Source: Anaerolineae bacterium
Lineage (GTDB): Bacteria; Chloroflexota; Anaerolineae; B4-G1; SLSP01
Length of the DNA stretch: 64,000 bases
NCBI GenBank assembly: GCA_034429475.1
Contig: DAOUGD010000126.1
Location: 32,818-96,817 of the forward strand
Direction of reading: 5' to 3'
Made by a program: the position numbers and the translations under genes. Below the pieces are notes generated by a model that had not been told where the DNA came from, searched no databases, and saw nothing but the letters and a program-made list of their open reading frames with translations. The stretch's first letter is position 1. Every line of letters starts with the position of its first letter. This document shows, piece after piece, positions 1 through 64,000 of the stretch.

Positions 1-1
1 C

Positions 2-1042
2 TACACCCATTACGCGCAATTGAAGAATCCCGGCGCGCCGTTCACCCTGCAAACCTGGCCGTATCGCAAGGAATTCCGCCTCTACGTGCGCCGCGATCTG
101 GCGCAGGACGTCTGGAATTACCGGCTGGGCGAGACGGCGGCGCCGGTGGTGAAGCCGCAGGCGACCGTGGCCCCCGACCCTTACCGCGCCGGGGAACAAA
201 GTTTGGCGACGACCGGCGTTGCGGCGCTGCCAAACGCGGCACCGCGCGGCATGGCAGTCTCGCCCGACGGCACACTCTACGTGGCCGATACGGCGCAACA
301 TCGCGTCTGGCATATCACGGCGCAGGGGGCCGTGTTGGGCAGCCTGGGCGGTTTCGGCGCAGCGCTGGGGCAGTTCAGCGAGCCGTGGGATGTGGCGTTG
401 GACGCGCAGGGGAATCTGTACGTCGCCGACACATGGAACCACCGCATCCAAAAGTTTGATGCGGCGGGGCAGTATGTGACGAGCTGGGGAACGCTGGCGC
501 AGGTGGCCGCGTTCAGCCCCAACGGCCAGAGCCTCTTCTTTGGCCCGCGCGGCATTGCCGTGGCGCCCAACGGCGAAGTGTTCGTGACGGACACCGGCAA
601 CAAGCGCGTCCAGGTGTTCGACGCCGATGGCAAGTTCCTGCGCGAGTTCGGCGGCAGCGGAACGTATCCGGGGCTGATGAACGAACCGGTGGGAATCGCC
701 GTGAACGAAACCGAAGTCTTTGTGGCGGACGCCTGGAACCGGCGCGTGCAAGTCTTCACACTTCAGGGAGACTTTGTGCGGCAGTGGCAAATTCCCTCGT
801 GGCGGCTGGACAACCCGGAGGAAAAGCCGTTCCTGGCGCTGTCCGGCGATTCCGTGTACGTGACCGAGCCGGGGCAGCGCCGCGTGCTGGCCTTTGCCGC
901 CGATGGGACGTTCCGCTGGGCCGTCACCGGCGGCGACGCCGGCATGTTGACCTACCCGGTGGGCGTCGCCGTGTATGAGAACATGCTGTACGTCGCCGAC
1001 ACGCACGCCGCGCAGGTGGTGGGGTATCGGCTGCCGGAGTAG
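2..1042 (+). CDS. NHL-repeat beta-propeller protein (5' end outside window; ORF track starts at TTG 20)
   Basis: Frame is open back to the window edge with no SD or signal peptide, so the gene is likely 5'-truncated. It carries repeated NHL motifs (YVADTAQHRVW, YVADTWNHRIQKFD, VTDTGNKRVQVFD, VADAWNRRVQVF). Confidence 0.7.
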   Translation, partial: YTHYAQLKNPGAPFTLQTWPYRKEFRLYVRRDLAQDVWNYRLGETAAPVVKPQATVAPDPYRAGEQSLATTGVAALPNAAPRGMAVSPDGTLYVADTAQHRVWHITAQGAVLGSLGGFGAALGQFSEPWDVALDAQGNLYVADTWNHRIQKFDAAGQYVTSWGTLAQVAAFSPNGQSLFFGPRGIAVAPNGEVFVTDTGNKRVQVFDADGKFLREFGGSGTYPGLMNEPVGIAVNETEVFVADAWNRRVQVFTLQGDFVRQWQIPSWRLDNPEEKPFLALSGDSVYVTEPGQRRVLAFAADGTFRWAVTGGDAGMLTYPVGVAVYENMLYVADTHAAQVVGYRLPE

Positions 1043-1057
1043 GGAATTGAATGAGCG

Positions 1058-1771
1058 ATGCAAGCCATCAAACAGACCTCTCGTGAGGAAAAGCTATATC
1101 TTTACGGCAGTATCTACGTGCTACTCTCAACCATTATCTTTGGCGTTATCAACTATTTCACATGGTCGCCGGGGGTGGTTACAGAAGTATCTGCTCTTTT
1201 CTTGCTGTCCTGGATACCTTTATACCTGCCTATGATAGTTTTCAACCAATTCGCCGATTGGAGAGTCAGCGAATTTGGGTTTGTGGTAGATAAGCGGACG
1301 GGAATTGTGGCGGCGATTTCCTTGTTGTTTGGCGTATGGGTGTGTGTCAAAGAGCCGACGCTGTGGATGTTTGACCGAGGTTACTATTCTTTGATCGAAG
1401 CTTTTGCGCGTGTGGGGGAAGAACTATACTTCAGAGGGTTTATTTACCTCCTCGTACTCAAGCTCTTCAAAGCTGAAAAGAAGCCGTATATCTGGGCTAT
1501 CGTTCTATCCAGTATCGTATTTGCGGCGATGCACACGCAGACTTTTCTGCCAGAGTATGGTACATCCCTATTCTCCGTATTTTTATCGGCGCTACTCTTG
1601 GCGTACCTGCGCCACAAAACCGATTCATTACTGCCTGGTATAACAATACACAGCTTTCTCAAAGGGAGCTTGCTCGGGATACTGTTTGGCTGGGCCATTT
1701 ACGCACTTTTCGTGCTTTGGGACTACATCGAAAAGCGTCATATCGCGCAGATGAATCTGCCAATCCGCTGA
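1058..1771 (+). CDS. CPBP (CAAX protease / Abi) family intramembrane metalloprotease
   Basis: A 237-aa polytopic membrane protein with the CPBP signature motifs EELYFRG and FAAMH. GC by eye is ~46% against ~65% for the flanking genes. Confidence 0.7.
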   Translation: MQAIKQTSREEKLYLYGSIYVLLSTIIFGVINYFTWSPGVVTEVSALFLLSWIPLYLPMIVFNQFADWRVSEFGFVVDKRTGIVAAISLLFGVWVCVKEPTLWMFDRGYYSLIEAFARVGEELYFRGFIYLLVLKLFKAEKKPYIWAIVLSSIVFAAMHTQTFLPEYGTSLFSVFLSALLLAYLRHKTDSLLPGITIHSFLKGSLLGILFGWAIYALFVLWDYIEKRHIAQMNLPIR

Positions 1772-1816
1772 TCCGCCGATCCGCTTTCTTAACCTTTCAA
1801 AAAGGAGTCCATTTCC

Positions 1817-3283
1817 ATGCCTCTTAGAATCGCCATGATTTCATCCGAATGTGCCCCGTTTGCCAAGACGGGGGGGCTGGCCGACGTGGTGGGCGCGCTG
1901 CCCCAGGCGTTGCGCGCGTTGGGCCACGAGGTGATCGTGATCATGCCCAAGTATGCCAGCATAGACGCTCAAAAGCACGAGTTGCACTCTTTCCTCGTGC
2001 CGCTGGGGGTGTGGATGGGTAACACGGAGGAATGGTGCGCCGTTCACGTCACCGAAAAGTACGGCGTGCCGGTCTACTTCATCGAATCGCAGAAGTACTT
2101 CGACCGTTCCGGTCTTTACCACGACGCCGACTTCAACGACTACCTCGATAACCCTCGCCGCTTCGCCTTCCTGTCGCGGGCGGCCCTGCAACTCTGCCGC
2201 GACATGGGCTTCGCGCCGGACATCGTCCACGCGCACGACTGGCAGGCGGCGCTGGCCCCGGCTTACCTGAAGGTTTGGCACTGGAACGACGCCGTGTTGG
2301 GCCGCGCGGCCAGCGTGTTGACCATCCACAACATCGGCTACCAGGGCGTGTATCCCGCTTCCCACTACGACTACATCGGCCTGCAATGGAGCAATTTTGT
2401 GTCGGACAAATTCGAGGCTCACGGCGCGATCAACTTCCTCAAGGGGGGTATCCAGTACGCGGACATGGTCAACACCGTCAGCCCGACGTATGCCGATGAG
2501 ACCCGCACCCCGGAACACGGCTGTGGGATGGCACCGTATTTGAACAACAAGGGCGAGAACTACATCGGCATCCTGAACGGCGTGGACTACCACGAGTGGA
2601 ATCCCGCTGTGGATCGGCTGATCCCGGCGCGTTACACACCTCAAGACCTGGCGGGTAAGGCCGTTTGCAAGCGGGAATTGCAGCGGCGCTTCAATCTCGC
2701 TGTGGATTCCCACATCCCCGTGATCGGCGTCGTGAGTCGCTTTGTGGATCAGAAGGGGCTGGATGTATTAGCCGGCGCTGTGGAGAATATCATCAAATCC
2801 ATGCAGGCGCAATTTGTGATCCTGGGATCGGGCGACAAGACCCTGGAATGGTATTACGGCAGCCTGCCGGCGCGCTATCCGGGCTACATCGGCAGCTACA
2901 TCGGTTACAGCAACGAGCTGGCGCACTGGATTGAGGCCGGCAGCGACTTCTTCATCATGCCCTCCCTCTATGAGCCGTGCGGCCTGAACCAGATTTACTC
3001 GCTCAAATACGGCACGCTGCCCATCGTCCGCGCCACCGGCGGGCTGGAGGACACCGTCCAGCAGTATGATGAAGCCACCGGGCGGGGCACCGGCTTCAAG
3101 TTTTGGGAACCCAGTCCTCACGCCATCTATTACACCGTCGGCTGGGCCGTGAGCACGTTCTTTGATCGCCCGTACCACCACCGACAGATGATGCAGCAGG
3201 CGATGGCTCAAGACTATTCTTGGGAGAACAGCGCCAGAGCGTATGAAGTCACCTACCAGCGTGCGCTGCGTAATCGGGGATAA
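1817..3283 (+). CDS. glgA: glycogen synthase (ADP-glucose type, GT5)
   Basis: 488 aa with the N-terminal KTGGLADVVGALP motif. An AAGGAG RBS lies upstream. Confidence 0.85.
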   Translation: MPLRIAMISSECAPFAKTGGLADVVGALPQALRALGHEVIVIMPKYASIDAQKHELHSFLVPLGVWMGNTEEWCAVHVTEKYGVPVYFIESQKYFDRSGLYHDADFNDYLDNPRRFAFLSRAALQLCRDMGFAPDIVHAHDWQAALAPAYLKVWHWNDAVLGRAASVLTIHNIGYQGVYPASHYDYIGLQWSNFVSDKFEAHGAINFLKGGIQYADMVNTVSPTYADETRTPEHGCGMAPYLNNKGENYIGILNGVDYHEWNPAVDRLIPARYTPQDLAGKAVCKRELQRRFNLAVDSHIPVIGVVSRFVDQKGLDVLAGAVENIIKSMQAQFVILGSGDKTLEWYYGSLPARYPGYIGSYIGYSNELAHWIEAGSDFFIMPSLYEPCGLNQIYSLKYGTLPIVRATGGLEDTVQQYDEATGRGTGFKFWEPSPHAIYYTVGWAVSTFFDRPYHHRQMMQQAMAQDYSWENSARAYEVTYQRALRNRG

Positions 3284-3337
3284 CCCGCTATCGCTTGCAC
3301 GATCCTTTACTTTGCACTATCATAAGGAAGCAAAAAA

Positions 3338-3373
3338 GTATTTTCGCGGACAGCACCCTATCCGCGAAAATAC
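3338..3373 (+). terminator. hairpin downstream of glgA (13-bp stem GTATTTTCGCGGA / TCCGCGAAAATAC)
   Basis: A perfect inverted repeat read directly from the sequence. The downstream T-run is weak. Confidence 0.35.
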
Positions 3374-3424
3374 GTCCCTACTCATCCGCCGCTTGAGCGG
3401 CTTATTTTTGAAGGAGGCACACCT

Positions 3425-3943
3425 ATGGGTTTGTTAGGTAAGCGCGATATGGGATCCCCGCAGCAAATGCACCGGGTTCACATGGCGAATGATGTGCTCT
3501 GGCTTACCGGGGAAATGGAGACGTTGGGCAACCCACACAACTACATCAACCAGGATGGCCTGAATTTCATCCGCATCAGCAACCCCCACATCACTCCATG
3601 GGGCTTCACCGGTCTGCCGGCCAGTCATACGCCGTTACTCATTATGACGCGGGAGCGCACCCAGTTGATCATCTTCCCTGACCCGGCGACGCAAGAACAA
3701 TTCCGCCCGCCGATGAAGACGGAATCCTTGATCATCAACCTCTCGCTGGCTGTGATCCGGGGAAAAGTGCCGTTTCTGAGCGAGGCCCAGGTTCACAACT
3801 TCCTGGATTTCTGGAAGGGAATCTTCTTTCCGGTGATGGATGCTTCCTTGTACTTCTTGACCGATGGCCCGGCAGAGTTACCCGGCGAGTGTGCGCTGGT
3901 TTACGTCAACCGCAACCTGATTCAAAGTTACATCGGCGGGTAG
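3425..3943 (+). CDS. hypothetical protein
   Basis: A 172-aa ORF with a strong AAGGAGG RBS 6 nt upstream. No family motif was recognised. Confidence 0.45.
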   Translation: MGLLGKRDMGSPQQMHRVHMANDVLWLTGEMETLGNPHNYINQDGLNFIRISNPHITPWGFTGLPASHTPLLIMTRERTQLIIFPDPATQEQFRPPMKTESLIINLSLAVIRGKVPFLSEAQVHNFLDFWKGIFFPVMDASLYFLTDGPAELPGECALVYVNRNLIQSYIGG

Positions 3944-3962
3944 GCCTGGGCGCCGGTTTAAT

Positions 3963-4313
3963 ATGAAAACACCGGAGGGGCGGGAGTGCCCTTACTACTA
4001 CGTGGACTATCATCGTCGGGCGATGTCGCACGAAGTTTGCCATCTCCTGGAAGGTCGTCCGGACGCCATGCGCTGGACGAGCGCGTTGTGCGCCACATGC
4101 GCCGTCCCCGACATCAAGCGGGTCAACGGCTGCCCTTTTATGCGCCTCCACATCTTCATCGGCAAACCCTGGTGGCGTTTTTGGGGCAAAGAATCCATCC
4201 AGTTGTACGCCGACTGCGAGCGCAGTCACAAAGTGGTTGAAAACCCCTACGTAGGATGTGGCGAATGTCACCCGCCGATGCAATTTGTCGTCGGCCAAGA
4301 CCCTAAAACGTGA
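3963..4313 (+). CDS. hypothetical Cys/His-rich small protein (possible metal-binding)
   Basis: 116 aa, 19 nt after the previous stop, with 8 Cys including CATC and CGEC pairs. No known family was recognised. Confidence 0.4.
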   Translation: MKTPEGRECPYYYVDYHRRAMSHEVCHLLEGRPDAMRWTSALCATCAVPDIKRVNGCPFMRLHIFIGKPWWRFWGKESIQLYADCERSHKVVENPYVGCGECHPPMQFVVGQDPKT

Positions 4314-4345
4314 AGTGTAAAAGCGATTGGATGAAAAAAACTTTC

Positions 4346-4405
4346 TCAACGGATGTAACGGAATTTAACGGATATTTTCTCCGTTTAATCCGTTCAATCC
4401 GTTGA
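4346..4405. repeat. palindromic AACGGAT-unit element, copy A (TCAACGGAT-GTAACGGAAT-TTAACGGAT ... ATCCGTTTAATCCGTTCAATCCGTTGA)
   Basis: A full two-armed copy sits 20 bp upstream of mtnP. Family members are at 21270, 23441, 37805 and 44493. Confidence 0.75.
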
Positions 4406-4427
4406 GGCTATTTTCAGGGGAGGTTTT

Positions 4428-5294
4428 ATGAATTCTGAACCTGTGCGTATTGGCGTCATCGGAGGCTCCGGCTTGTACCAGATGGAGGGTCTTGCGCATC
4501 TGCGGGAAGCACATCTCTCCACTCCCTTTGGCGATCCCAGTGATGTTATCTTCATTGGCGATGTGGAGGGTGTGCCGGTGGCGTTTCTCCCCCGCCATGG
4601 TCGAGGCCATATTCACAATCCGACTGAGGTGCCCTATCGCGCCAACATCTTCGCGCTCAAGCAGTTGGGCGTGCAACAGCTCATCAGCGTCTCTGCTTGT
4701 GGCTCCTTGCGTGAGCACCTCCACCCTGGCGAGATCGTCGTGCCAGATCAGCTTTTTGACTTCACCAAACGGCGCAATAGCTCGTTTTTTGAGACGGGGT
4801 GGGTCGCGCATGTTTCGGTGGCCGAGCCTTTTTGCAATGACCTGTCCGCGCTGTTGGCCGACGCCATTGGCGCTGCCGGAGGGGTGGCGCATCATGGCGG
4901 AACGTTTATCACTATCGAAGGCCCGCGTTTCAGCACCAAGGGCGAAAGCTACGTCTACCGCGCCTGGGGCATGGACATCATCGGCATGACCGCCAGCCCG
5001 GAAGCGTTCCTGGCGCGGGAGGCCGGGATGTGCTACGCCACGATGGCGCACATCACCGACTACGACGTCTGGCACGAAAGCGCCGAAGCTGTCACGGTGG
5101 ACATGGTGATCCAGTGCCTGAATCAGAACGTGCGCCTGGCGCAGGAAACCCTCCGTTGCCTGGCGCCGCGCCTTGCTGCGCGCGACATCACGTGCGGGTG
5201 CAGTCAAGCGCTGGCTAATGCGCTGATCACCGCCCCCGACCGCATCCCATCCGAAACGCGCGCTCGCCTGAACCCATTGCTGCCCACCGCCTGA
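4428..5294 (+). CDS. mtnP: S-methyl-5'-thioadenosine phosphorylase
   Basis: The N-terminus RIGVIGGSGLY and overall PNP/MTAP-family similarity over 288 aa support this call. Confidence 0.8.
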   Translation: MNSEPVRIGVIGGSGLYQMEGLAHLREAHLSTPFGDPSDVIFIGDVEGVPVAFLPRHGRGHIHNPTEVPYRANIFALKQLGVQQLISVSACGSLREHLHPGEIVVPDQLFDFTKRRNSSFFETGWVAHVSVAEPFCNDLSALLADAIGAAGGVAHHGGTFITIEGPRFSTKGESYVYRAWGMDIIGMTASPEAFLAREAGMCYATMAHITDYDVWHESAEAVTVDMVIQCLNQNVRLAQETLRCLAPRLAARDITCGCSQALANALITAPDRIPSETRARLNPLLPTA

Positions 5295-5463
5295 TCCTCT
5301 CTGTGGCGAGCATCCAAGCTGCATGAAAATGCCATTTTTTCGACCTGTTGCGCGCGAATCAACGCTGGACATAAAAACTCCTCAACTCCTGGCGAACTCC
5401 AGGCTTTCGCACTTGTTTGCGGCTTTATCCGGGCGGGCGCGCGGTGCGGACGGCGCTACCCCT

Positions 5464-8055
5464 ATGACTCAGCCGCTCTTGCTCCTGTTGGCCGGGCTGT
5501 TTGTGGCGCTCGGCGGGGCTGCCCTGCACTTCTCTATGCACATTCCCCTTTGGCGGCTGATCATCCTCGGCGGCGGCTGGACGCTGGCCTGGGGCGCAAG
5601 TTTCTGGGTGCTGCGCGCCCGTCTCCCTGACGCCGACCCCTTCATTCTGCCCATCGTCGCGCTGTTGACCGGGTGGGGCTTACTGCTGCAAGCACGCCTG
5701 GCTCCGGCGTTTATGCTGCGCCAGACGCTCTGGCTTCTCATCGGCTGCGGTGCGCTGTGCGGCGTGGCGCTCTATCCCCGGTTGCCGCGCCTGCTGCGCC
5801 GTTACCGCTACTCCTTCCTGGCGGCCGGATTGTTGCTCCTGGGCGCCACCCTGGTCTTTGGCGTGAATCCCTCCGGCTACGGCCAGCAGCTTTGGCTGGG
5901 AGCGTTTGGCGTCTACTTCCAGCCCTCGGAGCTGCTTAAATTGCTCCTGGTGATCTACCTGGCCTCGTACTTGTGCGACCGCCGTGAGGTGCTGGCGCAA
6001 AAGAAGGTACACCATCCCCTGTGGGGCGTTGTCCTTGGTCCGATGTTAGCGATGGTGGGCGTCGCGCTGCTGCTCTTGGGGTGGCAGCAAGACCTGGGCG
6101 CGGCGCTCCTCTTCTACCTGACCTTCGTGGCGATGCTGTACCTGGCCTGGGGAAAAGTCTGGTACGTGGCCCTCAGCCTACTTGTCTTTATCCCGGTGGC
6201 GGTAGCGGGATACTTCATCTCTGACCGTGTGGCGCTGCGGGTGAGCATCTGGCTCGATCCGTGGGCGCCCGCACAGGCCGACCGCGCCTTCCAAATCCTG
6301 CAATCCCTCTTTGCCCTGGCGTCCGGCGGCATCTTCGGGCAGGGATTGGGACAGGGCGCGCCGACGTTGATCCCTGTCGTCCACTCCGATTTTGTCTACG
6401 CCGCCCTGGTGGAGGAGTTCGGTATGCTCGGCGCGTTGGCGCTGCTGGCCTTGATCGGCCTGCTGATCTATCGCGGCCTCCTGTGGGCGCAGCGGGCGGA
6501 GTCGCCGTTTGAAGCGCTGCTGGCCGGCGGCATTGCCGCCATTTGGGGGATTCAAACCTGGGTAATTTTGGGAGGCAATGCCAAACTGATCCCCATCACC
6601 GGCGTGACGCTGCCGTTTGTCAGCTATGGCGGTTCGTCCCTGTTGGTGATGTTGCTGGCCACCGGCTTGCTGCTCAACCTTTCGGCCCCGCATCCGGCGA
6701 CCTTCGCCATCTCCCTGACGCCCGACAAGGCGCCATCCTTGGCGCGCACAGCGGGCCGGTTGGGACAGGGCCTGCTGTTCTTGTTGGTAACTGTGGCGCT
6801 CGATACCGGCTGGTGGGCAGTGCTGCGCAGCGACGACCTGCGCACGTATCTGGCGAACCCCCGCTACATCCTATCCGAGAGCCGGATTCGGCGGGGCCGC
6901 GTCCTGGATCGGGCGGGGGGAACGCTGGCGGACGTTCGCGTAGATGAAGACGGCTACGTCACCCGCGCCTATCCGGCGCCGTCGGCGGCGGCGGTGGTGG
7001 GCTACGCGACGCTCCAATACGGCGCCGCCGGCATAGAAGCCGCCTGTGACTCTCGACTGCGCGGCGACGTGACGCGCACGTCCTGGGATAGAGCGGTGGA
7101 GCAATTGCTGCACCACGATCCCATTGGCGAGGACGTGCGCCTGACGTTGGACGTGCATCTGCAACGCAGCGCGCACCAGCTTCTGGCGGAGTATCAAGGC
7201 GCGGCGGTGATGGTGGATGTGCGCACCGGCGAAATTCTTGCGCTGGCCTCATCGCCGGTGTACACCTCGGCAACGGTGGCCGAGGACTGGGAGACGCTGC
7301 GCGAAGATCCGGCGGCGCCCCTGCTCAACCGCGTCACGCAGGGCTTGGCGCAACCCGGCGCGATTTTGGAGACGGTGCTGCTGGGGAGCGCCTTGGAGCG
7401 CGGCGACTTGCCGACACCCACCCTGCCTTTCACCCAGGCCGTGATTTTCAACGGCGCGACGCTGACCTGCCAGCATCCGCCTGCCGGGGAAGATTGGGCA
7501 GCCGCGCTGACCGCCGCTTGCCCGGCGCCGTTTGTGGCGTTGGGGCAGGATTTGGGCTTACCGGCTCTGGCAGAGAGTTTCGCGGCCTGGGGGCTGACCG
7601 AGGCGCCGGCTTTGGAACTGCCCACCGTTGCCGCGCCCTGGGAGCCGCAAACGGCGGATGTGGCGCGGGAAGCCCTGGGGCAGGGCGCGTTGCTGGTCAC
7701 GCCGTTGCAAATGGTGGGCGTCGCCGCCGCGTTGGGAAATGATGGCGTGCGTCCGCCCTTGCATTTGCTGTCCCGTTCGACGCCCGGCTGTGTCACGCCG
7801 GCGACCAGTGCTGAGCGCATCCTTGCATCGGAGTATGCGGCGCAACTGCGGGCACTGTGGCCGCGTTTTGGCGGGGCCGCCGGTCATCAGGGGCAGTCTT
7901 TAGCCGGCCCGGAGCGTGTGCAGACGTGGTTCATCGGCTTGGATTCGCCGGTGGCGGCGCATTACGCGGTAGCGGTGGTGGTAGAGAACGGCCATGATCC
8001 CCAGGCGGCGGCGCGCATTGGCCTGGCCCTGTTGGAGCAGGGTGTGGTGCCCTAA
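5464..8055 (+). CDS. SEDS (FtsW/RodA/SpoVE) family protein fused to a C-terminal PBP2-like transpeptidase-fold domain
   Basis: The ORF is open from 5323, but GC3 rises from ~55% to ~85% at the MTQ start (5464). The N-terminal half is multi-TM with SEDS motifs (SGGIFGQGLGQG, LPFVSYGGSSLL). The C-terminal half aligns by eye to bPBP (VMVDVRTGEILALASSP, ALGQGALLVTPLQMVGVAAALGNDG). Confidence 0.65.
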   Translation: MTQPLLLLLAGLFVALGGAALHFSMHIPLWRLIILGGGWTLAWGASFWVLRARLPDADPFILPIVALLTGWGLLLQARLAPAFMLRQTLWLLIGCGALCGVALYPRLPRLLRRYRYSFLAAGLLLLGATLVFGVNPSGYGQQLWLGAFGVYFQPSELLKLLLVIYLASYLCDRREVLAQKKVHHPLWGVVLGPMLAMVGVALLLLGWQQDLGAALLFYLTFVAMLYLAWGKVWYVALSLLVFIPVAVAGYFISDRVALRVSIWLDPWAPAQADRAFQILQSLFALASGGIFGQGLGQGAPTLIPVVHSDFVYAALVEEFGMLGALALLALIGLLIYRGLLWAQRAESPFEALLAGGIAAIWGIQTWVILGGNAKLIPITGVTLPFVSYGGSSLLVMLLATGLLLNLSAPHPATFAISLTPDKAPSLARTAGRLGQGLLFLLVTVALDTGWWAVLRSDDLRTYLANPRYILSESRIRRGRVLDRAGGTLADVRVDEDGYVTRAYPAPSAAAVVGYATLQYGAAGIEAACDSRLRGDVTRTSWDRAVEQLLHHDPIGEDVRLTLDVHLQRSAHQLLAEYQGAAVMVDVRTGEILALASSPVYTSATVAEDWETLREDPAAPLLNRVTQGLAQPGAILETVLLGSALERGDLPTPTLPFTQAVIFNGATLTCQHPPAGEDWAAALTAACPAPFVALGQDLGLPALAESFAAWGLTEAPALELPTVAAPWEPQTADVAREALGQGALLVTPLQMVGVAAALGNDGVRPPLHLLSRSTPGCVTPATSAERILASEYAAQLRALWPRFGGAAGHQGQSLAGPERVQTWFIGLDSPVAAHYAVAVVVENGHDPQAAARIGLALLEQGVVP

Positions 8056-8107
8056 GTCCTTACCGTTTAGAGACAAACTGGTTGATTTCTAACCCAATCC
8101 CCATTTT

Positions 8108-8140
8108 AGGTTTGACAAACCTTTAATTTTAGCATATCAT
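8108..8140 (+). promoter_or_regulatory. sigma70-like promoter (-35 TTGACA 8112-8117, 17-bp spacer, -10 TATCAT 8135-8140) with a 15-bp perfect palindrome AGGTTTGACAAACCT over the -35
   Basis: Read directly from the AT-rich region upstream of the response regulator gene. Confidence 0.4.
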
Positions 8141-8219
8141 TGGGGATAGGGATGCATCCACAGATCGAATCAAACCTTTGCACTTCGGTCACAGTAAGTA
8201 GCACTTTTAGGAGCGAGTG

Positions 8220-8921
8220 ATGAACGAAAATATTCTGCTGATTGAGGACGACGAGGCCCTGGCGCAATTGGTGCAATTATTGCTGGAACGCGCCGGTTAT
8301 ATGGTGCGTGCGGCGAATAATGGGGAGGCGGGTCTGGAAATTGCGCGCGCCCATCTCCCTGATTTGGTGCTGCTCGATATTTTGATGCCGGATATGGATG
8401 GCTGGCACGTTTATGAGGCTTTGCGGCGGATCACCGACGCGCCGGTGCTTTTCCTCACCGCGTTAGGGGACGAACACAACATCACTTATGGCCTGGGGCT
8501 GGGTGCCGATGATTACATTGTCAAACCGTTTGGGTACAAAGAGTTGGTGACGCGCGTCAAGGCTTCGCTTTCCCGCGTCCGGCGCGCGCGGGGCGAACAG
8601 ACTATTTTCCAAACTGGCAACCTCTGGGTGAACCTGGATACCCATGAAGTAAAGATTGACAACCGAATGGTCAACCTCACGCCGACGGAATTTCAACTCC
8701 TGTCGGCCCTTATTCAGGACTCCGGGCGCACGGTAAATCACGATACGCTTTTGCGGCGGGTGTGGGGGCCGGAATATTCGAACCGCCGCGATTACCTCAA
8801 GCTCTATATCTGGTATCTGCGGCAGAAGATTGAAGAAGACCCGCGCCGGCCCTTGCGGATCGTCAGTGAACGTGGGCAGGGATACCGCTTACTGATCGAA
8901 CCGCAAGAATCTGAGGGGTAA
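8220..8921 (+). CDS. OmpR-family winged-helix response regulator
   Basis: A receiver domain (LLIEDDE ... LVLLDILMPDMDG) plus a C-terminal trans_reg_C domain (LTPTEFQLLSAL ... GQGYRLL). AGGAG RBS; the ORF track starts at GTG 8217. Confidence 0.85.
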   Translation: MNENILLIEDDEALAQLVQLLLERAGYMVRAANNGEAGLEIARAHLPDLVLLDILMPDMDGWHVYEALRRITDAPVLFLTALGDEHNITYGLGLGADDYIVKPFGYKELVTRVKASLSRVRRARGEQTIFQTGNLWVNLDTHEVKIDNRMVNLTPTEFQLLSALIQDSGRTVNHDTLLRRVWGPEYSNRRDYLKLYIWYLRQKIEEDPRRPLRIVSERGQGYRLLIEPQESEG

Positions 8922-8924
8922 CCG

Positions 8925-11327
8925 GTGCTGGCGGCGCGTTGCCTGGCAGAGGCGCCGTGGCGCTTCGATCTGTGGTCGGCGATCATTGGCGCGCTTCTGG
9001 CGTGGGGGATCGCGGGCTTTCTGTATACCCGCCGCGCGGCGATAAAAACATTCGCGCTGAAATTGTGGACGCCGCTGGTGGCGCTCCGCGCGCGGCTGCA
9101 ATCCAGCCAGGAAGAACGCTATGTGGATGATTTGCAGGAGGCTCTTCGGGGTCTCCTGCTTTTTGATCCGGTGGAGCCCCAGCTTGTCTTCTGCCCACCG
9201 ACTTTTCAGACGGCGGCCCCGGTGGTAGCGGCGTCCGTCGAAGGCGACAATTTCCTCGCGCTGCTGGAAATTCGCTTTGATGCCCTGCTGGAAGGTCACC
9301 CGCGCCTGCTGATTATCGGCCCCCAGGCTGCCGGCCGCACGACGACCCTGGTGATGGTTATGCGGCAGGTATTGGCGCAGGCCAAAGGCCGGAAACCCTA
9401 TACCCGCTTCCCGGTCTGGCTTGACCTGAATTATTTCAAAGAACTCCCCAATCCGCAGGCTTCGGCGCTGGATAAGCTCGCCGCGCTGGCGAATCTTTAC
9501 TTCCCCAGCCTGGCGCCCCAATGGGCGCTGACCCACCTCCGCCGTGATCCGGCGTTGATTTTGGTGGATAACTGGGAAGCGTTGCCTCCAAACGCTCGCG
9601 ATCAGGCGGCGCGATGGATTGGGGAGCTTTCCCGCGAATTGCCGGACAGTATCTGCCTGGTTTCCAGTGGGACGGAAGGCTATGGGCTGTTTGTGGAGGC
9701 CGGCTTTGTCCCGCTCACACTGGTTCCGGCAAAGGGCGCGGCGATGGTCGAGTCGCTCTACGGCGGCTGGGCGACGCTGCTTCAGCGGCCGGGGGCGATG
9801 CCCCCAGAACTGCGCCAGCTCCTGCTCTGGGCCGATCAGGCCGGAGCTTCGTTGTTGGAACTCAATTTGCGCCTTATGTTGTATCTCCTGACCGGCCAGG
9901 CGCCGGATTTCCTCATCGAAGTCCTCGACTATCTGCTGGACATCAAAATCCCTATGCTGAATCTGGGCGAGGGGCAGGAGACTGTCGCCGAACACGCCCG
10001 CACGCTGGCCATTGCGCTGGTCGGTCAGATTGCGCGCGAGCATCGGTTGGAAGGGCGCGTCATTATGCGGCAGGCCATTTATGACCGCCTGACCGCGATG
10101 CTGCCCCCGGAGGAAGAGCGTCCGCCTCGGCTGGAGGGCGCGGCGCGCAAGCTCATCTTTGACTCCGGTTTCTTGATGCAGCGGGGCAAAGCCTGGGAAC
10201 CCTCCCATTATTTGTGGGAAGATTTTCTGACCGCCTGGCATTTGAGCGGGGAAGACATCGGCCCGGACATGTTCAAGGCGCACCTCCACGACCCCAGTTG
10301 GAGTTTCCTCTTGGAGTTTTATGTGACGTTGGGGGATGTTACGCCGTTGGTTCACACGCTGCTTCAAGAGGCCGCCACGTATCAAAATGATGAGGCGGTG
10401 CTGCGCGCTGCGCGCTGGGCCACGCTGACGCCGGATGACGTTCCCTGGCGCAAGGATGTGATTAAAACCCTGGCGGAGGTCTTCGCCGATCCGGACTTGA
10501 CGCAGGAATGGCGGCTGCGTTTTGGGCGCTGTCTCTCCCTGGTCGCCGGCGGCGAGTCGGCTGCCTTCTTCCTTTCCAGCTTGCGTCATCGTAATATCGG
10601 TGTGCGCTGCGCGGCGCTGCGGGGCATCGGCTGGGTGGGCGGCGAGCGGGAAGTTGCGTTGCTGGAAGGCGCCCTCAAGGAATCGGAGCTGGAGATCGCC
10701 CAAAGCGCCGTGGAGGCTCTGGGCGACATGGGAACCGCGGAGGCGGCCAAACTGCTCAATCGCGTGCTGCCAACGGCCAACGAACATTTGATTTTGCCCA
10801 TCGCCCACGCGCTGGCTAAGATACCGGAGGGCCACGAACTGTTACAGCAGGCCGCCGAGAGCGAGGATTTCATGCTGCGCCGGGCGGCTGCGCATGGATT
10901 GGATTTGATTAATGAACCGTGGGCCGAAACTCTGCTGCAAAAGATGGCGCGCGAAGATGATGAGTGGCTGGTGCGTTCCGCCGCCGAAACGGCGCTGCAC
11001 GCGCGCGAGGAAAAGGCCGCTCACAAGACGGTGGTTCCGCCGCCGCCTAAAGTGGACGCTCTGGAATGGCTCATTGCCTGGGCTGCGGAGCAGGGCGTGG
11101 GTCTGGGGGTGGGGACGGCCGCCGTACAAATGCTGCTGCGCGCCGTGACCGAGGGCGACGCCCGCGCCAAAACTCTCGGCGCATTGACGTTGAGCCAGAT
11201 GGGGATTCCTAAGTTCCTGCCGTTGCTGGAGCCGCTGTTGGAAGATGAGGATTATCAGGTGAAGTACACTGCGGCTTATGCGGTGGAGCAAATTAAGCAG
11301 CGTTACGCTATTGATCAGGGGACGTGA
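8925..11327 (+). CDS. membrane-anchored STAND/NACHT-like P-loop NTPase with C-terminal HEAT/PBS-lyase repeats
   Basis: GTG start 4 nt after the regulator stop with a GAGGGG SD. There is an N-terminal TM helix, a Walker A-like GPQAAGRTTT (Arg where Lys is expected), a Walker B-like ALILVDNWE, and at least 5 HEAT-like repeats at the C-terminus. Confidence 0.6.
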   Translation: MLAARCLAEAPWRFDLWSAIIGALLAWGIAGFLYTRRAAIKTFALKLWTPLVALRARLQSSQEERYVDDLQEALRGLLLFDPVEPQLVFCPPTFQTAAPVVAASVEGDNFLALLEIRFDALLEGHPRLLIIGPQAAGRTTTLVMVMRQVLAQAKGRKPYTRFPVWLDLNYFKELPNPQASALDKLAALANLYFPSLAPQWALTHLRRDPALILVDNWEALPPNARDQAARWIGELSRELPDSICLVSSGTEGYGLFVEAGFVPLTLVPAKGAAMVESLYGGWATLLQRPGAMPPELRQLLLWADQAGASLLELNLRLMLYLLTGQAPDFLIEVLDYLLDIKIPMLNLGEGQETVAEHARTLAIALVGQIAREHRLEGRVIMRQAIYDRLTAMLPPEEERPPRLEGAARKLIFDSGFLMQRGKAWEPSHYLWEDFLTAWHLSGEDIGPDMFKAHLHDPSWSFLLEFYVTLGDVTPLVHTLLQEAATYQNDEAVLRAARWATLTPDDVPWRKDVIKTLAEVFADPDLTQEWRLRFGRCLSLVAGGESAAFFLSSLRHRNIGVRCAALRGIGWVGGEREVALLEGALKESELEIAQSAVEALGDMGTAEAAKLLNRVLPTANEHLILPIAHALAKIPEGHELLQQAAESEDFMLRRAAAHGLDLINEPWAETLLQKMAREDDEWLVRSAAETALHAREEKAAHKTVVPPPPKVDALEWLIAWAAEQGVGLGVGTAAVQMLLRAVTEGDARAKTLGALTLSQMGIPKFLPLLEPLLEDEDYQVKYTAAYAVEQIKQRYAIDQGT

Positions 11328-11356
11328 AAAGGTCGGTAGTTTTTCATCGGTAGATT

Positions 11357-11396
11357 GAGCAGATTAAGCAGGTTTTCGGCTTAATCTGCTCTTTTT
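11357..11396 (+). terminator. intrinsic terminator (13-bp stem GAGCAGATTAAGC / GCTTAATCTGCTC, then TTTTT)
   Basis: A perfect hairpin plus T-run after the STAND-HEAT gene. It overlaps the stop codon of the convergent parA-like gene. Confidence 0.55.
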
Positions 11397-12229
11397 GTGT
11401 CAGTCATTTTTATGTCCTCAGTCGGCGGCGTCCAGTTGACCTCGTGGCCGTCGCCGCGCAGTAACTCCCACGTTAAAATGCGGTAGGCCAGCGCGCCTGT
11501 CGAGCGCGGCGCGTAGAAGATGCCCGGCTCGCCATAGCTGGGCGCTTCGCTGAGCCGCACACTGCGGGGCACGATGATGTTAAACACCTTCTGGGGGAAG
11601 TGCTGGCGCACTTCGTCGGCCACCTGCCGGGAGAGCGCCGTGCGGCTATCATACATTGTCATCACCAGCCCCCGCAGCGTCAACCCCGCGTTGAGTCCCC
11701 GCTGCACCAGGGTGATGGTGTGCGTCAATTGCGACAGACCTTCCAACGCCAGGTATTCGCACTGCACCGGCACAATCACGCCCTGCGCCGCCGCCAACGC
11801 GCTGACGGTGAGGACTCCCAGGCTGGGGGGCGAATCAATCAACAGATAATCGTAGCCGTTGAGCGGCGCCAAAGCTTGTTTCAGTTGTTCGGCGCGCTCG
11901 CGTGGATCGGTCATGCGATTCAACTCGACCGTCGCGCCGGCCAGGGCGGGGGTGCTGGGGAGGATGTCCAATCGCTGCCAGCGGGTTCCCCGGACAACTT
12001 CGGGCGTGGTTTGTGTCCCCATCAGGACATCATAGATCGAAGAAGACAGGATGCGCGGGTCAATGCCCAGGCTGGTAGTGGCGTTGCATTGCGGGTCAAT
12101 GTCCACGACCAGCACGCGATAGCCCCAGTCCGCCATAGCCGCTGCCACGTTTACCACGGTCGTGGTTTTTCCCACTCCGCCTTTTTGGTTGGCGAAAACG
12201 TAAACGCGAGTCGGGCGCAGTTCATCCAT
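11381..12229 (-). CDS. ParA/Soj/MinD-family P-loop ATPase
   Basis: The KGGVGKTTTVVNVAAA deviant Walker A is present. Start was chosen at MDELRPT (12229), because the longer ORF's N-terminal extension is Pro/Arg-rich and overlaps the PfkB gene. Confidence 0.75.
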   Translation of the reverse strand: MDELRPTRVYVFANQKGGVGKTTTVVNVAAAMADWGYRVLVVDIDPQCNATTSLGIDPRILSSSIYDVLMGTQTTPEVVRGTRWQRLDILPSTPALAGATVELNRMTDPRERAEQLKQALAPLNGYDYLLIDSPPSLGVLTVSALAAAQGVIVPVQCEYLALEGLSQLTHTITLVQRGLNAGLTLRGLVMTMYDSRTALSRQVADEVRQHFPQKVFNIIVPRSVRLSEAPSYGEPGIFYAPRSTGALAYRILTWELLRGDGHEVNWTPPTEDIKMTDTKRAD

Positions 12230-13070
12230 GGGACAATCGAGAGGCGCAGAGCATCGCCTCTTCCGGGCGCGGCGTGGAGTCCAGCCCGGCGCGTGTGACC
12301 GAATACCCGGCCAGGCACGCGGCGTAGTCCGCCGCGCGCGGCGCGGGATTGCCGGCAGCCAGCGCGGCAAAGAAGGCGCTGGCGAAGATGTCGCCGGCGC
12401 CGGTGGGGTCAACTTCCGTCACCGGGAGGGCCGAGTACGTCTGAGCCTTGCCGTGGATGAACAGGGTGCCGCCCTGCCGGTTCTGAGTGACGACCAGGAT
12501 CGGGGTCTGTCGGGCGAAGTCGCGGGCCAGCGCCCAGTCGCCGCCGATGTCGTCAATGCTGAAGACGACGGCGGACGCCAGGGGCAGCACGTACTCTGCT
12601 TCAGCCCAGGCGCGCGGTATGACGTTGCCGTGCGCGTCGTGCGTGCGCATCCAGCCCTGGGGGGTGATGCCAATGAAGGTGTGCCCGGCGAAAGCCGCTA
12701 TCAGGGCGGGATCACATTCCGCCATCACCGGGCCAAGGTGCACCAGGGGACTTTGCTGCCACGCCGGGGGAATCTGGGCGGGCGTCAGGGCGGCGGCGAC
12801 GGTGTAGATCATCTGGCGGCGGCATCCGTTGGTGTAGATGTTCTCAAAAGTGGTGCTGGACGGCGCCGGGTAATTTACGATGGTCACGGCGCCGTCAAAC
12901 GCCGTGAGGCTGAGGTTGGTTTCAAAGCTGGTGAGGATGCCAACCCGACGGCCCAGCGCGGCCGCCGTCAAGGCGGCGTAGGACGCCGTTCCCCCAAGGG
13001 TGTGTCCGCCGCCTGGCAGCAGATCGCGTGTGATGTGCCCGATGACCAGGTAATCTACCGGCGTTGGCAT
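12222..13070 (-). CDS. PfkB-family carbohydrate/ribokinase-like kinase
   Basis: A GG motif near the N-terminus and the DPTGAGD anion-hole motif are both present over 282 aa. Confidence 0.75.
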   Translation of the reverse strand: MPTPVDYLVIGHITRDLLPGGGHTLGGTASYAALTAAALGRRVGILTSFETNLSLTAFDGAVTIVNYPAPSSTTFENIYTNGCRRQMIYTVAAALTPAQIPPAWQQSPLVHLGPVMAECDPALIAAFAGHTFIGITPQGWMRTHDAHGNVIPRAWAEAEYVLPLASAVVFSIDDIGGDWALARDFARQTPILVVTQNRQGGTLFIHGKAQTYSALPVTEVDPTGAGDIFASAFFAALAAGNPAPRAADYAACLAGYSVTRAGLDSTPRPEEAMLCASRLSHG

Positions 13071-13072
13071 CG

Positions 13073-14035
13073 TTATTTATCCAGTTTGCGGATGGGGATG
13101 ATGGTGATGGCGCGGTTTTCACCTTTGCCGATGCTTTCTGTCTGGACTCGCTCATCCTGACGCAGAAGCATGTGGATCACCCGCCGGTCGTGGGCCGGCA
13201 TAGGACGCAGCCGGATCGTGCGCCCGGTGTTGACGGCCTGATCGGCTTTCTTGCGGGCCAGAGATTCCAGGCTGCTGCGCTGGCGCTTGCGATAGCCGTC
13301 GGCGTCTATCACGACGTTGTAGTCGCCTTCGATGCGGTGATGGAGCAAGGTGCGGAACAGATATTGCACACTGTTGAGCGTCTGGGCGCGCGGCCCGACG
13401 AGCATATCCGCGTCGCGCCCGCGCAGGGAAATCCACAGGGTCACGCGCTCCTCCTGCCGCCAACTTAACCCCGTCTTGACGCGCAGTCCGGCGAACAGGT
13501 GTTCGGCCACTTCGTCGGCGACGGCTTCGATGGCCTGGTGATTCAGGTCGCCGGGCCGATGTTCCGCCTTCTCTCTGCGGATGGCGCTGGCAGGGCCGGA
13601 CTCTGCCCGGGCACCGGGTGCCGGTGTGGCGTCTTCCCATTCTGATTCCTCGTCGGTTTCTGTGCCTTCTTCCACTACATTGGTAATTTCTTCAGCCATT
13701 TCCAGGATGGCCTCATCCTCTTTTTCTTCCGACAAGGCGGTTTTCACGGCGGGCCGCGATGTAACCGGTTCCGCGACCGGGGCGGGCGGCGGCGCGACGG
13801 GGGTCGGCTCTACCGGCGCGGCAGGGATAGGCGCGCGAGTGACTTCCACCAGGCCGACCGGTCGCCGGGTGAGGCGCACGCGAGCCTGGCGCGCGCCCAG
13901 TCCGAGGAATCCCCGGCTGCCCTCGTCGAGTGTTTCGATAACTACATCGTCGCGGGTGACGGCCATGCGGGTCAATCCTAAAATGATGGCTTCATCAACC
14001 GAGGGCGCGGTAATTTCCATTGAGTCTTCAACCAT
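13073..14035 (-). CDS. jag: Jag/KhpB RNA-binding protein (Jag_N, KH, R3H)
   Basis: A Jag_N-like N-terminus, an acidic Pro/Ala linker and a C-terminal R3H (DRRVIHMLL ... GKGENRAITIIP). It lies directly downstream of yidC. Confidence 0.75.
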   Translation of the reverse strand: MVEDSMEITAPSVDEAIILGLTRMAVTRDDVVIETLDEGSRGFLGLGARQARVRLTRRPVGLVEVTRAPIPAAPVEPTPVAPPPAPVAEPVTSRPAVKTALSEEKEDEAILEMAEEITNVVEEGTETDEESEWEDATPAPGARAESGPASAIRREKAEHRPGDLNHQAIEAVADEVAEHLFAGLRVKTGLSWRQEERVTLWISLRGRDADMLVGPRAQTLNSVQYLFRTLLHHRIEGDYNVVIDADGYRKRQRSSLESLARKKADQAVNTGRTIRLRPMPAHDRRVIHMLLRQDERVQTESIGKGENRAITIIPIRKLDK

Positions 14036-14044
14036 AACTACCTC

Positions 14045-14827
14045 CTACTGCGCCGCCTTTTTTTGCCTAGCGGCAAGGTCTTTCTTTGGGGTGTCTTTTT
14101 CTCCATTGCCGTCGGTCGAGGCAGGGAGATGGTAATGTCTGCGGAAAAGGAAGTATTGCAAGATGCTGACCAGGTTGGAGATCAGGAAGTAGACGGCCAG
14201 CCCCGACGCATACGTTGCTGAGAAGAAGCCCATCATCAAGGGCATCATAAGCAGCATTTGCTTGTTCATGGCCTCGGCCTGCGGGTCGGTGGCCGGCGGG
14301 GTGATGAGTTTTTGGCTGTACCAGGAGGTTAGCACCACCAGGATCGGCAGGATGAACAACGAATCAGGCAATGCCAGGTCGAGCCAGAGGAACTGACTCT
14401 TTAAGGGGATCAGGGTGTTGAAGCTCGCGGCCCAGGGGTAGATGTCTTTGGACAGTTCTAGCAGTTGTAGGGGCGTTGAGGCCAGCGAGCGGATGATGGC
14501 CTGATAGGCACCGAACATCAGGGGCAGTTGCAACAGCAATGGCAGGCAGCCGCCCAACGGATTGATGCCGGATTCTTGGTAGAGTTTCATTTGCTCCTGG
14601 GCCAGCTTTTCCCGGTCGTCCTTGTACTTGCGCTGAAGTTCATCCATCTTGGGCTTCATCTCTTGCTGGCGCCGCGCCATTTTTTGCTGGTTGAGCATCA
14701 GAGGCGTGATTGCCAGGCGGAGCAGCAAAGTGATGAGGGCCACCGCCACCATCGTTTCGTGTCCCAAGAAACTATAGAATAACAACAACAGGTTGATCAG
14801 CGGTCTAACTATGAGTGTATCCCACAC
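14045..14827 (-). CDS. yidC: YidC/Oxa1-family membrane protein insertase (short form)
   Basis: 260 aa, multi-TM, with a basic C-terminal tail and a conserved position in the rnpA-yidD-yidC-jag cluster. Confidence 0.8.
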   Translation of the reverse strand: MWDTLIVRPLINLLLLFYSFLGHETMVAVALITLLLRLAITPLMLNQQKMARRQQEMKPKMDELQRKYKDDREKLAQEQMKLYQESGINPLGGCLPLLLQLPLMFGAYQAIIRSLASTPLQLLELSKDIYPWAASFNTLIPLKSQFLWLDLALPDSLFILPILVVLTSWYSQKLITPPATDPQAEAMNKQMLLMMPLMMGFFSATYASGLAVYFLISNLVSILQYFLFRRHYHLPASTDGNGEKDTPKKDLAARQKKAAQ

Positions 14828-14949
14828 GGTCCTTCTCCTGTGAACGAGTAAGAAAGTAATGAGTAATGAGAAATGAGTTGTCGGAAACTTGCACTGGTTA
14901 CTCGTTACTCATTACTTATTTCTGATTTCCGTTTGTGACAGCGAATGGC

Positions 14950-16125
14950 TTACTTCGACTCCGCTACTGGGTAAGTCCAGGCAACTTTGCCGCTTTCCAG
15001 TTCAAACACGCGGAGCCGTTCTTTCACCCAAATGGGCATGGTATAGAGCCGGCTGTCATCGGCGACGAGATCGCCGGGCAGCCGCCCCGGGTTGGCTAGT
15101 TCGACGCCCCAGTTCATCTTGTCGCCGGTTTCCGTGTCCAGGACGTGAATCGCGCCTTTTTCGTACCCTGCAATGAACAGCCGGTCGCCTTCCGTGTTGA
15201 GCACCGGGCGACCGCGGACGCTGTCGTCCACCCCCGTAGGATTGTCCCAGAGCATCGTCCGGGTTTCGGTATCGAGGGCGTACACGTGGCCGCCGACGTC
15301 GGTAAAGTAGAGGATATTGCCGTCTACCACCGGCGTCGCCCAGACCCAGTCCGTCGTGTCGTAGGTCCAGATGGCGGTGCGGGTTTCCAGGTCAATCTGG
15401 TAGAGTGTCTTGGCAAAGTCACCCATCCACAGGAAGTCGCCGACGAACACCGGCGTCGCCGCAATCGCTCCCTTCGTCTCGAACTGCCAAAGTTCTTTGC
15501 CGCTGGTCAGGTCCACCGCATAGAGGTGATGATCCAGCGCCCCAATGTAGACGACGTCATCTTTCACCACCGGCGTGGCCCACACGCGATCTTTGGTCGT
15601 AAACGTCCACGCCAACGCGCCGTCGGCGAGATTCAGGGCGTAAACTTTGCCGTCGCCGTTGCCGATGATGAACAGGCTGCCGGCCACTGTGCCGCTGCCG
15701 ACGTATTGCCCGGCAGCGCCGGGTGTCGTGCCGTCGGCGGGGGGGAACGTCCAGGCGAGGTCGGGTTGTTCGGTGGGGGATTCGCCCAGTTCCAGGGCGT
15801 ACACCACGCGATCCTTGAACCCGGCGATCAACAACAGGCCATTCGGCCCTGCGTCGGGCACCAGCACCGGCGTCGAATAGAAGGGACGCACATTGGTGTC
15901 ACTCTCGGGAGGATAACTCCAATACCACTTGCCGGTCTCGGCGTCGAGCGCCTGCACCCGCTCCAGGTTAGCCGCGTAGATGATGCCGTCATTGACGATC
16001 ATGCTGGGCCAGCTTTCGTGGCGCAGGGTTTTACCACCCATACAGCCGCTCAACGCTAATATCGCGCTCAACATCCCGGCGATCATCCAGAGAAGGCGGG
16101 ACCGTTTACTCCGCCAACGTTTCAT
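14950..16125 (-). CDS. PQQ-repeat beta-propeller lipoprotein (BamB-like fold)
   Basis: Start chosen at MKRW with an AGGAG RBS. It has a lipobox (LALSGC) and repeated PQQ-like WxxxxGxxxSxP units. Confidence 0.65.
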   Translation of the reverse strand: MKRWRSKRSRLLWMIAGMLSAILALSGCMGGKTLRHESWPSMIVNDGIIYAANLERVQALDAETGKWYWSYPPESDTNVRPFYSTPVLVPDAGPNGLLLIAGFKDRVVYALELGESPTEQPDLAWTFPPADGTTPGAAGQYVGSGTVAGSLFIIGNGDGKVYALNLADGALAWTFTTKDRVWATPVVKDDVVYIGALDHHLYAVDLTSGKELWQFETKGAIAATPVFVGDFLWMGDFAKTLYQIDLETRTAIWTYDTTDWVWATPVVDGNILYFTDVGGHVYALDTETRTMLWDNPTGVDDSVRGRPVLNTEGDRLFIAGYEKGAIHVLDTETGDKMNWGVELANPGRLPGDLVADDSRLYTMPIWVKERLRVFELESGKVAWTYPVAESK

Positions 16126-16180
16126 AGTGCCTCCTGTAAGAAACAAGAAATTTGAAACTGGAAATAAGCCATGAACATGA

Positions 16181-16390
16181 TCACGGCACAGGGTCATACC
16201 CACCCGGGTTAAAGGGATTGCAGCGCAGGATACGTTTGAAAGCCATCCACCCACCCTTCAACAATCCGTAACGCTCAATGGCGGTGTAGGCATACTGCGA
16301 ACAACTGGGGGTGAAACGACAACTCGGCGGAAAAAGTGGGGAAATTGAACGACGGTAGAATCGGATCAACCACAGCGCCCATGCCTTCAT
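16181..16390 (-). CDS. yidD: membrane protein insertion efficiency factor YidD
   Basis: The [19 protein letters not shown] motif is present. The ATG overlaps the rnpA TGA (ATGA coupling); the longer ORF runs to 16420. Confidence 0.8.
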
Positions 16391-16761
16391 TCTTGCTCGG
16401 TTATCTCCCTGGGCGACCACAAAGCTGCGCGATGCAGCAGTTGCTCAAGGCCGGCTTCCACCTGCGGCTCCCCGACAGCCAGGAGCGAAGCGCGCGCCAC
16501 CAACACGATGTCCCATCCGGTCACAATTCGGGGGTACAGCCGCCGCGCCGCTTCACGCAGCAAGCGCCGGGCGCGATTGCGCGCCACGGCGTTGCCCACT
16601 TTGCGGCTTGCCGTAAGTCCAATGCGCACCGTTCCCAGATGGTTGGGGAGCGCCCACAAAATACATAAGGGATGCGCCCACGACCGCCCTCCGGCCCAGA
16701 CTTGCCGGAAATCCGCAGAGCGACGCAGGCGCATATCCTTTTGCCAGGTTTCGCGCTCCAA
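16387..16761 (-). CDS. rnpA: ribonuclease P protein component
   Basis: A 124-aa basic protein placed between rpmH and yidD, with an RLRRSADF-type motif. Confidence 0.8.
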
Positions 16762-16771
16762 CTGATTTAGC

Positions 16772-16978
16772 TTAGTCGCGGCGTCGTGGCCGCTGCGCGC
16801 TTTCCTTCCAGTTGATGCGCTTGGCGCCGCCGAGGCTCACCACGGTCAGCTTGTGCCGGCCCTTCAGCCGCCGCCGCTTCAGGACGTTCCGTCCGTTGCG
16901 GGTCGCCATCCGCTGCATAAAGCCGTGAACCCGCATTCGCCGCCGTTTCTTGGGTTGATATGTCTGCTTCGTCGTCAT
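16772..16978 (-). CDS. rpmH: 50S ribosomal protein L34, ORF with ~20-aa C-terminal extension
   Basis: [46 protein letters not shown] matches L34. AAGGAG RBS. Confidence 0.75.
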
Positions 16979-17046
16979 TCCATTTACTCCTTTATATTAA
17001 CCTTGTCTCTCATGGGTTGTGGTGGATAGCGATAAGTCCCTTACGT

Positions 17047-17079
17047 AAAAACCGCGCGGTCATGGGCCGCGCCGGTTTT
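17047..17079 (-). terminator. GC-rich hairpin followed by a T-run on the minus strand, downstream of the FAD oxidoreductase gene
   Basis: AAAACCGCGCGG ... CCGCGCCGGTTTT with one indel in the stem. Confidence 0.4.
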
Positions 17080-17127
17080 ATCTTTCCTTCCCAGAGCAAG
17101 GACATTATACCGTATCAGGGGAGTAAG

Positions 17128-18534
17128 TCAATTGCCGTTCGGAACTTTTTCCAGCCGTTGGGCAATGGCCCGCGCCGCGACCAATCCCGCCGCCGACGCT
17201 TGAATCAGGCCGCGCGTGATCCCCGCGCCATCCCCGCAGGCGAACAGATTGCGGACTTCGGTCTCCAATTCCTGGGTCAAGTGCAGACGATTGGAGTAGA
17301 ATTTGACCTCCACACCGTAGAGCAGGGTGTGGGGCGCGGCCACGCCCGGCGCAATCTGATCCATCGCATGCAGCATTTCGAGGATGTTTTTGACGTAGCG
17401 ATACGGCAGCACCAGGTTGAGGTCGCCAGGCGCTGCGCCGGGCAGGGTGGGCGTGACCACGGAGCGCGTCAGCCGTTCGACGGTCGAGCGCCGCCCGGCT
17501 TCCAGATCGCCGAGGCGCTGCACCATCACGCCGCCGCTGAGCAGATTCGCCAGTCGCGCGATGCTTTTGCCGTAGGTGATGGGATCGTCAAACGGCTCGG
17601 TGAAGTTCTTGCTGACCAGCAGGGCGAAGTTGGTATTGGCGGTGCGCCGGTCGGCAAACGAATGGCCGTTCACCGTCGTGACGTCCCCGGCAAACTCCGT
17701 GCTGACCTCGCCGTAGGGGCACATGCAGAACGTGCGGATCTGGTCGTCGAAGGCGCGCGAGTAATAGATGAACTTGGATTCGTAGACCAACCGGGTGATC
17801 GGTTCCAGCACGGCGGCAGGCAGTTCAACGCGCACACCCAGGTCTACTGGATTGCGCGTCAGCGTCAGGCGCAGCTCGCGCGCGATGCTCTCCAACCACG
17901 CGGAGCCTTCGCGTCCCGGCGCGGCGATGACCCTACCGGCTTCGAGGCGCTCGCCCTTGTCCGTCTCCACGCCGACAACTTGACCATTTTCGGTAAGGAT
18001 GCGGGCGACGGGGGTGCGGGTGCGGACGGTGACGCCGCGCGCCAGCAGGGCGTCGCGCATTGAACGCATCACGTTCTCGCAGCGCTCCGTACCGATGTGG
18101 CGGATCGGCACTGAGATCAGGCGCAGTCCGGCCAGCGCGGCTTTGTGTTCCAGCGCCTCGATCTCGTCGGTGTAGGTCCCGTAGACGGTTTTGGGCGCGC
18201 CGAACTGGCGATAGATGGCGTCCGCCTCGGCGATCAACTTGGCGGTAGCCTGCTCTCCCAGGATTTCGCCCAGATGCCCGCCGACCGCCGGCGAGAGGGT
18301 CAGCTTACCGTCCGAAAATGCCCCCGCGCCGCCCCAACCGTTGAGGATGGCGCACGGCTGGCAGTGTTTGCAGCCGCCTTTTCCCTCGCGGATGGGACAG
18401 CGGCGTTTGTCAATGTCGTGACCCTTGTCGAGGATAGCAATCCGTAATCCCGAATAACGACTCAACTCCAACGCGGCAAAAATCCCGGCCGGCCCCGCGC
18501 CAATAATGATGACGTCAAAGGTCTTTGTCTCCAT
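17128..18534 (-). CDS. FAD-dependent oxidoreductase (COG2509-like)
   Basis: An N-terminal dinucleotide-binding fold ([16 protein letters not shown]), 468 aa. Confidence 0.7.
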
Positions 18535-18561
18535 TGGATCCTCCTGGCGAATGAACGAATC

Positions 18562-18593
18562 AGCGGATCAGCGGATCGGCGGATCAGCGGATC
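18562..18593. repeat. 8-mer tandem repeat (CAGCGGAT x4, one variant)
   Basis: Read directly from the sequence. Confidence 0.6.
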
Positions 18594-18602
18594 AACGCAT
18601 TA

Positions 18603-18762
18603 CTCCCTTCCAAACATCAAAATCCGCAAGTTGGGATAACTACAGGGGAGGAATGCCCTCCCCCATTTGGGGCGGAATGGCGCATGATGCCTCATCTAGT
18701 GCCACCGGTAGTAGTGATTCGACTACGCGAACTTGCGGATTTTGTCCCTTGGAAGGGAGTAT
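18603..18762. repeat. inverted repeat with ~31-bp arms enclosing a ~97-nt GC-rich hairpin-containing core
   Basis: The arms ACTCCCTTCCAAACATCAAAATCCGCAAGTT and AACTTGCGGATTTTGTCCCTTGGAAGGGAGTA are near-perfect reverse complements. Confidence 0.6.
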
Positions 18763-18770
18763 GCACCTAT

Positions 18771-18826
18771 TTCCTACTTCCTACTTCCTACTCCCTACTC
18801 CCTACTCCCTACTTCCTACTTTGACT
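18771..18826. repeat. 7-mer tandem repeat (TACTTCC / TACTCCC x8)
   Basis: Read directly from the sequence. Confidence 0.7.
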
Positions 18827-18831
18827 TGTAC

Positions 18832-18859
18832 CCCACGCCGACTATACTGGACGTTACAT
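18832..18859 (+). promoter_or_regulatory. sigma70-like promoter TTGACT-16 bp-TATACT upstream of ppgK-like gene
   Basis: Near-consensus hexamers, followed by a GGAGAAGGAGG RBS and an ATG at 18884. Confidence 0.45.
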
Positions 18860-18883
18860 TTTGGAGAAGGAGGCGATGAGACG

Positions 18884-19636
18884 ATGAAGATTTTAGGGGT
18901 GGACATTGGCGGATCGGGCATCAAGGGCGCGCCGGTAGACGTTGTGACCGGGCAGTTATTGGCCGAGCGACACCGGATTGATACACCCGAAGGGGCCGAG
19001 CCGGAGGCGGTGGCGAAGGTGGTCGGGAAGATCGCGCGCCATTTTGAGTGGACTGGCCCGATTGGGTGTTGTTTCCCGGCAGTGATTCAGCACGGGATTG
19101 CTCGCACGGCGGCCAACGTGTCGAAAGCCTGGATCGGGACGAACGCCGAGATGTTGTTTGCCCAGGCGACCGGCTGCCCGGTGCGGGTGCTCAACGACGC
19201 CGACGCGGCCGGGCTGGCGGAAGTTCGCTTTGGGGCCGGCAAGGGCGTGGCGGGTCTCATCTTGATCGTGACCATCGGCACCGGCCTGGGGACGGCGTTA
19301 TTCACGGATGGACATCTGGTGCCCAACACCGAACTCGGCCACATCGAGATCAACGGCGCGGACGCCGAACTCAGCGCCACCGACGCCGCGCGCCAGCGCG
19401 AAGACATGTCCTGGAAGCAGTGGGGCAAGCGCTTCAACGTCTATTTGCAGCGGATGCACGCGCTGCTCTGGCCCGATCTGATCATCCTGGGTGGCGGGGC
19501 GAGCAAGAAGCTCGACAAGTTTAGCGAGTATTTAACCGTGCCCACCAAAATCGTCCCGGCCGCCGCGTTGAACGACGCCGGCATGATCGGCGCGGCGCTG
19601 GCCGCCGAGTCGCTCAGCGCGCCGGATAGCCGGTAA
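18884..19636 (+). CDS. ppgK: ROK-family polyphosphate/ATP-dependent glucokinase
   Basis: [19 protein letters not shown], as in PpgK-type glucokinases. The longer ORF from 18506 only translates the repeat DNA. Confidence 0.7.
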
Positions 19637-21173
19637 TCTTCTGGATTTCCTCGTACAGCGGCTGGAGCCGCTTGTACATCTGGCGGTAGACCCGGCGATA
19701 GAGGCCGTCGTAGATGTCGCGCGTCGCCGGGTCGGGATCAAACACCTCCCCAACGTGCGTCATCTCGCGCACGGCGGTGGGGAAGTCCGGGTGCAGCTTC
19801 AACCCTACAGCGGCGTCAATGGCCGCGCCCAGCCCCGACGTTTCGTAGGTGTGCGGGCGGGCGGTGGGCAGGCCGAAGATGTCGGCGGTGAGCTGCATGG
19901 CGGCGTCGCTCTGGGAGCCGCCGCCGGAAACGCGCAGTTCGGTGATGGGGATGCCGCTGCGCTTTTCGGTGCGCTCCTTGCCCTCGCGCAGGGCGTAGGC
20001 CAGGCCTTCCAGCATGGCGCGGTAGAGATGCGCGCGCGTGTGGACGTCCCCAAAGCCGATGACGGCCCCCTTCGCCTCTGGGCCGGGCATCTTCAAGCCC
20101 GGCGACCAGTACGGTTGTAACAGCAATCCCATAGACCCCGGCGGCGCCTGCCGCACCAGCTCGTTGAGCAGCGATTCCGGTTCGACGCCCTCCTCGCTGG
20201 CGCGGTGCTGTTCCGGCCAGCCAAATTCCTCTTTGAACCAGTTGACCATCCAGTAACCCCGGTAGATTTGGACTTCCAGGCTGTAATGTCCCGGCACGGC
20301 GGAGGGGTAGGGGGGGATGAGCGGGATGACCTCGATGTAGTCCTTGTGCGTGGTGTTGATGGTGGCCGTCGTGCCGTAGCTCAGGCAGCCGATGTGCGGA
20401 TCGAGGCTGCCCGCGCCAATGACCTCGCAGGCTTTGTCGGCGGCGGCGGCGATGACGGGCAGACCGGCCGGCAGGCCGGTGGCTTCGGCGGCGGCGCGCG
20501 TCACCTCGCCCAGCCGCCCGGCGGGCGGGACGAGGTCGGGCAGGATGCGTGGTTCCATCGGGATGGCGCGCCATTTCCAATCCCACGCCCTGGCCCAGGT
20601 CAGCGACTTATAATCGAAGGGCAGGTAGCCGACCTGACAGCCGGTGGAATCCACGAATTTTCCGGTGAGTTTGTGGGTCAGGTAGGCGGAGAGGAACAGG
20701 TATTTGTGGGTGGCGTGCCAGATCTCCGGCTGATGGGTGCGGATCCAGTTGGCTTCCCCCTCGGCTTGCAGGTAGGCGACCGTCTGCGACATCCCCGACA
20801 GCCGGAACAGCAGCCCCCACAGACCGCCGACGGGCCGCAAGCCCTCGGAGCGACGCTGATCGAGCCAGACGATGGCCGGGCGTAGCGGCTTCCCCTGCGC
20901 GTCCACGTTGATCATCGTGGCGCGCTGCGTCGTCACGGCCAGCCCGGCGATGGCGTCTTTGGGGATGCTGCTTTTTTCCCAAAGCTGTTGGCACGCCGCG
21001 CAGAATTGCTGCCAGTAATACTCCGGGTCTTGCTCCGCCCACCCCGGCTGCGGGGAGACATAGGACGTCATCGGGATGCGGACTTTTTCCACCAGCGTCC
21101 CCTGCAAATCGAAAATCAGCGCGCGCACGCTTTGCGTGCCGCTGTCTATGGCGAGGATGTAATCTTTGGTCAT
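19614..21173 (-). CDS. FGGY-family carbohydrate kinase (xylulokinase/glycerol-kinase-like)
   Basis: N-terminal [17 protein letters not shown] and 519 aa. Confidence 0.75.
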
Positions 21174-21269
21174 GGTGCCTCCGGCAAGTGTGGTATGGGA
21201 GATGGGGGGAGGGGATGAGGGGGAGAAGCGTTTCCCTTACTTCCTATCTCCCATTTCCTAAATAGAAGC

Positions 21270-21299
21270 TCAACGGATTTAACGGATTCAACGGAAGGA
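21270..21299. repeat. AACGGAT-unit element, copy B (single arm: TCAACGGATTTAACGGATTCAACGGAAGGA)
   Basis: Belongs to the same family as the element at 4346. Confidence 0.6.
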
Positions 21300-21310
21300 T
21301 GCCGCCTTCT

Positions 21311-21691
21311 TTACTTGAAGTCTTCAAGGAAGCGCACGACATTCATCATTTCATCGGCGGTGACGGAGTTCAGCAGGTTAAGCACGCGGCGCAGCAGTGT
21401 GCCACGATCCAGTTGGGCCGAGATGATCAGGCCATAAAAGGGTTTGCTCGCGTAGAAGTAGTCCGCAGCCATTTCGACAAAACGCCCGCCATCTTTGTCG
21501 TAGGTCAGAAAGGCGCGACCCTCGGCAGCCGCATAATCCCATTGCGCTTCGTCCGCCAAACCGGCGCGGTTGACTTCATAGACGTTCACGACGTCAAAGC
21601 CGTGCTCGCGCAGTTGGGCGGACAATTTGCTCCAGACATGTTCATCTATGTACAGCCGGATGTAAAGGGGATCGGTGACAGCGTCGCCCAC
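21311..21691 (-). CDS. DUF5615-family (PIN-like) putative toxin
   Basis: 126 aa with the pattern typical of DUF5615 partners of DUF433. It is 3 nt downstream of the DUF433 gene. Confidence 0.55.
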   Translation of the reverse strand: MGDAVTDPLYIRLYIDEHVWSKLSAQLREHGFDVVNVYEVNRAGLADEAQWDYAAAEGRAFLTYDKDGGRFVEMAADYFYASKPFYGLIISAQLDRGTLLRRVLNLLNSVTADEMMNVVRFLEDFK

Positions 21692-21694
21692 AGG

Positions 21695-22132
21695 TTATCT
21701 CCGCTGCCCGGTAATTCGCAGGTAATCTTCGGTGGAATTCATTCGCTCGCGGAGCTGCTGTCGGGCGGCGGCTTCGGTGGCTTCGGCTATTTCGTGGTCA
21801 ACTTCGTCGTGATGATCGTAGTAGTAGCTCAGGGCGTCATGCACATGGGCCGGCGTCAAGGCCGGATGGACTTCTTCGGCAAACGCCTCTGGCGCTAATC
21901 CCTGCTGGCTATAGCCCACGATGACGCTCACCGGCGTCCCGGATTCTTTTACTACGGCGCGTTTGCCCCAGGGAGATTGTTCCAGGGTGATATAGGGGTG
22001 TGTCGGCTGTAGCTCACGGCGTAATACCTCGTCGGCCAGTACATCCGGCGAGGAGGCGATTTGTTTGGCGCGCTGCGCCAGCAAGGTGTAGGTATAGGCG
22101 GATAGTTGAACGGTCATTGTCACTGTCATCAC
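21695..22132 (-). CDS. DUF433-family putative antitoxin
   Basis: The C-terminal DUF433 core (YITLEQSPWGKRAVVKESGTPVSVIV ... LTPAHVHDALSYY) is present. The N-terminal extension leaves the start uncertain. Confidence 0.55.
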   Translation of the reverse strand: MMTVTMTVQLSAYTYTLLAQRAKQIASSPDVLADEVLRRELQPTHPYITLEQSPWGKRAVVKESGTPVSVIVGYSQQGLAPEAFAEEVHPALTPAHVHDALSYYYDHHDEVDHEIAEATEAAARQQLRERMNSTEDYLRITGQRR

Positions 22133-22177
22133 TCCCTCCGCTTTCTTTCAGTATACCATAGGTCTTGTGACTGGCTG

Positions 22178-23419
22178 TCAAAAGGGCAACAACGTCCCGT
22201 CGGCGTCAAACATTTCCTGCGGCTCACCGATGATTTCGATGTCGGGCCGGTCTTTGATTTCTTCCAGCACGGCCGGGGAGACGTAGACTTCGCTCAGGTG
22301 CAGGGTGTTGGGGATGCGCAGGATGCGTTCCTGGCCGGGCGGGAGTTGGTTGCAACTGATCCGCGCCCACTCGTAGGCCTGGGCGTCGGTGGCGGCGACC
22401 GGCGGGATTCTGGCGCGATCCAGGAAGGTGCTGGTGGTGACGTTGGCGTAGGTCGCGGCGAAGTCCAGTTTGTCGAACAGGCGGCGGGTGGTGACGTTCG
22501 CCATCCCGATGCCGGTCGCGTTGCCGTGGGAGCCGTCCGTCAGATCGTGGACGACGAGCGCTTTGATGCGCGGGCGCTCCGGTTCGGGGACGCCGCGGAT
22601 CATCATCCGCCCGATGATGTTGGGGTCAATGCCCGTCCCGCTGAGGTCTTTGCCCATGCGGTCAATGAGCAGTACGTCCACGTCATCTACCGGCAGGCAG
22701 GGCATATTGGCTTTGGCGAGGCCGAGCAGGCTGGGTTCTTCCGCCATGATGGCGTCTGCCGGCAGCACTTTGACCAGCATCGTCTCGTCGTAGGCGTTTT
22801 CGACGACGGCGACGCCGAACAGGATTTTGCCGGTCGCCAGGATGCGTTGCGCGGTGGGCGGCATCCATTCGCACAGACCGCGGACGCCGTAGCTGTGGAC
22901 GGCCGTGGCCTGCCGGTGCTTGCCCAGGCCGATGACGCTCATTTTGACCAGGCCGCTTTCGTAGTCGCCGTGAAAGGCCGTGTGCGGCTTGATGCGATTG
23001 AGCAGGATGACGCCGTCGGCCTCGGAGGCGTAGCGATCCATATACACGGCGTTGGGCAAGTCCGGGGCGGGGATGACGATGACTTCGAGGGACGAGCGGA
23101 TCGGCGCGCCCATCGCGGCTTCGGTGATGCCGTAGTCCGCCAGGACGTCGGCCTGTCCTTCCGGCGTCGCGCCGCCGTGGCTGCCCATCGCCGGGATGAT
23201 GAACGGTTCACCGTCCGCGCTGCGCACGAAATCCACCACCGTCTTGACCAGCGTGGCATAGTTGGCGATCCCCCGGCTGCCCGCCGTGATGGCGATACGC
23301 GCGCCGGGGTGGATGGCAGCCTGCATTGGCGTCAGCGCCGCGACGAGAGCACCCCGCACATCGTCCAGGCGCGGGCGGGGGAAGGTCTGCTTGATTTTGG
23401 TGAGGTGCAAGGATGTCAT
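22178..23419 (-). CDS. LarA-like (DUF2088) nickel-pincer racemase-family protein
   Basis: Motifs ITAGSRGI, IIPAMGSHGGAT and IKPHTAFHGDYESGLVKMSVIGLG resemble LarA N-terminal motifs. The assignment is tentative. Confidence 0.45.
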   Translation of the reverse strand: MTSLHLTKIKQTFPRPRLDDVRGALVAALTPMQAAIHPGARIAITAGSRGIANYATLVKTVVDFVRSADGEPFIIPAMGSHGGATPEGQADVLADYGITEAAMGAPIRSSLEVIVIPAPDLPNAVYMDRYASEADGVILLNRIKPHTAFHGDYESGLVKMSVIGLGKHRQATAVHSYGVRGLCEWMPPTAQRILATGKILFGVAVVENAYDETMLVKVLPADAIMAEEPSLLGLAKANMPCLPVDDVDVLLIDRMGKDLSGTGIDPNIIGRMMIRGVPEPERPRIKALVVHDLTDGSHGNATGIGMANVTTRRLFDKLDFAATYANVTTSTFLDRARIPPVAATDAQAYEWARISCNQLPPGQERILRIPNTLHLSEVYVSPAVLEEIKDRPDIEIIGEPQEMFDADGTLLPF

Positions 23420-23440
23420 GAGTGTACCTCCGAAAATAAC

Positions 23441-23494
23441 AGGATTTACGGAATGGTAGGATCAAAAATCCGTTTCAATCCGTTAAATCCGTTG
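23441..23494. repeat. AACGGAT-unit element, copy C
   Basis: The right arm ATCCGTTTCAATCCGTTAAATCCGTTGA is complete; the left arm is degenerate. Confidence 0.65.
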
Positions 23495-23767
23495 AGAGGA
23501 TTTTCGTTTGTCCTTAACTTTACTGCTTGATAGGCGAAACGTCAAATGCGGTGGGGGGACTGTAGCCGATTTTGTTGCTGGCAAAGTGAGAATAACGGCG
23601 GTCTGCGGTCTGTCGTCGGCGGTCAAAGTACATCAGGTAGCAACCCGAGTTACGTAATGTGATAAAATGCCCTCAGTATTTTTTATTCAAGCCGGCCTGA
23701 ATCTCTGGCCGACAACCCTCTGCCATACGCAGAGCGGCGCTAATCCACCATAGTAAGGAGGTTAACG

Positions 23768-26700
23768 ATGAAGTCTGTATTGAAGCATTGGCATCGCGTG
23801 TTGATGTTGGCAGTGTTGTTGGCTGCCCTCTGGTCGACGGGGGTGATGACCGCGCCGGTGGGGGACGAAAAAATACCCCCCGCTGCGGAAGTCGCCAGAA
23901 CCGCCGCGCTGGTGTGCAAGGAAGGGCATTGCTCGACCAGCGAGGTCCCCGCGCCCAATATGGCGCAGCCAGAGGTCGCCGACGGCGAAGGGCTGCTGCG
24001 CCTGCGCGCCGGCGCGTTCGACCCGGCGCTTGGGGAACCGGTCATGGCGCCCGCTTTGATGCGCGCGCTGGACAACGCCCAAACCGGCCTGCGGTTGGTG
24101 CAGTTCCCCGGCCCAATTCAGGAGGCGTGGTACGCAGCTCTTGAAGCGAGCGGCCTGCACATCATCACGTACATTCCTGATTACGCCTATCTGGTGTGGG
24201 GCAATGGAGCCGCGGTGGAGACAGTACGCATGGCCGCGCCTTTAGCCTGGGCCGGCGACTACCACCCCTTCTACGCGCTCCATCCCGATCTGACACAGGT
24301 TGACCGATTGCCGGAACGCGTTAAGGTGACGGTCCAGGTCTACGCGCACAGTGAAGCCGCTATCGTCATCAAGGACATCCTGGCGCGCGCGACTGTGATC
24401 CAGGAACCCCATCCCTCGTTGGTGTACCAGAACATGAAGATCGAGATTGCCGCGACCGACCTGACATGGCTAGCGGCCTTGCCCGGCGTGGTCAATGTGG
24501 AACCGGCCCTGGAATATCAGATGATGGACGAAATTCAGGGGCAGATTATGGCCGGCAACCTCAACGCAGCCGGCACGCGGCCCGCCGGAACCGGCTACCG
24601 GACCTGGCTGAACGGGCTGGGCTTCCCCACCGATCCGGCGAACTACCCCATTGTGGATGTCACCGACGATGGGATTGACGACGGCGACGCCACCCCGCTG
24701 CATACGGACTTCTACGAATTCGGCAGCACCAGCAACCCCGACCGGCTCATCTACAACTACAATGGCACGACTGACGCTTCGGCGGACGGCGGCGGTGGGC
24801 ATGGGAACCTCAACGCTTCCATTGTGGCCGGGTACAACACGACCACCGGTTATCCCTACGAGGACGCCAGCGGCTACAACTATGGCCTGGGCATCAACCC
24901 CTACGGGCGTGTGGCGGGCAGTAAGGTCTTCCGCAATTCCGGGTCCTGGGACTATCTCGGTTCCAACGCCGCTCTGATCGGCAATTCCTACACCCTGGGC
25001 GCGCGCATCAGCAGCAACTCGTGGGGCGCGGACACCGGCGGCGGGTACACGATCGATTGCCAGGAATACGACGCCCTGGTGCGCGATGCTTTGAGTGGGA
25101 CCGGCGGCAATCAGGAAATGATCGTCGTCTTTTCGGCCGGCAACGCCGGTTCGAGTGGTAGCAATACGATTGGGTCGCCAGGGGCGGCCAAGAATGTGAT
25201 CACGGTGGGCGCGTCCGAGAACTACCGCCCGCTGGACACGGATGGTTGCAGCATCGGCCCCACCGGGGCGAATAACGCGCAGGACATCATCAATTTCTCC
25301 AGCCGCGGCCCGACCGACGACAGCCGGATCAAGCCGGACGTGGTGGCGCCGGGCACGCACGTGATGGGCGCGGCGTCGAAGTCTCCCAACTTTGATGGCA
25401 GCGGCGTCTGCGGACCGGCGAGCGGTCTCTACTATCCCACTTCTCCGGCGCAAACGCTGTATACCTGGTCTTCCGGCACCAGTCACTCCACCCCCGCTGT
25501 GGCCGGGGCGGCCTCGCTCATTTACTATTACCATGAGACCAACTTCGGCGGCGTGGCGCCCAGTCCGGCGTTGATGAAGGCGTATCTGGTTCACGCGACC
25601 ACGTATATGACCGGTACCTATGCCAATGACACCCTGCCTTCCAACAACCAGGGATACGGTCTGACGAATCTGAGTCGCGCCTTCGATACGGTGGGTAAGT
25701 ACGTTGAGGATCAAGGTCAAATCTTTGGCGCGACCGGCGCGGCCTACGCCTACTATGGTAACGTCGAGGATTCGGGCGAGCCGGTGCGCGTGGTGTTGGC
25801 CTGGACGGACGCGCCTGGCCCGACGACCGGCAACGCTTACGTGAATAACCTGAACCTGACCGTGCAGATCAGCGGGGAGACCTACCTGGGCAACGTCTTC
25901 TCCGGCGGAGCTTCGACCACGGGCGGGACGGCGGACGCACGCAACAATGTAGAAAGCGTCTTTCTGCCGGCCGGCTTCAGCGGAGCGTTCACCGTCACCG
26001 TCGGCGCGGCCAACATCGCCGGCGACGGGGTGCCAGGCAACGCCGACACCACCGACCAGGACTTTGCGTTGTTGGTTTACAACACGAGCAACAGAAGCGA
26101 CCTAGTTGGATACATTGCGGGCACGGTGACGGACAGCAGCACCAGCGCGACCATCGCTAACGCGCGCGTTAGTGTCTATTTCAGCACCCTGACCGGCGCC
26201 GATGGAAAATACCGCCTCGCTGTTATCTCAGGTACCCACACGGTCACGGCGCAGGGGTATGGCTATATCCCGGCGTCTGCGACCGGTGTTGTCGTTACCA
26301 CAGGCATGACGACCACCCAGGACTTCACCCTGTCGCCCGCGCCGTCCTACATCCTCACCGGCACGGTGACGGACGCCAGCACCGGCTGGGCGCTTTACGC
26401 CTCGGTGGAGATTACGCCGGACGGCTATCCGGCGTTCACTGTGTGGACCAACCCCTGGACGGGCGTGTACAGCGTGACGCTGGCGGGCAGCTACCCCCAC
26501 ACCCTCACCGTGGAACCGTGGAGCGGCATCCCCGGCTACGTGGGTCAGAGCCGGCAGGTCAATTTGAGCGCGAATCGGTATAACGAGAACTTCGCGCTGG
26601 CGGCAGGCGCCCCGACGTGTAATGCGCCGGGGTATACCAGGGTTGGCCTGAACGAGGGGTTTGAATCCGCCACCTTCCCGCCCACCGGCTGGGCCAGCTT

Positions 26701-28171
26701 CCGGGGCGCAAATGGCTTGGGCACCGGCTATGATTGGGTGCGCACTACAACAGCCTATGCGGGCAGCGGCGCCGCGTATGTCCGTTATGAAGACGTGACG
26801 GGCGGCTTAGCGCAAGACTGGCTGGTGACGCCGCAAGTGCATCCGACGGCGGGGAATAGCCTCTTGAGCTTTTATATGCGGCAATACTATTCCTCCGACT
26901 GGAACACAACTTATACTATTCGTGTTTCTACGGGGAGTCAGACCACCCACGCGGATTTCACGACCGTGCGAACCTATACCGAGACTGACTTTGGCCTCAC
27001 CTACCAACCGTTCACAGTGGATCTGAGCGCGTATGTGGACCAGGATATCTACATCGCCTTTGTGATGGAACAGGACGATGGTGATAACTGGTATCTGGAC
27101 AATGTAGCGATGGCAGCCTGCATACCCCCCACCGGCGGCCTGATCGCCGGCAGTGTCTATAACCGCTACTCCCACGTTTCACTTACCGGCGCAACGGTCC
27201 GCAACCAGGATGGGTACACGCGCATCACCGCAGCCACGCCCGCCGATCCCGCGCGCAGCGAAAGCTTCTACGTCCTTTACTCACCGGCCGGTAGCAAGAC
27301 CTTCACGGCCACCATGAGCGGCTACGCGCCGGTCGTGCTCAACAACATCCCGGTGGTCGCCGGAAAAACCGGGCGGCAGGATTTCCTCTTCGGTAACGCC
27401 TTTGTCTCGCAGCAGACCGGCAATTGGAGCGGCAGCGCGTGGGCCAGCGGGACGCCCTCGGCCAACGACTGGGTCACGGTCACGACCGGGCACGTCGTCA
27501 CGGTGGATAGCGCGACGGCGGCCTGCTACGGGCTGACGGTCATGCCCGGCGGCACGTTGGTCATCCCGGCCGGTAACACGCTCACGGTGGAAGGCGTGGT
27601 GCAGAACAATGGCACGCTGCGTCAGACGCAGAACGTGGCGGCCAGCGGTTCTACCCGCTTCCTGAACCTTCAGAATCAGGCCGGCACGGCCAGCGCGTAC
27701 TACGGTGTGGACATCACGCCGGCCGCCGGGTCGGGCAGCACCACCGTGGAAGTGCGCGGCAATCAAGCCGCTTGCACGCAGAACGGCGGCGTCGGGGATA
27801 CTGCGCTGCTCAAGCGCTGCTTCGAGATTGATACCCCCGTCACCAACGCCACCGTGCGCTTCTGGTATACGACGCCCGAGCTGAACGGGCAGACGCCCAA
27901 CGCGCTGCGCCTCTGGCACTACGACGGCGCGCAGGTGTGGTCTGAGGCTGGCAGCGGCGCCTACAGCTACTCCGGCGCCACCTGCGCGGGTGATTGCTGG
28001 GTCCAGCGCGGCAACATCACCGCCTTCTCACCGTTCACGGTGGGCGGCGGCGCGGCCCCCACAGCCATCGAGTCGCTCGGCGCACGTGGGGAAAGCAGCC
28101 TGCTGCTCGCCGGTCTGGTGGTGATGGCGTTGGGACTCGTGGGCGTCGGGCGCAAACGCCTGCGCCGTTAG
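23768..28171 (+). CDS. secreted multidomain subtilisin-like (S8) serine protease with C-terminal TM anchor
   Basis: Perfect TAAGGAGG RBS and a signal peptide. Catalytic triad motifs VDVTDDGID, HGNLNASIVAG and GTSHSTPAVAGAAS are present. It also carries carboxypeptidase-regulatory-like repeats, a choice-of-anchor-J/MAM-like domain (NEGFESATFPPTGWASF) and a C-terminal hydrophobic stretch plus RKRLRR. Confidence 0.8.
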   Translation: MKSVLKHWHRVLMLAVLLAALWSTGVMTAPVGDEKIPPAAEVARTAALVCKEGHCSTSEVPAPNMAQPEVADGEGLLRLRAGAFDPALGEPVMAPALMRALDNAQTGLRLVQFPGPIQEAWYAALEASGLHIITYIPDYAYLVWGNGAAVETVRMAAPLAWAGDYHPFYALHPDLTQVDRLPERVKVTVQVYAHSEAAIVIKDILARATVIQEPHPSLVYQNMKIEIAATDLTWLAALPGVVNVEPALEYQMMDEIQGQIMAGNLNAAGTRPAGTGYRTWLNGLGFPTDPANYPIVDVTDDGIDDGDATPLHTDFYEFGSTSNPDRLIYNYNGTTDASADGGGGHGNLNASIVAGYNTTTGYPYEDASGYNYGLGINPYGRVAGSKVFRNSGSWDYLGSNAALIGNSYTLGARISSNSWGADTGGGYTIDCQEYDALVRDALSGTGGNQEMIVVFSAGNAGSSGSNTIGSPGAAKNVITVGASENYRPLDTDGCSIGPTGANNAQDIINFSSRGPTDDSRIKPDVVAPGTHVMGAASKSPNFDGSGVCGPASGLYYPTSPAQTLYTWSSGTSHSTPAVAGAASLIYYYHETNFGGVAPSPALMKAYLVHATTYMTGTYANDTLPSNNQGYGLTNLSRAFDTVGKYVEDQGQIFGATGAAYAYYGNVEDSGEPVRVVLAWTDAPGPTTGNAYVNNLNLTVQISGETYLGNVFSGGASTTGGTADARNNVESVFLPAGFSGAFTVTVGAANIAGDGVPGNADTTDQDFALLVYNTSNRSDLVGYIAGTVTDSSTSATIANARVSVYFSTLTGADGKYRLAVISGTHTVTAQGYGYIPASATGVVVTTGMTTTQDFTLSPAPSYILTGTVTDASTGWALYASVEITPDGYPAFTVWTNPWTGVYSVTLAGSYPHTLTVEPWSGIPGYVGQSRQVNLSANRYNENFALAAGAPTCNAPGYTRVGLNEGFESATFPPTGWASFRGANGLGTGYDWVRTTTAYAGSGAAYVRYEDVTGGLAQDWLVTPQVHPTAGNSLLSFYMRQYYSSDWNTTYTIRVSTGSQTTHADFTTVRTYTETDFGLTYQPFTVDLSAYVDQDIYIAFVMEQDDGDNWYLDNVAMAACIPPTGGLIAGSVYNRYSHVSLTGATVRNQDGYTRITAATPADPARSESFYVLYSPAGSKTFTATMSGYAPVVLNNIPVVAGKTGRQDFLFGNAFVSQQTGNWSGSAWASGTPSANDWVTVTTGHVVTVDSATAACYGLTVMPGGTLVIPAGNTLTVEGVVQNNGTLRQTQNVAASGSTRFLNLQNQAGTASAYYGVDITPAAGSGSTTVEVRGNQAACTQNGGVGDTALLKRCFEIDTPVTNATVRFWYTTPELNGQTPNALRLWHYDGAQVWSEAGSGAYSYSGATCAGDCWVQRGNITAFSPFTVGGGAAPTAIESLGARGESSLLLAGLVVMALGLVGVGRKRLRR

Positions 28172-28203
28172 TCGCTAAACGCGCTTAACCAACTTTTTCG
28201 GCC

Positions 28204-28240
28204 CTTCCCGGAAGTGGATTTGTCCATTTCCGGGAAGGGT
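28204..28240 (+). terminator. hairpin (12-bp stem CCCTTCCCGGAA / TTCCGGGAAGGG) after the protease gene
   Basis: A perfect inverted repeat with a weak T-tract. Confidence 0.4.
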
Positions 28241-28334
28241 GTGTATAGGGCGCGCAAGCTGATGGACCACGCCTGCTCAGCGGATTTTGCGACTGAAACC
28301 GCCGGTAAGAAGGGGGGGGGCGGGCGGTAGTTTG

Positions 28335-28362
28335 TTGACCTCCCTCCAAACCCCCGTATACT
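28335..28362 (+). promoter_or_regulatory. sigma70-like promoter TTGACC-16 bp-TATACT; a G-rich tract (G9-C-GGG-C-GG, ~28311-28327) lies just upstream
   Basis: Read directly from the sequence ~60 nt upstream of the TPR-AAA gene. Confidence 0.4.
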
Positions 28363-28420
28363 CTCACCCAACAGACTTTCAACTTTGAACTTGTAACTTT
28401 CGACTCTTATCGAGGAGCCT

Positions 28421-29836
28421 ATGGGTAAAAACGACGCAGTCATTCAAGCCTTGCGCACGGCGTTGACGGTGACGCCGGAATCGGCGCCGCTGCACAAGCA
28501 TCTGGCCGACTTGTTGATGGAGGACGGCGCGGGGGCGGAGGCGATTGCCGAATACCGCCGCGCCCTCAGCCTCGCGCCGGAGGATGACGGGTTGAAGTTG
28601 ACGCTCGCCGAGGCGTACTATCGCCAGTCGCGGGCGGACGTGGCGCTGGTGATTTTGGAGGAACTGCTGCACAAACCGTCACCGCCGGCGCTGGCGTATC
28701 TGCTGGCGGCGCGCGCCTACCTGGCGACCGGCGATGGGCAGACGGCGACGGACGCCTACCGGCATGCGCTGCGGCTGGATGCTTCGCTGGCCGACGCCGA
28801 CCTGGCCGCGCGGTTGCCCGCTGCGACGCCCGTCACGGTCAAGCCGGAATCCGCCGTGTCGGGGACGGTGTTGGACGTGGCTGCCGGTGGCGTCCCCGTT
28901 GCGGACGACGCACGGGTGTTCGTCACGGCGGAGGAATCCGGCGGACCGCCCGCGGTGGACATCGAGCGCCCGACCGTCTCGTTCCAGAACGTGGGGGGGA
29001 TGGATAAGCTGAAGGAAGAAATCCGCCTGAAAATCATCTACCCGCTCGTCCACCCGGACATTTACAAGGCTTACGGCAAGAAGATGGGCGGCGGCATTTT
29101 GATGTACGGGCCGCCCGGCTGCGGTAAAACGTACCTGGCGCGGGCCACCGCCGGGGAAGTGCGCGCCGCGTTTATGGCCGTCGGCCTACACGACGTGCTG
29201 GATATGTACATCGGCCAGAGCGAGCAGAATTTGCACGCGATCTTCGAGGCGGCGCGGCGTCACGCGCCCTGCGTGCTGTTCTTTGATGAAGTGGACGCCC
29301 TCGGCGCGAAGCGTTCCGATATGCGCTACAGTTCGATGCGGCAGGTCATCAATCAGTTCCTCTCCGAGATGGACGGTGTGACCACGTCGAATGAAGGCGT
29401 GTTGATTCTGGCCGCCACCAACGCGCCGTGGCACCTCGATTCGGCGCTGCGCCGGCCGGGGCGGTTTGACCGGGTGATCTTCGTACCGCCGCCGGACGTG
29501 CCCGCGCGCGCCGCCATCCTGCAATTGATGCTCGCCGACAAGCCCACGCAGTCCATTGACTACGGGCGGCTGGCGCGCGAGACGGAGGGCTTCTCCGGCG
29601 CGGACTTGCGCGGCATCGTGGACGTGGCCGTCGAGGGCAAGCTGCGCGTGGCGATGCAGACCGGCATCCCCAAGCCGCTGACGACGGACGACCTGCGGGC
29701 CGCCCTCAAAGCCGCGCGCGCCACCACCCAGGAATGGTTCGAGACCGCCCGCAACTACGCCATCTACGCCAACGAAGGCGGCACTTACGATGAGGTGCTG
29801 GACTATTTGAAGGTGGCGCGGAAGGGAAAGTTGTGA
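28421..29836 (+). CDS. TPR-repeat AAA+ ATPase (CDC48/FtsH-type ATPase module)
   Basis: N-terminal TPRs with canonical Walker A (GPPGCGKT) and Walker B (VLFFDEVDAL). Confidence 0.75.
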   Translation: MGKNDAVIQALRTALTVTPESAPLHKHLADLLMEDGAGAEAIAEYRRALSLAPEDDGLKLTLAEAYYRQSRADVALVILEELLHKPSPPALAYLLAARAYLATGDGQTATDAYRHALRLDASLADADLAARLPAATPVTVKPESAVSGTVLDVAAGGVPVADDARVFVTAEESGGPPAVDIERPTVSFQNVGGMDKLKEEIRLKIIYPLVHPDIYKAYGKKMGGGILMYGPPGCGKTYLARATAGEVRAAFMAVGLHDVLDMYIGQSEQNLHAIFEAARRHAPCVLFFDEVDALGAKRSDMRYSSMRQVINQFLSEMDGVTTSNEGVLILAATNAPWHLDSALRRPGRFDRVIFVPPPDVPARAAILQLMLADKPTQSIDYGRLARETEGFSGADLRGIVDVAVEGKLRVAMQTGIPKPLTTDDLRAALKAARATTQEWFETARNYAIYANEGGTYDEVLDYLKVARKGKL

Positions 29837-29845
29837 GACGAACTG

Positions 29846-29902
29846 CGAATTACGAATTACGAATTACGAATTACGAATTGCGAATTGCGAATTGCGAATT
29901 AC
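29846..29902. repeat. 8-mer tandem repeat (CGAATTAC / CGAATTGC x7)
   Basis: Read directly from the sequence. A similar array is at 60582-60646. Confidence 0.7.
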
Positions 29903-29920
29903 GTGCTGAGGTAGGCAACG

Positions 29921-31219
29921 ATGCAACAAGTGATCACTGATTTGGCGCGGGCGCAGGCTTTGGTGGATACGCGGCGGTACAAGGACGCTGAATCCGTGCT
30001 GCGGCGGGCGCTGGCGCAGGCGCCGCTGGCGGCGGAGGCGCATTCGCTGCTGGCGTTCACGCTCTATCACCAGGATCGCAACGAGGAGGCGCTGCTCGAA
30101 GCGCGCACGGCGGTGGGGCTGACGCCGGACGCCGCCGGCCCACATTACGTCGAGGCAGTGGTGCTGCTGGACATGGGGCAGCTCGATCCGGCGCTCCGCG
30201 CGATCAAGGAGGCGTTGCGGCTGGACCCGGAACGGCCGGCCTATTACGCCGTGCAGGGTCACATCTACGAGCGCAAGAAGGAGTGGGGGGCGGCCCTGCG
30301 CGCGGCGGAAGCCGGCTTGCAGTTGGATCCAACGCACGTCGGCTGTATAAACTTGCGGGCGATGGCGCAGGTGGGCCTGGGACGCGAGGACGCCGCCGGC
30401 GCGACGCTCAAGGCGGCGCTGGCGCAGGAGCCGGAGAACGCGCTCACACACGCCAACCAGGGCTGGGCGATGCTTCACCAGGGGCAATACGAGCAGGCTT
30501 TCATCCACTTCCGCGAGGCGCTGCGCCTGGATCCGACGTTGGAATGGGCGCGCGACGGCATCGTGGAAGCGATGCGGGCGCGCAACCCGCTCTACCGCCC
30601 GATCTTGATGTACTTCCTGTGGATGTCGCGCCTGACGACGGGGGAGCAGTGGGGCGTGATTGCGGCGCTCTCCGGCGTGCGGCGCGTATTGCGCATCGTC
30701 GCCCAGCAAGTGCCGGCGCTTTACGTGATCGCGATTCCGTTTTCGCTGCTGTTCGCCCTGTTCGCTTTTCTGACGTGGACGGGCCGCCCGCTGTTCGCGC
30801 TCGTCCTGCGGCTGGATCGGTTTGGCCGGCTGGCGCTGTCGCGGGAAGAGATCGCGGCATCCAACTGGGTGGGGGCGTGCTTGCTGGCGACGTTGCTTTC
30901 AGGGGCGGCGGTCGTGCTGGCGGTAATCCCGACGGGATTGTGGGGTTGGCCGCTGCTTTCGCTGCCCTTCCTGGCGTTCTCGCTGGCGAGCCTGCTGTTG
31001 ATGATGCCGGTGGCGGGCGTGTTCCGCGTCAAATCGGGGTGGCGGCGCGGTATCTTGACCACCTACACGCTCTTCCTGGTCATCACTGCGTTGGTGATGT
31101 TGGGCTTTGGGTTGACGACGACCCCCTGGGGCTACGGCATCGCCATCATCGCCGGCGGGGTGTTTTTAGTGCTGTGGTCGCTGTATTCGTTGGCGGCGAA
31201 TATTCTGCTCTCGGTTTGA
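29921..31219 (+). CDS. TPR-repeat protein with C-terminal polytopic membrane domain
   Basis: At least 6 TPR-like repeats followed by 5-6 predicted TM helices. Confidence 0.6.
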   Translation: MQQVITDLARAQALVDTRRYKDAESVLRRALAQAPLAAEAHSLLAFTLYHQDRNEEALLEARTAVGLTPDAAGPHYVEAVVLLDMGQLDPALRAIKEALRLDPERPAYYAVQGHIYERKKEWGAALRAAEAGLQLDPTHVGCINLRAMAQVGLGREDAAGATLKAALAQEPENALTHANQGWAMLHQGQYEQAFIHFREALRLDPTLEWARDGIVEAMRARNPLYRPILMYFLWMSRLTTGEQWGVIAALSGVRRVLRIVAQQVPALYVIAIPFSLLFALFAFLTWTGRPLFALVLRLDRFGRLALSREEIAASNWVGACLLATLLSGAAVVLAVIPTGLWGWPLLSLPFLAFSLASLLLMMPVAGVFRVKSGWRRGILTTYTLFLVITALVMLGFGLTTTPWGYGIAIIAGGVFLVLWSLYSLAANILLSV

Positions 31220-31237
31220 TTCTTGATGGAATTTAGC

Positions 31238-31265
31238 TTGACAAAGCATGCAAATGCTGTATAAC
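31238..31265 (+). promoter_or_regulatory. sigma70-like promoter TTGACA-16 bp-TATAAC with a palindromic spacer (AGCATGCAAATGCT)
   Basis: Read directly from the sequence. A second palindrome, CAACAAGCCATTTGTTG, lies at ~31290-31310. Confidence 0.4.
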
Positions 31266-31408
31266 GTTTCAAGTTGGTGACTTTCCTGTAGTGTTTGCAA
31301 CAAGCCATTTGTTGTTTAGCGATTGCCTCACACAAAAGGAGGTGTGAAATCGAAACTACAACCTCTCCAAAGTCAGCTCCGCAGAAGAAATCTCGGTGGA
31401 ACAGGAAT

Positions 31409-32350
31409 ATGGTCTACAGTAACTTATCTTATCTGACCATGGTTTTGCCGGGGGCAATCTGGTTGTTTCTGTTCTCGTATCTTCCCATGCCGGGCATCAT
31501 TATGGCCTTCAAAACCTATCGGCTGGTCAAACCTCCCGCCGACGCTTTTATTCAAAACAAGTTTATTTACAGCCTGATTAAAAGCCCCTGGGTCGGGCTG
31601 GATAACTTCAGATACTTGACCCTGCCCACGAATGTAGACGCCACGTTGACGTACATCCGCAATACGGTTTTGTACAACCTGCTCTTCATGGTGGTGGGGT
31701 TGGTGCTTTCGGTGGCGCTGGCGGTCATGATTTTCGAGATGACCAACCGGTTCCTGGCAAAGTTCTACCACTCCGTTTTCTTCCTCCCCTTCTTTATCTC
31801 CTGGATCGTGGTCGCTTACGTGGTTTATGCGTTGGGCAGCTCGGAGGGGATCATCAACGGCATCATCGAGCCGCTGGGAATGGCGCCGATAGAAGTCTAT
31901 AAAGAAAAGGCTTTTTGGCCGTTCATTTTCCTGATAGCCAACATTTGGAAATATACCGGCAATGGGTCTATTGTTTACCTGGCCACCATTACCGGTATTG
32001 ATCGGGAGCTTTACGAAGCTGCGGCTATTGACGGCGCCGGGAAATGGAAACAGTTTACCAATATTACATTGCCCCACCTGATTCCGGTCATCGTGTTGCT
32101 GCAAATTCTGGCCGTGGGGCGTATCTTCGGGTCCGACTTTGATATGTTCTATACCCTCCCGAATGGCGCCGCGCTCGTCAGGGATGTCACCCAGACGTTG
32201 GATGTCTTTGTGTACAGCATGTTGCGGAGCAATCAGCCGCTTGGTTATCCTGCGGCGGCCGGGTTCTTGCAGTCTATTGTCGGCTTCGTTCTTATTCTGA
32301 TCACCAATACTATTGTGCGCAAGACCCGCCCGGAAATGGCCCTGTTCTAA
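31409..32350 (+). CDS. carbohydrate ABC transporter permease (MalF/LplB-type)
   Basis: 6 TM helices with an EAA-like loop. The ORF is open from 31295, with an AGGAGG at 31337 that is not followed by a canonical in-frame start, so the start is uncertain. Confidence 0.7.
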   Translation: MVYSNLSYLTMVLPGAIWLFLFSYLPMPGIIMAFKTYRLVKPPADAFIQNKFIYSLIKSPWVGLDNFRYLTLPTNVDATLTYIRNTVLYNLLFMVVGLVLSVALAVMIFEMTNRFLAKFYHSVFFLPFFISWIVVAYVVYALGSSEGIINGIIEPLGMAPIEVYKEKAFWPFIFLIANIWKYTGNGSIVYLATITGIDRELYEAAAIDGAGKWKQFTNITLPHLIPVIVLLQILAVGRIFGSDFDMFYTLPNGAALVRDVTQTLDVFVYSMLRSNQPLGYPAAAGFLQSIVGFVLILITNTIVRKTRPEMALF

Positions 32351-32364
32351 AGGACTGACCTGCT

Positions 32365-33327
32365 ATGAATATACCGATGAAATCCGAAACGCAATCAATG
32401 GGTAAGCTTTTTTCGTCAAAGAAGCCGCGACAGCAGCGAGATATGCTGGCCCTTTCACCAACGACCAATATGCTGTTTACTATCGTGCTGGGCGTGTGTT
32501 GCATCCTGACATTAATTCCCATTTACGTGATCGTCATGGCCTCGCTCACGTCGGAGGCTTCGCTGACGGCAGACGGCTACCAGTTATGGCCGAAGGAGTT
32601 TTCGGTCATGGCCTATAAGTTCCTTTTTAGCCAGGGTTCGATTGTCATTACAGCTTATAAAAACACGATTATCTCCACTGTGGCCGGCACAATCCTCTCT
32701 GTTTTCATGGTGGCGTTCTATGCCTATCCGCTTTCGAGAGACAATTTTAAGTTCAGAACCTTCTTCACCTTTTATGCTTTTTTCACCATGCTATTCGGCG
32801 GCGGACTGGTTTCCTATTACATGGTAACCCGGCAGATTTTGAAAATTCAAAACAGCCTGTGGGCTTTGTTCTTGCCCTCCGCTTTCAGCCCTTTCTGGGT
32901 GATTGTCATGCGCACTTTCTACAAGGCAAATGTGCCCAATGAGGTCATCGAGTCCGCCCGTATGGATGGCGCCAGTGAATGGCGCACGCTTTTCGAGATC
33001 GTTATGCCGCTGGCTATCCCCGGTCTGGCAACGGTGGCGCTGTTTAGCGCGATCGGCATTTGGAACAATTTCTTCAACTGTCTGCTGCTGGTGGACGAGG
33101 CGAAGTATTACAGTCTCCAGTTTACGATTTACACAACGTTGAACAATATTCGCTTCTTGCTTGAAAATGCGGATAAGATGCCGGGGATCGTCAACATTGC
33201 CGAACTTCCCTCGCAGACGTTCCGCATGGCGATGGCGGTCGTGACCGTTGGCCCCATTGTCTTCGCATATCCCTTCTTTCAGCGGTACTTTATTCGAGGG
33301 TTGACCATCGGCGCGGTTAAGGGATGA
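32365..33327 (+). CDS. carbohydrate ABC transporter permease (MalG-type)
   Basis: 6 TM helices with an EAA loop motif (ESARMDGASEWRTLFEIVMPLAIPGL). Confidence 0.8.
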   Translation: MNIPMKSETQSMGKLFSSKKPRQQRDMLALSPTTNMLFTIVLGVCCILTLIPIYVIVMASLTSEASLTADGYQLWPKEFSVMAYKFLFSQGSIVITAYKNTIISTVAGTILSVFMVAFYAYPLSRDNFKFRTFFTFYAFFTMLFGGGLVSYYMVTRQILKIQNSLWALFLPSAFSPFWVIVMRTFYKANVPNEVIESARMDGASEWRTLFEIVMPLAIPGLATVALFSAIGIWNNFFNCLLLVDEAKYYSLQFTIYTTLNNIRFLLENADKMPGIVNIAELPSQTFRMAMAVVTVGPIVFAYPFFQRYFIRGLTIGAVKG

Positions 33328-33346
33328 AACATAGGTTTTCTGTAGA

Positions 33347-33406
33347 GGGGATCAGGGATTAGGGATTGGGGTGGCCCGATCCTTAATTTCTAATCCCCGC
33401 CACTAT
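33347..33406. repeat. GGGATTAGGG palindromic element, copy 1
   Basis: GGGGATCAGGGATTAGGGATTGGGG ... CCTTAATTTCTAATCCCCGCCACTAT. A second copy is at 35950. Confidence 0.65.
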
Positions 33407-33559
33407 TTTCAGGGCGTTGGAGAGGAGGTGTCACAGAATGCTCGGAGTTCCTTGACGTAGCTAGGGACGGGCAGCCATAATGATGAATCAATGGGTTTGG
33501 AAGATAGATCAACTGTGTGTTGCTTAAATTCAATTAGCTCAAAGAAGGAAGGAGAAACT

Positions 33560-35149
33560 ATGTCTAGCAAATTGTCACGTCGTCAGTTTATGCAGGTCGC
33601 TGGTTTGACCACGCTCGGTGGCGCGCTTGCCGCTTGTGGTAAACCCACCGCAGAACCCACCCAGGCGCCGGCTGCCGAGGCTACGAAGGCCCCCGAGCCT
33701 ACCGCTGCCCCTCCCGCCGAAACCGCGATTCTCGACTACTACATCGTCGGCGCCGGAGATACCGATCAGCGCCCGCTGGTTGAAGCTGCGATCAACGAAT
33801 ACATTCAACCCCTGATCAACGCCAACGTGGTCTTCCACGTCATCGGCTGGGGCGACTGGGCTTCCAAGTCCGTGACCGGCATCCAGGCCGGTGAGAAGAT
33901 GGATATCTTCTTCACCGCCGACTGGTATTACTACATGCAGTTGACCACCGAAGGGCTGTTCACCCCGTTGAACGACAACGATGGGCCGAACGGCAACCTG
34001 CTCGAGAAGTACGGCCAGGGCATTTTGAAGAGCTTAAATCCCGCGTTCATCACCGGCACGCAGATTGATGGCGTCAACTACGCGATTCCCACCAACAAGG
34101 AACTGACCGTTCCCGAAGGATTCCTCTACAACGTCGCGTGGGCTGAAGAAATCGGTTTGACCGAGGCCGAAGCCGCCAAGGTCAAGAGCTACCGGGATAT
34201 GGAACCCTGGCTGGAAAAGGCCAAGGCCGCTCACCCGGATGAGTATCCCTACCTGACGGATGGGCGGGATGGCTTCTCGCCCTGGCCGCAGGACCTCGCC
34301 AGTGGCGTCAATGGGCAACTGATCAACATGAAGTTGGCTCCCGATGCGAGTGGCAAGTTCGATGAGACTATCCTTAGCGTGATGGAACAGGATGTGACCA
34401 AGGAACGCCTGATGATCATGCACGAATGGTACAAAAAGGGCTGGATTCACCCGGACGCCGGCCTGACCACCTTTGACACCAGCGTGTACCTGAATGCGGG
34501 TAAGTTCTTGATCGAACCGATGCCGCTGAAAGGCAACAACATCAAGGCGCAGGAAATGATGAACGCTTCCGGCAATGCTGATCTGAAGCTGAAGGAAATC
34601 TACGGTCAACCCAAGGTCAACATCACCACCCACGCCGGCGGCTCCATGCTCGCCATCCCCGCCATGTCCGAGTACCCGGTGCAGGCCATGCAGTACATCA
34701 ACCTGCTGCACACCGATCCGAAAGTGATCAATATGCAACTGTTTGGCGTCGAGGGCACCCACTGGGAATACGAGGCCGATGGCCGCGTGAACCTCATCAA
34801 CAGCGCGTGGTACGGCGCGCACGCCGGCGCGTGGACGGTGGGGAACACCATGCTCCAGGCCGTCACCAACAAGGAAGACCCGGACAAAAACCGGATGCTG
34901 ATCGAGTACTCTAACGATTCGATCAACCATGTGGCGCTGGGCTTCCGCTTCCGCACCGGCCCCATTGACCCCGAGCTGACCGCAGTGAATGCCGTCGTTG
35001 ATGGCATGAACCGGGCGCTACAGACCGGCTACGTGGATCCCGAAGTCGAACTGCCCAAGTACATTGAGGACTTGAAGGCCGCCGGCCTCGACAAGATCAA
35101 GGCCGAGGTCGAGAAGCAGTACGGCGAGTGGAAGGCGAAGAAGGGCTAA
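33560..35149 (+). CDS. extracellular solute-binding lipoprotein (ABC family 1, sugar)
   Basis: AAGGAAGGAG RBS, a Tat-like RRQFMQ motif and a LAAC lipobox. ~530 aa. Confidence 0.75.
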   Translation: MSSKLSRRQFMQVAGLTTLGGALAACGKPTAEPTQAPAAEATKAPEPTAAPPAETAILDYYIVGAGDTDQRPLVEAAINEYIQPLINANVVFHVIGWGDWASKSVTGIQAGEKMDIFFTADWYYYMQLTTEGLFTPLNDNDGPNGNLLEKYGQGILKSLNPAFITGTQIDGVNYAIPTNKELTVPEGFLYNVAWAEEIGLTEAEAAKVKSYRDMEPWLEKAKAAHPDEYPYLTDGRDGFSPWPQDLASGVNGQLINMKLAPDASGKFDETILSVMEQDVTKERLMIMHEWYKKGWIHPDAGLTTFDTSVYLNAGKFLIEPMPLKGNNIKAQEMMNASGNADLKLKEIYGQPKVNITTHAGGSMLAIPAMSEYPVQAMQYINLLHTDPKVINMQLFGVEGTHWEYEADGRVNLINSAWYGAHAGAWTVGNTMLQAVTNKEDPDKNRMLIEYSNDSINHVALGFRFRTGPIDPELTAVNAVVDGMNRALQTGYVDPEVELPKYIEDLKAAGLDKIKAEVEKQYGEWKAKKG

Positions 35150-35192
35150 AAACCCGTCGGTTGGGTTCGTAACCTGACCAGTGTTTAAAACG

Positions 35193-35232
35193 AAAGGGGC
35201 CGCCCTTGTCAAGGGGTAGCCCCTTTCCTTAT
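35193..35232 (+). terminator. hairpin AAAGGGGC ... GCCCCTTTCC after the binding-protein gene
   Basis: An inverted repeat followed by a TT-rich segment. Confidence 0.4.
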
Positions 35233-35283
35233 CTGATTGCGCAACTCCGCTTCTGAAAAACCGTATTAAAGAGTAACGCCGGT

Positions 35284-35311
35284 TTGACTTTCTTTTGTTC
35301 CCTTCTACAAT
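35284..35311 (+). promoter_or_regulatory. sigma70-like promoter TTGACT-16 bp-TACAAT
   Basis: Read directly upstream of the DUF4870 gene, which has an AAAGGAG RBS. Confidence 0.4.
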
Positions 35312-35386
35312 GAGGCCAGCAAGGGTAAGCATTCTGGCGTCTATGACCCAAAATCTATTCAATACTGAAAGGAGTTAAGAAGTAAA

Positions 35387-35725
35387 ATGGATCCGCAAAT
35401 GCAAATGGATGTAACGGATGATGATAAGTTATGGGCTATGTTGAGTTGGCTTCCGTACCTGGGCTGGATCGCGGCCCTGATCGTTGTTTTTACGGAGGAT
35501 AAGAAACAGCGTAAGTTCATGATGTACAACGCCGTGCAATCGCTCGCTCTGAGTCTGGTGGGTGGCGTCTTGACGGCGGTGCTGAGCTTTGTGGTGATCG
35601 GCTGTGTCATTGGCGTCGCCTGGCTTGTCTATGCCATCTATCTGGCGATTCAGGCCTACCAGGGCAACTGGGTCACAGTGCCGGTGATTACCGACTTCTG
35701 CAAGAACCAGGGCTGGATCAGCTAA
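35387..35725 (+). CDS. DUF4870-family small membrane protein
   Basis: 112 aa with 2-3 TM helices and the pattern LSWLPYLGWIAALIVVF ... KFMMYNAVQSLAL. Confidence 0.6.
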   Translation: MDPQMQMDVTDDDKLWAMLSWLPYLGWIAALIVVFTEDKKQRKFMMYNAVQSLALSLVGGVLTAVLSFVVIGCVIGVAWLVYAIYLAIQAYQGNWVTVPVITDFCKNQGWIS

Positions 35726-35740
35726 CTGGTTGCGAGTCGC

Positions 35741-35779
35741 AAAAACGGCTTCCCTTACTCCAAGGGAAGCCGTTTTTTT
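35741..35779 (+). terminator. intrinsic terminator (AAACGGCTTCCC-loop-GGGAAGCCGTTT + T7)
   Basis: A perfect 12-bp stem followed by TTTTTTT. Confidence 0.75.
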
Positions 35780-35806
35780 GACGCGCGTTCATCCGTGTGG
35801 TATACT
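35778..35806 (+). promoter_or_regulatory. sigma70-like promoter TTGACG-17 bp-(TGG)TATACT overlapping the terminator T-run
   Basis: Extended -10 with TGn; read directly from the sequence. Confidence 0.4.
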
Positions 35807-35814
35807 CCTCTGAA

Positions 35815-35893
35815 AATAAAGACTATTTCACGCAAAGGCGCAAAGACGCAAAGTAAAAAACAAGAACTTGGCGAGCTTGGCGTCTTTGCGTGA
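35815..35893 (+). ncRNA. candidate structured small RNA / leader
   Basis: A long hairpin with ~17-bp stem (ATTTCACGCAAAG(GCGCAAAG)ACGC ... GCGTCTTTGCGTGAAAT) and CGCAAAG x3 sits just downstream of the predicted promoter. There is no coding capacity. Confidence 0.25.
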
Positions 35894-35949
35894 AATTTTC
35901 ATTCGACCGCTGGTGAACGGCCGGTTAATGATGAATTCCCTTGAAAATT

Positions 35950-36005
35950 GGGAATGGGGATTAGGGATTAGGGATTGGGTACCCCCAATCCCTAATCCCC
36001 ACTAT
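35950..36005. repeat. GGGATTAGGG palindromic element, copy 2
   Basis: GGGAATGGGGATTAGGGATTAGGGATTGGGT ... CCCCAATCCCTAATCCCCACTAT. Confidence 0.65.
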
Positions 36006-36073
36006 CTAATCCTCCCGTGTTTTACGTTTTACGAAATGGGGTAGATAGTGTGCTCCCCAGATTGGAGTATCTG

Positions 36074-37792
36074 ATGGAAACTTTAGGCATCAAACGCTGG
36101 CAGATTGCCCCGCCGGCGCCAGCGGCTTTCTTTGAGCGGCTGCCGGCGATTCATCCTCTGATCGCGCAAATCCTTTACAACCGCGGAATCACTGAGACCG
36201 ACGCCGTGGCCGCCTTCCTGGATTGTCAACTTGTCGCCGACAACCCATTTCAGATGCATGGGATGGAAACGGCGGTCAGGGTGGTGCGCCAGGCGGTGGC
36301 GCGCGGCGACCTGATCGTGGTATATGGCGACTACGACGTGGATGGCGTGACGGCGTGCGCGATTCTCATCCAGACGTTGCGCGCGCTGGGAGGTCAGGTG
36401 ACGCCTTACATCCCCAACCGCGAGGACGAAGGCTACGGTCTCAACAAGGACGCCATCACGCTGCTGTCGGAAGATGGCGCGCGCCTGTTGATCACGGTGG
36501 ATTGCGGGATCCGTTCGCTGGACGAGGTGGCGTGGGCGCGACGCCAGGGTATGCAGGTGATCGTCACCGACCACCATCATCTGGCCGACGCACTGCCGCC
36601 CGCCGACGCCGTCCTCAATCCCCGCCGCCCAGAGTGTCCCTATCCGTTCAAAGACCTAGCCGGGGTGGGGGTGGCCTACAAGCTGGCGCAAGCGTTGTTG
36701 CGCGTCAACCGGCAGTCGCCGCTGCCTACGACTCGCGCGGAATTGGACGAGGTCGAACTGCTCGACTTGGTGGCGTTGGGTACGGTGGCGGATATGGTGC
36801 CGTTGTTGGGCGAAAACCACGTCCTGGTCGCCAAAGGGGTAGAAGCCATCAACGCCGCCCGCCGTCCCGGCGTGAATGCCCTGCTGGCCGTGTCCGGCGC
36901 GGAGGTCGGGCAGGTCACGACCAACACCATCGGCTTCATGCTCGCGCCGCGCCTCAATGCGGCGGGACGTATCAGCGAGGCAATGACGGCCCTGGACTTG
37001 TTGTTGGCCCCGGATATGGCGTCGGCTATGCCGCTGGCGCAAGAATTGGATACCCTCAACCAGGAGCGGCGCACGTTGACGACCGATGTGCAGGATCGCG
37101 CGCGCGCCCTGATTATGGAGACGGACGAGACGCCGCCCCTGCTCTTTGCCGCTTCCGCCGATTTCCCCCACGGCGTGGTGGGATTGGCCGCCAGCCGCCT
37201 GTTGGACGAGTTCTACCGCCCGGCCATCGTCGTCTCCATTGAGGGCGAGTGGAGCAAAGGGTCGGCGCGCTCGATCCCGGAATTTCACATCACCCAGGCG
37301 TTGGATACGATGGCGGACATGTTGTTGCGTCACGGCGGCCACGCGGCGGCGGCCGGCTTCACCGTGCGGACGGAGCGGCTGCCAGAACTCAAGGCGCGGC
37401 TCCTGGCGTTGGCCCGCGAGCAACTGGCCGGCCTGATGCTGACGCCGACGTTCCAGGTGGATGTGGAGGTTCCGCTGGAGATGCTCTCGTGGGAACTGTA
37501 CCGGGAAATGGAAAAGTTACAGCCTTTCGGCTACGGCAACCCGACGCCGGTATTCGTCAGCCGCCGGGTGCGGGTGCGCAGCGCGCGCGCCGTCGGCGCG
37601 GATGGCCGTCACCTCAAGCTCTTCCTCTCCGACCAGCAGGGCCGGACGTGGGACGCCATTGCCTTCCGCCAGGGTGAATGGATCGGGCGATTGCCGGATT
37701 TGATTGATATCGTCTACGTGCTGAAAGTCAACGAGTGGAACGGGCGCGTCAACTTACAACTGGACGTGCATGACATTCACTTTTCCGAATGA
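36074..37792 (+). CDS. recJ: single-stranded-DNA-specific exonuclease RecJ (DHH/DHHA1)
   Basis: Motifs VVYGDYDVDGVTACAIL, ITVDCGI and VIVTDHH. Start chosen at METLG (the ORF is open from 36017). Confidence 0.8.
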   Translation: METLGIKRWQIAPPAPAAFFERLPAIHPLIAQILYNRGITETDAVAAFLDCQLVADNPFQMHGMETAVRVVRQAVARGDLIVVYGDYDVDGVTACAILIQTLRALGGQVTPYIPNREDEGYGLNKDAITLLSEDGARLLITVDCGIRSLDEVAWARRQGMQVIVTDHHHLADALPPADAVLNPRRPECPYPFKDLAGVGVAYKLAQALLRVNRQSPLPTTRAELDEVELLDLVALGTVADMVPLLGENHVLVAKGVEAINAARRPGVNALLAVSGAEVGQVTTNTIGFMLAPRLNAAGRISEAMTALDLLLAPDMASAMPLAQELDTLNQERRTLTTDVQDRARALIMETDETPPLLFAASADFPHGVVGLAASRLLDEFYRPAIVVSIEGEWSKGSARSIPEFHITQALDTMADMLLRHGGHAAAAGFTVRTERLPELKARLLALAREQLAGLMLTPTFQVDVEVPLEMLSWELYREMEKLQPFGYGNPTPVFVSRRVRVRSARAVGADGRHLKLFLSDQQGRTWDAIAFRQGEWIGRLPDLIDIVYVLKVNEWNGRVNLQLDVHDIHFSE

Positions 37793-37804
37793 TTGAAGAT
37801 TTTT

Positions 37805-37861
37805 CTCAACGGATTCAACGGATTTGAACGGATTTTTCCGTTAAATTCGTTAAATCCGTTG
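37805..37861. repeat. AACGGAT-unit element, copy D (full, both arms)
   Basis: TCAACGGATTCAACGGATTTGAACGGAT-TTTT-CCGTTAAATTCGTTAAATCCGTTGA. Confidence 0.75.
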
Positions 37862-37884
37862 AGATATTGTTATGGAGGGAGACT

Positions 37885-38847
37885 ATGCGAGTGTTGGTGA
37901 CCGGCGCGGCGGGATTTATCGGAAGTAATCTAGCGGAAACGCTGCTGCGACGCGGCGATACGGTGGTGGGGCTGGATAATTTCTGCGACTATTACAGCCC
38001 GGCGCGCAAACGCGCCAACGCAGCGGTCCTGGCGGCTTATCCTGCCTTTACGCTGCACGAGCTGGACCTGCGCGACGAAGCCGGTGTGGCGCGCGTCATC
38101 GCGGAGGGCGTCTTCGACGCGGTGGCGCACCTGGGCGCGTTGGCGGGTGTGCGCTATTCTATCGAGCGCGCGCCGCTCTACACCGACGTGAACATCCGGG
38201 GCACGGTCAACGTGCTGGAGGGGATGCGCCACGCCGGGACGCCGCACATCGTCTTTGCCTCAACCTCGTCGGTTTATGGCAAGACGGAGCGACTACCTTT
38301 TAAAGAAGACGATCCCCTCGGCCAACCGTTGGCGCCCTATCCGGCCAGTAAAATCGCCGGGGAGTTGATGGGCTACACGTATCACAATCTCTTCAAGCTA
38401 TCCTTCACGGCGGTGCGCTTCTTCAGCGTCTACGGCCCGCGCGGGCGCCCCGATATGATGCCCTACACCATCACCGACAGCATTGTGCATGACAAATCTT
38501 TCAAGCTGTTCAACGCGGGCGAGATGTACCGCGACTGGACCTACGTGGGCGACATCGTCCAGGGCCTCATCGCCGCGCTGGAACGCCCGTTGGATTACAT
38601 CCGCCTGAACCTGGGGCGCGGCGAGCCGGTGCGCATGGCCGACTTCGTCACCCTGGTGGAGAAGCTGGTGGGCAAGTCCGCGCGGATGGAGACGCCGCCC
38701 GCCCCCGCCAGCGAGCCGCCCATCACCTACGCCGACATCACCCTGGCGCGTAATCTGCTCGGCTACGATCCGCACGTCTCCGTAGAAGAAGGGATGACGC
38801 GGTTCTGGGAGTGGTATCAGCGTGAGGCGTTAGGAGTGGCGAGTTAG
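37885..38847 (+). CDS. NAD-dependent epimerase/dehydratase (extended SDR, UDP-sugar 4-epimerase-like)
   Basis: GGAGGGAG RBS, a VLVTGAAGFIGSNL Rossmann motif and YxxxK. Confidence 0.75.
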   Translation: MRVLVTGAAGFIGSNLAETLLRRGDTVVGLDNFCDYYSPARKRANAAVLAAYPAFTLHELDLRDEAGVARVIAEGVFDAVAHLGALAGVRYSIERAPLYTDVNIRGTVNVLEGMRHAGTPHIVFASTSSVYGKTERLPFKEDDPLGQPLAPYPASKIAGELMGYTYHNLFKLSFTAVRFFSVYGPRGRPDMMPYTITDSIVHDKSFKLFNAGEMYRDWTYVGDIVQGLIAALERPLDYIRLNLGRGEPVRMADFVTLVEKLVGKSARMETPPAPASEPPITYADITLARNLLGYDPHVSVEEGMTRFWEWYQREALGVAS

Positions 38848-38884
38848 GAGTTAGTGCTGAGGACTGAGTGTTGAGGACTGAGTC
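38829..38884. repeat. left copy of an inverted repeat flanking the ammonia-lyase gene (coordinates +/-1)
   Basis: GTTAGGAGTGGCGAGTTAGGAG ... GCTGAGGACTGAG. It overlaps the last codons of the epimerase and is followed by 7-8-mer repeats (CGCTGACT / CGCTTTTT) running into the ATG. Confidence 0.6.
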
Positions 38885-38930
38885 TTCGTTGACTCGCTGA
38901 CTCGCTGATTCGCTTTTTCGCTTTTTCGCT

Positions 38931-40469
38931 ATGGAAACGATCATCATCACCGGTGAACATTTGACGATGGAGGATGTGGCCGCCGTGGCGGGGGGGGCGC
39001 GGGCGACGTTGGCGCCTTACGCGGCGGAGGCGATGGCGCGGTCGTGGGCGGGCGTGCAGACGCTCCTGGCGCACGGCGAGATCGCTTACGGGATCACGAC
39101 GGGCTTCGGCGCATTCAAGGGTCGCATCATTCCGCTGCACGAGGTGGCGGCGTTGCAGCGCAATCTGGTGTTGAGCCACGCGGCAGGCGTCGGGCCAGCG
39201 TTGGACGAGCGGACGGTGCGCGCGGTGATTGCGGTGCGTGTCAATACGCTGGCGATGGGCTATTCCGGCATCCGCCCACAGACGGCGGAGGCGCTGCTGG
39301 CGCTGTTGAACGCCGGCGTCACGCCGGTGATTCCGGCGTATGGCTCGCTGGGCGCCAGCGGCGATCTGGCCCCGCTGGCGCATCTCGCGTGCGTCCTCAT
39401 TGGCGAGGGCGAGGCGTGGTATGGCGGCGAGCGACTGCCCGGCGGCGTGGCGCTGCGCCGTGCCGGATTGACGCCGGTGGAACTTGGCGCGAAGGAAGGG
39501 CTGGCCCTGATCAACGGCACGGCGGTGACGACGGCCCTGGGCGCGCTGGTGGAGTTGCGGACCGAGAATCTCATCCGCGCCGCCGACATCGCGGGCGCGC
39601 TCTCGCTGGAGGCGTTGCGCGGCACCGTCGCCGCCTTCGACCCGCGCCTGCACTTCGTCCGCCCGCACCCGCGCCAGGTGGACGCGGCGGCGTACATGCG
39701 GCGCATCCTCGCCGGCAGCACGTTCGTCCGCCCCCACGATCCCCGCGACATTCAGGACGCCTATAGCTTGCGGTGCATCCCCCAGGTTCACGGCGCGGTG
39801 CGCGACACAGTGGCCTATGCGCGCTGGGCGCTGGAAATCGAACTCAACGCGGTGACGGATAATCCGTTGATTTTCTTCGACGCGGAAGGCCGCCCGGAGG
39901 TGCTGTCGGGCGGCAATTTCCACGCCGAGCCGGTAGGGCTGGCGCTGGATTACCTCAAGCTGGGGATGGTGGAACTGGGCAACATCAGCGAGCGGCGCAC
40001 GGCCCGGCTGGTGGACGAGGCGCTGAGCAACGGCCTGCCGCCGTTCCTCACGCGCTACGGTGGGCTGGAAAGCGGCTTTATGCTCGCGCAGTACACGGCG
40101 GCGGCGCTGGCCTCGCAGAACAAGGTGCTGGCGCATCCGGCCACGGCGGACTCGATTCCCACGTCCGCCAATACCGAGGATCACGTCAGCATGGCGACCA
40201 ACGCGGCGCACAACACCCGGCAGGTGGTGGACAACGTCGAGTGCATCGTCGCGGTGGAATTGTTGGCAGCCGCGCAGGGGATTGACTTGCGCCGCGCGCA
40301 GTTAGGGCGGACGGCGCAGTTGGGCAAGGGCACGGCGGTGGCCTACGAAGCCGTGCGCTCCTGCGCGCCCTTCCTGGAACACGACGCCCCGCTCGCGCCG
40401 CTGATCGAATCCGTGCGCGCCCTCATCGCCGGCGGAGAGCTGGTGAAAGCCGTGGACGCGGCGGTGTGA
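38931..40469 (+). CDS. MIO-dependent histidine/aromatic-amino-acid ammonia-lyase
   Basis: GSLGASGDLAPLAHLA carries the Ala-Ser-Gly MIO triad, 512 aa. No hutU or hutI is nearby, so substrate is unassigned. Confidence 0.8.
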   Translation: METIIITGEHLTMEDVAAVAGGARATLAPYAAEAMARSWAGVQTLLAHGEIAYGITTGFGAFKGRIIPLHEVAALQRNLVLSHAAGVGPALDERTVRAVIAVRVNTLAMGYSGIRPQTAEALLALLNAGVTPVIPAYGSLGASGDLAPLAHLACVLIGEGEAWYGGERLPGGVALRRAGLTPVELGAKEGLALINGTAVTTALGALVELRTENLIRAADIAGALSLEALRGTVAAFDPRLHFVRPHPRQVDAAAYMRRILAGSTFVRPHDPRDIQDAYSLRCIPQVHGAVRDTVAYARWALEIELNAVTDNPLIFFDAEGRPEVLSGGNFHAEPVGLALDYLKLGMVELGNISERRTARLVDEALSNGLPPFLTRYGGLESGFMLAQYTAAALASQNKVLAHPATADSIPTSANTEDHVSMATNAAHNTRQVVDNVECIVAVELLAAAQGIDLRRAQLGRTAQLGKGTAVAYEAVRSCAPFLEHDAPLAPLIESVRALIAGGELVKAVDAAV

Positions 40470-40602
40470 AGAGGGGGAGAGGAGGAGAGGAGGAGAGGGG
40501 GAGAGGGGGAGACTCAGTCCTCAGTCCTCAGCACTCAGCACCCCTAACTCGCCACTCCTAACTCCTAACTCCTAACTCCTAACTCCTATTTCCTATTTCG
40601 CT
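40470..40602. repeat. composite repeat block: (GGAGA/GGGGA)n purine array, right inverted-repeat copy (40511-40570), then CTAACTC x5 and CTATTTC x2 heptamers ending at the ATG
   Basis: Read directly from the sequence. Its reverse complement matches the block at 38829-38884. Confidence 0.65.
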
Positions 40603-41586
40603 ATGGACGCTTTAGTAACCGGAGCCACCGGGTGTGTGGGGGCCAACATTGTGGAGGCGCTGCTGGCGCGGGGGTATGGCGTGCGGGCGCTGCGGCGGGC
40701 AACGTCGCGGCTGGACGCGCTGGCGGGCCTGACGCCGGAATGGGCGGTGGGGGACGTGCTGGACGAGTCCGCCCTGCGCGCCGCGATGGACGGCTGCGCG
40801 TGGGTGTTCCACGCGGCGGCGGTGTCGCAATACTGGCGCAGCCACCCCGACGAGATTTATCGCGTCAACGTGACGGGGACGCGCAACGTGCTGTGGGCGG
40901 CGCAGGCGTGCGGCGTGCGCCGGGTGATTTTCACCAGTTCCGTGGCTGTGTTAGGCGTGCCGACGCAGCCGGGGCGAATCCTGGACGAGACGGCGACGTT
41001 CAACCTGCATCCGGCGCAATTCCATTACGGGCACAGCAAGTGGTTGGCCGAGGCGGACGTGCAGCGCGCCGTGGCGCAAGGATTGGACGTCGTCATCGTC
41101 AATCCGGCGTCCGTCATCGGGCAGCGCGATGTGAATTTTGTGGGGGGCGAAATTTTGCGGCTGGTGGCGCGGGGGCTGATGGTCGTCGCGCCGCCCGGCG
41201 CGATGGGGATCGTGGGGGCGCGCGCGGTGGGACTGGGCCACGTCCTGGCGGCGGAGCGGGGGCGCACCGGCGAGCGGTACATCCTCAACGGCGAAAATGT
41301 GCCTCATCGCGCCCTGCTGACGTTGATGGCTGAGGTGACGGGCGCGCGTCCGCCATTGATCACACTGCCGTCGGCGCTGGTGCGTCTGGCGGCGGGGGCG
41401 GTGCGCCTGGCGGGGCGGCTGTGCGGCAAGCCGCTGCCGGTGGACGCGGCGCAGTTGGAGTTGAGCGCGCGGGCGATGTGCTTTGACGGCGGCAAGGCGC
41501 ACCGGGAGTTGGATTTTCCTTTGGTGCCGGCGCGCGCGGCGGTGCAGGAGGCGTGGGACTGGTATGGCGCGCATGGCGGATTGTGA
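40603..41586 (+). CDS. NAD-dependent epimerase/dehydratase family protein (SDR)
   Basis: VTGATGCVGANIV Rossmann motif, 327 aa. Confidence 0.7.
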   Translation: MDALVTGATGCVGANIVEALLARGYGVRALRRATSRLDALAGLTPEWAVGDVLDESALRAAMDGCAWVFHAAAVSQYWRSHPDEIYRVNVTGTRNVLWAAQACGVRRVIFTSSVAVLGVPTQPGRILDETATFNLHPAQFHYGHSKWLAEADVQRAVAQGLDVVIVNPASVIGQRDVNFVGGEILRLVARGLMVVAPPGAMGIVGARAVGLGHVLAAERGRTGERYILNGENVPHRALLTLMAEVTGARPPLITLPSALVRLAAGAVRLAGRLCGKPLPVDAAQLELSARAMCFDGGKAHRELDFPLVPARAAVQEAWDWYGAHGGL

Positions 41587-41601
41587 ACGGGGTGTGGCAG
41601 G

Positions 41602-43113
41602 ATGCAGTTAAAGTCGGAGCGGGAGTTGTACCGCCGACGGCGGGAGACGCCGTGGGTGCAATGGTTTGTGGTGATGCTGCTGCTGGGCATCGGTGGCTAC
41701 ATCGCATATTTAATCCTGGTGCGTATCGAGGCGCGGGTAGTGACGCCGGCCACCCCGACCCCGGCGCCGACGGCCACGCCCTCACCCCTGCTGCATATCG
41801 CGGAGGCGGAAGAGGCCTACTTTAGCGGTAATTTGGGGGCCGCAATCGTTGCCTACCAGCACGCGTTGGATTTGGAGCCTAATCAGACTGAACTGTACGT
41901 GATTTTGTCGCGTCTGCTAACGTTGCAGGAGCAGCCGGAGCGGGGGCTGTTGATGGCGAAGGAGGCGCTGCGCCGTCAGCCAGATAACGCGCGAGCGTGG
42001 GCGTTGGCAGGGTTGGCGTATGACTGGCTGGGGCTGCCCTACGAGGCGATTGCGGCGTGCGAAAAGGCGTTGGAACTCGATCCGACGTTGCCGGAGGCGT
42101 ATGCGTATCTGGCCGAAGCGTATATGGATGTCGGGAACTGGTTTGCCGCGAATGACGCTATCGGCACGGCGATGGAATTGGACGACGCCAATGTGGACGT
42201 GCTGCGCAATTACGGCTACGTATTAGAAAACCAGGGCAACTATTATGGGGCGATTGAGTCCTATAAAAAGGCGTTGGAGATTCAGCCGTTGGGATATGTT
42301 TACACGTCTATCGGACGCAACGCCGGCGCCGTGAACAATTTGCCGATGGCGCGGGATGCTTACAAAGAGGCGATCCAGTTTGATCCGGGCAACGCGCTGT
42401 TGCTGGATAACCTGGGATGGGTGTATTTGTTGATGGGGGACTACGACAATGCCCGGTCGGTGCTGCGCCAGGCATTGGATCTCGATCCCATCAACTCTGA
42501 CGCGGCTGCGCATCTGGCGACTCTGTACTATTACCAGCGCAATTACGAAGGCGCCATTGAACTGTTTCAACCGGCGATCCGCTACGGCGAGGCCCGCTCG
42601 CGGCGCCGGACGGTATTTTTTGTGATTACAGAAGAAGATTTGGGGCAGATAGGCGCAAAGCCCTCGGCCACGGAAGTGGCGCGTGCGGAATTTGTGCATC
42701 CATTAAATGTGGATATGCCCCTGCGCGCCGCGTTCGACGGCACTGAAGCAAATAGGGGGGGTCGGGGATACGTGCGGCTGGATGTGGGCAATGGGCGGTA
42801 TTCGTTGCGGTTGACGCAGATAGCGCCGCCGTCGCCCGCCAAGGTGTACGTAGGATGGTTCCTCCCTTTGCTGACGCCGGAGCGCGCGACGGTGCGCACG
42901 GAGCCGATTTTCCTGACTCCCGATGGCCGGGCAGAACTCGAAGGCGAAACTGGGACGGTGAAGGGTCCGCCGATTGAGACGTATTATACTTTGGCGCTGT
43001 GTTATTATTTTTTGGATGAGTGCAACAATGCGCAACCTTACATTCAGACTGCGCTGCGCCTGGACCCGGAAGACGCCAACGCCCGGCAAACGCTGAGCCT
43101 CTGTCAGCAGTGA
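41602..43113 (+). CDS. TPR-repeat protein with N-terminal TM anchor
   Basis: A TM helix (WFVVMLLLGIGGYIAYLIL) followed by multiple TPRs. Confidence 0.65.
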   Translation: MQLKSERELYRRRRETPWVQWFVVMLLLGIGGYIAYLILVRIEARVVTPATPTPAPTATPSPLLHIAEAEEAYFSGNLGAAIVAYQHALDLEPNQTELYVILSRLLTLQEQPERGLLMAKEALRRQPDNARAWALAGLAYDWLGLPYEAIAACEKALELDPTLPEAYAYLAEAYMDVGNWFAANDAIGTAMELDDANVDVLRNYGYVLENQGNYYGAIESYKKALEIQPLGYVYTSIGRNAGAVNNLPMARDAYKEAIQFDPGNALLLDNLGWVYLLMGDYDNARSVLRQALDLDPINSDAAAHLATLYYYQRNYEGAIELFQPAIRYGEARSRRRTVFFVITEEDLGQIGAKPSATEVARAEFVHPLNVDMPLRAAFDGTEANRGGRGYVRLDVGNGRYSLRLTQIAPPSPAKVYVGWFLPLLTPERATVRTEPIFLTPDGRAELEGETGTVKGPPIETYYTLALCYYFLDECNNAQPYIQTALRLDPEDANARQTLSLCQQ

Positions 43114-43142
43114 AAGTCTATCTGAAAATTCGGTTTAACCCG

Positions 43143-43187
43143 CGCTTTGCGCCTAAAGGCGCGAGTTGAAGGGCGTTTTTTTGGGCG
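43143..43187 (+). terminator. GC hairpin (GCGCC-TAAA-GGCGC) followed by a T7 run
   Basis: Read directly from the sequence. The T-run is ~12 nt from the stem, so this is weak. Confidence 0.3.
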
Positions 43188-43238
43188 GCGGGCGCAACTC
43201 GCTGCCCAAAGTCCCTCTTGAAATGAGATGGTTTCACA

Positions 43239-45971
43239 ATGAAAATTCTGCGAGAAAACTTTTTCCGTCAGTGGGCCGCGCCGGTAGGCGTGATGGGGTC
43301 GGCAGTGGCGCTGATCTACCGACGGTTGATCGCTGGTCAGGTGTTGGCCGGCGGCGACTTGCATCTGTATTTTTTCCCCTATTGGATGGCGGCGGCGCGG
43401 TCGTTCCTGGCCGGGAAGCTGCCCCTGTGGACGCCTGATCTGTTTGCGGGGGCGCCACTGCTGGCAAACTCGCAGATCGGCGTATTTTACCCCCTGAACT
43501 GGCCGTTGTGGTGGTTGTCGGGCGGCTCGTTGCTGGGGGTGACGCGCGCCCTGCACATCAGCGTGCTGCTGCATCTGGCGCTGGCGGCGCTGACAGCGTG
43601 TGTGTTGGCCCGGCGGGTGGGCGCTGCACCGTGGGGCGCAGCGCTGGCAGGACTGCTTTATGCCGGCGGCGGTTACCTGGGTCTGCACGTCGAACACTTG
43701 AACCAGTTGCAGGGATTGGCCTGGCTGCCCTTGGTGCTACTGCCGGGGCAAAAGGCGCAGTTTCACGTTTTGCGTTTCACGTTTCACGTTTCATTCCCCT
43801 CGCCTATAAGCATCATCGCCCTGACCCTTATGCTCCTGGCCGGTCACACCCAAATGGCCTTTATGGCCGGCGTCGGCCTTCTTGTCTGGAAAGCGGTGGA
43901 CTGCGGTTTCTGGAGCTTAGGGAATCGTTATTCCGTTTCTCGCGTGTCCTATTCCCTATTTCCTATTTCCTATTTCCTGTCCTTGCTTCCCTATGCCCTG
44001 GCCCCCTTGATCGCCGCCGTGCAACTGTTGCCCACCCTTGAGTTAGCGCAGTTTTCGCTTCGCAGCAGCGGTCTGCCGTGGCGGGAGGCGGTGTCGTTCT
44101 CCATCCGCCCGTGGGATTTGCCGGAAGCGTTGCTGCCGACTTATCTGGTCACGCCGCTGCTGCCGGAAGGTGTCGCCTACCTGGGGCTGGTGGGGATGGC
44201 GTTGGCGGCGTGGGGGGCGTGGCGGGGGCTGCGCCGCCGTGATAGGGACGCTTGGGCGGTGGTTGTGCTGGCCGGGGTGGGGGTGTTCCTGGCTCTGGGC
44301 GCTTACAACCCCCTGTATTTGGCGGCGATACGTCTGGGGATACCGGGCTTGATTCACTTCCGCGCTCCGGCGCGCTTCCTGGTGCTGTACACGCTGGGGA
44401 TGGCGCTGCTGGCCGGGCGTGGTTTCTCTGAGCTGCCGGAATTGTTGGGTGAGCTGCGGGGGCTTCTTTTTCGTCAGCAGATTAGAACGGAAGGCGGGGA
44501 TCAACGGAATACAACAGAAATCCCAAAAATCCGTTCAAATCCGTTCAATCCGTTGATACATTTGATCGGGGGTATCACAATCGTCCTGGCTTGCGTCGAA
44601 CTGTTGATTTCCTCCGCTTCCCTGCCGCACGCCGACGCGACGGCGGCGCGCGCTTACACCGACCTGCGCCCGGCGACCGCGCATCTGGTGGCGGCGACGC
44701 AAGCGGCATTGGCGGGCGAATGGCCGGGACGCTTTCTCAGTATTTCCAAGACGCTTTTCGACGCCGGGGACGAGGTGGACATGACGGCCATTTACGGGGA
44801 CGCGCTTTCGGCGGATGCCCTGTGGCAGTACAAGGTAGCGGCCAAACACCGAGAAGTGCTGTCGCCCAACCTGGCGTTGGCGTTTGGCGTCCCGGCGGCG
44901 GATGGCTACGATGGCGGCCTGCTGCCGTTGCGGCACTACAGCGCTTTCTCGCAGTTGATGTTGCCCGACGGCACGCTGGATGGCCGGCTGCGAGAGAATC
45001 TGACGAGCATCCCGGAAGCGCGCTGGCTTTCCCTGTTGGACGTGCGCTTCGTGATGACCGACAAGACCGGCGATGCCTGGGTGGAGGACGTGTTTTACGA
45101 CCGGCAATTTCAGCCGGCGCTAGCCGCTGACGCGTCGTTGTCGTTGGGATGGTTGCCGGACGATTTCACTGCCGATGCGTTGGGCCTGTTGTATGCCGGT
45201 GCCGGTAACGTCACGTTGACGTTGGGAGATGGGCGCGCGCTCACCGCAACGCTACCGGCTCAGGTGGCCGAGTCGCCGTATCGTGTGCGATGGGTTGCCG
45301 CCGCTCGCGTGACCGGCGTGACCTTGCAGGCCTCCACCCCCGGTTTGACGTTAACCGGCGCCAGTCTGTTAGACGAGCGGGCCGCCGCTTTCTATCCTCT
45401 GACGCTTTCAGCGCATTTCCGGCTGGCTCATTCCGGCGATGTGAAGATTTACGAGGCATTGGCGCCGTCATCCCGCGTATTCTGGACGCCGACCTATACG
45501 TGTGTGGCCGACGATGCGGTGGCGCTGGCGGTGATGCGCGATCCGGCTTTCGATCCGACGACAAACGCGGTCGTGCAGGGCTGTGAGGGCGGCGAGAGCG
45601 TGGCCGAGGAGGGCGGCGCGGCAGACATCCGGCTCATCCGGCGCAGCGCTACCGAGGTGCGGCTGGCCGTTACGACGCCCACGTCCGGCCTGTTGACCCT
45701 GGCTGAGGCGTGGTATCCCGGCTGGCAGGCGCGGGTGACTTCGGAAACGAACGACCTACTGTTCACATCGGTACTACAGGTGGATATTCTCTTTCGCGGG
45801 GTGCGGTTAGGGCCGGGAAACTGGTGGGTTACTTTTGCCTATCGGCCTCACGGATTGTTGGTGGGCGGCTGGCTCAGTTTAGTGGGCATGGCGGGATTCG
45901 GCGGGTATGCCGTGCGCTTGCGGCGAAGGCGCGGGACTGCTGCGTTAGAACCTTCTGACATATCATCGTGA
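43239..45971 (+). CDS. YfhO-family polytopic membrane protein (putative glycosyltransferase)
   Basis: The N-terminal YfhO-like pattern (LYFFPYW ... LWTPDLFAGAPLLANSQIGVFYPLNW) and many TM helices support this. The 910-aa ORF is intact despite three in-frame repeat insertions. Confidence 0.7.
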   Translation: MKILRENFFRQWAAPVGVMGSAVALIYRRLIAGQVLAGGDLHLYFFPYWMAAARSFLAGKLPLWTPDLFAGAPLLANSQIGVFYPLNWPLWWLSGGSLLGVTRALHISVLLHLALAALTACVLARRVGAAPWGAALAGLLYAGGGYLGLHVEHLNQLQGLAWLPLVLLPGQKAQFHVLRFTFHVSFPSPISIIALTLMLLAGHTQMAFMAGVGLLVWKAVDCGFWSLGNRYSVSRVSYSLFPISYFLSLLPYALAPLIAAVQLLPTLELAQFSLRSSGLPWREAVSFSIRPWDLPEALLPTYLVTPLLPEGVAYLGLVGMALAAWGAWRGLRRRDRDAWAVVVLAGVGVFLALGAYNPLYLAAIRLGIPGLIHFRAPARFLVLYTLGMALLAGRGFSELPELLGELRGLLFRQQIRTEGGDQRNTTEIPKIRSNPFNPLIHLIGGITIVLACVELLISSASLPHADATAARAYTDLRPATAHLVAATQAALAGEWPGRFLSISKTLFDAGDEVDMTAIYGDALSADALWQYKVAAKHREVLSPNLALAFGVPAADGYDGGLLPLRHYSAFSQLMLPDGTLDGRLRENLTSIPEARWLSLLDVRFVMTDKTGDAWVEDVFYDRQFQPALAADASLSLGWLPDDFTADALGLLYAGAGNVTLTLGDGRALTATLPAQVAESPYRVRWVAAARVTGVTLQASTPGLTLTGASLLDERAAAFYPLTLSAHFRLAHSGDVKIYEALAPSSRVFWTPTYTCVADDAVALAVMRDPAFDPTTNAVVQGCEGGESVAEEGGAADIRLIRRSATEVRLAVTTPTSGLLTLAEAWYPGWQARVTSETNDLLFTSVLQVDILFRGVRLGPGNWWVTFAYRPHGLLVGGWLSLVGMAGFGGYAVRLRRRRGTAALEPSDISS
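43760..43794. repeat. 7-mer tandem repeat (TTCACGTTT units) inside the YfhO-family CDS
   Basis: Read directly from the sequence. It encodes FHVLRFTFHVSF in-frame. Confidence 0.6.
43947..43982. repeat. 7-mer tandem repeat (CTATTTC x4) inside the YfhO-family CDS
   Basis: It encodes SLFPISYFLS in-frame. The same heptamer occurs in the intergenic block at 40586-40600. Confidence 0.6.
44493..44548. repeat. AACGGAT-unit element, copy E, inserted in-frame in the YfhO-family CDS
   Basis: TCAACGGAATACAACAGAAATCC-CAAAA-ATCCGTTCAAATCCGTTCAATCCGTTGA. It translates as ...DQRNTTEIPKIRSNPFNPLI... Confidence 0.65.
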
Positions 45972-46081
45972 AACCTTGTAGGCTTTCGGCAATGTTTGTG
46001 GATGTTTTTTGCATTCTACCGGGGAATTGGATATAATTAAATTGGTTATTTTGATTTTGCTTGCTACTTAGTTCGTTTGAG

Positions 46082-46112
46082 AGGTTGGAAATCGCCAACC
46101 TACTTTTTCTTC
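46082..46112 (+). terminator. hairpin AGGTTGG-AAATCG-CCAACCT followed by a T-rich run
   Basis: Read directly downstream of the YfhO-family gene. Confidence 0.4.
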
Positions 46113-46162
46113 AAACGTTAACCAAACGTTCATTCTATAACTTTATCTTGCATGGGGTTTCG

Positions 46163-46171
46163 TGATATAAT
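46163..46171 (+). promoter_or_regulatory. extended -10 element TGaTATAAT in an AT-rich region upstream of the receiver genes
   Basis: A perfect TATAAT with upstream TG. No clear -35 was found. Confidence 0.35.
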
Positions 46172-46204
46172 TTAGACAGTCACGAGACAACGTAAACAGG
46201 AGTC

Positions 46205-46621
46205 ATGAAGGGAGCAGACATGTTTTTGGACGAAGAAACGAGCGGTCGTGGTGAAAAAATTTTGTACATCGAGGACAATCCCGGCAATCGTATGTTGGTG
46301 CGCCGTATCCTGTTAGTGGAAGACTACGTTGTCATTGAGGCCGAGAATGGCCGGGAAGGCGTAGCGGCGGCTTTGCGTGAAAACCCGGACTTGATCCTGA
46401 TGGATATGAACTTGCCCGAGGTGGATGGTTATGAATTGACCAAGCAGATTCGCGCCATCCCCGAAATTAAAAACATCCCCATTATCGCTATGACGGCGAA
46501 CGTGATGTTGGGGGACAAAGAGAAAACGTTAGAGGCCGGTTGTGATGGCTATATCCCCAAGCCGATTGATGTGGACGAGCTACCACGTCAGATTCGGCGT
46601 TTCCTGGATGCGCGGGGTTAG
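46205..46621 (+). CDS. single-domain CheY-like response regulator (receiver only)
   Basis: ILYIEDNPGN ... LILMDMNLPEVDG ... IAMTA ... KPID. GC is ~52%. Confidence 0.8.
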   Translation: MKGADMFLDEETSGRGEKILYIEDNPGNRMLVRRILLVEDYVVIEAENGREGVAAALRENPDLILMDMNLPEVDGYELTKQIRAIPEIKNIPIIAMTANVMLGDKEKTLEAGCDGYIPKPIDVDELPRQIRRFLDARG

Positions 46622-46664
46622 GGCAGCGCTGGCTGCTTAGGGATCTTTTTAAAGGATTGTACTC

Positions 46665-47084
46665 ATGGCATGGAAGCCGACACTTCCCAAAGACGCGGTC
46701 ATCCTGATTGTGGAGGATAACCTCAATAATTTCATCTTGATGACCCGCTTACTGGCCTTTTTGGGCGTGAAAAAGTGTGAGTGGAAGGCTTCCGGTTGGA
46801 AAGTGTTGGAGTTTGCCGAAACGCTGGGGAACGTCAGCCTGATTCTGATGGATATGAATCTACCAGAGGCCGACGGTTTTCAAGCGTTGGCGTCGTTACG
46901 TTCGCATCAGCGTTTCGTGGATGTGCCGATTGTGGCGGTAACGGCTCACGTATCTAGGGAAAATCTCAGCCGCGCGCGGCAGGCTGGATTTAACGGTTTT
47001 ATCGGCAAGCCTTTGGACCCGGAGCGTTTTCCCGAACAAATCCGCCGCGCCCTGCAAGGTGAGGAGGTATGGGAGCCGGAGTAG
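46665..47084 (+). CDS. single-domain CheY-like response regulator (receiver only)
   Basis: ILIVEDN ... LILMDMNLPEADG ... VAVTAH ... KPLD. Confidence 0.8.
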   Translation: MAWKPTLPKDAVILIVEDNLNNFILMTRLLAFLGVKKCEWKASGWKVLEFAETLGNVSLILMDMNLPEADGFQALASLRSHQRFVDVPIVAVTAHVSRENLSRARQAGFNGFIGKPLDPERFPEQIRRALQGEEVWEPE

Positions 47085-49462
47085 GGGGGGGGCGTTTATC
47101 TGCGAACGTTCCCCGGTCAGTCCCTACCACCGGTATGCGCGGCGGCCTGGGTCGTACCTTGCTGACTGCGTTTCTGATTTTAACTATTTTGCCGCTGACG
47201 TTAACTGTTAGTTATGCCGTCCAGCAGAATCGCCAAAATGTGCAACGTGAAGTCGAAAGCAAGTTGCTGGCGGTTGCCACCCTCAAGGGAGAGGAACTGG
47301 AACGCTGGGTTGACGATTTGCGGTCGGTGTTATTGTTATCGGTAAGGCTGGCCGGCGATACCGACGACTACACGGAATGGTGGACGACCCTCACGCAGCA
47401 AATACCCGATTTGACTGGCGTGGTGGTGTGGAGACCGGAGGAACAGTCCCGCTGGACTGCCGGTGAGTGTGTACAAGCTTGGGATCAATTTCGCCTCACG
47501 GTCTCAGGCGCTAATTTGTTCTCTTCCCCGGCGGAGTTTGCCGTTTCTGACTTTGGCGCAACTGTTTTTTTACCAATCAAATATCAAGACCGTTCCCTCC
47601 TTTTTTGCATGGATGGCGCCATATTGGAGCGGGTGATCCACCATGGGATAGACGGAACCGGCGCGACGCGGGCCTACCTGATCCACAACATGTGTGCCTG
47701 GCCGAGCGCGACGACGCCATGCGCGCCGCCAATGGGGGAGTGGCCCCCGGCAGGGCAATCTGGTAGCGGCGTCTACGTGAACGCGCAGGGTATCTCGGTC
47801 ACAGGCGCGTATTACGCTCTGGCGGCAGAAGTCGGCATCCTGGTGGAACAACCCGAGGCGCACACGTCGGAATCGGTCGAGCTGATTGCGGCGACGTTCA
47901 TCGCCCTCGTGCTGGCCGTGGCGCTGGTCACCACGACGATTGCCGCGTTGGTGATCCGGCAGATCACCCTGCCGGTGATTCGCCTGACGGAGTCGGCGCT
48001 GGCAATGTCAGAAGGAGAACTGGATCAACACCTGGAGGTCACCTCGCGCGATGAGATCGGCATCCTGACGTATGTGTTCAACGACATGGCAGCGCAGTTG
48101 AAGTCGCTGTATGAGGACCTGGAAGCGAAAGTGGTGGATCGCACGCGGCTGCTCCAACGGGCTAACTACCAGATTCAGCGGCGCGCGCTGCACTTGCAGG
48201 CCAGCCAGGAAGTGAGTCAGGCGATCACGTCGGTGCGCGACCCGAATTTGTTGTTTATGCAGATGGCCGATCTCATCCGCGACAGTTTTATGTATGCGTC
48301 GGTCGCCATCTACATGGTGGAGCCGGGGGGCGGTGCGGCGGCGTTGAACGCCCTCAGCCCGGATGTGCGCGGCGCTCGTCCCAGCACCGAGGGGGAAATC
48401 GGTGGTTGGGCGGATTACGTGTACCCCGGCGACGGTTCGGCGGTGGAGCAGGCCATTCGCAAACGCGCTTCTCAGGTCGAGTATCAGGAAACCCGTGAAG
48501 AAGTGGATTGGTATCGCCGCACCTTAAGCCGGGTGGCTGTGCCGCTGCGTATGGGAGATCGGGTCATTGGGGCGATCGCAGCTTTGAGCACCGAGCACGA
48601 AGGCGTGCAGTCCGACGAATTAGAGGTGTTGGAACTGTTAGCCAACCAGATCGCGATTGCGGTGGAAAATGCTCGCGCTTACGAACGGGAGCGAGCGGCC
48701 ACCCACCATCTGGAAGAGGCCGAAGCCTTCAAGGCGCGTTTCCTGGCGAATATGTCGCACGCTTTGCGCGAACCTTTAAACACGGTGATTGGGTTCTCGC
48801 GCTTGATGATCAAGGGCGTAGATGGGCCGCTGACGGATTTGCAACAGCAGGATATGGGGCGCATCTACGAAGACAGCCAGCGTTTGTTGTTCTTGATCAA
48901 CGACATTCTGGCTATTTCCCAAATTCAGGCCGGGTTGATGGAGTTGAAACTGCAACCCATCCATCTTTCCGAAGTGGTCGCCGGCGTGATGCCCACCGCG
49001 ACGGCGTTGGTGCAGGGCAAGGACGTGGAACTGGTGCGCGATATTCCTGATGATTTACCCTTGTTACGCATTGACCCTTCGCATATCCGGCAGGTGTTGG
49101 TGCATTTACTGAACAATGCCGCCAAATTTACCGCTAAGGGGCGGATCACGTTACGGGCCTGGTACCGGGATGATTGGGTGTATGTCAGCGTCAGCGACAC
49201 GGGGGTGGGGATTCCCCCGGAGGATTTGGAGCGTATTTTCGTGCGATTCAATCAGGGCGCCTCGCGGCGCAACGCGCAGCAGGGGGCAGGACTGGGGTTG
49301 GCGCTGTGCAAGGAATTCGTGGAGATGCACGGCGGGCAAATCTGGGCGCAGAGCCGCGTGGATGAAGGCAGCATGTTTACATTTTCACTTCCCTGTTACG
49401 TAGACGGTCAAACCGCACCAGCCAATGCTACGGAATCGCCGGCAGGAGGCCAGGATGAATAA
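47069..49462 (+). CDS. membrane sensor histidine kinase (periplasmic loop, HAMP, GAF, HisKA, HATPase_c)
   Basis: AGGAGG RBS 5 nt before ATG 47069, overlapping the receiver stop by 16 nt. An alternative start is MRGG at 47135. HAMP (LPVIRL ... FNDMAAQLKS), GAF, H-box (FLANMSHALREPLN) and G-boxes (DTGVGI ... GLGLAL) are present. A G9 tract occupies codons 6-8. Confidence 0.8.
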   Translation: MGAGVGGGRLSANVPRSVPTTGMRGGLGRTLLTAFLILTILPLTLTVSYAVQQNRQNVQREVESKLLAVATLKGEELERWVDDLRSVLLLSVRLAGDTDDYTEWWTTLTQQIPDLTGVVVWRPEEQSRWTAGECVQAWDQFRLTVSGANLFSSPAEFAVSDFGATVFLPIKYQDRSLLFCMDGAILERVIHHGIDGTGATRAYLIHNMCAWPSATTPCAPPMGEWPPAGQSGSGVYVNAQGISVTGAYYALAAEVGILVEQPEAHTSESVELIAATFIALVLAVALVTTTIAALVIRQITLPVIRLTESALAMSEGELDQHLEVTSRDEIGILTYVFNDMAAQLKSLYEDLEAKVVDRTRLLQRANYQIQRRALHLQASQEVSQAITSVRDPNLLFMQMADLIRDSFMYASVAIYMVEPGGGAAALNALSPDVRGARPSTEGEIGGWADYVYPGDGSAVEQAIRKRASQVEYQETREEVDWYRRTLSRVAVPLRMGDRVIGAIAALSTEHEGVQSDELEVLELLANQIAIAVENARAYERERAATHHLEEAEAFKARFLANMSHALREPLNTVIGFSRLMIKGVDGPLTDLQQQDMGRIYEDSQRLLFLINDILAISQIQAGLMELKLQPIHLSEVVAGVMPTATALVQGKDVELVRDIPDDLPLLRIDPSHIRQVLVHLLNNAAKFTAKGRITLRAWYRDDWVYVSVSDTGVGIPPEDLERIFVRFNQGASRRNAQQGAGLGLALCKEFVEMHGGQIWAQSRVDEGSMFTFSLPCYVDGQTAPANATESPAGGQDE

Positions 49463-51389
49463 GAAGCAGACATCCATTGCCGAGGAACCGATGTCTCGGG
49501 ATGCCATGGAATCGTGGCAGCGCGATCTGTTCGCGCGGATGCTGCGGATGATCACGGTGGCGACCTTCCCCGTGGTGCTGACCGGGCTGTATTACGCCTA
49601 TGTGACTCAAAATCTCTGGCTGGCGCCGGCGATTTGGGGGGCATACAGTGTGATTATCCTCAGCGCCTTTGTCCCTCGGATTCCTTATTCCTTGCGCGTC
49701 TGGGCTTTTCTAGCAGTCCTGCTGGTGATGGGGCTGGGGGACTTGTTGACCTACGGCTGGGGGCGGGATGTGCGCATTTATTGGATCGGCGCCATGCTGT
49801 TTGCCACGCTCTTTCTGGGCGGACGTCATGGGCTGATGGTGTTGATAGGCACTTGCCTCCTCTTGGGCGCGTTTGTCGTGGGCGTCGTCACCGGACTATT
49901 GGTCCCCTCTTATGATTCGATGAGCGCCTATCCGCCTTTTGCCCTGATCGTTGGGTGGATTGTTTTCGTAGTCCTGGCGATAGGACTCTATGCCACGTTC
50001 AATTATCTGTTCCCCCGGCTGCTGACCGCTTTGCAAAAGAGCGCCGCCCTATCCGCCTCCCTGGAGGAGCAGCAGAACGTCCTGGCCGAGCGCACACGGG
50101 CACTCCAGGAAGCCAACACGAATTTGCAGCGGCGGGCCATGTACCTGGAGGCCAGCACACAGGTTTCTCAGGCATTGGCGACGGTGTTTGAGTTGGAGAT
50201 TCTGTTGGAACAGGCGGTGAACCTCATCGTGCAGCACTTTGATTTCTACCGCGCGGTCATTTTCCTGGCAGAAGAGGATGGGCAGTCGGCGCGGCTCTAC
50301 GCCTCCGCGTCGGTGGGCGGGCGGCGGATGACGCTGCGGACACAACGTTGGCGCGCCGGGGAACACAATGCGGTGGGGGTGGCGTTGGCTAATCGTCAAC
50401 CGTGTGTCATGACCACCGGCAAACGCACGATGCCCTATGCGACAGAAGTGGACCTCTCTATGGTGCGGGCGGAAGCGGCGCTGCCGCTGCTGGTGGGCGA
50501 GCGGCTGCTCGGCGTGTTGGACATATATAGCGGGGAAGAAGCCGCTTTCGATCCCGACGATGTGCGCGCCCTGCAAGGCCTGACCGGCCTGCTGTCGGTG
50601 GCGGTGGACAATGCGCGCCGGCTCGGCGACGAGGCGGCGGTTCTGGAAGCCGCCAGCCCCTTGTACCGGCTAGCGCATCGCCTGGCGACGACGCGCACCG
50701 AGCGCGAGATTTACGCAGCGATGTTGGAATCGCTGCGTGACTTCAACCCGGCGCGCGTCTTCATCTTCCGCCAGAGCCGCCTGCCCCATGCGCACATGTC
50801 CGCGGCGGAACAAGCCTATCTGGTGGCCGAAATGCGCGGTGCCGAAATCAATTTCCACGATCAGTATCTCACGGCCGCCAACATCCGCCACATCGGAGAT
50901 TTGATCAATTTCGGGGTCACGTTGGAATCTGCCGTGGTGATCGGCGATTTGAGCGCATCCTACCATTCCGGCGACGCCGATGTGGATCGTGTCCTGGTTA
51001 ACCTGGCTACCGAACTGGGCATTTTGGCGTTGGCGCTGGCGCCGATGCGGTTGGAGTCACAGTGTTTGGGGGTGGTTTTGATCACCTACAACACCCCCCA
51101 TCAGTTCACCCCGTTGCAGGGGCAACTCCAGCGCGTGTTGGCGAACTTGGCGACGGTGGCGTTGGAGCGGATCCGGCTGCTGCACGAGGCGCAGACCCGT
51201 GTGAGCCGGGAACGCTGGCTGCGGGAGTTCGGCGAGCAGGTGATGCGCATCCCTGACCTGGAAATGATGGTTGCGCAATCGGCCCAAATGCTCCAGGACG
51301 TGGTACAGGCGGATGGCGTCCTGCTGTCTCTCGCGCCGCCGGACACGGATGCGGGAAGGACGGCCTGGGGAGGCAAAGGTGCGGGATAG
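49455..51389 (+). CDS. polytopic-membrane (5-6 TM) coiled-coil protein with three GAF domains, no output domain (paralog 1 of 8)
   Basis: GGAGG RBS and an ATG overlapping the kinase stop by 8 nt. TM bundle, then a coiled coil (LEEQQNVLAERTRALQEANTNLQRRAMYLEAS), then GAF (FDFYRAVIFLAEEDG ... LPLLVGERLLGVLDI). No H-box or ATPase motif was seen. Confidence 0.65.
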   Translation: MNKKQTSIAEEPMSRDAMESWQRDLFARMLRMITVATFPVVLTGLYYAYVTQNLWLAPAIWGAYSVIILSAFVPRIPYSLRVWAFLAVLLVMGLGDLLTYGWGRDVRIYWIGAMLFATLFLGGRHGLMVLIGTCLLLGAFVVGVVTGLLVPSYDSMSAYPPFALIVGWIVFVVLAIGLYATFNYLFPRLLTALQKSAALSASLEEQQNVLAERTRALQEANTNLQRRAMYLEASTQVSQALATVFELEILLEQAVNLIVQHFDFYRAVIFLAEEDGQSARLYASASVGGRRMTLRTQRWRAGEHNAVGVALANRQPCVMTTGKRTMPYATEVDLSMVRAEAALPLLVGERLLGVLDIYSGEEAAFDPDDVRALQGLTGLLSVAVDNARRLGDEAAVLEAASPLYRLAHRLATTRTEREIYAAMLESLRDFNPARVFIFRQSRLPHAHMSAAEQAYLVAEMRGAEINFHDQYLTAANIRHIGDLINFGVTLESAVVIGDLSASYHSGDADVDRVLVNLATELGILALALAPMRLESQCLGVVLITYNTPHQFTPLQGQLQRVLANLATVALERIRLLHEAQTRVSRERWLREFGEQVMRIPDLEMMVAQSAQMLQDVVQADGVLLSLAPPDTDAGRTAWGGKGAG

Positions 51390-53055
51390 TCAGAAGCAGA
51401 TCGAGCCAGAAGTCGCCGCAGCGGACGCCGAAATCCGTGAGCTGCAGCATACCCTGTTGACCCACGTGATCCAGGTACTCTTTTGGGCCGGGATACCGGC
51501 GTTGGTGATGGGCATCTATTACGTCGTCACCGATGGCGATTGGATCTACGGCCTGGCGTATATCGGGCTTTTTCTCGTCCTGGGAATCCTCCGTCTGGTC
51601 AAGCGTATCCCCTACGGCGCCCAAATCGGCAGCCTGTTGGCGCTGGCCTATGGCCTGGCCCTGTTATCGGTCTTTCGCGGGGGATTGTCGAGCAACGTGC
51701 GCCTGTTTTTGCTGATGCTGCCCTTTATGGCCGTGGTGTTCTTGGGCGCGCGGGCCGGGCTGGTGCTGCTGCTGCTTTCCCTGTTGACCCTGGGTGAGTT
51801 TGCCGGGCTGTTTTCACTGGGGATCATGGAAATATCCACCGACGTGCAGGTCTTGTCCCACAAACCGGTGGCCTGGTTCAGCTACACCTTGACGTGGCTG
51901 TTTGCCAGTGTTTTTGTGGTAGCCTCCTTGACCCAACTGCTCACCCGTTTCCGGGCAACATTGATCAAAAGCCATGATCTGACCTACAAACTGGACACGC
52001 AGCGAATGCAGGCAGAGCAGAGCGCCGAATATGCGAACTTGCACGCCGTGCGGATGCAGTGGGTGGCCGAATTTGGCAATGCGTTAGCCTCACTGCGCCG
52101 GCGGGAAATGGTAGCATGGCGCACAGTGCGGGAGATGGAACGCAGCCTGAACCTCTATCAGGTGAATGTCTTCCTGGCCGACCGCACTGGCTCTACGTTG
52201 GTGCTGGCGGCGGCCGCCGGCGTGCAGGGCGAGACGCTGGTCGCCGAGGGCCTGTCGGTATGGGTGGGGGAACGATCGCTGTTGGGGAAAGTGGCGCAGA
52301 CCGGACGTGAACAAATTCGCGTGTTGTCGCCCGACGAAATGGAATACTTCCCGTTGAGCCGGGTGGAGACAGCCCTACCGCTGGTTGTGCGCGGTGAACT
52401 GTTGGGCATCTTAGACATTCACAGCACGGAATCCACATTTTCGGAGAGCGACATGCAGCTCTTTCGCGTGGTAGCCGGGTACGTGACGACTTCCCTGGAT
52501 ATGCTGGCCGCGCTGGAAGAGATCAACGGGCAGCTTCAGGAGATGCGCGCGTTGTATAACCAATACACCATCGCTTCGTGGCGTTCCTTGTTGGCGGAGA
52601 AGCTGAAATTGTCCTACGCCACCGGCGCGCTTTCTGAGGATCCCATCCAAACCCTGGCGGCCGAGGCGTTGCAGACCCGCACGGTGCGTTCCCGTCCGCC
52701 GGGTGAGGGGCTGGACGAGTACCTGCTCGTCGTGCCGTTGATTGCGCGGGACCTGCCTTTGGGCTATGTGGCCTTTACCCGTTCGGGAGAGCTGGGCGAC
52801 TGGGACGCTGAGACGCGCGTTTTCATCGAAGCCGCTGCCGAGCGTCTGGCGCTGGCGCTGGATAACACCCGCCTGTTGGTACAGACACGGCGGCAAGCCT
52901 TCTATCAGGAACAGTTGGGCCGCCTGGATGACGTGGTGTGGCGCAACCCGAGCACCGCTGCTATTATGGAGGGCAGTGTGCAGGAACTGGGGCGCGTCCT
53001 GGATGCCAGTGAAGTGCAAGTTTACCTGACGCCGATGGTGTGGGAGGCGCAATGA
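51379..53055 (+). CDS. polytopic-membrane coiled-coil protein with two GAF domains, no output domain (paralog 2)
   Basis: GTG start after GGGGAGG, overlapping the upstream stop by 11 nt (the ORF is open from 51271). ~6 TM helices. GAF (LNLYQVNVFLADRTG ... LPLVVRGELLGILDIHS) and a second GAF. Confidence 0.6.
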   Translation: MRDSQKQIEPEVAAADAEIRELQHTLLTHVIQVLFWAGIPALVMGIYYVVTDGDWIYGLAYIGLFLVLGILRLVKRIPYGAQIGSLLALAYGLALLSVFRGGLSSNVRLFLLMLPFMAVVFLGARAGLVLLLLSLLTLGEFAGLFSLGIMEISTDVQVLSHKPVAWFSYTLTWLFASVFVVASLTQLLTRFRATLIKSHDLTYKLDTQRMQAEQSAEYANLHAVRMQWVAEFGNALASLRRREMVAWRTVREMERSLNLYQVNVFLADRTGSTLVLAAAAGVQGETLVAEGLSVWVGERSLLGKVAQTGREQIRVLSPDEMEYFPLSRVETALPLVVRGELLGILDIHSTESTFSESDMQLFRVVAGYVTTSLDMLAALEEINGQLQEMRALYNQYTIASWRSLLAEKLKLSYATGALSEDPIQTLAAEALQTRTVRSRPPGEGLDEYLLVVPLIARDLPLGYVAFTRSGELGDWDAETRVFIEAAAERLALALDNTRLLVQTRRQAFYQEQLGRLDDVVWRNPSTAAIMEGSVQELGRVLDASEVQVYLTPMVWEAQ

Positions 53056-55277
53056 GTCTGACGCCATCTTTTAGCCAGATATTACAATGGCTGGCCCTGT
53101 CGTTGGCCCTGTTGGAAATCATCCTGCTGGGGTATCTCGTGGCGTTGAACCTGGGGCGCTCCCCCCTCCAGTTTGCGCGGCAGTGGTTATTGCGCACGCG
53201 CCTGCTGGTCTTGTTGCTGACGATCACCACCCCCCTGTTGACGGCCGGCATCGTGTGGGTGGTGGCCCAGGCGATGCAGTTGGTGGAAGCGAATGAGGCT
53301 CGGCGCCTGGAAGCGCTGAACGCGGCCCTGCTCTCCAATGCCGAGTTGTGGTACGAACTCCATACAGACGCCTTGAGCCAGTTAGTATCCGCACCGGCCA
53401 TCGTTAGCATGGATCCGGCGCAGCAGAAGTCTTTTCTGAAAATCATGGCCCAGACGCATCCCGACATGTACCTGGTAAGCACTCTAAATCTGACAGGGAT
53501 GAACGTCACACGCAGCGACGCCCTCCCTTTGACCAATTACGCCGACCAATCCTGGTTCCAGGCGGTGCAGTCCGGCGCCCCTCAGGTTTTCCAGGTAGTG
53601 GTGGAATCTACCGCCGGTATTCCCGCGTTGATAGGCGCCATGCCCATTTATGACAGCCGTGAGAACCTCGTGGGCGTCGGTATGTTCGCCTGCGCCCTGA
53701 CCGACATGGCTTCCCAGATGCGCCCCCAGACGGTGGGCAACACAGGGTATGCGTATATGGTGGACAGCAAAAATCGCCTGTTGGTGCATCCCGATCCGAC
53801 GGTGATGGCGCAGGCCGGCGACCTTGGCGAGTATCCATCGGTGAAAGCCCTACGCGCGCACACCGGCCCCTTGGTGAAATTCGAGAGCGAGGGCCGCCGG
53901 TGGTGGGCCGCCGTCAGCGAGGGTGGCCCGGACTGGGGCATTGTAGTGCAGCAGCAGGAGTTGGAACTGTTGCGGGACATGCGCACGTTTATGCAACTCG
54001 CGTGGCTGGTGGGGTTGGTGTGCGTGGGACTGTTGGCCCTGGCAAGCTACCTGGCGTTGCGTCAGGCCTTCCAACCCATCGTGGCATTGACCGGGACGAT
54101 CAATGCCGTTGTGGCAGGCGATTGGAGCCGCAGCCTCCCGGTGGAAAGAGGGGACGAATTGGGCGCGCTGGCGCGAGCCTTTAACGGCATGACCTCTCAA
54201 ATCCGGGACCTGATTCACACGTTGGAGTCGCGCGTGGCGGATCGCACCCGCGACTTGGAACAGCGTGCGACGTACCTGGCCGTCACGACCCAGGTCAGTC
54301 GCGTCGTCAACGCCATCCTGGACGTAGACGAATTGCTGCCGCGCGTCGCGCACCTGATTACCGATCGGTTCGGATTTTATCACGTCGCCATCTTTATGTT
54401 GGACGAAAGCGGCGAATGGGCCATTCTGCGCGCGGCCTCTTCTGAGAGGGGGCAGGGCATGGTGGCGCGCGGCCATCGCTTGCGCGTGGGTGAGCAGGGT
54501 ATCGTGGGCTATGTATCGAGTTCCGGGCGCCCGCGCATTGCGCTGGACGTGGATGTGGATGCCGTGTGGATGAAAAGCCCGGACTTGCCGACTACCCGCT
54601 CGGAAATGGCCTTGCCCTTAAGTGTGGGCGACCGGGTGTTGGGTGTTCTGGACATTCAGAGTGAGACGCCATCTGCCTTTTCCATAGAAGATGTGGAAAC
54701 GCTGCGGGTCCTGGCCGATCAAATCGCCATTGCAATTCAAAATGCACGACTGTTTCAAGGCAGCCAGCGGGCGCTGCGGGACTTGCAGCGCGCTTATGGC
54801 GAAACGGGGGCGCGGGCCTGGCGCACGCGCGCCTCGGCCCTGTTGGGGTACCGTTACACCCCCGAAGAAACCCGCCCGATTCTCGAATTACCCGAGACGC
54901 CGACGGATGCGATGAACTCCACCCACGTCACGCCCGCTAACACGTTGGTGGCGCCGCTGCGGATGCTCGGTGGGCGATCCTTTGGCGTTTTGCGGCTGGC
55001 CCGGCTTCCGGCGCAGCCCTGGACGGCGCAGGAGATTCAATTTGTCCAGCAGGCGGCGCAGGGGATAGCCCAGGCTTTGGAAGTTGGGCGTCTGTTAGAG
55101 GAGACCCGCGACCGGGCGGCACGCGACCATCTGGTCGGAGAGATTGGGGGGCAATTGCGCACAACTTTGGATCCCGATGCCATCATGAAGACGACGGTGC
55201 AGGCATTGGGACGCTTGTTGAAGGCCGAGTTGACCACCATTGAAGTCAGTGGCGGCTATGATGGAACGGATGGATAA
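53052..55277 (+). CDS. Cache-like, HAMP, GAF, GAF membrane sensor protein without output domain (paralog 3)
   Basis: GGGAGG RBS and an ATG overlapping the upstream stop. TM1, then a Cache-like periplasmic domain (NYADQSWFQAV ... GYAYMVDSKNRLLVHPDP), then TM2, HAMP, GAF (FGFYHVAIFMLDESGEWAILRAASS ... LPLSVGDRVLGVLDIQS), a degenerate GAF, and a C-terminal ELGRLL module. Confidence 0.65.
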   Translation: MSLTPSFSQILQWLALSLALLEIILLGYLVALNLGRSPLQFARQWLLRTRLLVLLLTITTPLLTAGIVWVVAQAMQLVEANEARRLEALNAALLSNAELWYELHTDALSQLVSAPAIVSMDPAQQKSFLKIMAQTHPDMYLVSTLNLTGMNVTRSDALPLTNYADQSWFQAVQSGAPQVFQVVVESTAGIPALIGAMPIYDSRENLVGVGMFACALTDMASQMRPQTVGNTGYAYMVDSKNRLLVHPDPTVMAQAGDLGEYPSVKALRAHTGPLVKFESEGRRWWAAVSEGGPDWGIVVQQQELELLRDMRTFMQLAWLVGLVCVGLLALASYLALRQAFQPIVALTGTINAVVAGDWSRSLPVERGDELGALARAFNGMTSQIRDLIHTLESRVADRTRDLEQRATYLAVTTQVSRVVNAILDVDELLPRVAHLITDRFGFYHVAIFMLDESGEWAILRAASSERGQGMVARGHRLRVGEQGIVGYVSSSGRPRIALDVDVDAVWMKSPDLPTTRSEMALPLSVGDRVLGVLDIQSETPSAFSIEDVETLRVLADQIAIAIQNARLFQGSQRALRDLQRAYGETGARAWRTRASALLGYRYTPEETRPILELPETPTDAMNSTHVTPANTLVAPLRMLGGRSFGVLRLARLPAQPWTAQEIQFVQQAAQGIAQALEVGRLLEETRDRAARDHLVGEIGGQLRTTLDPDAIMKTTVQALGRLLKAELTTIEVSGGYDGTDG

Positions 55278-55298
55278 CCTGCCCCGGGTGCGGAGGCT

Positions 55299-57146
55299 GT
55301 GATGCTGGAAACGTTGAACCCCTTTCTGGTAATCGCCGGTGTACTGCTGGCCGTCGCTCTCTTGCTGACGCTGGGGATAGCGCTGGCTTTGACGCGCGAT
55401 CTCCGGCGCACCCTGCGTGCGCTGACGGACGCGCTCGCACAGATGGCGGAAGGGACCTGGCCGCGGCTGCCGGCCCTAGGGCGGCAGGACGAACTCGGTG
55501 AGTTGGCGCGCGGGCTATCGGCGCTGTCTGCGCAGTGGCGGGAGCGCCTGGAGCGTATGAGTCAGGAGACCGTCGCGCAAACTACCCGCGCGGCGCAGCA
55601 AGCTGCCCGCGTGGCCGCAACCGCACGGGTGTCGCATCACCTGCTCGCCGTCGTCGGGACCGACGACTGGCTGGCTGTCTCCGTCCGCCAGATTTCGGAA
55701 CAGTGCAAGTTTTATCACGTGGGCGTGTTTTTGTTGGACGATGCGCGCCAGGCAGTCATCCTGCGCGCCGCCTCATCGGCGGTGGGACAGCGCTTGCTGG
55801 CCGGCGGCTACAAAGTGCTTCTGGCGGAATCCCCCGATTTCGACGCGGTGGTGGCGCACCGGCGGGCCATCATTCCGACCGTCGCCACCCCGACGCCCGC
55901 CGATTCCCCCTTCCCGCAGACGTGCTCCGCAGTGTTGCTGCCTTTGAACGTGGCCGGCGACGTGATCGGGGTGTTGGATATCCACTCGACGGAAGCGGCG
56001 GCTTTCGACTTTGAACAGGTGGCGCCTTTGCAAATGCTGGCCGACGCTTTGAGCCTGGCATGGCACATGGCGCACATCCAAACCACCGCCGCCGCCCAGA
56101 TTGACGAACTCAACCGCCTGCTGCGCACCCAGGGTGAAGAAGGGTGGGGGCTTTTAACGCGGGAACGGCGGCATTGGGGGTACGGGTATGACGGCGTTGA
56201 GGTGCGGCCCGCCGCCGAATTGGCCCTGGACGACCGCCCTCCCCAGTGGGTGCTGCCGCTCCAGGGGGGGCGTGAGGCAATGGGGGCGCTGAAAATCTTT
56301 GCCGACCCCGACGCGCTCGACGCCAATGACTTGGACCTGGTGCGCGCGGTGGCGGATCAGGCCGGCCGTGCGATGGAAAGCGCGCGGCTGTTCAGCAAAA
56401 TGCAGATCGCTTTGGAGGAAGTCGGCGTATTGTACCGGTGCAGCCAGGCGTTGGGCGTGGCGCGCACCGAGGAGCAAGTGTTGCGCGCGTTTGTGGATTA
56501 TTTGATAGCCCCAGAGATTGATCGCTGTGTGTTGGCCTTGATCGAGCCGGGCGCGGTTGAATCCAACCGCATCGTGCGCCTGGCGGCAGCCTGGGATGCG
56601 GGCAAGGCCCATTCGCCTCTCCTGGGGGATCGCTGGGAGGTGGCGAAGATTCCGATGATGGCCCAGACCACCACGGCGCCGCTGGCAATTCCGGATGTTG
56701 CGGCGGCCAAAAACCTGGACCCCGTCTCCCGGCAAGTTTTTCAGGAAGCGTTGCAACTGCGCGCGCTCATGTTGGTTCCCCTGGCAGCGGGAGGACAATT
56801 ATGGGGCTGGCTGCTGGCGGCTGCCACGCGCGCTCCCTACCATTTCACTGAGAGAGAATGGCGCGTATACCGCAGTCTGGCCGACCAGGCCGCCCTGGTG
56901 TTACAAAGCATCCGCTTGATGGAGGAGGTGACACAGCGCGCCGAGCGGGAACGGCGCGTGACCGACATCACGGCGCAGATTCGCCGTAACACGGACGTGG
57001 ACACGATTTTGCAGACTGCCATCCGGGAGTTAGGGCGGACGCTGCGTGCTTCTGATGGATTGATCCGCCTGGGATTGGGAGCGGATCGTCATGTCGGGCA
57101 TACTCAACCCTTGCGGCTTCCCGACGGCGTGGAGGATAAATCATGA
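55299..57146 (+). CDS. TM, HAMP, GAF x3 protein without output domain (paralog 4)
   Basis: GGAGG RBS. One TM helix, HAMP (LTRDLRRTLRALTDALAQMAEG), GAF (CKFYHVGVFLLDDARQAVILRAASS ... LPLNVAGDVIGVLDIHS), two further GAF-like modules and a C-terminal IRELGRTL module. Confidence 0.65.
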   Translation: MMLETLNPFLVIAGVLLAVALLLTLGIALALTRDLRRTLRALTDALAQMAEGTWPRLPALGRQDELGELARGLSALSAQWRERLERMSQETVAQTTRAAQQAARVAATARVSHHLLAVVGTDDWLAVSVRQISEQCKFYHVGVFLLDDARQAVILRAASSAVGQRLLAGGYKVLLAESPDFDAVVAHRRAIIPTVATPTPADSPFPQTCSAVLLPLNVAGDVIGVLDIHSTEAAAFDFEQVAPLQMLADALSLAWHMAHIQTTAAAQIDELNRLLRTQGEEGWGLLTRERRHWGYGYDGVEVRPAAELALDDRPPQWVLPLQGGREAMGALKIFADPDALDANDLDLVRAVADQAGRAMESARLFSKMQIALEEVGVLYRCSQALGVARTEEQVLRAFVDYLIAPEIDRCVLALIEPGAVESNRIVRLAAAWDAGKAHSPLLGDRWEVAKIPMMAQTTTAPLAIPDVAAAKNLDPVSRQVFQEALQLRALMLVPLAAGGQLWGWLLAAATRAPYHFTEREWRVYRSLADQAALVLQSIRLMEEVTQRAERERRVTDITAQIRRNTDVDTILQTAIRELGRTLRASDGLIRLGLGADRHVGHTQPLRLPDGVEDKS

Positions 57147-59365
57147 AGCGGCTGTCATTCATTACGAAGAATCTGCTCAACCGGATGATCGCCTATGTAC
57201 TGGTGTTGCTGCTGTTGACCATCAGCCTGATGGGGTATTTGGCTTACATCCTCGCGCGTCAAAACCTGACCGACTCGGTCTTCAATCGCCTGGAATCGGT
57301 GGTGACACTCAAGGAAGACGAATTGCAGCGTTGGGTAGCGGATCAGCGGCAGAACGTTACCTGGATGGCAGGGCAAGAGCCGGTGCGTCGCTGGACCGCG
57401 CAACTGCTTCAAGGCGATGTTGAACGAGCGACCGTTTACACCACGTTTTGGGCTTATTTACGGGCCGCCGTGACGCAAAGAGCCGGACTGCGGGAACTCT
57501 TTGTGCTGTCTGTGCCGGAGGGTCAGGTGTTGATTTCCTCCACTCAAGCGCACGAAGGGCAATCTCAGGCGGCCGCCGAGTACTTCATCCAGGGCCGTGC
57601 GGGAATTTATGTCCAGACCATCTACGTGGCGGAGGATGGCGAGCCGACCATCACCATCGCCAACCCGATATTTAACGCCGCCGGAGAATGTATCGGCGTA
57701 CTGGCGGCGCATCTGAATTTGGAGCGGATGCAACAGATTATCCTGGAAGGACCGGGCATGGGCGCCCGCAGTGAGGTCTTTCTGGTGGATGGCGCCGGCG
57801 ACTTCGTCGTGGCGCCCCGCGCGTTGTTGGCCGCCGGCGTGGACCTGGGGGCGTTGACTGCCGGGGTACGGGCGGTGATCGCGGGGCAAGACGGGCAGGC
57901 CACTTATTCAACCTATGAAGGTCATTCGGTGCTGGGCGCCTATCATTGGCTGGATGAGTACGGCCTGGGGGTCGTGGCCGAGGTGGGTGAAGATTACGCC
58001 ATTCTGGCGCCAGCGCGTCGCTTGTCGGCAACGGTGTTGGCGGTTGGATCGGGCGCGTCCATCCTGTTGCTGATCGGTGCAGTCTTGCTGATGCGACAAG
58101 GAATGCAGCCGTTGCGCGCGCTGACCGAGGTCGCCCGTGAAGTCGCGCAGGGACGGCTGGACCGACAGGCCCCTGTCGTCACCGAGGATGAGTTGGGCGT
58201 CTTCGCGCAGACGTTCAATCAAATGACCGCGCAACTGCGCGCGTCGTATGCCGAACTGGAACAGCAAGTGCGTGTGCGGACCCAGACTCTGGAAAAACGT
58301 TCACGTCAGTTGGAGGCGGCGGCGCGCGTCGCCAGCGCCGTCTCGGCCATCTACAACGTGGACCAACTGTTGGACGAGACCGTGCGCTTGATCCCGACCC
58401 ACTTTGACGTAGATCATGCCGGCATCTTCCTTTTGGATGAGGCCGAGGAATACGCCGTTCTGCGGGCGGCCTCTTCGGAGGGGGGGCTGCGGATGTTGGC
58501 GCGCGGCCACCGGCTGCGGATCGGGCAGGGGATTGTCGGCTCCGTGGCGCACACCGGTCAGCCTCGCATCGCCCTGGATGTGGACGCCGACGGCGCGTTC
58601 GTACCTAACCCAGACATTCCGGCGACGCGCTCGGAAATGGCGCTGCCCCTGCGGGCGCGCAACCGGGTGATTGGCGTGCTGGACGTGCAGTCGGAGCAGG
58701 CGGCAGCCTTCGCTGAAGAGGATGTTTCGGTGTTGCAGACGATGGCGGAGCAGGTGGCCCTGGCGATTCAGAATGCGCGTCTGCTGCGAGAAAGTGAGTT
58801 CGCGGTGCGCGAGTTGGAGCGACGCTATGGAGAGCAAATTCATACCGCGTGGCAGGCGCGGCTTTCCCGTGAGGCGGCAGCCTATCGCTACACCGGTGTG
58901 CGGGTGGAACCGGCCGGGGGGCGCACCCTACAAAAGTTCCCGGCCATTCCGCCCGATCACGTCACGTTAGTGAATGAGGGTGAGGCGGGGCGGCGTCTGA
59001 CCGCGCCGATTCGGATGCGGGATCACATTTTGGGTTCGATTGTGTTGCAGCAGAACCCGGACGAGCCGCCGTGGTCGGAGGCCGACATGACGCTGTTAGA
59101 AGCCACCTGCGATCAGATTGGTATGGCGTTGGACAATGTCCGCTTGTTGGATGAGTCACGGGAACGGGTGGCCCGCGAGCGGCTGACCGGCGACCTGGCC
59201 GCGCGGATTCGGGCGGCCTCCACCGATATAGACGTGGTGTTGCAGACCACCATCCGCGAGTTGGGTCGGCTGTTGCACGCCACCGGCAAAATTCACCTGA
59301 GCGGGCCTTCTGCCTGGGCCTCCACCGCGGCGGAGAATTCTGCCGAGAGCGAAAGGCAGGCGTAA
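57143..59365 (+). CDS. Cache-like, HAMP, GAF, GAF membrane sensor protein without output domain (paralog 5)
   Basis: ATGA overlap with the upstream stop. TM1, a Cache-like domain, TM2, HAMP (LRALTEVAREVAQGRLDRQ ... FNQMTAQLRAS), GAF (HFDVDHAGIFLLDEAEEYAVLRAASS ... LPLRARNRVIGVLDVQS), a second GAF and a C-terminal IRELGRLL. Confidence 0.65.
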   Translation: MKRLSFITKNLLNRMIAYVLVLLLLTISLMGYLAYILARQNLTDSVFNRLESVVTLKEDELQRWVADQRQNVTWMAGQEPVRRWTAQLLQGDVERATVYTTFWAYLRAAVTQRAGLRELFVLSVPEGQVLISSTQAHEGQSQAAAEYFIQGRAGIYVQTIYVAEDGEPTITIANPIFNAAGECIGVLAAHLNLERMQQIILEGPGMGARSEVFLVDGAGDFVVAPRALLAAGVDLGALTAGVRAVIAGQDGQATYSTYEGHSVLGAYHWLDEYGLGVVAEVGEDYAILAPARRLSATVLAVGSGASILLLIGAVLLMRQGMQPLRALTEVAREVAQGRLDRQAPVVTEDELGVFAQTFNQMTAQLRASYAELEQQVRVRTQTLEKRSRQLEAAARVASAVSAIYNVDQLLDETVRLIPTHFDVDHAGIFLLDEAEEYAVLRAASSEGGLRMLARGHRLRIGQGIVGSVAHTGQPRIALDVDADGAFVPNPDIPATRSEMALPLRARNRVIGVLDVQSEQAAAFAEEDVSVLQTMAEQVALAIQNARLLRESEFAVRELERRYGEQIHTAWQARLSREAAAYRYTGVRVEPAGGRTLQKFPAIPPDHVTLVNEGEAGRRLTAPIRMRDHILGSIVLQQNPDEPPWSEADMTLLEATCDQIGMALDNVRLLDESRERVARERLTGDLAARIRAASTDIDVVLQTTIRELGRLLHATGKIHLSGPSAWASTAAENSAESERQA

Positions 59366-59367
59366 CC

Positions 59368-60591
59368 ATGGCGACGTGGGGTTGGTTGGTTATCATCGCG
59401 GTAGTGCTGGCGGTGGCTGGCGGCGTGGTGGCGTGGCAGTGGCGGCGCGTTCAGGCGCTGCTGGCCCAACAGCACCTATTGGAACGGCGCATAGCCGAGC
59501 TAATGGACGTCCAGACGACAGAACGGCAGCACTTGACGCAGCAGGCTGAAGCCTTTGCGCAGCGCCTGGAGCGTTTCCGGGCGGCAGCGCTGGTGGCGCG
59601 GGATGCCGCCGCCATTCGTAACTTGGACGAATTGATGCAGGCGTTGGTGACGCTGATCTCGCAGCGCTTCGACTTTTATCATGCCGGGGTGTTCTTGTTG
59701 GATGATGCCGGCGACTTCGCGGTGATGCAGGCGGCGTCATCCGAAGGGGGGCGGCAAATGCTGGCGCGGGGACACAAACTGCGGGTGGCCGAGCAGGGGA
59801 TCGTGGGGTACGTGGCGGCGCGGGGGGAAGCGCGCATTGCCCTGAACGTCGGCGAGGACGCGGCCTGGGCCAGCGCGCCGGAACTGCCGAAAACTCGCTC
59901 AGAGATGGCGCTGCCTTTGAAGGTGCGCGAGCAGGTCATTGGCGTGCTGGACGTGCAGTCTACCGAACCGCAAGCCTTTATCCAGGAGGACATTGAAGTA
60001 CTCCAAACAATGGCCGATCAGTTAGCCTTGGCGATTCAGAGCGCGCGGCTGTTTGAGGAAAACCGGCGCACCGTCGAGCGGTTGGAGATCCTGTACCGGG
60101 AGCAGATGGGGGAAATATGGCGCAGCCGGGTCGGCACGCGCACCTACATCTACGATGGCCTGAACGTCGCGCGCGCGCTGGCGGAGGAGACGCCGGCGTT
60201 GGTCAATAGCCAGCACGTGGTCACGTCACACCAGTTGGTCATCCCGATCTTCCTGCGCGAGCACGTCATCGGTTCGATCACCCTGGAACGCGATCCGATA
60301 CAACTGCCCTGGTCGGATGAAGAGGTGGCGTTGGTGGAAGAGATCGGCGTGCAGGCCGGCCTGGCGCTGGACAATGCACAGTTGTTGGCCGACAGCCGGC
60401 AGCGCGCGACGTACCAGCAGCAGCTCAGCGACGTGTCACGGGTCTTTTCCGGGGCCGTGAACATGGAAGCAATGTTGCAGGCCGCCGTGCGTGAGTTGGG
60501 GCGGCTGCCGGGGGTGGCGGAGGTGGCCGTCCACATTGACGCTCCCCGCGCCGTTGCGAATGACATTGAGCAAGCGGCGAATGACGAATAG
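59368..60591 (+). CDS. single-TM coiled-coil GAF, GAF protein without output domain (paralog 6)
   Basis: N-terminal TM (WGWLVIIAVVLAVAGGVVAW), a coiled coil, GAF (FDFYHAGVFLLDDAGDFAVMQAASS ... LPLKVREQVIGVLDVQS), a second GAF and a C-terminal VRELGRL module. Confidence 0.65.
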   Translation: MATWGWLVIIAVVLAVAGGVVAWQWRRVQALLAQQHLLERRIAELMDVQTTERQHLTQQAEAFAQRLERFRAAALVARDAAAIRNLDELMQALVTLISQRFDFYHAGVFLLDDAGDFAVMQAASSEGGRQMLARGHKLRVAEQGIVGYVAARGEARIALNVGEDAAWASAPELPKTRSEMALPLKVREQVIGVLDVQSTEPQAFIQEDIEVLQTMADQLALAIQSARLFEENRRTVERLEILYREQMGEIWRSRVGTRTYIYDGLNVARALAEETPALVNSQHVVTSHQLVIPIFLREHVIGSITLERDPIQLPWSDEEVALVEEIGVQAGLALDNAQLLADSRQRATYQQQLSDVSRVFSGAVNMEAMLQAAVRELGRLPGVAEVAVHIDAPRAVANDIEQAANDE

Positions 60592-60646
60592 CGAATTACG
60601 AATGACGAATAACGAATTACGAATCACGAATTGTGAATTTCGGATG
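60582..60646. repeat. 8-mer tandem repeat (CGAATNAC variants x8) spanning the stop codon of paralog 6
   Basis: Read directly from the sequence. It belongs to the same family as the array at 29846. Confidence 0.65.
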
Positions 60647-60656
60647 AGGCAGGTCA

Positions 60657-63470
60657 ATGGCTGCTAAAAAGAGAGAGACGCTGATATCGGTGAAACCATC
60701 GAGCAGCGCGCGCCCCCGCCCGACGGTGGGGTTGCTGCTTTCCTGGCTGCGGGATGATTATCAAAGCGGCCTGGTGATGGATATGCATACGATAGCCCAA
60801 AAATTGGGGGTGGACTTGCTGTGTTTTGTGGGCGGCGATTTGCGCGAGGCGTATCCGCAAAACGTGATCTACGATCTGATCTCCTCCCAATGCGTGGAGG
60901 GTCTGATCATCAGTCCTTCCCTGTCGCACGCTTGCGACCCCGCCGTCCTGCACAATTTCTACGCCCGGTTTGCGGACCTCCCGCTGGTGAGCGGCGCGTT
61001 TGGCGTGCCGGAAATCAATCAGATTTTGTGCGACAACCTGGTGGGGATGCGCCGGGCGGTCGAACATCTTATTGTCGAACACCACTATCGCCGGATTGCC
61101 TTCGTCCGAGGGCCGGTGGGCCAGCCGGAGGCAGAGGCGCGGTATCAGGCATATCAAGAGGTGCTGGCCGCGCACCAGATTCGCCTGGATGAGAAATTAG
61201 TCATATTGGGCGACTTTACCGGCCCTGGTTCTCGCGCGGCTATTACCGAATGGCTCCAAAAGGGTGAGATTGTGGACGCCATTGTGGCTTCCAATGACGT
61301 CAGCGCGATGATTGCCATGGAAATATTGACGGCCCATGGCCTGCGGACGCCGGAGGACGTGGCAATAGTGGGGTTCGATGATGTGCCGGCCGCGCGCGCC
61401 CTGAGTGTGCCCCTGACGACCGTGCGCCAGCCGTTCTCCCAGATGTCGGAAATGATGATGGCGAACTTGCTGGCGCAGATCCGGGGAGAAACGCCGCCGG
61501 TCATCCAGATGGTGCCCTCTGAGTTGATTGTGCGTCGTTCGTGCGGCTGCCTGCCGGCATCGGTCCAACAGGCGCAGTTGGAAATGAGCGCGTATGTTGG
61601 CAAGGAAATCCTGGTGATGTCACGGGAGACCGTCCCGCAGGACGTTCCAGAAGTGCTGTGGTATGCCATGGTGGACGAGTTGGAAGGTGTCCTGGAGGGC
61701 AAATTCCTGGTCGCCTTTGACCAGATGTTGCACCAGACCTACCAGATGCATGGCGATATGGAGCGCTGGCAGGGAGTATTATCCTCTCTGCGCCATGCGG
61801 CGATGCTGTATGGGGTGCGGCAGCGTGCGGCGCGCCCGGAGTTCTTCGGCGCGCCGTTGGTGATGCGGCTGGAGACGCTCATACAGCAGGCGCGGATTCT
61901 GGCCAGCGAGGCAGCGTTGCGTATGAGCACTCGGCTGCGCCAGGACGACCGGGTGTATGTAGCCAATTCTCAGGCGTTGGATAGGGCGATGAACGCAGTG
62001 TTGGATTTATCTGAGCTGCCTGGGGTGTTTGCCCGTTTTTTGCCTCCCATTCCCATGAACATTTGCCACATAGCCCTCTATGCCGGAGATGGGCCAGCGT
62101 TCACTTCCCGCGCCCGGTTGGCGGTGAGTTACACACGCGGCCAATCGCAATTCCACCCAGACTCGGCTGCTTACCCGGCTACTGATTTGTTGCCGGCGCC
62201 TCTGTGGCCGCCGGCAGAACGGACGACCGTGGTGATTATGCCGTTGTTGATGCAAAACCAACAGTTGGGATTCGCCTTTCTGGGGCATGACTCTCCCCAC
62301 ATCTGGGTTTATGACCAGCTCAGCAGCCAATTGAGCGGGACTGTTTTTCGCGCCCTGCTGATCCAGCAACAGCAGGAAGCGCAGCGCGATGTGGAGCGGC
62401 TGTTGGCCGACCTCCAGCGGCGCGCTCGCTTGCTGGCCGGCGCTGCCGAGATTTCACGGGCCGCCACCTCGCTCACCCACCTGAGTGAGTTGCTGCCCCG
62501 TGCGGCGACGTTGATTTGTGAGCATTTCCGGTTGTACTATGTTGGAATTTTCCTGCTGGACGAGAGCCGGCAGTGGGCCGTGTTGAGTGCGGACGCCGGG
62601 GCGGCCAACCATCGCCTGTTGGAGCAGGGGTACAAACTGTCTGTCGGCCCTTCGTCCCTGGTGGGAACGTGTATGGCGACGGGGCAGGCTCAGGTGACGG
62701 CGGATGTGACGACGCAGGTCTCCTCTTACCTGGCGCACCCCTTGCTGCCGGACACTCGTTCCGAAGCCGTGCTGCCTTTGCTCAGCCGGGAGCGCGTGGT
62801 GGGCGCCATGAGCATCCAATCGGCCGAGCCGGAGGCCTTTTCCGCAGATGACCTGACGACGCTCCAGACGATGGCCGATCAGTTGGTCAATGCGATTGAA
62901 AATGTCCGCTTACTGGAACAAATGACGGAGAGCCGTTATGAATTGGAGATGGCCTCCGGGCAGTATACGGCCGAATCGTGGCGGGAGTACGTGAGTCACG
63001 CGGCGCAGCAGTTGGGGTATCGTTACCGGCAGGTGGCCGTGGAGCCGACCGCCGAAAAATCCCCTGAAGCGCAAATAGCCTTGGAACGCAATGTACCGGT
63101 GCTGGTGCCCTTGCTGGAAACCCCCGGTGTGCGCAGCGCGTTGGCTACTCCCATCCGCCTGCGCAATCAAATCCTCGGCGTGCTGAATGTGCGTTTTGAA
63201 GAGAGCGACGTGCCGCCCGAAACGGTGGAGTGGGTGAACCAGGTCGCTGATCGTCTGGCGATCTCGTTGGAGAGCGTGCGTTTGTTGCAGGAAACGCGCA
63301 GCACGGCCGAACGTGAGCAGTTAGTCGGGCGGGTGACGGCCCAAATGCGGGCGAACCTGGATGTGGACGCGGTCCTCAGAACGGCCGCCGCTCAGATCCG
63401 TGAGGTCATGGACCTGTCGCGGGTCACGATCCGCCTGGCGACCCGACCGCAAAAGTCAGACGAAGGCTGA
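60657..63470 (+). CDS. cytoplasmic LacI-type periplasmic-binding-fold (PBP type 1) domain fused to GAF domains, no output domain (paralog 7)
   Basis: The N-terminal ~330 aa resemble a LacI/sugar-binding core (LLLSWLRDDYQSGLVMD ... VGFDDVPAARALSVPLTTVRQP). Then GAF (FRLYYVGIFLLDESRQWAVLSADAG ... LPLLSRERVVGAMSIQS), further GAF-like modules and a C-terminal module. Confidence 0.6.
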   Translation: MAAKKRETLISVKPSSSARPRPTVGLLLSWLRDDYQSGLVMDMHTIAQKLGVDLLCFVGGDLREAYPQNVIYDLISSQCVEGLIISPSLSHACDPAVLHNFYARFADLPLVSGAFGVPEINQILCDNLVGMRRAVEHLIVEHHYRRIAFVRGPVGQPEAEARYQAYQEVLAAHQIRLDEKLVILGDFTGPGSRAAITEWLQKGEIVDAIVASNDVSAMIAMEILTAHGLRTPEDVAIVGFDDVPAARALSVPLTTVRQPFSQMSEMMMANLLAQIRGETPPVIQMVPSELIVRRSCGCLPASVQQAQLEMSAYVGKEILVMSRETVPQDVPEVLWYAMVDELEGVLEGKFLVAFDQMLHQTYQMHGDMERWQGVLSSLRHAAMLYGVRQRAARPEFFGAPLVMRLETLIQQARILASEAALRMSTRLRQDDRVYVANSQALDRAMNAVLDLSELPGVFARFLPPIPMNICHIALYAGDGPAFTSRARLAVSYTRGQSQFHPDSAAYPATDLLPAPLWPPAERTTVVIMPLLMQNQQLGFAFLGHDSPHIWVYDQLSSQLSGTVFRALLIQQQQEAQRDVERLLADLQRRARLLAGAAEISRAATSLTHLSELLPRAATLICEHFRLYYVGIFLLDESRQWAVLSADAGAANHRLLEQGYKLSVGPSSLVGTCMATGQAQVTADVTTQVSSYLAHPLLPDTRSEAVLPLLSRERVVGAMSIQSAEPEAFSADDLTTLQTMADQLVNAIENVRLLEQMTESRYELEMASGQYTAESWREYVSHAAQQLGYRYRQVAVEPTAEKSPEAQIALERNVPVLVPLLETPGVRSALATPIRLRNQILGVLNVRFEESDVPPETVEWVNQVADRLAISLESVRLLQETRSTAEREQLVGRVTAQMRANLDVDAVLRTAAAQIREVMDLSRVTIRLATRPQKSDEG

Positions 63471-63473
63471 GCA

Positions 63474-64000
63474 ATGATGAAACCACGCGAGAGAAACTGG
63501 GATTTAGGGATTGCCCGCTGGCCTATTTTCTATAAGGTCTTTGTCTTCGTCGGCCTGATTGCCCTGTTGGGCATTGGCGGCGTCAGCGCCGCTCTGATGA
63601 AGTTTTCCTACGACCGCTTGCAGGAACAGGCCCACACCGCGCTGCTCAACTCGGCCAGGCAACAGGCCGACTGGGTGGCCACTCTGTTGCTGGAGCAAGT
63701 CGCCTTTGTGCGGCACATCGGGCTGGATAGCGCGCTGACGACCGAGGCCGCCGCCCGCAGCCGCGAGTACGATCTGACGGCGGCGTTGACGCGGGCGGAG
63801 GAATGGCGTCAAGCCGCGGACGACAGCGAGTTGGTACGGCAAGTCGTGTCTGCCGACCTGAACCCCCTAGTCGGCGTGTTGCAGACTTATGCGCAGGAAT
63901 ATCCGGCGGTAGTGGCGTTGTTGGTGGTGGAGCGCCATGGCAACACGTTGGCGGCCACCTATCGTCCGGAGGCTTACCACCAACAGGAGGCGGACTGGTG
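63474..64000 (+). CDS. membrane sensor protein, N-terminal part (TM plus Cache-like extracellular domain); 3' end outside window (paralog 8)
   Basis: ATG 4 nt after the upstream stop; hand translation (MMKPRERNW...) is open to the window end. A TM helix (IFYKVFVFVGLIALLGIGGV) and a Cache-like start are visible. Confidence 0.5.
   Translation, partial: MMKPRERNWDLGIARWPIFYKVFVFVGLIALLGIGGVSAALMKFSYDRLQEQAHTALLNSARQQADWVATLLLEQVAFVRHIGLDSALTTEAAARSREYDLTAALTRAEEWRQAADDSELVRQVVSADLNPLVGVLQTYAQEYPAVVALLVVERHGNTLAATYRPEAYHQQEADW

Follow-up and report, generated by a model that had tools for sequence, protein, structure and literature searches.

AACGGAT-unit palindromes as a dispersed family of intergenic repeats in uncultured, filamentous Anaerolineae (Chloroflexota)

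AACGGAT arrays in the window

The window analyzed in this study, a 64-kb stretch of an Anaerolineae genome, was 100% identical to contig CAYXJK010000001.1 of the assembly GCA_964465495.1 and to JGI metagenome contigs. It harbored AACGGAT-unit arrays at five loci (two full palindromes, two copies with one decayed arm, and one half copy), all at the positions given in a preliminary description of this DNA. The motif AACGGAWT was found 20 times, compared with 3.7 +/- 2.0 expected from dinucleotide shuffles of the window, none of which reached 20, and the five clusters held 16 of these 20 matches. Similarly, TCAACGGA occurred 11 times in the window vs. 2.0 in the shuffles. The plain hexamer AACGGA had no overall enrichment in the window (37 vs. 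30), indicating that the signal consists in the clustering of cores; counted within 25-nt steps, copies 1 to 5 contained six, three, four, five, and five ACGGA/TCCGT cores, respectively. A relaxed three-unit tandem pattern detected eight arrays in the window, while none appeared in 27 of 30 Markov simulations.

Copy 1 (positions 4345-4406; the four two-armed copies have no strand assignment) is a full palindrome of three AACGGA units and three inverted units (CTCAACGG...CCGTTGAG), located 31 nt 3' of the stop codon of a 116-aa ORF and 21 nt 5' of the mtnP start codon (ATG at 4428). The sequence GGCTATTTTCAGGGGAGG following copy 1 was considered as a part of the element and rejected. It also trails copies in two other loci (L020 and L027; loci from other genomes and metagenomes carry L numbers here), and it persists without the element at mtnP orthologues and at gene 3425, which identifies it as a common native ribosome-binding context. 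Copy 2 (21270-21295, plus strand) is a single arm (TCAACGGATTTAACGGATTCAACGGA) without the right boundary, lying between the stop codon of a DUF5615 gene (minus strand, ending at 21311) and the start of an FGGY kinase gene (21173).

Copy 3 (23438-23495) has an intact arm (23466-23495) and a decayed arm (23438-23465), the latter being the degenerate left arm (AACAGGATTTACGGAATGGTAGGATC), in which TCAACGGA is missing. In minus-strand order, TCAACGG and the rest of the intact arm come first; the decayed arm follows, and GGAGG then leads to the start codon (ATG at 23419) of a LarA-like/DUF2088 gene. A weak promoter-like site at 23545-23517 would place copy 3 in a 5' UTR. Copy 4 (37805-37863) is a palindrome filling the spacer between the RecJ and epimerase genes, with the stop codon at 37792, the element, GGAGGG, and the ATG at 37885 in succession; the middle unit of its right arm is degenerate (ATTCGTT).

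Copy 5 (44473-44556) lies in frame within a YfhO-family gene (43239-45971) and encodes ...RQQIRTEGGDQRNTTEIPKIRSNPFNPLI..., a location on which the preliminary description was silent. Its decayed left arm really begins at 44473 (GTCAGCAGATT), and the intact right arm consists of three ATCCGTT units. The 910 codons of the ORF encode a true membrane protein of the YfhO family; its full-length homologues measure about 900 aa, and PF09586 is present in several of them. The copy occupies one of three hypervariable loops and has a local coding score of -2.7; at this loop, YfhO homologues either lack about 50 residues or contain low-complexity inserts of other kinds. The other two hypervariable loops contain the heptamer arrays GTTTCAC x5 and TCCTATT x4.6. 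The intact right arm (IRSNPFNPL) is shared with an 89%-identical relative (L241/P0002), while the left part differs.

The gene neighbors named previously, namely mtnP, the FGGY kinase with the DUF433/DUF5615 pair, the LarA-like DUF2088 gene, and the epimerase, were confirmed. As a family of palindromes, the five copies agreed with the preliminary description in part, copies 1 and 4 being full palindromes, copies 3 and 5 having one decayed arm, and copy 2 being a single arm. The claim that all copies share both boundaries was not borne out, owing to the missing right boundary of copy 2 and the missing TCAACGGA on the left of copy 3. The steps between units are mostly 9 or 10 nt across the family, in line with the described spacing of 9-10 bp. 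The commonest step of 9 nt is shorter than a helical turn, so that the proposed placement of the units on one helical face is only approximate.

Anatomy, distribution, and folding of the family

A complete copy of the family is an imperfect palindrome of 57-70 nt with the ends [C/G]TCAACGG...CCGTTGA[G/C], in which [C/G]TCAACGGAT and two (A)AACGGAT units at 9-10 nt steps are followed by an A/T-rich loop of 4-15 nt and three inverted units. The consensus of a 25-sequence alignment reads CTCAACGGATTnAACGGATTAAACGGAT, loop, AATCCGTTnAAATCCGTTnAATCCGTTGAG. Two subfamilies were recognized: subfamily A (CTCAACGG...CCGTTGAG, about 61 nt, with a short A/T loop), to which the window copies belong, and subfamily B (GTCAACGG...GAAAAGAAAAA...CCGTTGAC, about 69 nt). 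Unit steps across the family were 9 nt in 76% of cases, a proportion inflated by the search pattern, and 10 nt in 15%. The AACGGA core is invariant across the Anaerolineae copies and the spacers vary; in 34 full copies, the palindromic symmetry ends 2-3 nt beyond CAACGG.

A scan of one genome per species (596 Gb) with the pattern AACGGATTNAACGGATT returned at least 116 loci, and a metagenome scan with the stricter pattern TCAACGGATTNAACGGATT returned at least 120 loci. Many single matches of the genome scan are at chance level, since about 280 are expected for 16 fixed bases in 596 Gb, and most of the single cross-phylum matches of the first genome scan were rejected on this ground. Among the metagenome matches listed, about 97 non-redundant arrays of at least three units were identified, in the two subfamilies described above. 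Multi-unit and palindromic matches, among those listed, were concentrated in Anaerolineae, Anaerolineales, Caldilineaceae, Thermoflexus, and unnamed Chloroflexota MAGs; the carriers include MAGs of the genera Caldilinea and Thermoflexus (L039 and L020). In the viral contigs scanned, only giant-virus or coding 9-nt tandem repeats were found, and no palindromes. The nearest named relatives of the window were 'Chloroflexota bacterium USDE_metabat.60' (JAKQHY...; 96.6% identity over 5.9 kb) and an 'Anaerolineae bacterium' MAG (DAOQTV...; 89% identity). The element in L027 matches copy 1 at 92% identity across 76 nt and has flanks unrelated to those of copy 1, and the asymmetric variant of copy 3 is also located 5' of unrelated genes in L059, L106, L194, and L207. 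This sharing of idiosyncratic spacer bases between different loci indicates copying rather than independent origin. The AACGGAT palindromes constitute a large family of repeats that resides in the intergenic spacers of uncultured, filamentous Anaerolineae (Chloroflexota). The family is apparently undescribed, as dimers of the AACGGAT unit gave no full-text match in the literature searched and a search for Anaerolineae repeats gave no relevant result.

The full copies fold into long interrupted hairpins. Folding of the element as RNA, which the preliminary description had proposed as a check, gave strong structures for copy 1 (-31.8 kcal/mol, z -7.9) and copy 4 (-36.2 kcal/mol, z -8.8), and single-stranded DNA folds of full copies had z values of -7.5 to -8.8 (copy 1, -20.5, z -8.5). 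Copy 3 folded more weakly (-18.8 kcal/mol, z -3.3), and the half copy 2 was unstructured by itself. The two arms are inverted copies of each other, with 92.8% of the alignment cells paired and 13 of 27 pairs never varying. No covariation was found in the 25-sequence alignment beyond the terminal pair 2-74 (CG in 12 sequences, GC in 9), which corresponds to the A/B subfamily split. At the variable spacer positions, 15 and 11 of the 25 sequences lacked a pair, and spacer complementarity between the arms was at chance level (8 of 40 vs. 7.6 expected). The helix is therefore explained by the mirrored invariant units, and its base pairing bears no independent sign of selection. In Rfam, no family reached its gathering score anywhere in the window; copies 1 and 4 had sub-threshold matches at permissive E-values to eukaryotic miRNA-precursor hairpins, which we judged to be generic hairpin matches. 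A covariation-supported structure, the absence of which the preliminary description had listed among possible refuting results, thus received no real support, and the hallmarks of a structured cis-regulatory RNA (covarying helices or a curated family) were not found.

Genomic context and turnover between relatives

Genes in the loci were called with a self-trained codon-usage caller, which is crude but matches the database gene calls for the window. Among the matches listed, 12 of 97 arrays were inside ORFs, compared with 84% coding DNA (p about 2e-54), and about 88% of the arrays were outside ORFs. The listed matches included 64 intergenic arrays with both neighbors called, of which 52 were between co-directional, 8 between divergent, and 4 between convergent genes, and 60 adjoined a gene start. 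Facing stop codons were located within 10 nt of the array in 18 of 72 listed cases, and the modal distance from an array to the facing start was 11-30 nt among the same matches. A typical spacer comprises a stop codon, a few nucleotides, the element, 10-20 nt with GGAGG, and the ATG. Half arrays among the matches listed favored the orientation that places UCAACGGAUU in the mRNA (TCAACGGATT along transcription) by 20:6 (p = 0.009). With regard to the random distribution that would have spoken against the family, the intergenic bias is strong, while the bias to positions upstream of genes is weak. The neighbors are unrelated housekeeping genes, such as those for MtnP, FGGY kinase, LarA-like protein, epimerase, ProRS, IspD, ABC ATPase, and asparaginase. 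No recurrent neighbor family was found in the loci examined beyond large paralogous families; a recurrent transposase or regulator gene was rejected, the largest neighbor clusters being an ABC ATPase and an aldo/keto reductase.

Several functions of such spacer hairpins were considered. A role of the terminal TTGAC(A) as an outward -35 box was rejected for the window copies, since the element lies only about 20 nt, Shine-Dalgarno sequence included, from the ATG; copy 1 also received no promoter call. Identity with integron attC sites was rejected by reasoning, given core sites that deviate from GTTRRRY and flanks occupied by housekeeping genes. Intrinsic, possibly bidirectional, terminators or attenuators between genes would be consistent with the long hairpin, the U-rich stretch that often follows it (GCUAUUUUC, ACAUUUU), and the A-rich stretch that often precedes it in subfamily B. 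However, a terminator scan called none of the copies, a result explained by the A/T-rich stems and the offset T-run. In addition, copy 3 lies in a divergent promoter region and copy 5 inside a gene, and termination in the tight operon-like spacers would silence the next gene. We therefore regard termination as a very remote explanation.

The comparison of orthologous spacers, also suggested in the preliminary description, revealed presence/absence differences at three sites: the TPR-yfhO spacer, the stop codon at 29836, and the mtnP leader. Between the TPR gene and yfhO, L241 contains a full element, where the window has 125 nt of unrelated sequence. After the stop codon at 29836, L099 (96.6% identical) carries an array of AACGGATT (TCAACGGATTAAACGGATTGAACGGAA) and the window (ACGAATT)x9. 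In the mtnP leader, copy 1 is replaced by (GAACGTTT)x5 in L244 and L245, with both flanks kept at 90-95% identity, by a tail of the copy-3 type in L246 and L247 (MtnP 88% identical), and by yet another sequence in L248-L250 (MtnP 75% identical). Among more distant syntenic relatives, L271 has arrays of other units (GAATCAGC and CTCGTTAC) in the corresponding spacers, including the place of copy 4, and L273 has plain spacers of 20-35 nt. These swaps and absences indicate that the elements are dispensable, lineage-specific, and rapidly exchanged.

Some relatives (L241, with aligned DNA roughly 86-89% identical, and L251, with a 94%-identical LarA-like protein) still have copies 3, 4, and 5 at the orthologous sites, an observation that counts against the reading as mobile repeats. 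Copy 4 in L241 (89% nucleotide identity) differs by three substitutions, all of which fall in the Shine-Dalgarno-proximal arm, where decay is concentrated; the faster decay of this arm suggests selection against sequestration of the ribosome-binding site. A transposon bounded by copies 2 and 3, which are inverted arms 2.2 kb apart around the toxin-antitoxin (TA) pair and the LarA-like gene, was considered and rejected. L251 keeps copy 3 at the orthologous site 5' of the LarA-like gene, has neither copy 2 nor the DUF433/DUF5615 pair, and carries other modules there, so that the segment is not a single mobile unit. No clean filled-vs.-empty pair for the AACGGAT family was found among the relatives compared, all differences being replacements by another module. 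That the differences are replacements counts against transposition, and they could reflect another hotspot process.

A post-transcriptional role of the presumably transcribed arrays, either as a stabilizing or insulating hairpin between cistrons or as an ACGGAU (GGA-containing) platform for an RNA-binding protein that would tune downstream translation, is suggested by their location 11-30 nt 5' of the start, directly before the Shine-Dalgarno sequence and often right after the stop codon. A promoter-like site upstream also puts the recJ modules in the 5' UTR, the full copies fold strongly as RNA, and the half arrays show the orientation bias given above. CsrA-type proteins bind GGA motifs, which would make the units possible targets of this type. 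An analogous proposal exists for TAACTGA repeats 5' of start codons (PMC4679880). Against such a role, the element is dispensable at orthologous genes, covariation is limited to one terminal pair with spacer complementarity at chance, the GGA motifs are buried in the stem of the full palindrome, no Rfam family covers it, and copy 5 lies inside a coding sequence. Taken together, we consider a post-transcriptional role unlikely.

Arrays of other short units also occupy the spacers of the window. In the 64 kb, Tandem Repeats Finder identified 35 arrays in which a unit of 7-10 nt is repeated at least 2.7 times; roughly 27 of these arrays were in, or at the edges of, the intergenic 8% of the window, and 12 of the 28 window spacers had at least one short-unit array. 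Two related arrays of GCGGAT units were detected by the relaxed pattern, at 1756-1784 (minus strand; GCGGAT-core units, one of them GCAGA, with an 8-nt period, overlapping the end of gene 1058-1771) and at 18563-18591 (plus strand; (CAGCGGAT)x4, 8-nt period, just 5' of the start at 18534 of the minus-strand gene 17128-18534), and a third related array was located at 11344-11372 (plus strand; GTAGATT, GAGCAGATT, and AAGCAGG units, 9-nt period). The last of these was found by eye from its CAGATT units; its variant unit is that of the decayed arm of copy 5, and L244 reads GTCAGCAGATTGAGCAGATTAAGCAGATG there. The design of three units facing three inverted units was also observed with the unrelated units AGTAATG (14854-14923), GGGATTA (35951-36012), and CGCAAAG (35829-35903), as well as with the unit CACGGAGA in L251. 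The spacers 38848-38930 and 40470-40602 consist wholly of arrays up to the ATG, with no Shine-Dalgarno sequence. The spacers of this genome are thus filled by a dozen families of short-unit (7-10 nt) arrays, with AACGGAT as the commonest. The existence of a dozen families with unrelated units and the same design hints at a sequence-independent mechanism, which counts against the reading as mobile repeats.

The preliminary description had taken the helical phasing of the units to favor protein binding. An operator array would be occupied by a dimeric or oligomeric DNA-binding protein on the phased units, co-regulating the downstream genes, or, as a variant, would serve as loading sites of a nucleoid-associated protein. 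Throughout the class, the AACGGA core is invariant while the spacers vary, which is consistent with this possibility, as are the 60 of 64 intergenic cases adjoining a gene start among the matches listed. A conserved host binding protein would equally yield an invariant core and varying spacers, a point that counts against the reading as mobile repeats. Direct and inverted units at 9-10 nt steps also recall the heptads of the ω repressor (pSM19035) and the ParR/parC iterons, in which several short direct and inverted units have a roughly helical spacing. Those arrays are confined to a small number of promoters or centromeres on a single replicon, where the product of a linked gene binds them, whereas the AACGGAT copies are scattered beside unrelated chromosomal genes and are dispensable. 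As a signal of a regulon, the arrays would also be expected to remain with their genes. The element is instead swapped at the mtnP orthologue and absent in L273, the downstream genes are functionally unrelated, and copy 5 is intragenic. Moreover, the distance of about 20 nt to the ATG, including the Shine-Dalgarno sequence, leaves no room for a downstream promoter, so that most copies are within transcripts and not at promoters. The 9-nt steps drift by about 50 degrees per unit. The phasing argument also fails to generalize, as sister families of the same design use 7- or 8-nt units. An operator array is therefore improbable, and it is the reading least compatible with the comparative data.

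Local origin without mobility, by slippage and hairpin-templated repair in spacers as in the cyanobacterial STRR, with favored units recurring, would account for the many window arrays (35, roughly 27 of them intergenic or at edges, in 12 of 28 spacers) and for the whole-unit differences in copy number between relatives. It would also be in line with arrays of 6-11 units (L176, L189, and L263) and with the graded series of units from AACGGAT, AGCGGAT, and AGCAGAT to ATTCGTT. However, independent origin cannot account for a 7-nt core and termini that are identical at about 100 unrelated loci from many genomes, and near-identical whole copies, asymmetries included, are located at non-orthologous loci. 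Whole-module swaps between genomes 4-10% diverged are also too fast for point mutation and slippage. We therefore find local origin quite unlikely as an explanation of the family.

Nature of the elements and comparison with known repeats

On balance, the elements are probably small, selfish, non-autonomous, and dispensable repeats of the REP/REPIN or MITE kind, and not regulatory signals; they are found across the class Anaerolineae (Chloroflexota). This part of the preliminary description, which had offered a mobile palindrome as one of two possibilities, fits the approximately 100 dispersed copies, the exclusion from ORFs, the unrelated neighbors, and the gain, loss, and replacement of copies. 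Family membership, anatomy, location, hairpin potential, dispensability, and turnover are direct observations. The resemblance to REPINs and MITEs means that the elements may work like them, rather than belong to them, as the GTAG/CGTC head is absent.

The copies occupy presumably transcribed spacers, either between cistrons or in 5' leaders immediately before the ribosome-binding site, with occasional in-frame copies in coding loops tolerant of insertion. Even between closely related genomes, copies appear, disappear, or give way to other repeat modules. Copies then decay, usually first in the Shine-Dalgarno-side arm, leaving half arrays. In the mechanism favored here, spread would occur by DNA-level transposition, and the candidate enzyme is a host-encoded, single-strand HUH/Y1 enzyme of the RAYT-like type, which would recognize the hairpin together with the invariant AACGGA units. 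No consistent target-site duplication was found in the flanks of 34 full copies, with A-rich matches of 4-6 nt in only about 3 of 12 copies of subfamily B, and this, together with the long single-strand hairpin, favors such an enzyme. A RAYT-like route would also be consistent with a core that has persisted for long within a single bacterial class. The host would mostly tolerate the element, and an effect on the host, if any, would be generic (an mRNA hairpin between cistrons) and not gene-specific regulation. Neither a transposase nor a RAYT gene was found between or beside arms in the approximately 1.8 Mb of loci examined, a negative result that counts against this mechanism. Arm pairs 0.3-4 kb apart flanked genes of an ordinary kind, namely that for ProRS or the TA pair together with the LarA-like gene, or enclosed nothing. 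With regard to a match to a known IS terminal repeat, which the preliminary description had named as a result that would speak against its proposal, no IS partner was found in the loci examined.

Bacterial MITEs include the Correia/NEMIS elements of Neisseria, ERIC, RUP, and the cyanobacterial Nezha elements. Similar to these, the AACGGAT elements consist only of two terminal inverted repeats and a short loop, are intergenic and co-transcribed, and differ in presence or absence between strains. They differ from MITEs in that no consistent target-site duplication was found, and their length of about 60 nt is below that of most MITEs; no full-length IS with matching ends was found in the loci examined. 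REP/BIME/REPIN sequences are short palindromes mobilized by RAYT (Y1 HUH) without target-site duplication and persist vertically for long times (PMC3116915, PMC3733652). The likeness to REPs and REPINs extends to short imperfect palindromes in high copy number, extragenic location in operon spacers with co-transcription, occasional intragenic copies, and single-strand hairpins. However, a REP has an unpaired GTAG/CGTC head and one stem of 5-13 bp, whereas the terminal [C/G]TCAACGG of the AACGGAT family is fully paired and its arm of about 25 nt is built from three tandem units of 9-10 nt. In addition, REP systems have a RAYT gene, usually in single copy, between repeats, and no arm-flanked RAYT gene was found in the loci examined. 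Rickettsia palindromic elements (RPEs) are 100-150 nt long and are tolerated in proteins as extra peptide segments. The RPEs (mentioned in PMC3733652) share with copy 5 in yfhO the in-frame insertion into coding genes; their sequence is unrelated, and intragenic copies are a minority in the AACGGAT family (about 12% among the matches listed). The unusual points of the family are the hairpin arms made of tandem units, the in-frame coding insertions, and the swapping of modules at fixed spacer positions.

The STRR heptamers are short tandem repeats of heterocystous cyanobacteria. Direct TAACTGA repeats have been described in Beggiatoaceae, Cyanobacteria, and Bacteroidetes, just 5' of the start codons of unrelated genes and with no known mechanism (PMC4679880); the main text of that article contains no occurrence of 'Chloroflex' or 'Anaerolin'. 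By analogy, these TAACTGA repeats are the closest published counterpart of the population of repeat modules in the window. Both systems resemble it in having short-unit arrays in filamentous bacteria, with intergenic positions near starts, whole-unit strain differences, and no coherent downstream function. The AACGGAT family differs in its units of 9-10 nt instead of 7 nt, its arrangement of three units facing three inverted ones, the normal Shine-Dalgarno sequence that is kept, and its occurrence in Chloroflexota. The head-to-tail heptamers of STRR and TAACTGA repeats are absent from the AACGGAT family and present among the other window arrays.

A more speculative possibility is that the AACGGAT palindromes are the most conspicuous output of a dedicated process that writes spacers in filamentous Anaerolineae, and perhaps also in Bacteroidota and Cyanobacteria. 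Units of many sequences would be placed, either as direct repeats or in the three-plus-three-inverted design, specifically in the interval that separates the ribosome-binding site from the transcription start or a stop codon. The arrays would be exchanged between close strains in a cassette-like manner and would act as platforms for an RNA- or DNA-binding protein (e.g., a GGA reader) setting translation or mRNA fate. We hold this to be improbable; if true, it would represent a new kind of repeat-generating mechanism, distinct from a classical transposon. Should a RAYT-like or other enzyme recognize tandem-unit hairpins, as the reading as REP/REPIN- or MITE-like repeats would allow, the known substrate range of such enzymes would become wider.

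Most members of the Anaerolineae, an abundant group of filamentous bacteria, are uncultured, and the non-coding DNA of the group is virtually unexplored. Together with the STRR and TAACTGA repeats, the AACGGAT family extends the unexplained link between a filamentous lifestyle and repeat-packed spacers to a third or fourth phylum, and it adds an unusual architecture, in which tandem units are mirrored into a hairpin. The arrays provide a fast-evolving marker for strain discrimination, and annotators should be aware that repeat insertions account for some of the 'low-complexity loops' seen in YfhO and other proteins. Additionally, contigs from other assemblies end within AACGGAT arrays, as expected for multi-copy repeats, and the family thereby explains assembly breaks at particular spacers of Anaerolineae genomes.

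Palindromes of other units and the recJ leader

Besides the AACGGAT family of ~60-nt palindromes (three units followed by three inverted), a palindrome consisting of (AGTAATG)x3, a loop, and (CATTACT)x3 was identified at 14854-14923, in the spacer before gene 14045-14827. It folded as RNA at -29.4 kcal/mol (z -6.1) and was kept in a relative (L244), where one additional 7-nt unit lies close by. The architecture is that of the AACGGAT family, with a different unit. Additionally, arrays of a GGGATTA unit were found at 35951-36012 and 33348-33371, the first of which lies in the recJ leader and is built as a palindrome of three units plus three inverted, with a fold of -37.8 kcal/mol. This family was conserved in an 89%-identical relative (L241), and matches to it were present at other loci of a relative (L027 and L044).

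A 131-nt segment (35818-35948) has no counterpart in L241, is flanked by the 7-nt direct repeat TGAAAAT (at 35811 and 35942), and contains a palindrome of CGCAAAG units (35829-35903). It was the only clean insertion or deletion seen with a duplication-like flank. A terminator-like hairpin and a promoter-like site were located after the MamF-like gene (35732-35806); the hairpin, 3' of that gene, reads GCAAAAACGGCTTCCCTT...AAGGGAAGCCGTTTTTTT, and directly 3' of it lies the strong promoter-like site (TTGACG, 17 nt, TGnTATACT; 35778-35806). Because this site precedes them, the recJ repeat modules are assigned to a 5' UTR.

Direct arrays in spacers, leaders, and the YfhO-family gene

Two spacers, 38848-38930 and 40470-40602, were composed of heptamer and octamer units only (AGGAGTT, CTGAGGA, TCGCTGAC, TTCGCTTT; AGAGGGGG, CTCAGTC, CCTAACT, TCCTATT). 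Their arrays reach the ATG without a Shine-Dalgarno sequence, and each of the two spacers terminates in TTTCGCTATG. The arrays flanking the aromatic-lyase gene (38931-40469) are mutually reverse-complementary (about 38835-38885 versus 40510-40590), and in L241 the arrays of both spacers were conserved with changed unit numbers.

Long direct arrays were found at 29838-29903, (ACGAATT)x9.4, and at 60578-60647, (CGAATAA-like)x7.7, each immediately preceded by a stop codon. A 96.6%-identical relative (L099) carried a AACGGATT array in place of the former. At 28172-28420, a good match to a promoter (TTGACC, 17 nt, TATACT), recognized by eye, precedes an ACTTTCA/ACTTTGA array that lies in the leader of gene 28421; at the position of this array, L099 had ATCYGCT units, a degenerate arm of the AACGGAT type. 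A recurring leader motif, (G)GCTATTTTYAGRGGAGG, occurred directly 5' of the start codons at 3425, 4428, and 23419 in the window, as well as at loci L020, L027, L246, and L248, and is probably the preferred ribosome-binding context of the clade.

Heptamer arrays were also identified in frame within the YfhO-family gene, where they occupy two of its variable loops: GTTTCAC x4.9 at 43760-43793 and TCCTATT x4.6 at 43947-43978. At these two loops, YfhO homologues had other repeat-encoded low-complexity peptides, such as the SAVSRQPSAISDQR repeats of homologue P0023.

Gene pair beside copy 2 and assembly effects

A putative toxin-antitoxin gene pair (DUF433/DUF5615, 21311-22117) adjoins copy 2 of the AACGGAT family. 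In a close relative (L251), this pair was absent, and only repeat modules were found between the LarA-like and FGGY genes. The pair appears to represent a recent indel. The first 37 nt of L251 (1-37), at the start of the ENA contig, read as Illumina adapter sequence (AGGCGTGACTGGAGTTCAGACGTGTGCTCTTCCGATCT), which we take to be an assembly artefact. Contigs from independent assemblies (L119, L246/L247, L099, and L242/L243) begin or stop within repeat arrays. The breaks fall in copy 1, in the mtnP leader, in the array that follows 29836, and in the arrays at 40.5 kb; the repeats evidently break up short-read assemblies.

Related elements outside Chloroflexota, and a REP doublet

Direct-then-inverted arrays of AACGGAT units were found beyond Chloroflexota in Bacteroidota/Chitinophagales (L001, L051, and L080), Gemmatimonadaceae (L072), Binatia (L003), and Cytophagia (L057), these loci having been chosen by the search pattern and giving no gauge of frequency. 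Additionally, MITE-like elements were identified in Hymenobacter and in two loci labelled as a Janthinobacterium MAG (L015, L016, L031, L041, L064, and L104). Their inverted ends of ~50 nt carry the same units (CCGCAGATTTAACGGATTTAACGGATTGCGCAGATACGCC) and a small hairpin, and enclose variable interiors of 100-450 nt, with no clear target duplication at these six loci. In two genomes, the interior was a conserved 115-aa ORF without a Pfam match. The 9-nt units CGGATT and CAGATT recur across phyla, in these MITE-like elements.

Comparison of L209 (1987-2160) with L139 revealed a 119-nt indel between two AACGGATTGAACG repeats, which contains a GTAG-tagged REP doublet (GTAGGGGGTGGAGC...; ...CACCCCTAC). 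Some genomes therefore contain AACGGAT arrays alongside REPIN-like elements of the classical kind.

What the first reader, a model, noticed from the sequence alone, without database searches (positions are those of the whole stretch)
5464..8055. SEDS glycosyltransferase fused in one polypeptide to a PBP-fold domain that appears to have lost SxxK and KTG motifs
Directly seen: one 860-910-aa ORF combines a complete FtsW/RodA-type SEDS membrane domain with a C-terminal region that aligns by eye to class B PBP transpeptidases (VMVDVRTGEILALASSP ... ALGQGALLVTPLQMVG). Where PBPs have the active-site SxxK, this region has NRVTQGLAQPGAILETV. At the SxxK position it has AILE where PBPs have STFK. The region where K[ST]G is expected reads ...LAGPERVQTWFIGL. 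Inference: a covalent SEDS-bPBP fusion in which the transpeptidase is probably catalytically dead and may serve as a scaffold or regulatory pedestal. SEDS and bPBP proteins normally work as separate cognate pairs.
Basis: partly seen in the sequence, partly recalled or inferred. Interest (0 to 1): 0.55.

Follow-up and report, generated by a model that had tools for sequence, protein, structure and literature searches.

The report
SEDS polymerase fused to dead transpeptidase
One gene in this Anaerolineae (Chloroflexota) genome joins a cell-wall glycan polymerase to a penicillin-binding-protein domain that has lost all its catalytic residues, and the same loss across the whole lineage suggests nature kept this partner as a non-enzymatic helper.

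Summary
Window 5464-8055 (+) is one 863-aa ORF (910 aa from the ATG at 5323). It has an intact FtsW/RodA-type SEDS domain, an eleventh TM helix, a PbpA-type pedestal and a PBP transpeptidase fold (AF2 pLDDT 92; TM 0.77 to M. tuberculosis PbpA).

All three catalytic motifs are gone:
- SxxK is AILE.
- SxN is ACP.

It is not an artefact. 120 database clusters and 60 species-level Anaerolineae MAGs carry the same fused ORF.

The loss is lineage-wide and older than the fusion. Deeper Anaerolineae branches have separate adjacent SEDS and PbpA-like genes that already lack the motifs. Three loci, two of them in the same MTAP-SEDS-PbpA synteny, still have SxxK/SCN/KTG.

The dead domain is under purifying selection (dN/dS 0.10-0.36). 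The pedestal keeps 21 of 26 PbpA-conserved residues; the TPase-like domain keeps 37 of 77.

Best reading: a SEDS polymerase tethered to a non-catalytic bPBP that acts as activator or scaffold, with cross-linking done by another enzyme.

The fusion architecture was published in 2025. I found no description of a naturally motif-less clade. Which enzyme cross-links could not be tested.

The parts
5464..8055 (+). Whole fused gene: 863 aa plus stop. An alternative upstream ATG at 5323 would give 910 aa.
   Evidence: ORF list, translation, public gene call and exact protein match P0001.
5707..6687 (+). SEDS (FtsW/RodA/SpoVE) glycosyltransferase domain, aa 82-408. The 10-TM SEDS core spans about aa 1-407.
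   Evidence: Pfam PF01098, 243.7 bits. PDB FtsW and RodA hits at 1e-35 to 1e-29. AF2 helices.
5917..5943 (+). FQPSELLKL. E156 and K159 are the equivalents of T. thermophilus RodA E108 and K111.
   Evidence: phmmer alignment to 6bar_A. Q153, P154 and E156 are invariant in A1.
6382..6390 (+). H-S-D. D309 is the equivalent of the essential SEDS aspartate (T. thermophilus RodA D255).
   Evidence: phmmer alignment to 6bar_A, counted to D255. D309 is invariant in 73 sequences.
6685..6738 (+). Cytoplasmic linker, aa 408-425, joining SEDS TM10 to the bPBP membrane anchor. This is the fusion junction.
   Evidence: Lowest-confidence block of the AF2 model, pLDDT about 58. It is also the least conserved segment. 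In unfused relatives the SEDS stop and the PbpA-like start lie here.
6739..6825 (+). Eleventh TM helix, aa 426-454. It corresponds to the N-terminal membrane anchor of the bPBP half.
   Evidence: AF2 helix H426-454. It aligns with the N-terminal TM of stand-alone relatives.
6892..7137 (+). PbpA-type pedestal (PBP_dimer_2), aa 477-558.
   Evidence: Pfam PF21922, 40.9 bits. It retains 21 of 26 positions conserved in intact PbpA. dN/dS is 0.075-0.167.
7198..8052 (+). Transpeptidase-fold domain without catalytic residues, aa 579-863.
   Evidence: Pfam PF00905, 67.4 bits. Foldseek TM 0.74-0.80 to PbpA-type structures. dN/dS is 0.10-0.36.
7360..7371 (+). A-I-L-E at the SxxK position (Ser to Ala, Lys to Glu), preceded by invariant Q-P-G.
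   Evidence: Alignments. Among 120 orthologues the Lys position is Q62/E48/A7/G2/H1 and never K; the Ser position is A52/T30/S15/G15.
7516..7524 (+). A-C-P at the SxN position (Ser to Ala, Asn to Pro). The Cys is ancestral, from the PbpA SCN motif.
   Evidence: C and P each 119/120. Intact relatives have S 100% and N 100%.
7885..7893 (+). H-Q-G at the KTG position (Lys to His, Thr to Gln).
   Evidence: Ungapped alignment with intact Chloroflexota PbpA. H is 111/120. Intact relatives have K 100% and T 100%. It lies in AF2 strand 805-813.
4428..5294 (+). Upstream MTAP (S-methyl-5'-thioadenosine phosphorylase) gene. It is a conserved synteny marker, not shown to be functionally linked.
   Evidence: NCBIfam TIGR01694, 301 bits against a cut-off of 275. 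It ends immediately 5' of the SEDS gene in 52 of the 54 loci (out of 80) that hold a homologue, and lies several kb upstream in the other two; L079 and L080 (intact motifs) are among the 52.

Best explanation
This is a RodA/FtsW-type SEDS peptidoglycan glycosyltransferase fused through a short cytoplasmic linker to its former operon partner, a PbpA-type class B PBP. The PBP half keeps its membrane anchor, pedestal and transpeptidase fold but has lost every residue needed for acyl-enzyme catalysis.

Shown:
- The SEDS half keeps the residues known to be essential for polymerase activity.
- The PBP half is a conserved, selected, well-folded domain without SxxK, SxN or KTG.
- Motif loss happened once in an Anaerolineae lineage while the genes were still separate. 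The fusion came later.

Inferred:
- The dead PBP half acts as the obligatory, permanently tethered allosteric activator or scaffold of the SEDS polymerase, through its TM helix and pedestal.
- Cross-linking of the glycan strands is done by a different enzyme: another bPBP, a class A PBP or an L,D-transpeptidase encoded elsewhere in the genome.
- The former active-site cleft remains constrained and may still bind peptidoglycan or stem peptide without acylation.
For: Domain architecture and fold: pLDDT 92.4, pTM 0.82; M. tuberculosis PbpA 3un7, TM 0.77.

SEDS catalytic Asp and the E/K pair are retained.

Motif loss in the query and the clade:
- 120 orthologues.
- 142 of the 150 best 50%-identity representatives, in both fused and stand-alone forms.
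- 77 of 80 genome loci.
- In contrast, the 83 intact Chloroflexota PbpA homologues that were chosen for carrying all three motifs (83 of the 117 relatives found) align them at these same six positions, S, K, S, N, K, T.

The fusion is real and derived from adjacent genes. 60 loci are fused. 18 have a SEDS gene followed by a PbpA-like gene; in 17 of these the two abut or overlap, and in L077 they lie about 1.6 kb apart. A rough NJ tree places the split, dead forms basal to the fused clade. MTAP-SEDS-PbpA synteny is shared by fused, split-dead and split-intact loci.

Selection: dN/dS of the TPase-like domain is 0.10-0.36 in 8 close pairs. The replacement residues are themselves near-invariant: Q630 100%, P687 99%, H808 93%, R818 99%.

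Differential retention: the pedestal keeps 21 of 26 PbpA-conserved positions, the TPase-like domain 37 of 77.

Precedent that bPBPs activate SEDS independently of their own catalysis: FtsW polymerase requires its cognate bPBP (bioRxiv 10.1101/358663). B. subtilis PBP2b and C. difficile SpoVD(S311A) work when catalytically inactive, with another PBP supplying cross-links (PMC12713402).
Against: There is no functional data of any kind.

I could not inventory the rest of the genome, so a separate cross-linking enzyme is assumed, not shown. None lies in the 64-kb window or within 10 kb in the 80 related loci.

The packing of TM11 against the SEDS core, the pedestal-SEDS contact and the shape of the cleft were therefore not inspected.

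The strong conservation of new residues in the old active site (Q630, P687, H808, R818) is more than a pure scaffold would need. It leaves room for a ligand-binding or other function.

45 of 120 orthologues have Ser or Thr at the nucleophile position, though never with the Lys.
Confidence: 0.65

Rival explanations
1. The former active-site cleft has been repurposed as a non-catalytic binding site for stem peptide, nascent glycan or another ligand, and it senses or gates SEDS activity. The C-terminal domain would then be a receptor rather than an inert scaffold.
For: The replacement residues at the old catalytic positions and nearby are among the most conserved in the domain: QPG 100%, C-P 99%, G-H 99%/93%, R818 99%, W822 99%. 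The domain mean for the majority residue is 0.61. Substrate-cleft framework residues are retained: N622-R623, G739-Q740-G741, P747, and the beta3 G807/G810.
Against: There is no ligand evidence. H808 and R818 are conserved mainly in the fused subclade; Ardenticatenaceae-type split forms have F and S/G there, so the 'new site' is not uniform across the dead family. Some of the conserved residues (PG, C686, GQG) are structural and ancestral.
Confidence: 0.25
2. The domain still catalyses a reaction (transpeptidation, carboxypeptidation or hydrolysis) with a non-canonical set of residues, for example a Ser/Thr at position 633 with His808 as base.
For: 45 of 120 orthologues have S or T at the nucleophile position. 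His808 replaces the KTG lysine in 93%.
Against: The window protein itself has Ala at 633, and 52 of 120 orthologues do too; Gly, Met and Pro also occur. The proposed nucleophile is therefore not conserved. The general-base Lys is never present and the SxN Ser and Asn are both gone. C686 is ancestral (PbpA SCN) and co-conserved with C669, which suggests a structural disulfide rather than a free thiol (inference).
Confidence: 0.06
3. The C-terminal half is a decaying relic with no function: a domain on its way to being lost.
For: It is the least conserved of the three folded parts. Identity to the query is 0.53, against 0.73 for the SEDS half, and dN/dS is higher than in the SEDS half.
Against: dN/dS is 0.10-0.36, far below 1. 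The full-length domain has no truncations in 120 clusters spanning 53-100% identity and in 127 species genomes. AF2 is confident throughout. The dead form also persists as a separate gene in deep branches.
Confidence: 0.04
4. The fusion is an assembly or sequencing artefact that joins two adjacent genes.
For: Related genomes do have the two genes adjacent and sometimes overlapping. One locus inside the fused clade (L027) is split.
Against: The identical protein is found on 9 contigs. The fused ORF occurs in 120 independent clusters from NCBI, JGI, ENA and Logan assemblies and in 60 species-level MAGs. The linker is in frame and has the right topology: the cytoplasmic C-terminus of SEDS leads to the cytoplasmic N-terminus of the bPBP anchor.
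Confidence: 0.01

Closest known systems
RodA-PbpA gene pair of Actinobacteria (M. tuberculosis Rv0017c-Rv0016c; PbpA structures 3UN7, 3LO7, and the Atopobium and Eggerthella homologues 4N1X, 4MNR)
   Same: It uses the same two families in the same gene order: a SEDS followed by a PbpA-type bPBP with the small PBP_dimer_2 pedestal. The PbpA-type structures are the best structural match (TM 0.74-0.80, 24-28% identity). The two conserved cysteines, including the Cys of SCN, are retained.
   Different: Here the two proteins are one polypeptide and the PBP half lacks SxxK, SxN and KTG. The genomic context is MTAP upstream and an OmpR-type regulator downstream, not the fhaA-fhaB-pstP...pknA-pknB cluster (the actinobacterial context is from my own knowledge).
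Published 'bifunctional class B' SEDS-bPBP chimeras (Rhodococcus jostii RHA1, 947 aa; Senegalimassilia faecalis, 931 aa; 117 InterPro proteins; Microlife 2025, PMC12516126)
   Same: The N-to-C architecture is identical: GTase, then PBPA-type pedestal, then TPase domain, at about 860-950 aa.
   Different: That study classified by domain architecture and presents them as putative bifunctional synthases. It does not examine catalytic motifs. The Anaerolineae clade here cannot be bifunctional. Fused relatives with intact motifs do exist (P0163, P0222) and fall outside the dead clade.
T. thermophilus RodA-PBP2 complex (6PL5, 6PL6) and FtsW-bPBP activation
   Same: It is the working model for how the two halves cooperate: the bPBP TM helix and pedestal contact the SEDS protein and switch on polymerisation. 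The SEDS half aligns to these RodA chains and keeps E108, K111 and D255. The activation model is cited and from my own knowledge of Sjodt et al. 2020.
   Different: Those are non-covalent complexes with a catalytically active bPBP and a canonical PBP_dimer pedestal.
Engineered transpeptidase-dead bPBPs (B. subtilis PBP2b, C. difficile SpoVD S311A)
   Same: They show that a bPBP can fulfil its SEDS-supporting role without its own catalysis while another PBP cross-links (PMC12713402; PMC12516126).
   Different: Those are laboratory point mutants of otherwise active enzymes. Here all three motifs were lost naturally and the state is fixed across a class-level lineage.

Membership tests
SEDS glycosyltransferases (FtsW/RodA/SpoVE, PF01098) | Sequence match to the family model above the curated threshold | tested here: met
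   PF01098 scores 243.7 bits against a cut-off of 26.4. The NCBIfam ftsW (252.7) and rodA (194.7) equivalogs are both below their cut-offs of about 337, so the protein cannot be assigned to the FtsW or RodA subfamily.
SEDS glycosyltransferases (FtsW/RodA/SpoVE, PF01098) | Essential aspartate (T. thermophilus RodA D255) and the E108-K111 pair | tested here: met
   D309, E156 and K159 align to them. D309 and E156 are invariant in 73 sequences.
SEDS glycosyltransferases (FtsW/RodA/SpoVE, PF01098) | Lipid II polymerase activity | not testable with these tools
   Needs a biochemical assay.
Class B PBP, PbpA subtype (TM anchor, PBP_dimer_2, PF00905) | Membrane anchor, PbpA-type pedestal and transpeptidase fold | tested here: met
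   AF2 helix 426-454. PF21922 scores 40.9 against 27 and PF00905 scores 67.4 against 22.1. Foldseek to 3un7 gives TM 0.77.
Class B PBP, PbpA subtype (TM anchor, PBP_dimer_2, PF00905) | SxxK motif (nucleophilic Ser and general-base Lys) | tested here: not met
   The query has AILE. Lys is absent in 120 of 120 orthologues.
Class B PBP, PbpA subtype (TM anchor, PBP_dimer_2, PF00905) | SxN motif | tested here: not met
   The query has ACP. Pro replaces Asn in 119 of 120.
Class B PBP, PbpA subtype (TM anchor, PBP_dimer_2, PF00905) | K[ST]G motif on strand beta3 | tested here: not met
   The query has HQG at aa 808-810. The clade has H at 93% and never K, whereas intact relatives have KTG at 100%.
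Class B PBP, PbpA subtype (TM anchor, PBP_dimer_2, PF00905) | Covalent binding of penicillin | not testable with these tools
   Predicted absent from the motif loss. Needs Bocillin labelling.
'Bifunctional' SEDS-bPBP chimeras (PMC12516126) | GTase, pedestal and TPase domains in one polypeptide | tested here: met
'Bifunctional' SEDS-bPBP chimeras (PMC12516126) | Both enzymatic modules competent | tested here: not met
   The TPase module lacks all catalytic residues.

The most novel reading that the evidence does not exclude
A class-level bacterial lineage (much of Anaerolineae) has permanently uncoupled glycan polymerisation from D,D-transpeptidation in a SEDS machine. Its bPBP partner has become a pseudoenzyme whose old active-site cleft, now lined by new near-invariant residues (Q630, P687, H808, R818), acts as a peptidoglycan or stem-peptide reader that gates the polymerase. 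Cross-linking is left entirely to unrelated enzymes, for example L,D-transpeptidases or class A PBPs. This would be the first natural pseudo-bPBP family. It would also be a natural experiment separating the activator role of bPBPs from their enzyme role.
Probability: 0.25. Interest if true: 0.75.

Novelty: new variant of a known kind. Interest (0 to 1): 0.55.

Why it matters
SEDS-bPBP pairs are the core cell-wall synthases of most bacteria and the targets of beta-lactams. Whether the bPBP's role as activator of the SEDS polymerase can be separated from its cross-linking chemistry has so far been addressed with engineered point mutants.

This lineage suggests that evolution made that separation itself. 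It kept the result under purifying selection in at least 77 species-level genomes (127 genomes hold a relative; motifs were read in the 80 loci kept) and then welded the dead partner onto the polymerase.

If confirmed, it offers three things:
- A natural 1:1 single-chain SEDS-activator complex for structural and biochemical work.
- A predicted beta-lactam-insensitive SEDS machine.
- A caution for annotation. These proteins are named 'FtsW/RodA/SpoVE family cell cycle protein' or 'FtsI/penicillin-binding protein 2' or counted as 'bifunctional' synthases, and the stand-alone dead form is called 'hypothetical protein'.

Tried and rejected
A narrower alignment (A4) worked, but it biased the 80 loci towards Anaerolineae.
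- I looked for a second, active PBP or SEDS. HMMs built from the family found nothing else in the 64-kb window or within 10 kb in the 80 loci. Pfam scans of the other large window ORFs found no PBP, no YkuD and no transglycosylase.
- I tried to show co-occurrence of an intact PbpA in the same genomes by matching 'longest contig' lengths between dead-form hits and the hits of an intact Anaerolineae PbpA. This is inconclusive, and the tools cannot read whole genomes.
- Supplementary tables of PMC12516126, which list the 117 chimeras, are not held. The afdb50 fold library was unavailable, so I could not identify cultured organisms carrying the protein.
- Literature searches for naturally degenerate bPBPs or Anaerolineae cell-wall synthases returned nothing specific. 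The library lacks most subscription journals, so absence is weak evidence.
- A Cys-His catalytic reading (C686/H808) was considered and set aside. C686 is the ancestral middle residue of PbpA's SCN and is co-conserved with C669, which points to a disulfide.
- The listing of cluster members gave almost no taxonomy for the stand-alone dead representatives.
Full report
**The observation**

The window has one uninterrupted + strand ORF from 5323 to 8055. Its translation shows two possible starts. Public gene calls use the ATG at 5464, giving an 863-aa protein that is in the databases at 100% identity (P0001).

Pfam finds three domains in order, all far above their gathering scores:
- FTSW_RODA_SPOVE, aa 82-408, 243.7 bits.
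- PBP_dimer_2, the small pedestal first described in M. tuberculosis PbpA, aa 477-558, 40.9 bits.
- Transpeptidase, aa 579-797, 67.4 bits.

Against solved structures, the N-terminal half matches FtsW and RodA (1e-35 to 1e-29). The C-terminal half matches PbpA-type class B PBPs best: 4n1x, 4mnr, 3un7 at 1e-24 to 1e-26.

An AlphaFold2 model built on 73 homologues is confident throughout (pLDDT 92.4, pTM 0.82). It shows a 10-helix SEDS core, a low-confidence cytoplasmic linker (aa 408-425), an eleventh TM helix (426-454), then the pedestal and a PBP fold. Foldseek puts M. tuberculosis PbpA on top, with TM 0.77 on the target.

The topology is what a head-to-tail fusion of a SEDS protein (C-terminus in the cytoplasm) and a bPBP (N-terminus in the cytoplasm, one TM) requires.

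**Catalytic motifs**

HMMER alignments to five PbpA-type structures place PG-AILE (aa 633-636) opposite PG-S[ST]FK, and A-C-P (685-687) opposite S-C-N.

Intact Chloroflexota relatives align without gaps as AGKTGTA...HAWFIG against AGHQGQS...QTWFIG. The KTG equivalent is therefore H808-Q809-G810, inside the predicted beta3 strand. No Lys-Ser/Thr-Gly is present under either alignment.

The SEDS half keeps the equivalents of T. thermophilus RodA E108, K111 and the essential D255. These are E156, K159 and D309, and D309 and E156 are invariant among 73 homologues.

**Not an artefact and not a one-off**

A search of 5.8 billion proteins returned 120 best hits. All are 858-973 aa, 53-100% identical over 91-100% of the query (96% or more for all but three), and all carry the SEDS and transpeptidase domains. 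All but one also carry PBP_dimer_2. They come from NCBI, JGI, ENA and Logan assemblies. Those with a name are Anaerolineae or Chloroflexota MAGs.

In an alignment of these 120:
- The SxxK lysine position is Q62/E48/A7/G2/H1, never K.
- The SxxK serine position is A52/T30/S15/G15.
- SxN is [AG]-C-P, with C and P each 119/120.
- The KTG lysine position is His in 111/120.

**The dead family is larger and older than the fusion**

An exhaustive HMMER search of 1.84 billion 50%-identity representatives with the C-terminal half gave 451 representatives at E<1e-30. Of the best 150, 142 lack the motifs. These include both fused forms (about 860-940 aa) and stand-alone forms (about 440-490 aa with their own N-terminal TM). 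Only 8 have intact S-x-x-K plus S-[CV]-N.

A scan of one genome per GTDB species found relatives in 127 genomes. The 80 loci kept are all Chloroflexota MAGs: Anaerolineales, Thermoflexales/Thermoflexia, Ardenticatenaceae, Promineifilaceae and Ca. Leptofilum. Among them:
- 60 are fused.
- 18 have a separate SEDS gene followed by a PbpA-like gene. In 17 the two genes abut or overlap; in L077 they lie about 1.6 kb apart.
- 2 are fragments.

Motif loss is present in fused and split loci alike. Only L075, L079 and L080, all split, keep PPGS[TS][FW]K / SCN / GKTG.

A rough neighbour-joining tree without support values groups all dead forms in one clade separate from the intact ones. Split lineages are basal and one large clade is fused. 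It has two irregularities: L027 is split inside the fused clade, and L053 is fused among split forms.

An MTAP gene lies upstream of the SEDS gene in 54 of 80 loci. In 52 of them it ends immediately 5' of the SEDS gene; in L042 and L055 it lies several kb away. The 52 include split-dead loci and the intact-motif loci L079 and L080. The dead genes are thus positional orthologues of an intact rodA-pbpA pair.

The most economical history has three steps: an adjacent SEDS-PbpA pair, then loss of catalysis, then gene fusion.

**Is the dead domain still doing something?**

Among the 120 orthologues, mean identity to the query is 0.73 in the SEDS domain, 0.60 in the pedestal and 0.53 in the TPase-like domain.

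Nei-Gojobori dN/dS in eight close pairs:

| Domain | dN/dS |
|---|---|
| SEDS | 0.045-0.146 |
| Pedestal | 0.075-0.167 |
| TPase-like | 0.104-0.358 |

The TPase-like domain is more relaxed but clearly under purifying selection.

I compared 120 fused-dead and 91 split-dead sequences with 83 intact Chloroflexota PbpA homologues. I looked at positions conserved at 85% or more in the intact set and asked whether the fused-dead clade keeps them:
- The pedestal keeps 21 of 26.
- The TPase-like domain keeps 37 of 77.

The retained positions are framework residues: S596/P598, N622-R623, P631-G632, C686, G739-Q740-G741, P747, G807 and W822-F823. The changed positions include all six catalytic residues and cleft neighbours (Y629, F635, T639, H820).

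Several replacements are themselves near-invariant in the fused clade: Q630 100%, P687 99%, H808 93%, R818 99%. The old cleft is therefore constrained, not merely tolerated.

**Mechanism**

bPBPs are needed to activate their SEDS polymerase. FtsW polymerises Lipid II only with its cognate bPBP (bioRxiv 10.1101/358663). Catalytically inactive B. subtilis PBP2b and C. difficile SpoVD(S311A) still support their SEDS partner while another PBP supplies cross-links (PMC12713402; also summarised in PMC12516126).

I therefore read this gene as a SEDS polymerase with a permanently tethered, non-catalytic bPBP activator or scaffold. That the SEDS half is active, that the pedestal activates it, and that another enzyme cross-links are all inferences.

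A variant I cannot exclude is that the constrained cleft still binds peptidoglycan or stem peptide and acts as a sensor.

Residual catalysis is unlikely. The query and 52 of 120 orthologues have Ala at the nucleophile position, and the Lys is never present. A relic domain and an assembly artefact are both contradicted by the data above.

**What could not be done**

No other PBP, SEDS, YkuD or transglycosylase gene lies in the window or within 10 kb in the related loci. The tools do not allow a whole-genome inventory.

**Comparison with what is known, and novelty**

The closest family is the actinobacterial-type RodA-PbpA pair.

The fused architecture itself was catalogued in 2025 (117 InterPro proteins, for example from Rhodococcus jostii and Senegalimassilia faecalis) and called putative 'bifunctional' class B synthases (PMC12516126). 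That paper's main text does not mention active-site motifs.

Six full-text searches found no description of a naturally motif-less bPBP lineage. The library omits most subscription journals, so this is weak evidence of absence.

I rate this a new variant of a known kind. The fold, the partnership and the fusion are all known. What looks new is the ancient, selected loss of all transpeptidase chemistry in the SEDS partner across much of a bacterial class.

Noticed in passing
window 4428-5294 (+): An MTAP gene (S-methyl-5'-thioadenosine phosphorylase; TIGR01694, 301 bits against a cut-off of 275) lies upstream of the SEDS gene in 54 of 80 Anaerolineae loci and ends directly in front of it in 52 of them, whether the PbpA-like part is fused, split, dead or intact. 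No functional link to cell-wall synthesis is apparent.
   Followed up: partly
window 3425-3943 (+) and 3963-4313 (+): Two small ORFs (172 aa, and 116 aa rich in cysteine) have no Pfam or NCBIfam match. Both are conserved in the same position upstream of MTAP in about 30 related loci.
   Followed up: partly
window 8217-8921 (+) and 8925-11327 (+): An OmpR/MtrA-like response regulator lies immediately downstream of the fusion gene and is 79-99% identical in 40 loci, far more conserved than its neighbours. It is followed by an 800-aa HEAT-repeat protein conserved in 33 loci. No histidine kinase is adjacent.
   Followed up: partly
window 11381-14827 (-): A ParA/MinD-like ATPase, a PfkB-like ORF, Jag (Jag_N plus R3H) and YidC lie in a row. 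This resembles the gene set usually found next to a bacterial replication origin.
   Followed up: no
window 47069-63470 (+): Eight large same-strand sensor-type genes lie in tandem (about 400-940 aa each), built from GAF, HAMP, dCache, MASE11 and periplasmic-binding domains. Only the first carries HisKA plus HATPase.
   Followed up: no
window 43239-45971 (+): A 910-aa ORF has no Pfam match at E<=1e-4. It happens to be the same length as the long form of the fusion ORF but is unrelated to it by HMM search.
   Followed up: no
window 23768-28171 (+): A 1467-aa protein carries a subtilase S8 domain and a CarboxypepD_reg domain.
   Followed up: no
L027 8568-11257; L053; P0152: L027 has the two halves split by a stop although it sits inside the fused clade. 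L053 is fused although a rough NJ tree places it among split forms. NCBI names a stand-alone dead PbpA-like protein (MBL8154385.1) 'hypothetical protein'.
   Followed up: no

Follow-up and report, generated by a model that had tools for sequence, protein, structure and literature searches.

The window, as we call the whole 64,000-nt stretch of Anaerolineae DNA analysed here, carries a histidine ammonia-lyase gene (hutH) between two SDR genes (E1 and E2), bracketed by an inverted repeat that lies within short tandem repeats. This raises the question of whether the inverted repeat delimits a movable cassette, shapes the transcript, or arises from the tandem repeats themselves. The features that an earlier note on this DNA had described at the locus are all present where it placed them. 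The genes concerned are as follows.

37885-38847, + strand: E1, NAD-dependent sugar epimerase/dehydratase (SDR; Pfam PF01370/PF16363)
38931-40469, + strand: hutH, histidine ammonia-lyase, 512 aa (PF00221, 635 bits; TIGR01225, 636 bits, with a hutH cut-off of 539 bits)
40603-41586, + strand: E2, HpnA-like SDR, 327 aa (Pfam and NCBIfam)

Tandem arrays fill both spacers flanking hutH

The E1 start (ATG 37885) agrees with the JGI gene call and is preceded by a GGAGG Shine-Dalgarno (SD) sequence. The starts of hutH and E2 both read TTTCGCT-ATGGA, forming a 15-nt direct repeat (D4, 14/15 identical), and family models back both, with hutH aligned from residue 1 and the HpnA-like model aligned to E2 from residue 2. 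Neither start has GGAG or GAGG 3-14 nt upstream; by the same SD criterion, such a motif is present at a plausible start in about 22 of the 32 window genes. The observation that arrays abut SD-less starts was thus right for hutH and E2, and the arrangement is recurrent in the clade. Both spacers flanking hutH are made entirely of 7-8-nt tandem arrays. TRF assigns these 2.7-6.6 copies at a period of 7-8, and other arrays of the window reach 9.4 copies.

38825-38854, + strand: array A, (GTTAGGA / GTGGCGA) heptamers (TRF, period 7; inverted repeat I4; 19-mer)
38857-38882, + strand: array B, (CTGAGGA / CTGAGTG) heptamers (TRF, period 7; inverted repeat I5)
38886-38930, + strand: array C, (TCGCTGAC)/(TTCGCTTT) octamers (TRF 38886-38914 and 38909-38930, period 8)
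40470-40512, + strand: array P, polypurine octamers (AGAGGGGG/AGAGGAGG) (TRF, period 8, 5.4 copies)
40510-40541, + strand: array B', (CTCAGTC/CTCAGCA) heptamers (I5; TRF 40513-40531, period 7)
40543-40602, + strand: arrays A' and T, (CCTAACT / CGCCACT) and then (TCCTATT) (I4; TRF 40543-40588, period 7, 6.6 copies, and 40584-40604, period 7)

Array A is purine-rich, with an SD-like AGGAG core in every unit, and supplies the final six codons and the TAG stop (38845-38847) of E1, whose protein ends in WYQREALGVAS (array-encoded end TRFWEWYQREALGVAS before the stop). Array C is a pyrimidine-rich, SD-less leader flush with the hutH ATG. Downstream, array P begins immediately 3' of the hutH stop and is rich in GGAGG motifs, B' and A' are the reverse complements of B and A, and A' together with T forms a leader that is poor in G, lacks an SD and abuts the E2 ATG. 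The TRF arrays end 0 and -2 nt from the hutH and E2 ATGs, respectively. Two of the unit types are absent elsewhere in the 64 kb window, and their counts were reached by 0 of 100 shuffles. Units drift gradually along each array. No gathering-score match to Rfam 15 was found in the window, where only sub-threshold miRNA-hairpin noise appeared at 37.8 kb, and a scan for consensus promoters and terminators returned none in either spacer.

A repeat search resolves the inverted repeat into I4 (38822-38851 / 40540-40569; 30 nt, 90% complementary) and I5 (38854-38885 / 40510-40541; 32 nt, 84% complementary). Array A forms the outer half and array B the inner half of the upstream arm, while B' forms the inner half of the downstream arm. 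Treated as a single ungapped 56-nt block, the arms match at only 71%, because a 4-nt indel lies between the halves. The exact stretch is only 19-20 nt, with the 19-mer CTAACTCGCCACTCCTAAC found at 40544-40562 (+) and 38829-38847 (-), and the rest is 84-90% alike.

hutH has the same neighbours in relatives without the repeats

One suggestion of the earlier note was that the repeats mark a cassette capable of inversion or excision. The inverted repeats would then be recombination sites that invert hutH (on/off) or mobilise it, in the manner of an inverton, a MITE pair or a composite transposon, and both the flanking of a single gene and the presence of D4 at both spacer ends would fit. Gene order in relatives argues against this. 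hutH and E2 are adjacent in 21 of 33 genomes, E2 being the conserved downstream partner of hutH in the clade, and in 13 of these 21 cases the spacer measures -11 to 20 nt, usually with an SD. SD-less arrays of 72-202 nt between the two genes are confined to the window and loci L004, L006, L043, L050 and L027; locus L007 has a 305-nt SD-less spacer, the last ~45 nt of which are an array flush with the ATG. The E1-hutH spacer is short at L010 and L016, and longer but array-free in the other three relatives with the gene order. Judged from these sequences, the hutH-E2 order is ancestral and the arrays were added later.

Relatives without the repeats therefore hold hutH between the same neighbours, which a cassette would not predict, and the upstream arm belongs to the E1 coding sequence. 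The arms, exact over so short a stretch and interrupted by an indel, also count against recombination sites. Across 12 independent assemblies from at least 10 samples, hutH is co-directional with identical junctions and no second orientation was seen. No invertase, integrase or transposase was found within 10 kb on either side (JGI gene calls) or among the Pfam-scanned window genes, and no target-site duplication is visible flanking the arms. Like an inverton, the locus has inverted repeats flanking a DNA segment; unlike one, what they flank is an entire conserved gene of housekeeping type rather than a promoter, and the repeat units are dispersed. The DNA-level cassette is already largely refuted, and we consider it very improbable. 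Its specific forms were rejected individually: a transposon or MITE pair on the lack of a target-site duplication and the presence of hutH at the site in repeat-less relatives, and an inverton on the lack of a nearby site-specific recombinase and the single orientation across the 12 assemblies.

The inverted repeat as two copies of a dispersed array family

The window and its closest relatives carry 0.6-1.5 arrays of period 6-12 per kb, versus ~0.05-0.2 in distant taxa. Spacers constitute roughly one-tenth of the DNA and hold about 27 of the 39 window arrays; the exceptions are GC-rich repeats within coding sequence and arrays that have invaded variable loops of a 910-aa membrane protein. The 19-mer of array A' is found exactly at no fewer than 8 other loci of metagenome Ga0116144, units B and C also occur at other loci in related genomes, and other unit families recur inside the window, where many different families are present. 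A units form predicted hairpins elsewhere, at L089 (-70.5 kcal/mol, z = -10), L093 (-54.1, z = -6.8) and L090 (-48.5, z = -5.0), and lie flush with SD-less ATGs at L084 and L093. Flush SD-less arrays recur at L006, L007, L009, L020, L043, L050, L085 and others. Head-to-tail units, multiple unlinked loci and a preference for spacers are thus all found, as in a dispersed heptamer/octamer family.

The relative placement of the copies carries no signal. Among unit-sharing array pairs at least 300 nt apart, 17 are inverted and 17 direct, and in the window units are shared by 2.9% of near and 3.3% of far pairs; over the ~1.3 Mb of scattered loci (not a complete genome) on which these statistics are based, the orientation and proximity of unit-sharing arrays are random. 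hutH is bracketed by an inverted repeat because the first spacer's purine arm (A, B) and the second's pyrimidine arm (B', A') share unit families in opposite orientation. Two palindromic elements of the same family would always show an inverted repeat, so its presence is no mark of a cassette. We conclude that the repeat is made up of two neighbouring copies of a dispersed tandem-repeat element, and is probably a translation or RNA-structure element rather than a movable cassette.

It would appear that short-period (7-8 nt) array elements colonised gene spacers in this uncultured lineage of Anaerolineae, along with certain loop regions of proteins. Both spacers at hutH follow the layout usual in the family, in which the stop codon is followed by a purine-rich arm with SD-like AGGAG/GGAGG motifs and then by a pyrimidine-rich, G-poor arm flush with the next ATG, where it takes the place of an SD. 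For the annotation of such genomes, this means that inverted repeats flanking a gene are not to be taken as the boundaries of a mobile element.

A predicted local hairpin links the E1 stop to the hutH leader

The upstream spacer is predicted to fold on its own.

38819-38930, + strand: predicted local RNA hairpin of the E1-hutH spacer (MFE -53.9 kcal/mol, z = -5.3 versus shuffles)

The fold has 44 pairs, including 9 G-U. Its 5' arm, contributed by array A, encloses the E1 stop codon, array B occupies the apical part, and array C provides the 3' arm and pairs with array A through G-U wobbles; the hairpin ends 1 nt before the hutH AUG. The same stem is predicted in the sister lineage (-54.4 kcal/mol), where only three changes distinguish it from that of the window, all at unpaired positions. 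The opposite strand of the spacer folds to only -26.4 kcal/mol, compared with -53.9 kcal/mol on the + strand. However, the + strand is G- and T-rich across the whole window and G-U-dependent hairpins between minus-strand genes likewise fold better on it, so this asymmetry is not clean evidence of selection at the RNA level. The hutH-E2 spacer forms a weak local hairpin of its own (window z = -2.4; L004 z = -1.5), and the local-hairpin logic therefore fits hutH better than E2.

A hairpin that holds both the E1 stop and the hutH leader suggests, on the modelled fold, translational coupling by unmasking. In the mRNA the hairpin would bury the leader of hutH, which has no SD; on reaching the E1 stop within the 5' arm, terminating ribosomes would melt the hairpin and expose the leader, so that hutH translation would stay coupled to that of E1. 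The pyrimidine-rich leaders of hutH and E2, when unstructured, may support SD-independent initiation, either of the ribosomal protein S1 type or by re-initiation. The anatomy of the locus, the spread of the units, the ancestral gene order, the predicted energies and the conservation are shown by the sequences; we infer transcription of E1, hutH and E2 as a single mRNA, together with formation of the hairpin, the coupling and the mode of initiation. Our preferred explanation combines the dispersed 7-8 nt array family with local-hairpin coupling and SD-independent initiation, and as a whole we give it about an even chance of being correct.

Spacer hairpins might instead act in transcription or mRNA stability rather than translation, as REP/BIME-like 3' stabilisers or as weak terminators or attenuators that set the ratios of the E1, hutH and E2 messages. 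REP elements in enterobacteria act in these ways, strong hairpins do lie immediately after stop codons here, and there are U-rich runs 3' of the inner stem of the upstream hairpin. These U runs sit in the outer stem with no free tail, and the terminator scan was negative in both spacers. A role confined to transcription or stability also leaves unexplained why arrays abut SD-less ATGs and why conservation is highest in the leaders next to the ATGs; we think it quite unlikely. The arrays resemble REP/BIME elements in that these are dispersed, imperfect, intercistronic palindromes, transcribed in operons, that form hairpins immediately downstream of stop codons. Instead of a tandem array, a REP is a single palindrome of 20-40 nt associated with a RAYT transposase, and it does not substitute for a ribosome-binding site; among the genes here, none resembling RAYT was seen.

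Predicted pairing between the two spacers

The earlier note had further proposed that, in a read-through transcript, the two copies would form a stem that isolates the lyase cistron. Such pairing is indeed predicted to be favoured.

38806-38927, + strand: 5' strand of the predicted long-range helix, partner 40468-40588 (MFE and ensemble, 1841-nt RNA)

Folding of the 1841-nt read-through RNA gives 87-97 inter-spacer pairs, of which 87 are expected in the ensemble, and the extended helix (49 GC, 35 AU and 13 GU pairs) is predicted to close exactly around the hutH ORF. It ends at the ORF boundaries because the arrays fill the entire spacers. The MFE is -947 kcal/mol, versus -888 kcal/mol when no pair may span more than 300 nt. 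The inter-spacer helix thus outdoes the two local hairpins by ~59 kcal/mol, and a purely incidental reading of the inverted repeat is for this reason not proven. The prediction is similar in the sister lineage (-942 versus -885 kcal/mol), whose hutH is 5% diverged, and among 650 spacer pairings in the window the hutH pair gives the strongest predicted RNA duplex.

A functional helix would loop out the 1.5-kb hutH cistron through ~90 bp of spacer pairing, with the hutH start and stop codons at its base, and could act in RNase III-type processing, insulate hutH, or couple E1 translation to E2 translation. Beyond its predicted stability in both lineages, segments A and A' are invariant between them. 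Against such a function, no compensatory change was found in the helix, which only two lineages carry, and arm combinations, whether native or swapped between lineages, have equal duplex energy (-130.1, -125.3, -126.8 and -129.2). B/B' and the polypurine partner of array C have changed without compensation, at near-neutral rates. The upstream arm also has a strong local partner (-53.9 kcal/mol), transcribed 1.6 kb earlier, and ribosomes finishing E1 at 38847 traverse the 5' strand. Moreover, the usual form of the family is a local hairpin, and same-family pairs that span genes show inverted and direct orientation in equal numbers. The stem proposed in the earlier note is in part supported, and we judge a functional long-range helix to be unlikely. 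Within the preferred explanation, inter-spacer pairing may be a secondary conformation.

The closest analogues of the proposed stem are the RNase III processing stalks of rRNA operons (16S/23S), in which complementary flanks 1.5 kb apart likewise enclose one gene product. Those stalks show covariation and enclose an untranslated RNA, whereas at hutH a translated ORF lies in the loop, covariation is absent and ribosomes cross part of the 5' strand. A bolder version, in which the array spacers form a conserved ~90 bp helix that circularises the hutH cistron within the polycistronic mRNA, with start and stop side by side and exposure of the SD-less E2 leader dependent on E1-finishing ribosomes melting the 5' strand, strikes us as rather improbable. 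If true, the circularised cistron would permit ribosome recycling on a single cistron, and the locus would represent a translational switch built from arrays and acting over long range, for which no bacterial counterpart has been described.

Spacer conservation between lineages

The earlier note had also speculated that repeat length could tune expression. This is not borne out, as no copy-number variation was found in 5 window-type and 7 sister-type assemblies. Between the two lineages the spacers differ by substitutions or unit swaps and by one 7-nt length change. Differences amount to 3 of 83 positions in the E1-hutH spacer (3.6%; P ~0.002-0.02, Poisson estimate) and 4 of 92 in the RecJ-E1 spacer (4.3%), against 11-26% at fourfold-degenerate sites in the flanking genes, a 3-5-fold lower divergence for the spacers. 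The leaders next to the ATGs are best conserved, with 0 changes in 47 positions on the hutH side, including none in array C, and about 1 in 60 on the E2 side, where arrays A' and T carry a single substitution in ~60 nt. All three substitutions of the E1-hutH spacer fall in array B or at its edge and are unpaired in the local fold. Array B' has 4 uncompensated substitutions, and array P is the most variable segment (~11 mismatches and the 7-nt indel). Low spacer divergence could reflect gene conversion among array copies rather than purifying selection.

These comparisons bear on the possibility that the arrays are a non-functional by-product, selfish or mutational debris of slippage, template switching and conversion that is tolerated, in which case the inverted repeat, the hairpins and the loss of SD sequences would have no role. 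The gradual drift of units and the swaps of neighbouring units between lineages (TG/GA double changes) are what slippage or conversion would give. The invasion of variable loops of the 910-aa membrane protein, the numerous unit families and a G-U asymmetry that tracks strand composition skew, not gene orientation, point the same way. Debris would not, however, be expected to diverge 3-5 times less than fourfold-degenerate sites, and least of all right before ATGs, nor to have the same array lengths throughout the 5 and the 7 independent assemblies, a constancy foreign to unstable microsatellites. Both conserved enzymes, moreover, rely on array leaders for translation, the ancestral SD or overlap having been lost. 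We regard the by-product reading as improbable. The locus offers a before-and-after series, from tight hutH-E2 coupling in most relatives, where the genes overlap or lie no more than 10 nt apart and an SD is present, to SD-less spacers filled with 70-200 nt of arrays in several Anaerolineae lineages, with both enzymes retained and the new leaders conserved despite array filling and SD loss.

Relation to known heptamer repeats

The arrays are comparable to the cyanobacterial STRR (short tandemly repeated repetitive) heptamers, and belong to an already known, mechanistically unexplained kind of heptamer-type repeats. TAACTGA heptamer direct repeats occur in marine Beggiatoaceae, cyanobacteria and some Bacteroidetes, where they end a few nt before SD-less starts (MacGregor 2015, PMC4679880). 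Binding of S1, Csp or CsrA has been proposed as their mechanism (PMC4679880). As at hutH, they are tandem heptamers, mostly intergenic and present at many loci (PMC4679880), and stop a few nt from SD-less start codons; in both, some arrays overlap the end of the upstream ORF, a few lie inside ORFs, and the hosts are filamentous. In sequence the likeness is one of unit resemblance only (TAACTGA versus CTAACTC and GGACTGA): the exact unit TAACTGA is absent from the locus, where TRF gives CTAACTC, CTGAGGA, TCGCTGAC, TTCGCTTT, AGAGGGGG and TCCTATT. Here there are many 7- and 8-mer families instead of one, the phylum is Chloroflexota, and purine-rich arms with complementary pyrimidine-rich arms usually form long hairpins, whereas BOGUAY has one inverted case in 170 sets (PMC4679880). 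The phenomenon is thereby extended from Beggiatoaceae, cyanobacteria and Bacteroidetes to a further filamentous phylum, and the role of such arrays upstream of SD-less genes becomes testable with simple reporter constructs.

Within the same phylum, Chloroflexus aurantiacus has (GATAGRA)n heptamer satellites at scattered sites, which have been read as transposed non-coding satellites (Subirana and Messeguer 2019, PMC6749651). They too are species-specific heptamer families dispersed over the genome, but in Chloroflexia rather than Anaerolineae and with different units; that survey describes no association with start codons, with loss of the SD or with pairing into hairpins (PMC6749651). Quadruplex-type GGGNATC heptamers are transcribed, and their neighbouring loci are stable (Rehm 2015, PMC4692102). 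Like the arrays here, they are enriched between co-directional ORFs, within ~50 bp of stop or start codons (PMC4692102). The arrays flanking hutH are not G-tract repeats, while GGGATTA arrays elsewhere in the window match the G3N4 pattern.

Arrays fill both spacers around hutH

The genes E1, hutH and E2 are co-directional, and the two spacers that separate them (83 nt for E1-hutH and 133 nt for hutH-E2) were found to be made up wholly of short tandem arrays.

Genes of the hutH locus and arrays of its spacers
37885-38847, + strand: E1, NAD-dependent sugar epimerase/dehydratase
Upstream spacer: array A, GTTAGGA/GTGGCGA units
Upstream spacer: array B, CTGAGGA/CTGAGTG units
Upstream spacer: array C, TCGCTGAC units, then TTCGCTTT
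38931-40469, + strand: hutH, histidine ammonia-lyase (PF00221, 635 bits; TIGR01225, 636 bits, cut-off 539)
Downstream spacer: array P, AGAGGGGG/AGAGGAGG units
Downstream spacer: array B', CTCAGTC/CTCAGCA units
Downstream spacer: array A', CCTAACT/CGCCACT units
Downstream spacer: array T, TCCTATT units
40603-41586, + strand: E2, HpnA-like SDR

Arrays A-B and B'-A' are reverse complementary (30 nt at 90% and 32 nt at 84%); a 19-mer is shared exactly by the two arms, at 38829-38847 (-) and 40544-40562 (+). The final codons and stop of E1 come from array A (…WYQREALGVAS*), while TTTCGCT-ATGGA forms the start of both hutH and E2. The two start codons are fixed by profile alignments beginning at residue 1 or 2; neither GGAG nor GAGG was found upstream of them. 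A Shine-Dalgarno sequence (SD) occurs at a plausible start in ~22 of the 32 window genes. The inverted repeat, array spacers and SD-less starts that the earlier note had described around hutH were thus all recovered in the sequence, and are real and non-random.

A promoter consensus scan of both spacers gave no match, and by eye no -10-like hexamer was seen at a suitable distance. Leaderless mRNAs starting from promoters within the arrays were therefore rejected as unsupported. Scans for intrinsic terminators in either spacer found none, and an Rfam search of the window returned no known RNA family. The leaders might conceivably base pair with 16S rRNA, as the T7 epsilon enhancer UUAACUUUA does.

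The gene order is older than the arrays

The window derives from an uncultured Chloroflexota (Anaerolineae) genome, identical in four or five metagenome assemblies. A sister lineage, present in seven assemblies, has hutH DNA 94.9% identical to that of the window, and dozens of Anaerolineae MAGs encode HutH proteins 77-87% identical. The protein collection holds no lineage of intermediate divergence (the 90% cluster contains 3 sequences, and the next match is 87% identical).

hutH and E2 are adjacent in 21 of 33 genomes, and in 13 of those 21 the length of the spacer ranges from -11 to 20 nt and an SD is generally present. Adjacency of E1 and hutH extends to five distant relatives, two of which (L010 and L016) have a very short spacer. 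Only in the window, the sister lineage and four other lineages is the hutH-E2 spacer filled by SD-less arrays, and the units of those four differ from the window's. In one relative, L007, the spacer is longer, with an array over its final ~45 nt that runs directly up to the ATG. Because the hutH-E2 and E1-hutH orders both exist without arrays in relatives, the gene order is older than the repeats. The main interest of the locus is this natural before-and-after series at the hutH-E2 junction.

The upstream neighbour of hutH varies among the compared loci L005-L033, being RecJ directly, E1, a different gene, or others; between RecJ and hutH it therefore appears to be E1, not hutH itself, that has been gained or lost. 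Insertion of hutH into the loop of an older hairpin element was rejected on account of the E1-hutH-E2 and hutH-E2 orders with short SD-bearing spacers in distant relatives.

The proposal that the repeats mark a cassette capable of inversion or excision is unsupported on several grounds: the same order occurs in repeat-free relatives, no recombinase or transposase was found among the genes scanned in the 64-kb window, and all twelve assemblies share one orientation and the same junctions. Membership tests likewise place the locus outside both invertons and transposons. Nor did tuning of expression by repeat length hold up, since array lengths are identical among strains, with no copy-number variation in the 12 assemblies. 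One metagenome contig, L095 (Ga0311022_10336699), departs from the window inside polypurine array P, 27 nt past the hutH stop. Its final 70 nt (11567-11636 of the contig), at the contig end, matched none of the other sequences compared, and it was taken as a probable assembly chimera rather than a rearranged junction. The 3' end of another compared contig, L003, is Illumina adapter (AGATCGGAAGAG). Breaks and chimeric joins in assemblies tend to fall at these arrays.

Local and long-range folding

The upstream spacer is predicted to fold locally (38819-38930) at -53.9 kcal/mol, z = -5.3, by pairing of array A with array C, including nine G-U pairs. The E1 stop lies within the 5' arm of this hairpin and the stem ends 1 nt before the hutH AUG. 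The downstream spacer folds more weakly (z = -2.4). A local hairpin juxtaposing stop and start was rejected as a general rule for hutH-E2: among related loci L027 conforms (z = -7.2), but the hairpin is modest in the window and weak in L004 (the sister lineage), L006, L043 and L050.

The upstream hairpin shows strand asymmetry (-53.9 vs -26.4). However, the argument that strand-specific folding proves selection on the RNA was withdrawn: G and T are enriched on the + strand over the whole window (GC skew +0.06, AT skew -0.07), and for the G-U-dependent hairpins at 14855-14916 and 21195-21260 the + strand gives much the better fold, even where the neighbouring genes are on the minus strand. These features are suggestive of a replication-strand mutational bias that shapes the arrays.

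The earlier note had also proposed that the two copies of the inverted repeat pair into a long-range stem isolating the hutH cistron. Such a stem is physically plausible: a fold of the full 1841 nt prefers the inter-spacer helix (87-97 pairs, 38806-38927 with 40468-40588; -947 vs -888 kcal/mol), the sister lineage shows the same preference, and the helix is the strongest among 650 window spacer pairings. However, arm swaps between the lineages are as stable as the native combinations, so that the search for covariation between the arms gave no signal in these two lineages, and the stem is unproven. We consider it improbable that the helix acts as a regulatory long-range conformation, and the substitution pattern between the window and the sister lineage also fits less well with a helix requiring B:B' and C:P pairing.

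Divergence between the window and the sister lineage
Fourfold-degenerate sites, five genes from RecJ to TPR: 11-44% (hutH 11%, E1 19%, E2 18%, RecJ 26%, TPR 44%)
RecJ-E1 spacer: 4.3%
E1-hutH spacer: 3.6% (3/83)
Array C (hutH leader): 0/47 changed
hutH-E2 spacer, pyrimidine-rich half: 5.4%
Array B': about 4 changes in 32 nt
Array P: roughly one position in four, and an indel of 7 nt

The three changes in the E1-hutH spacer are all at positions left unpaired in the local hairpin. The divergence pattern is consistent with constraint acting on the upstream local hairpin and the ATG-proximal leaders.

A dispersed array family found across the clade

The window contains 39 arrays of period 6-12, ~27 of them in spacers, and many consist of an array followed by its own reverse complement, i.e. 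local hairpins. The closest relatives carry 0.6-1.5 arrays per kb, and distant taxa about 0.05-0.2 per kb. Units A and B do not occur elsewhere within the 64-kb window; the A' 19-mer is found at at least 8 unrelated loci of a metagenome containing the sister lineage, and units B and C are also present at other loci. At those other loci, A-family arrays fold locally into strong hairpins, with z between -5 and -10, and often directly abut SD-less ATGs. Across all loci, unit-sharing arrays at least 300 nt apart are 17 inverted vs 17 direct, and within the window near and far pairs share units alike (2.9% vs 3.3%). The family thus yields inverted pairs in adjacent spacers with no need for a gene-specific cause, and we infer that the inverted repeat across hutH arises from unit families common to its two spacers.

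Among described phenomena the nearest is that of the TAACTGA heptamer repeats of Beggiatoaceae, cyanobacteria and Bacteroidetes, whose arrays stop just 5' of start codons that lack an SD (PMC4679880). The hutH-locus arrays share their defining features but not the TAACTGA unit; unlike those repeats they comprise numerous unit families, and their purine and pyrimidine arms pair to form hairpins. Cyanobacteria and Xanthomonas are known to carry heptamer arrays close to ORF ends (PMC4692102), and Chloroflexus aurantiacus dispersed (GATAGRA)n satellites (PMC6749651). Our literature search turned up no account of arrays of this kind from Anaerolineae. On the best reading, the hutH spacers add a further case to a class of tandem-array spacer elements that is already known but mechanistically unexplained.

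From this anatomy we infer a most likely mode of action. The arrays would be intercistronic elements transcribed within an operon, their pyrimidine-rich, G-poor arm serving as an SD-independent leader that the purine-rich, SD-like arm would mask. Ribosomes finishing E1 inside the 5' arm would unmask the hutH start, which would maintain translational coupling of the kind that relatives obtain from short or overlapping junctions.

Other arrays in the window and its relatives

In five relatives with hutH 84-87% identical (L006, L007, L020, L043 and L050), (TTCGCTGATTCTTGA)n-type arrays precede E2, flush with the ATG and with no SD, and in L007 (14414) and L043 (7672) reverse-type (GAATCAGC)n arrays precede the large membrane protein. 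TCGCTGA-family units thus recur in association with SD-less starts. In the window, the long arrays (ACGAATT)9.4 at 29838-29903 and (CGAATNA)~10 at 60578-60647 begin at the stop region of the preceding gene or within it, and each is followed by a normal SD, so not every array family replaces the ribosome-binding site.

The (TCAACGGAT)n / (ATCCGTTGA)n family occupies five sites (4348-4403, 21270-21295, 23466-23493, 37806-37860 and 44527-44554). At 4348-4403 and 37806-37860 both orientations lie within a single spacer as a near-perfect local hairpin (37804-37864: -36 kcal/mol, z = -6.2), and the downstream starts examined, 4428 and 37885, have a normal SD. Two spacers separated by 2.6 kb (33348-33400 and 35957-36001) contain hairpins made of (GGGATTA)3 and a following (TAATCCC)3; the G-rich arm also fits a G3N4 quadruplex motif and resembles the GGGNATC repeats of Xanthomonas and Nostoc.

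Arrays remodel coding sequence too: a 910-aa membrane protein (43239-45971) without a Pfam or NCBIfam match holds in-frame heptamer/decamer arrays at 43760-43793, 43947-43978 and 44527-44554, of the spacer families GTTTCAC, TCCTATT and AAATCCGTTC, in loops that are hypervariable among the L004, L006, L007 and L043 orthologues.

The spacer at 18559-18821, whose left neighbour is a minus-strand gene, is predicted to form a 30-odd-pair stem between about 18597-18632 and 18731-18765, enclosing ~100 nt of structured sequence, with flanking arrays (ATCAGCGG)4.5 and (CCTACTT)8. It has no Rfam match and could represent either an RNA that lacks annotation or a composite repeat element of larger size. 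Finally, a single 910-aa ORF at 5323-8055 combines FtsW/RodA/SpoVE (SEDS), PBP dimerisation and transpeptidase domains; its product is a fused SEDS and class-B PBP.
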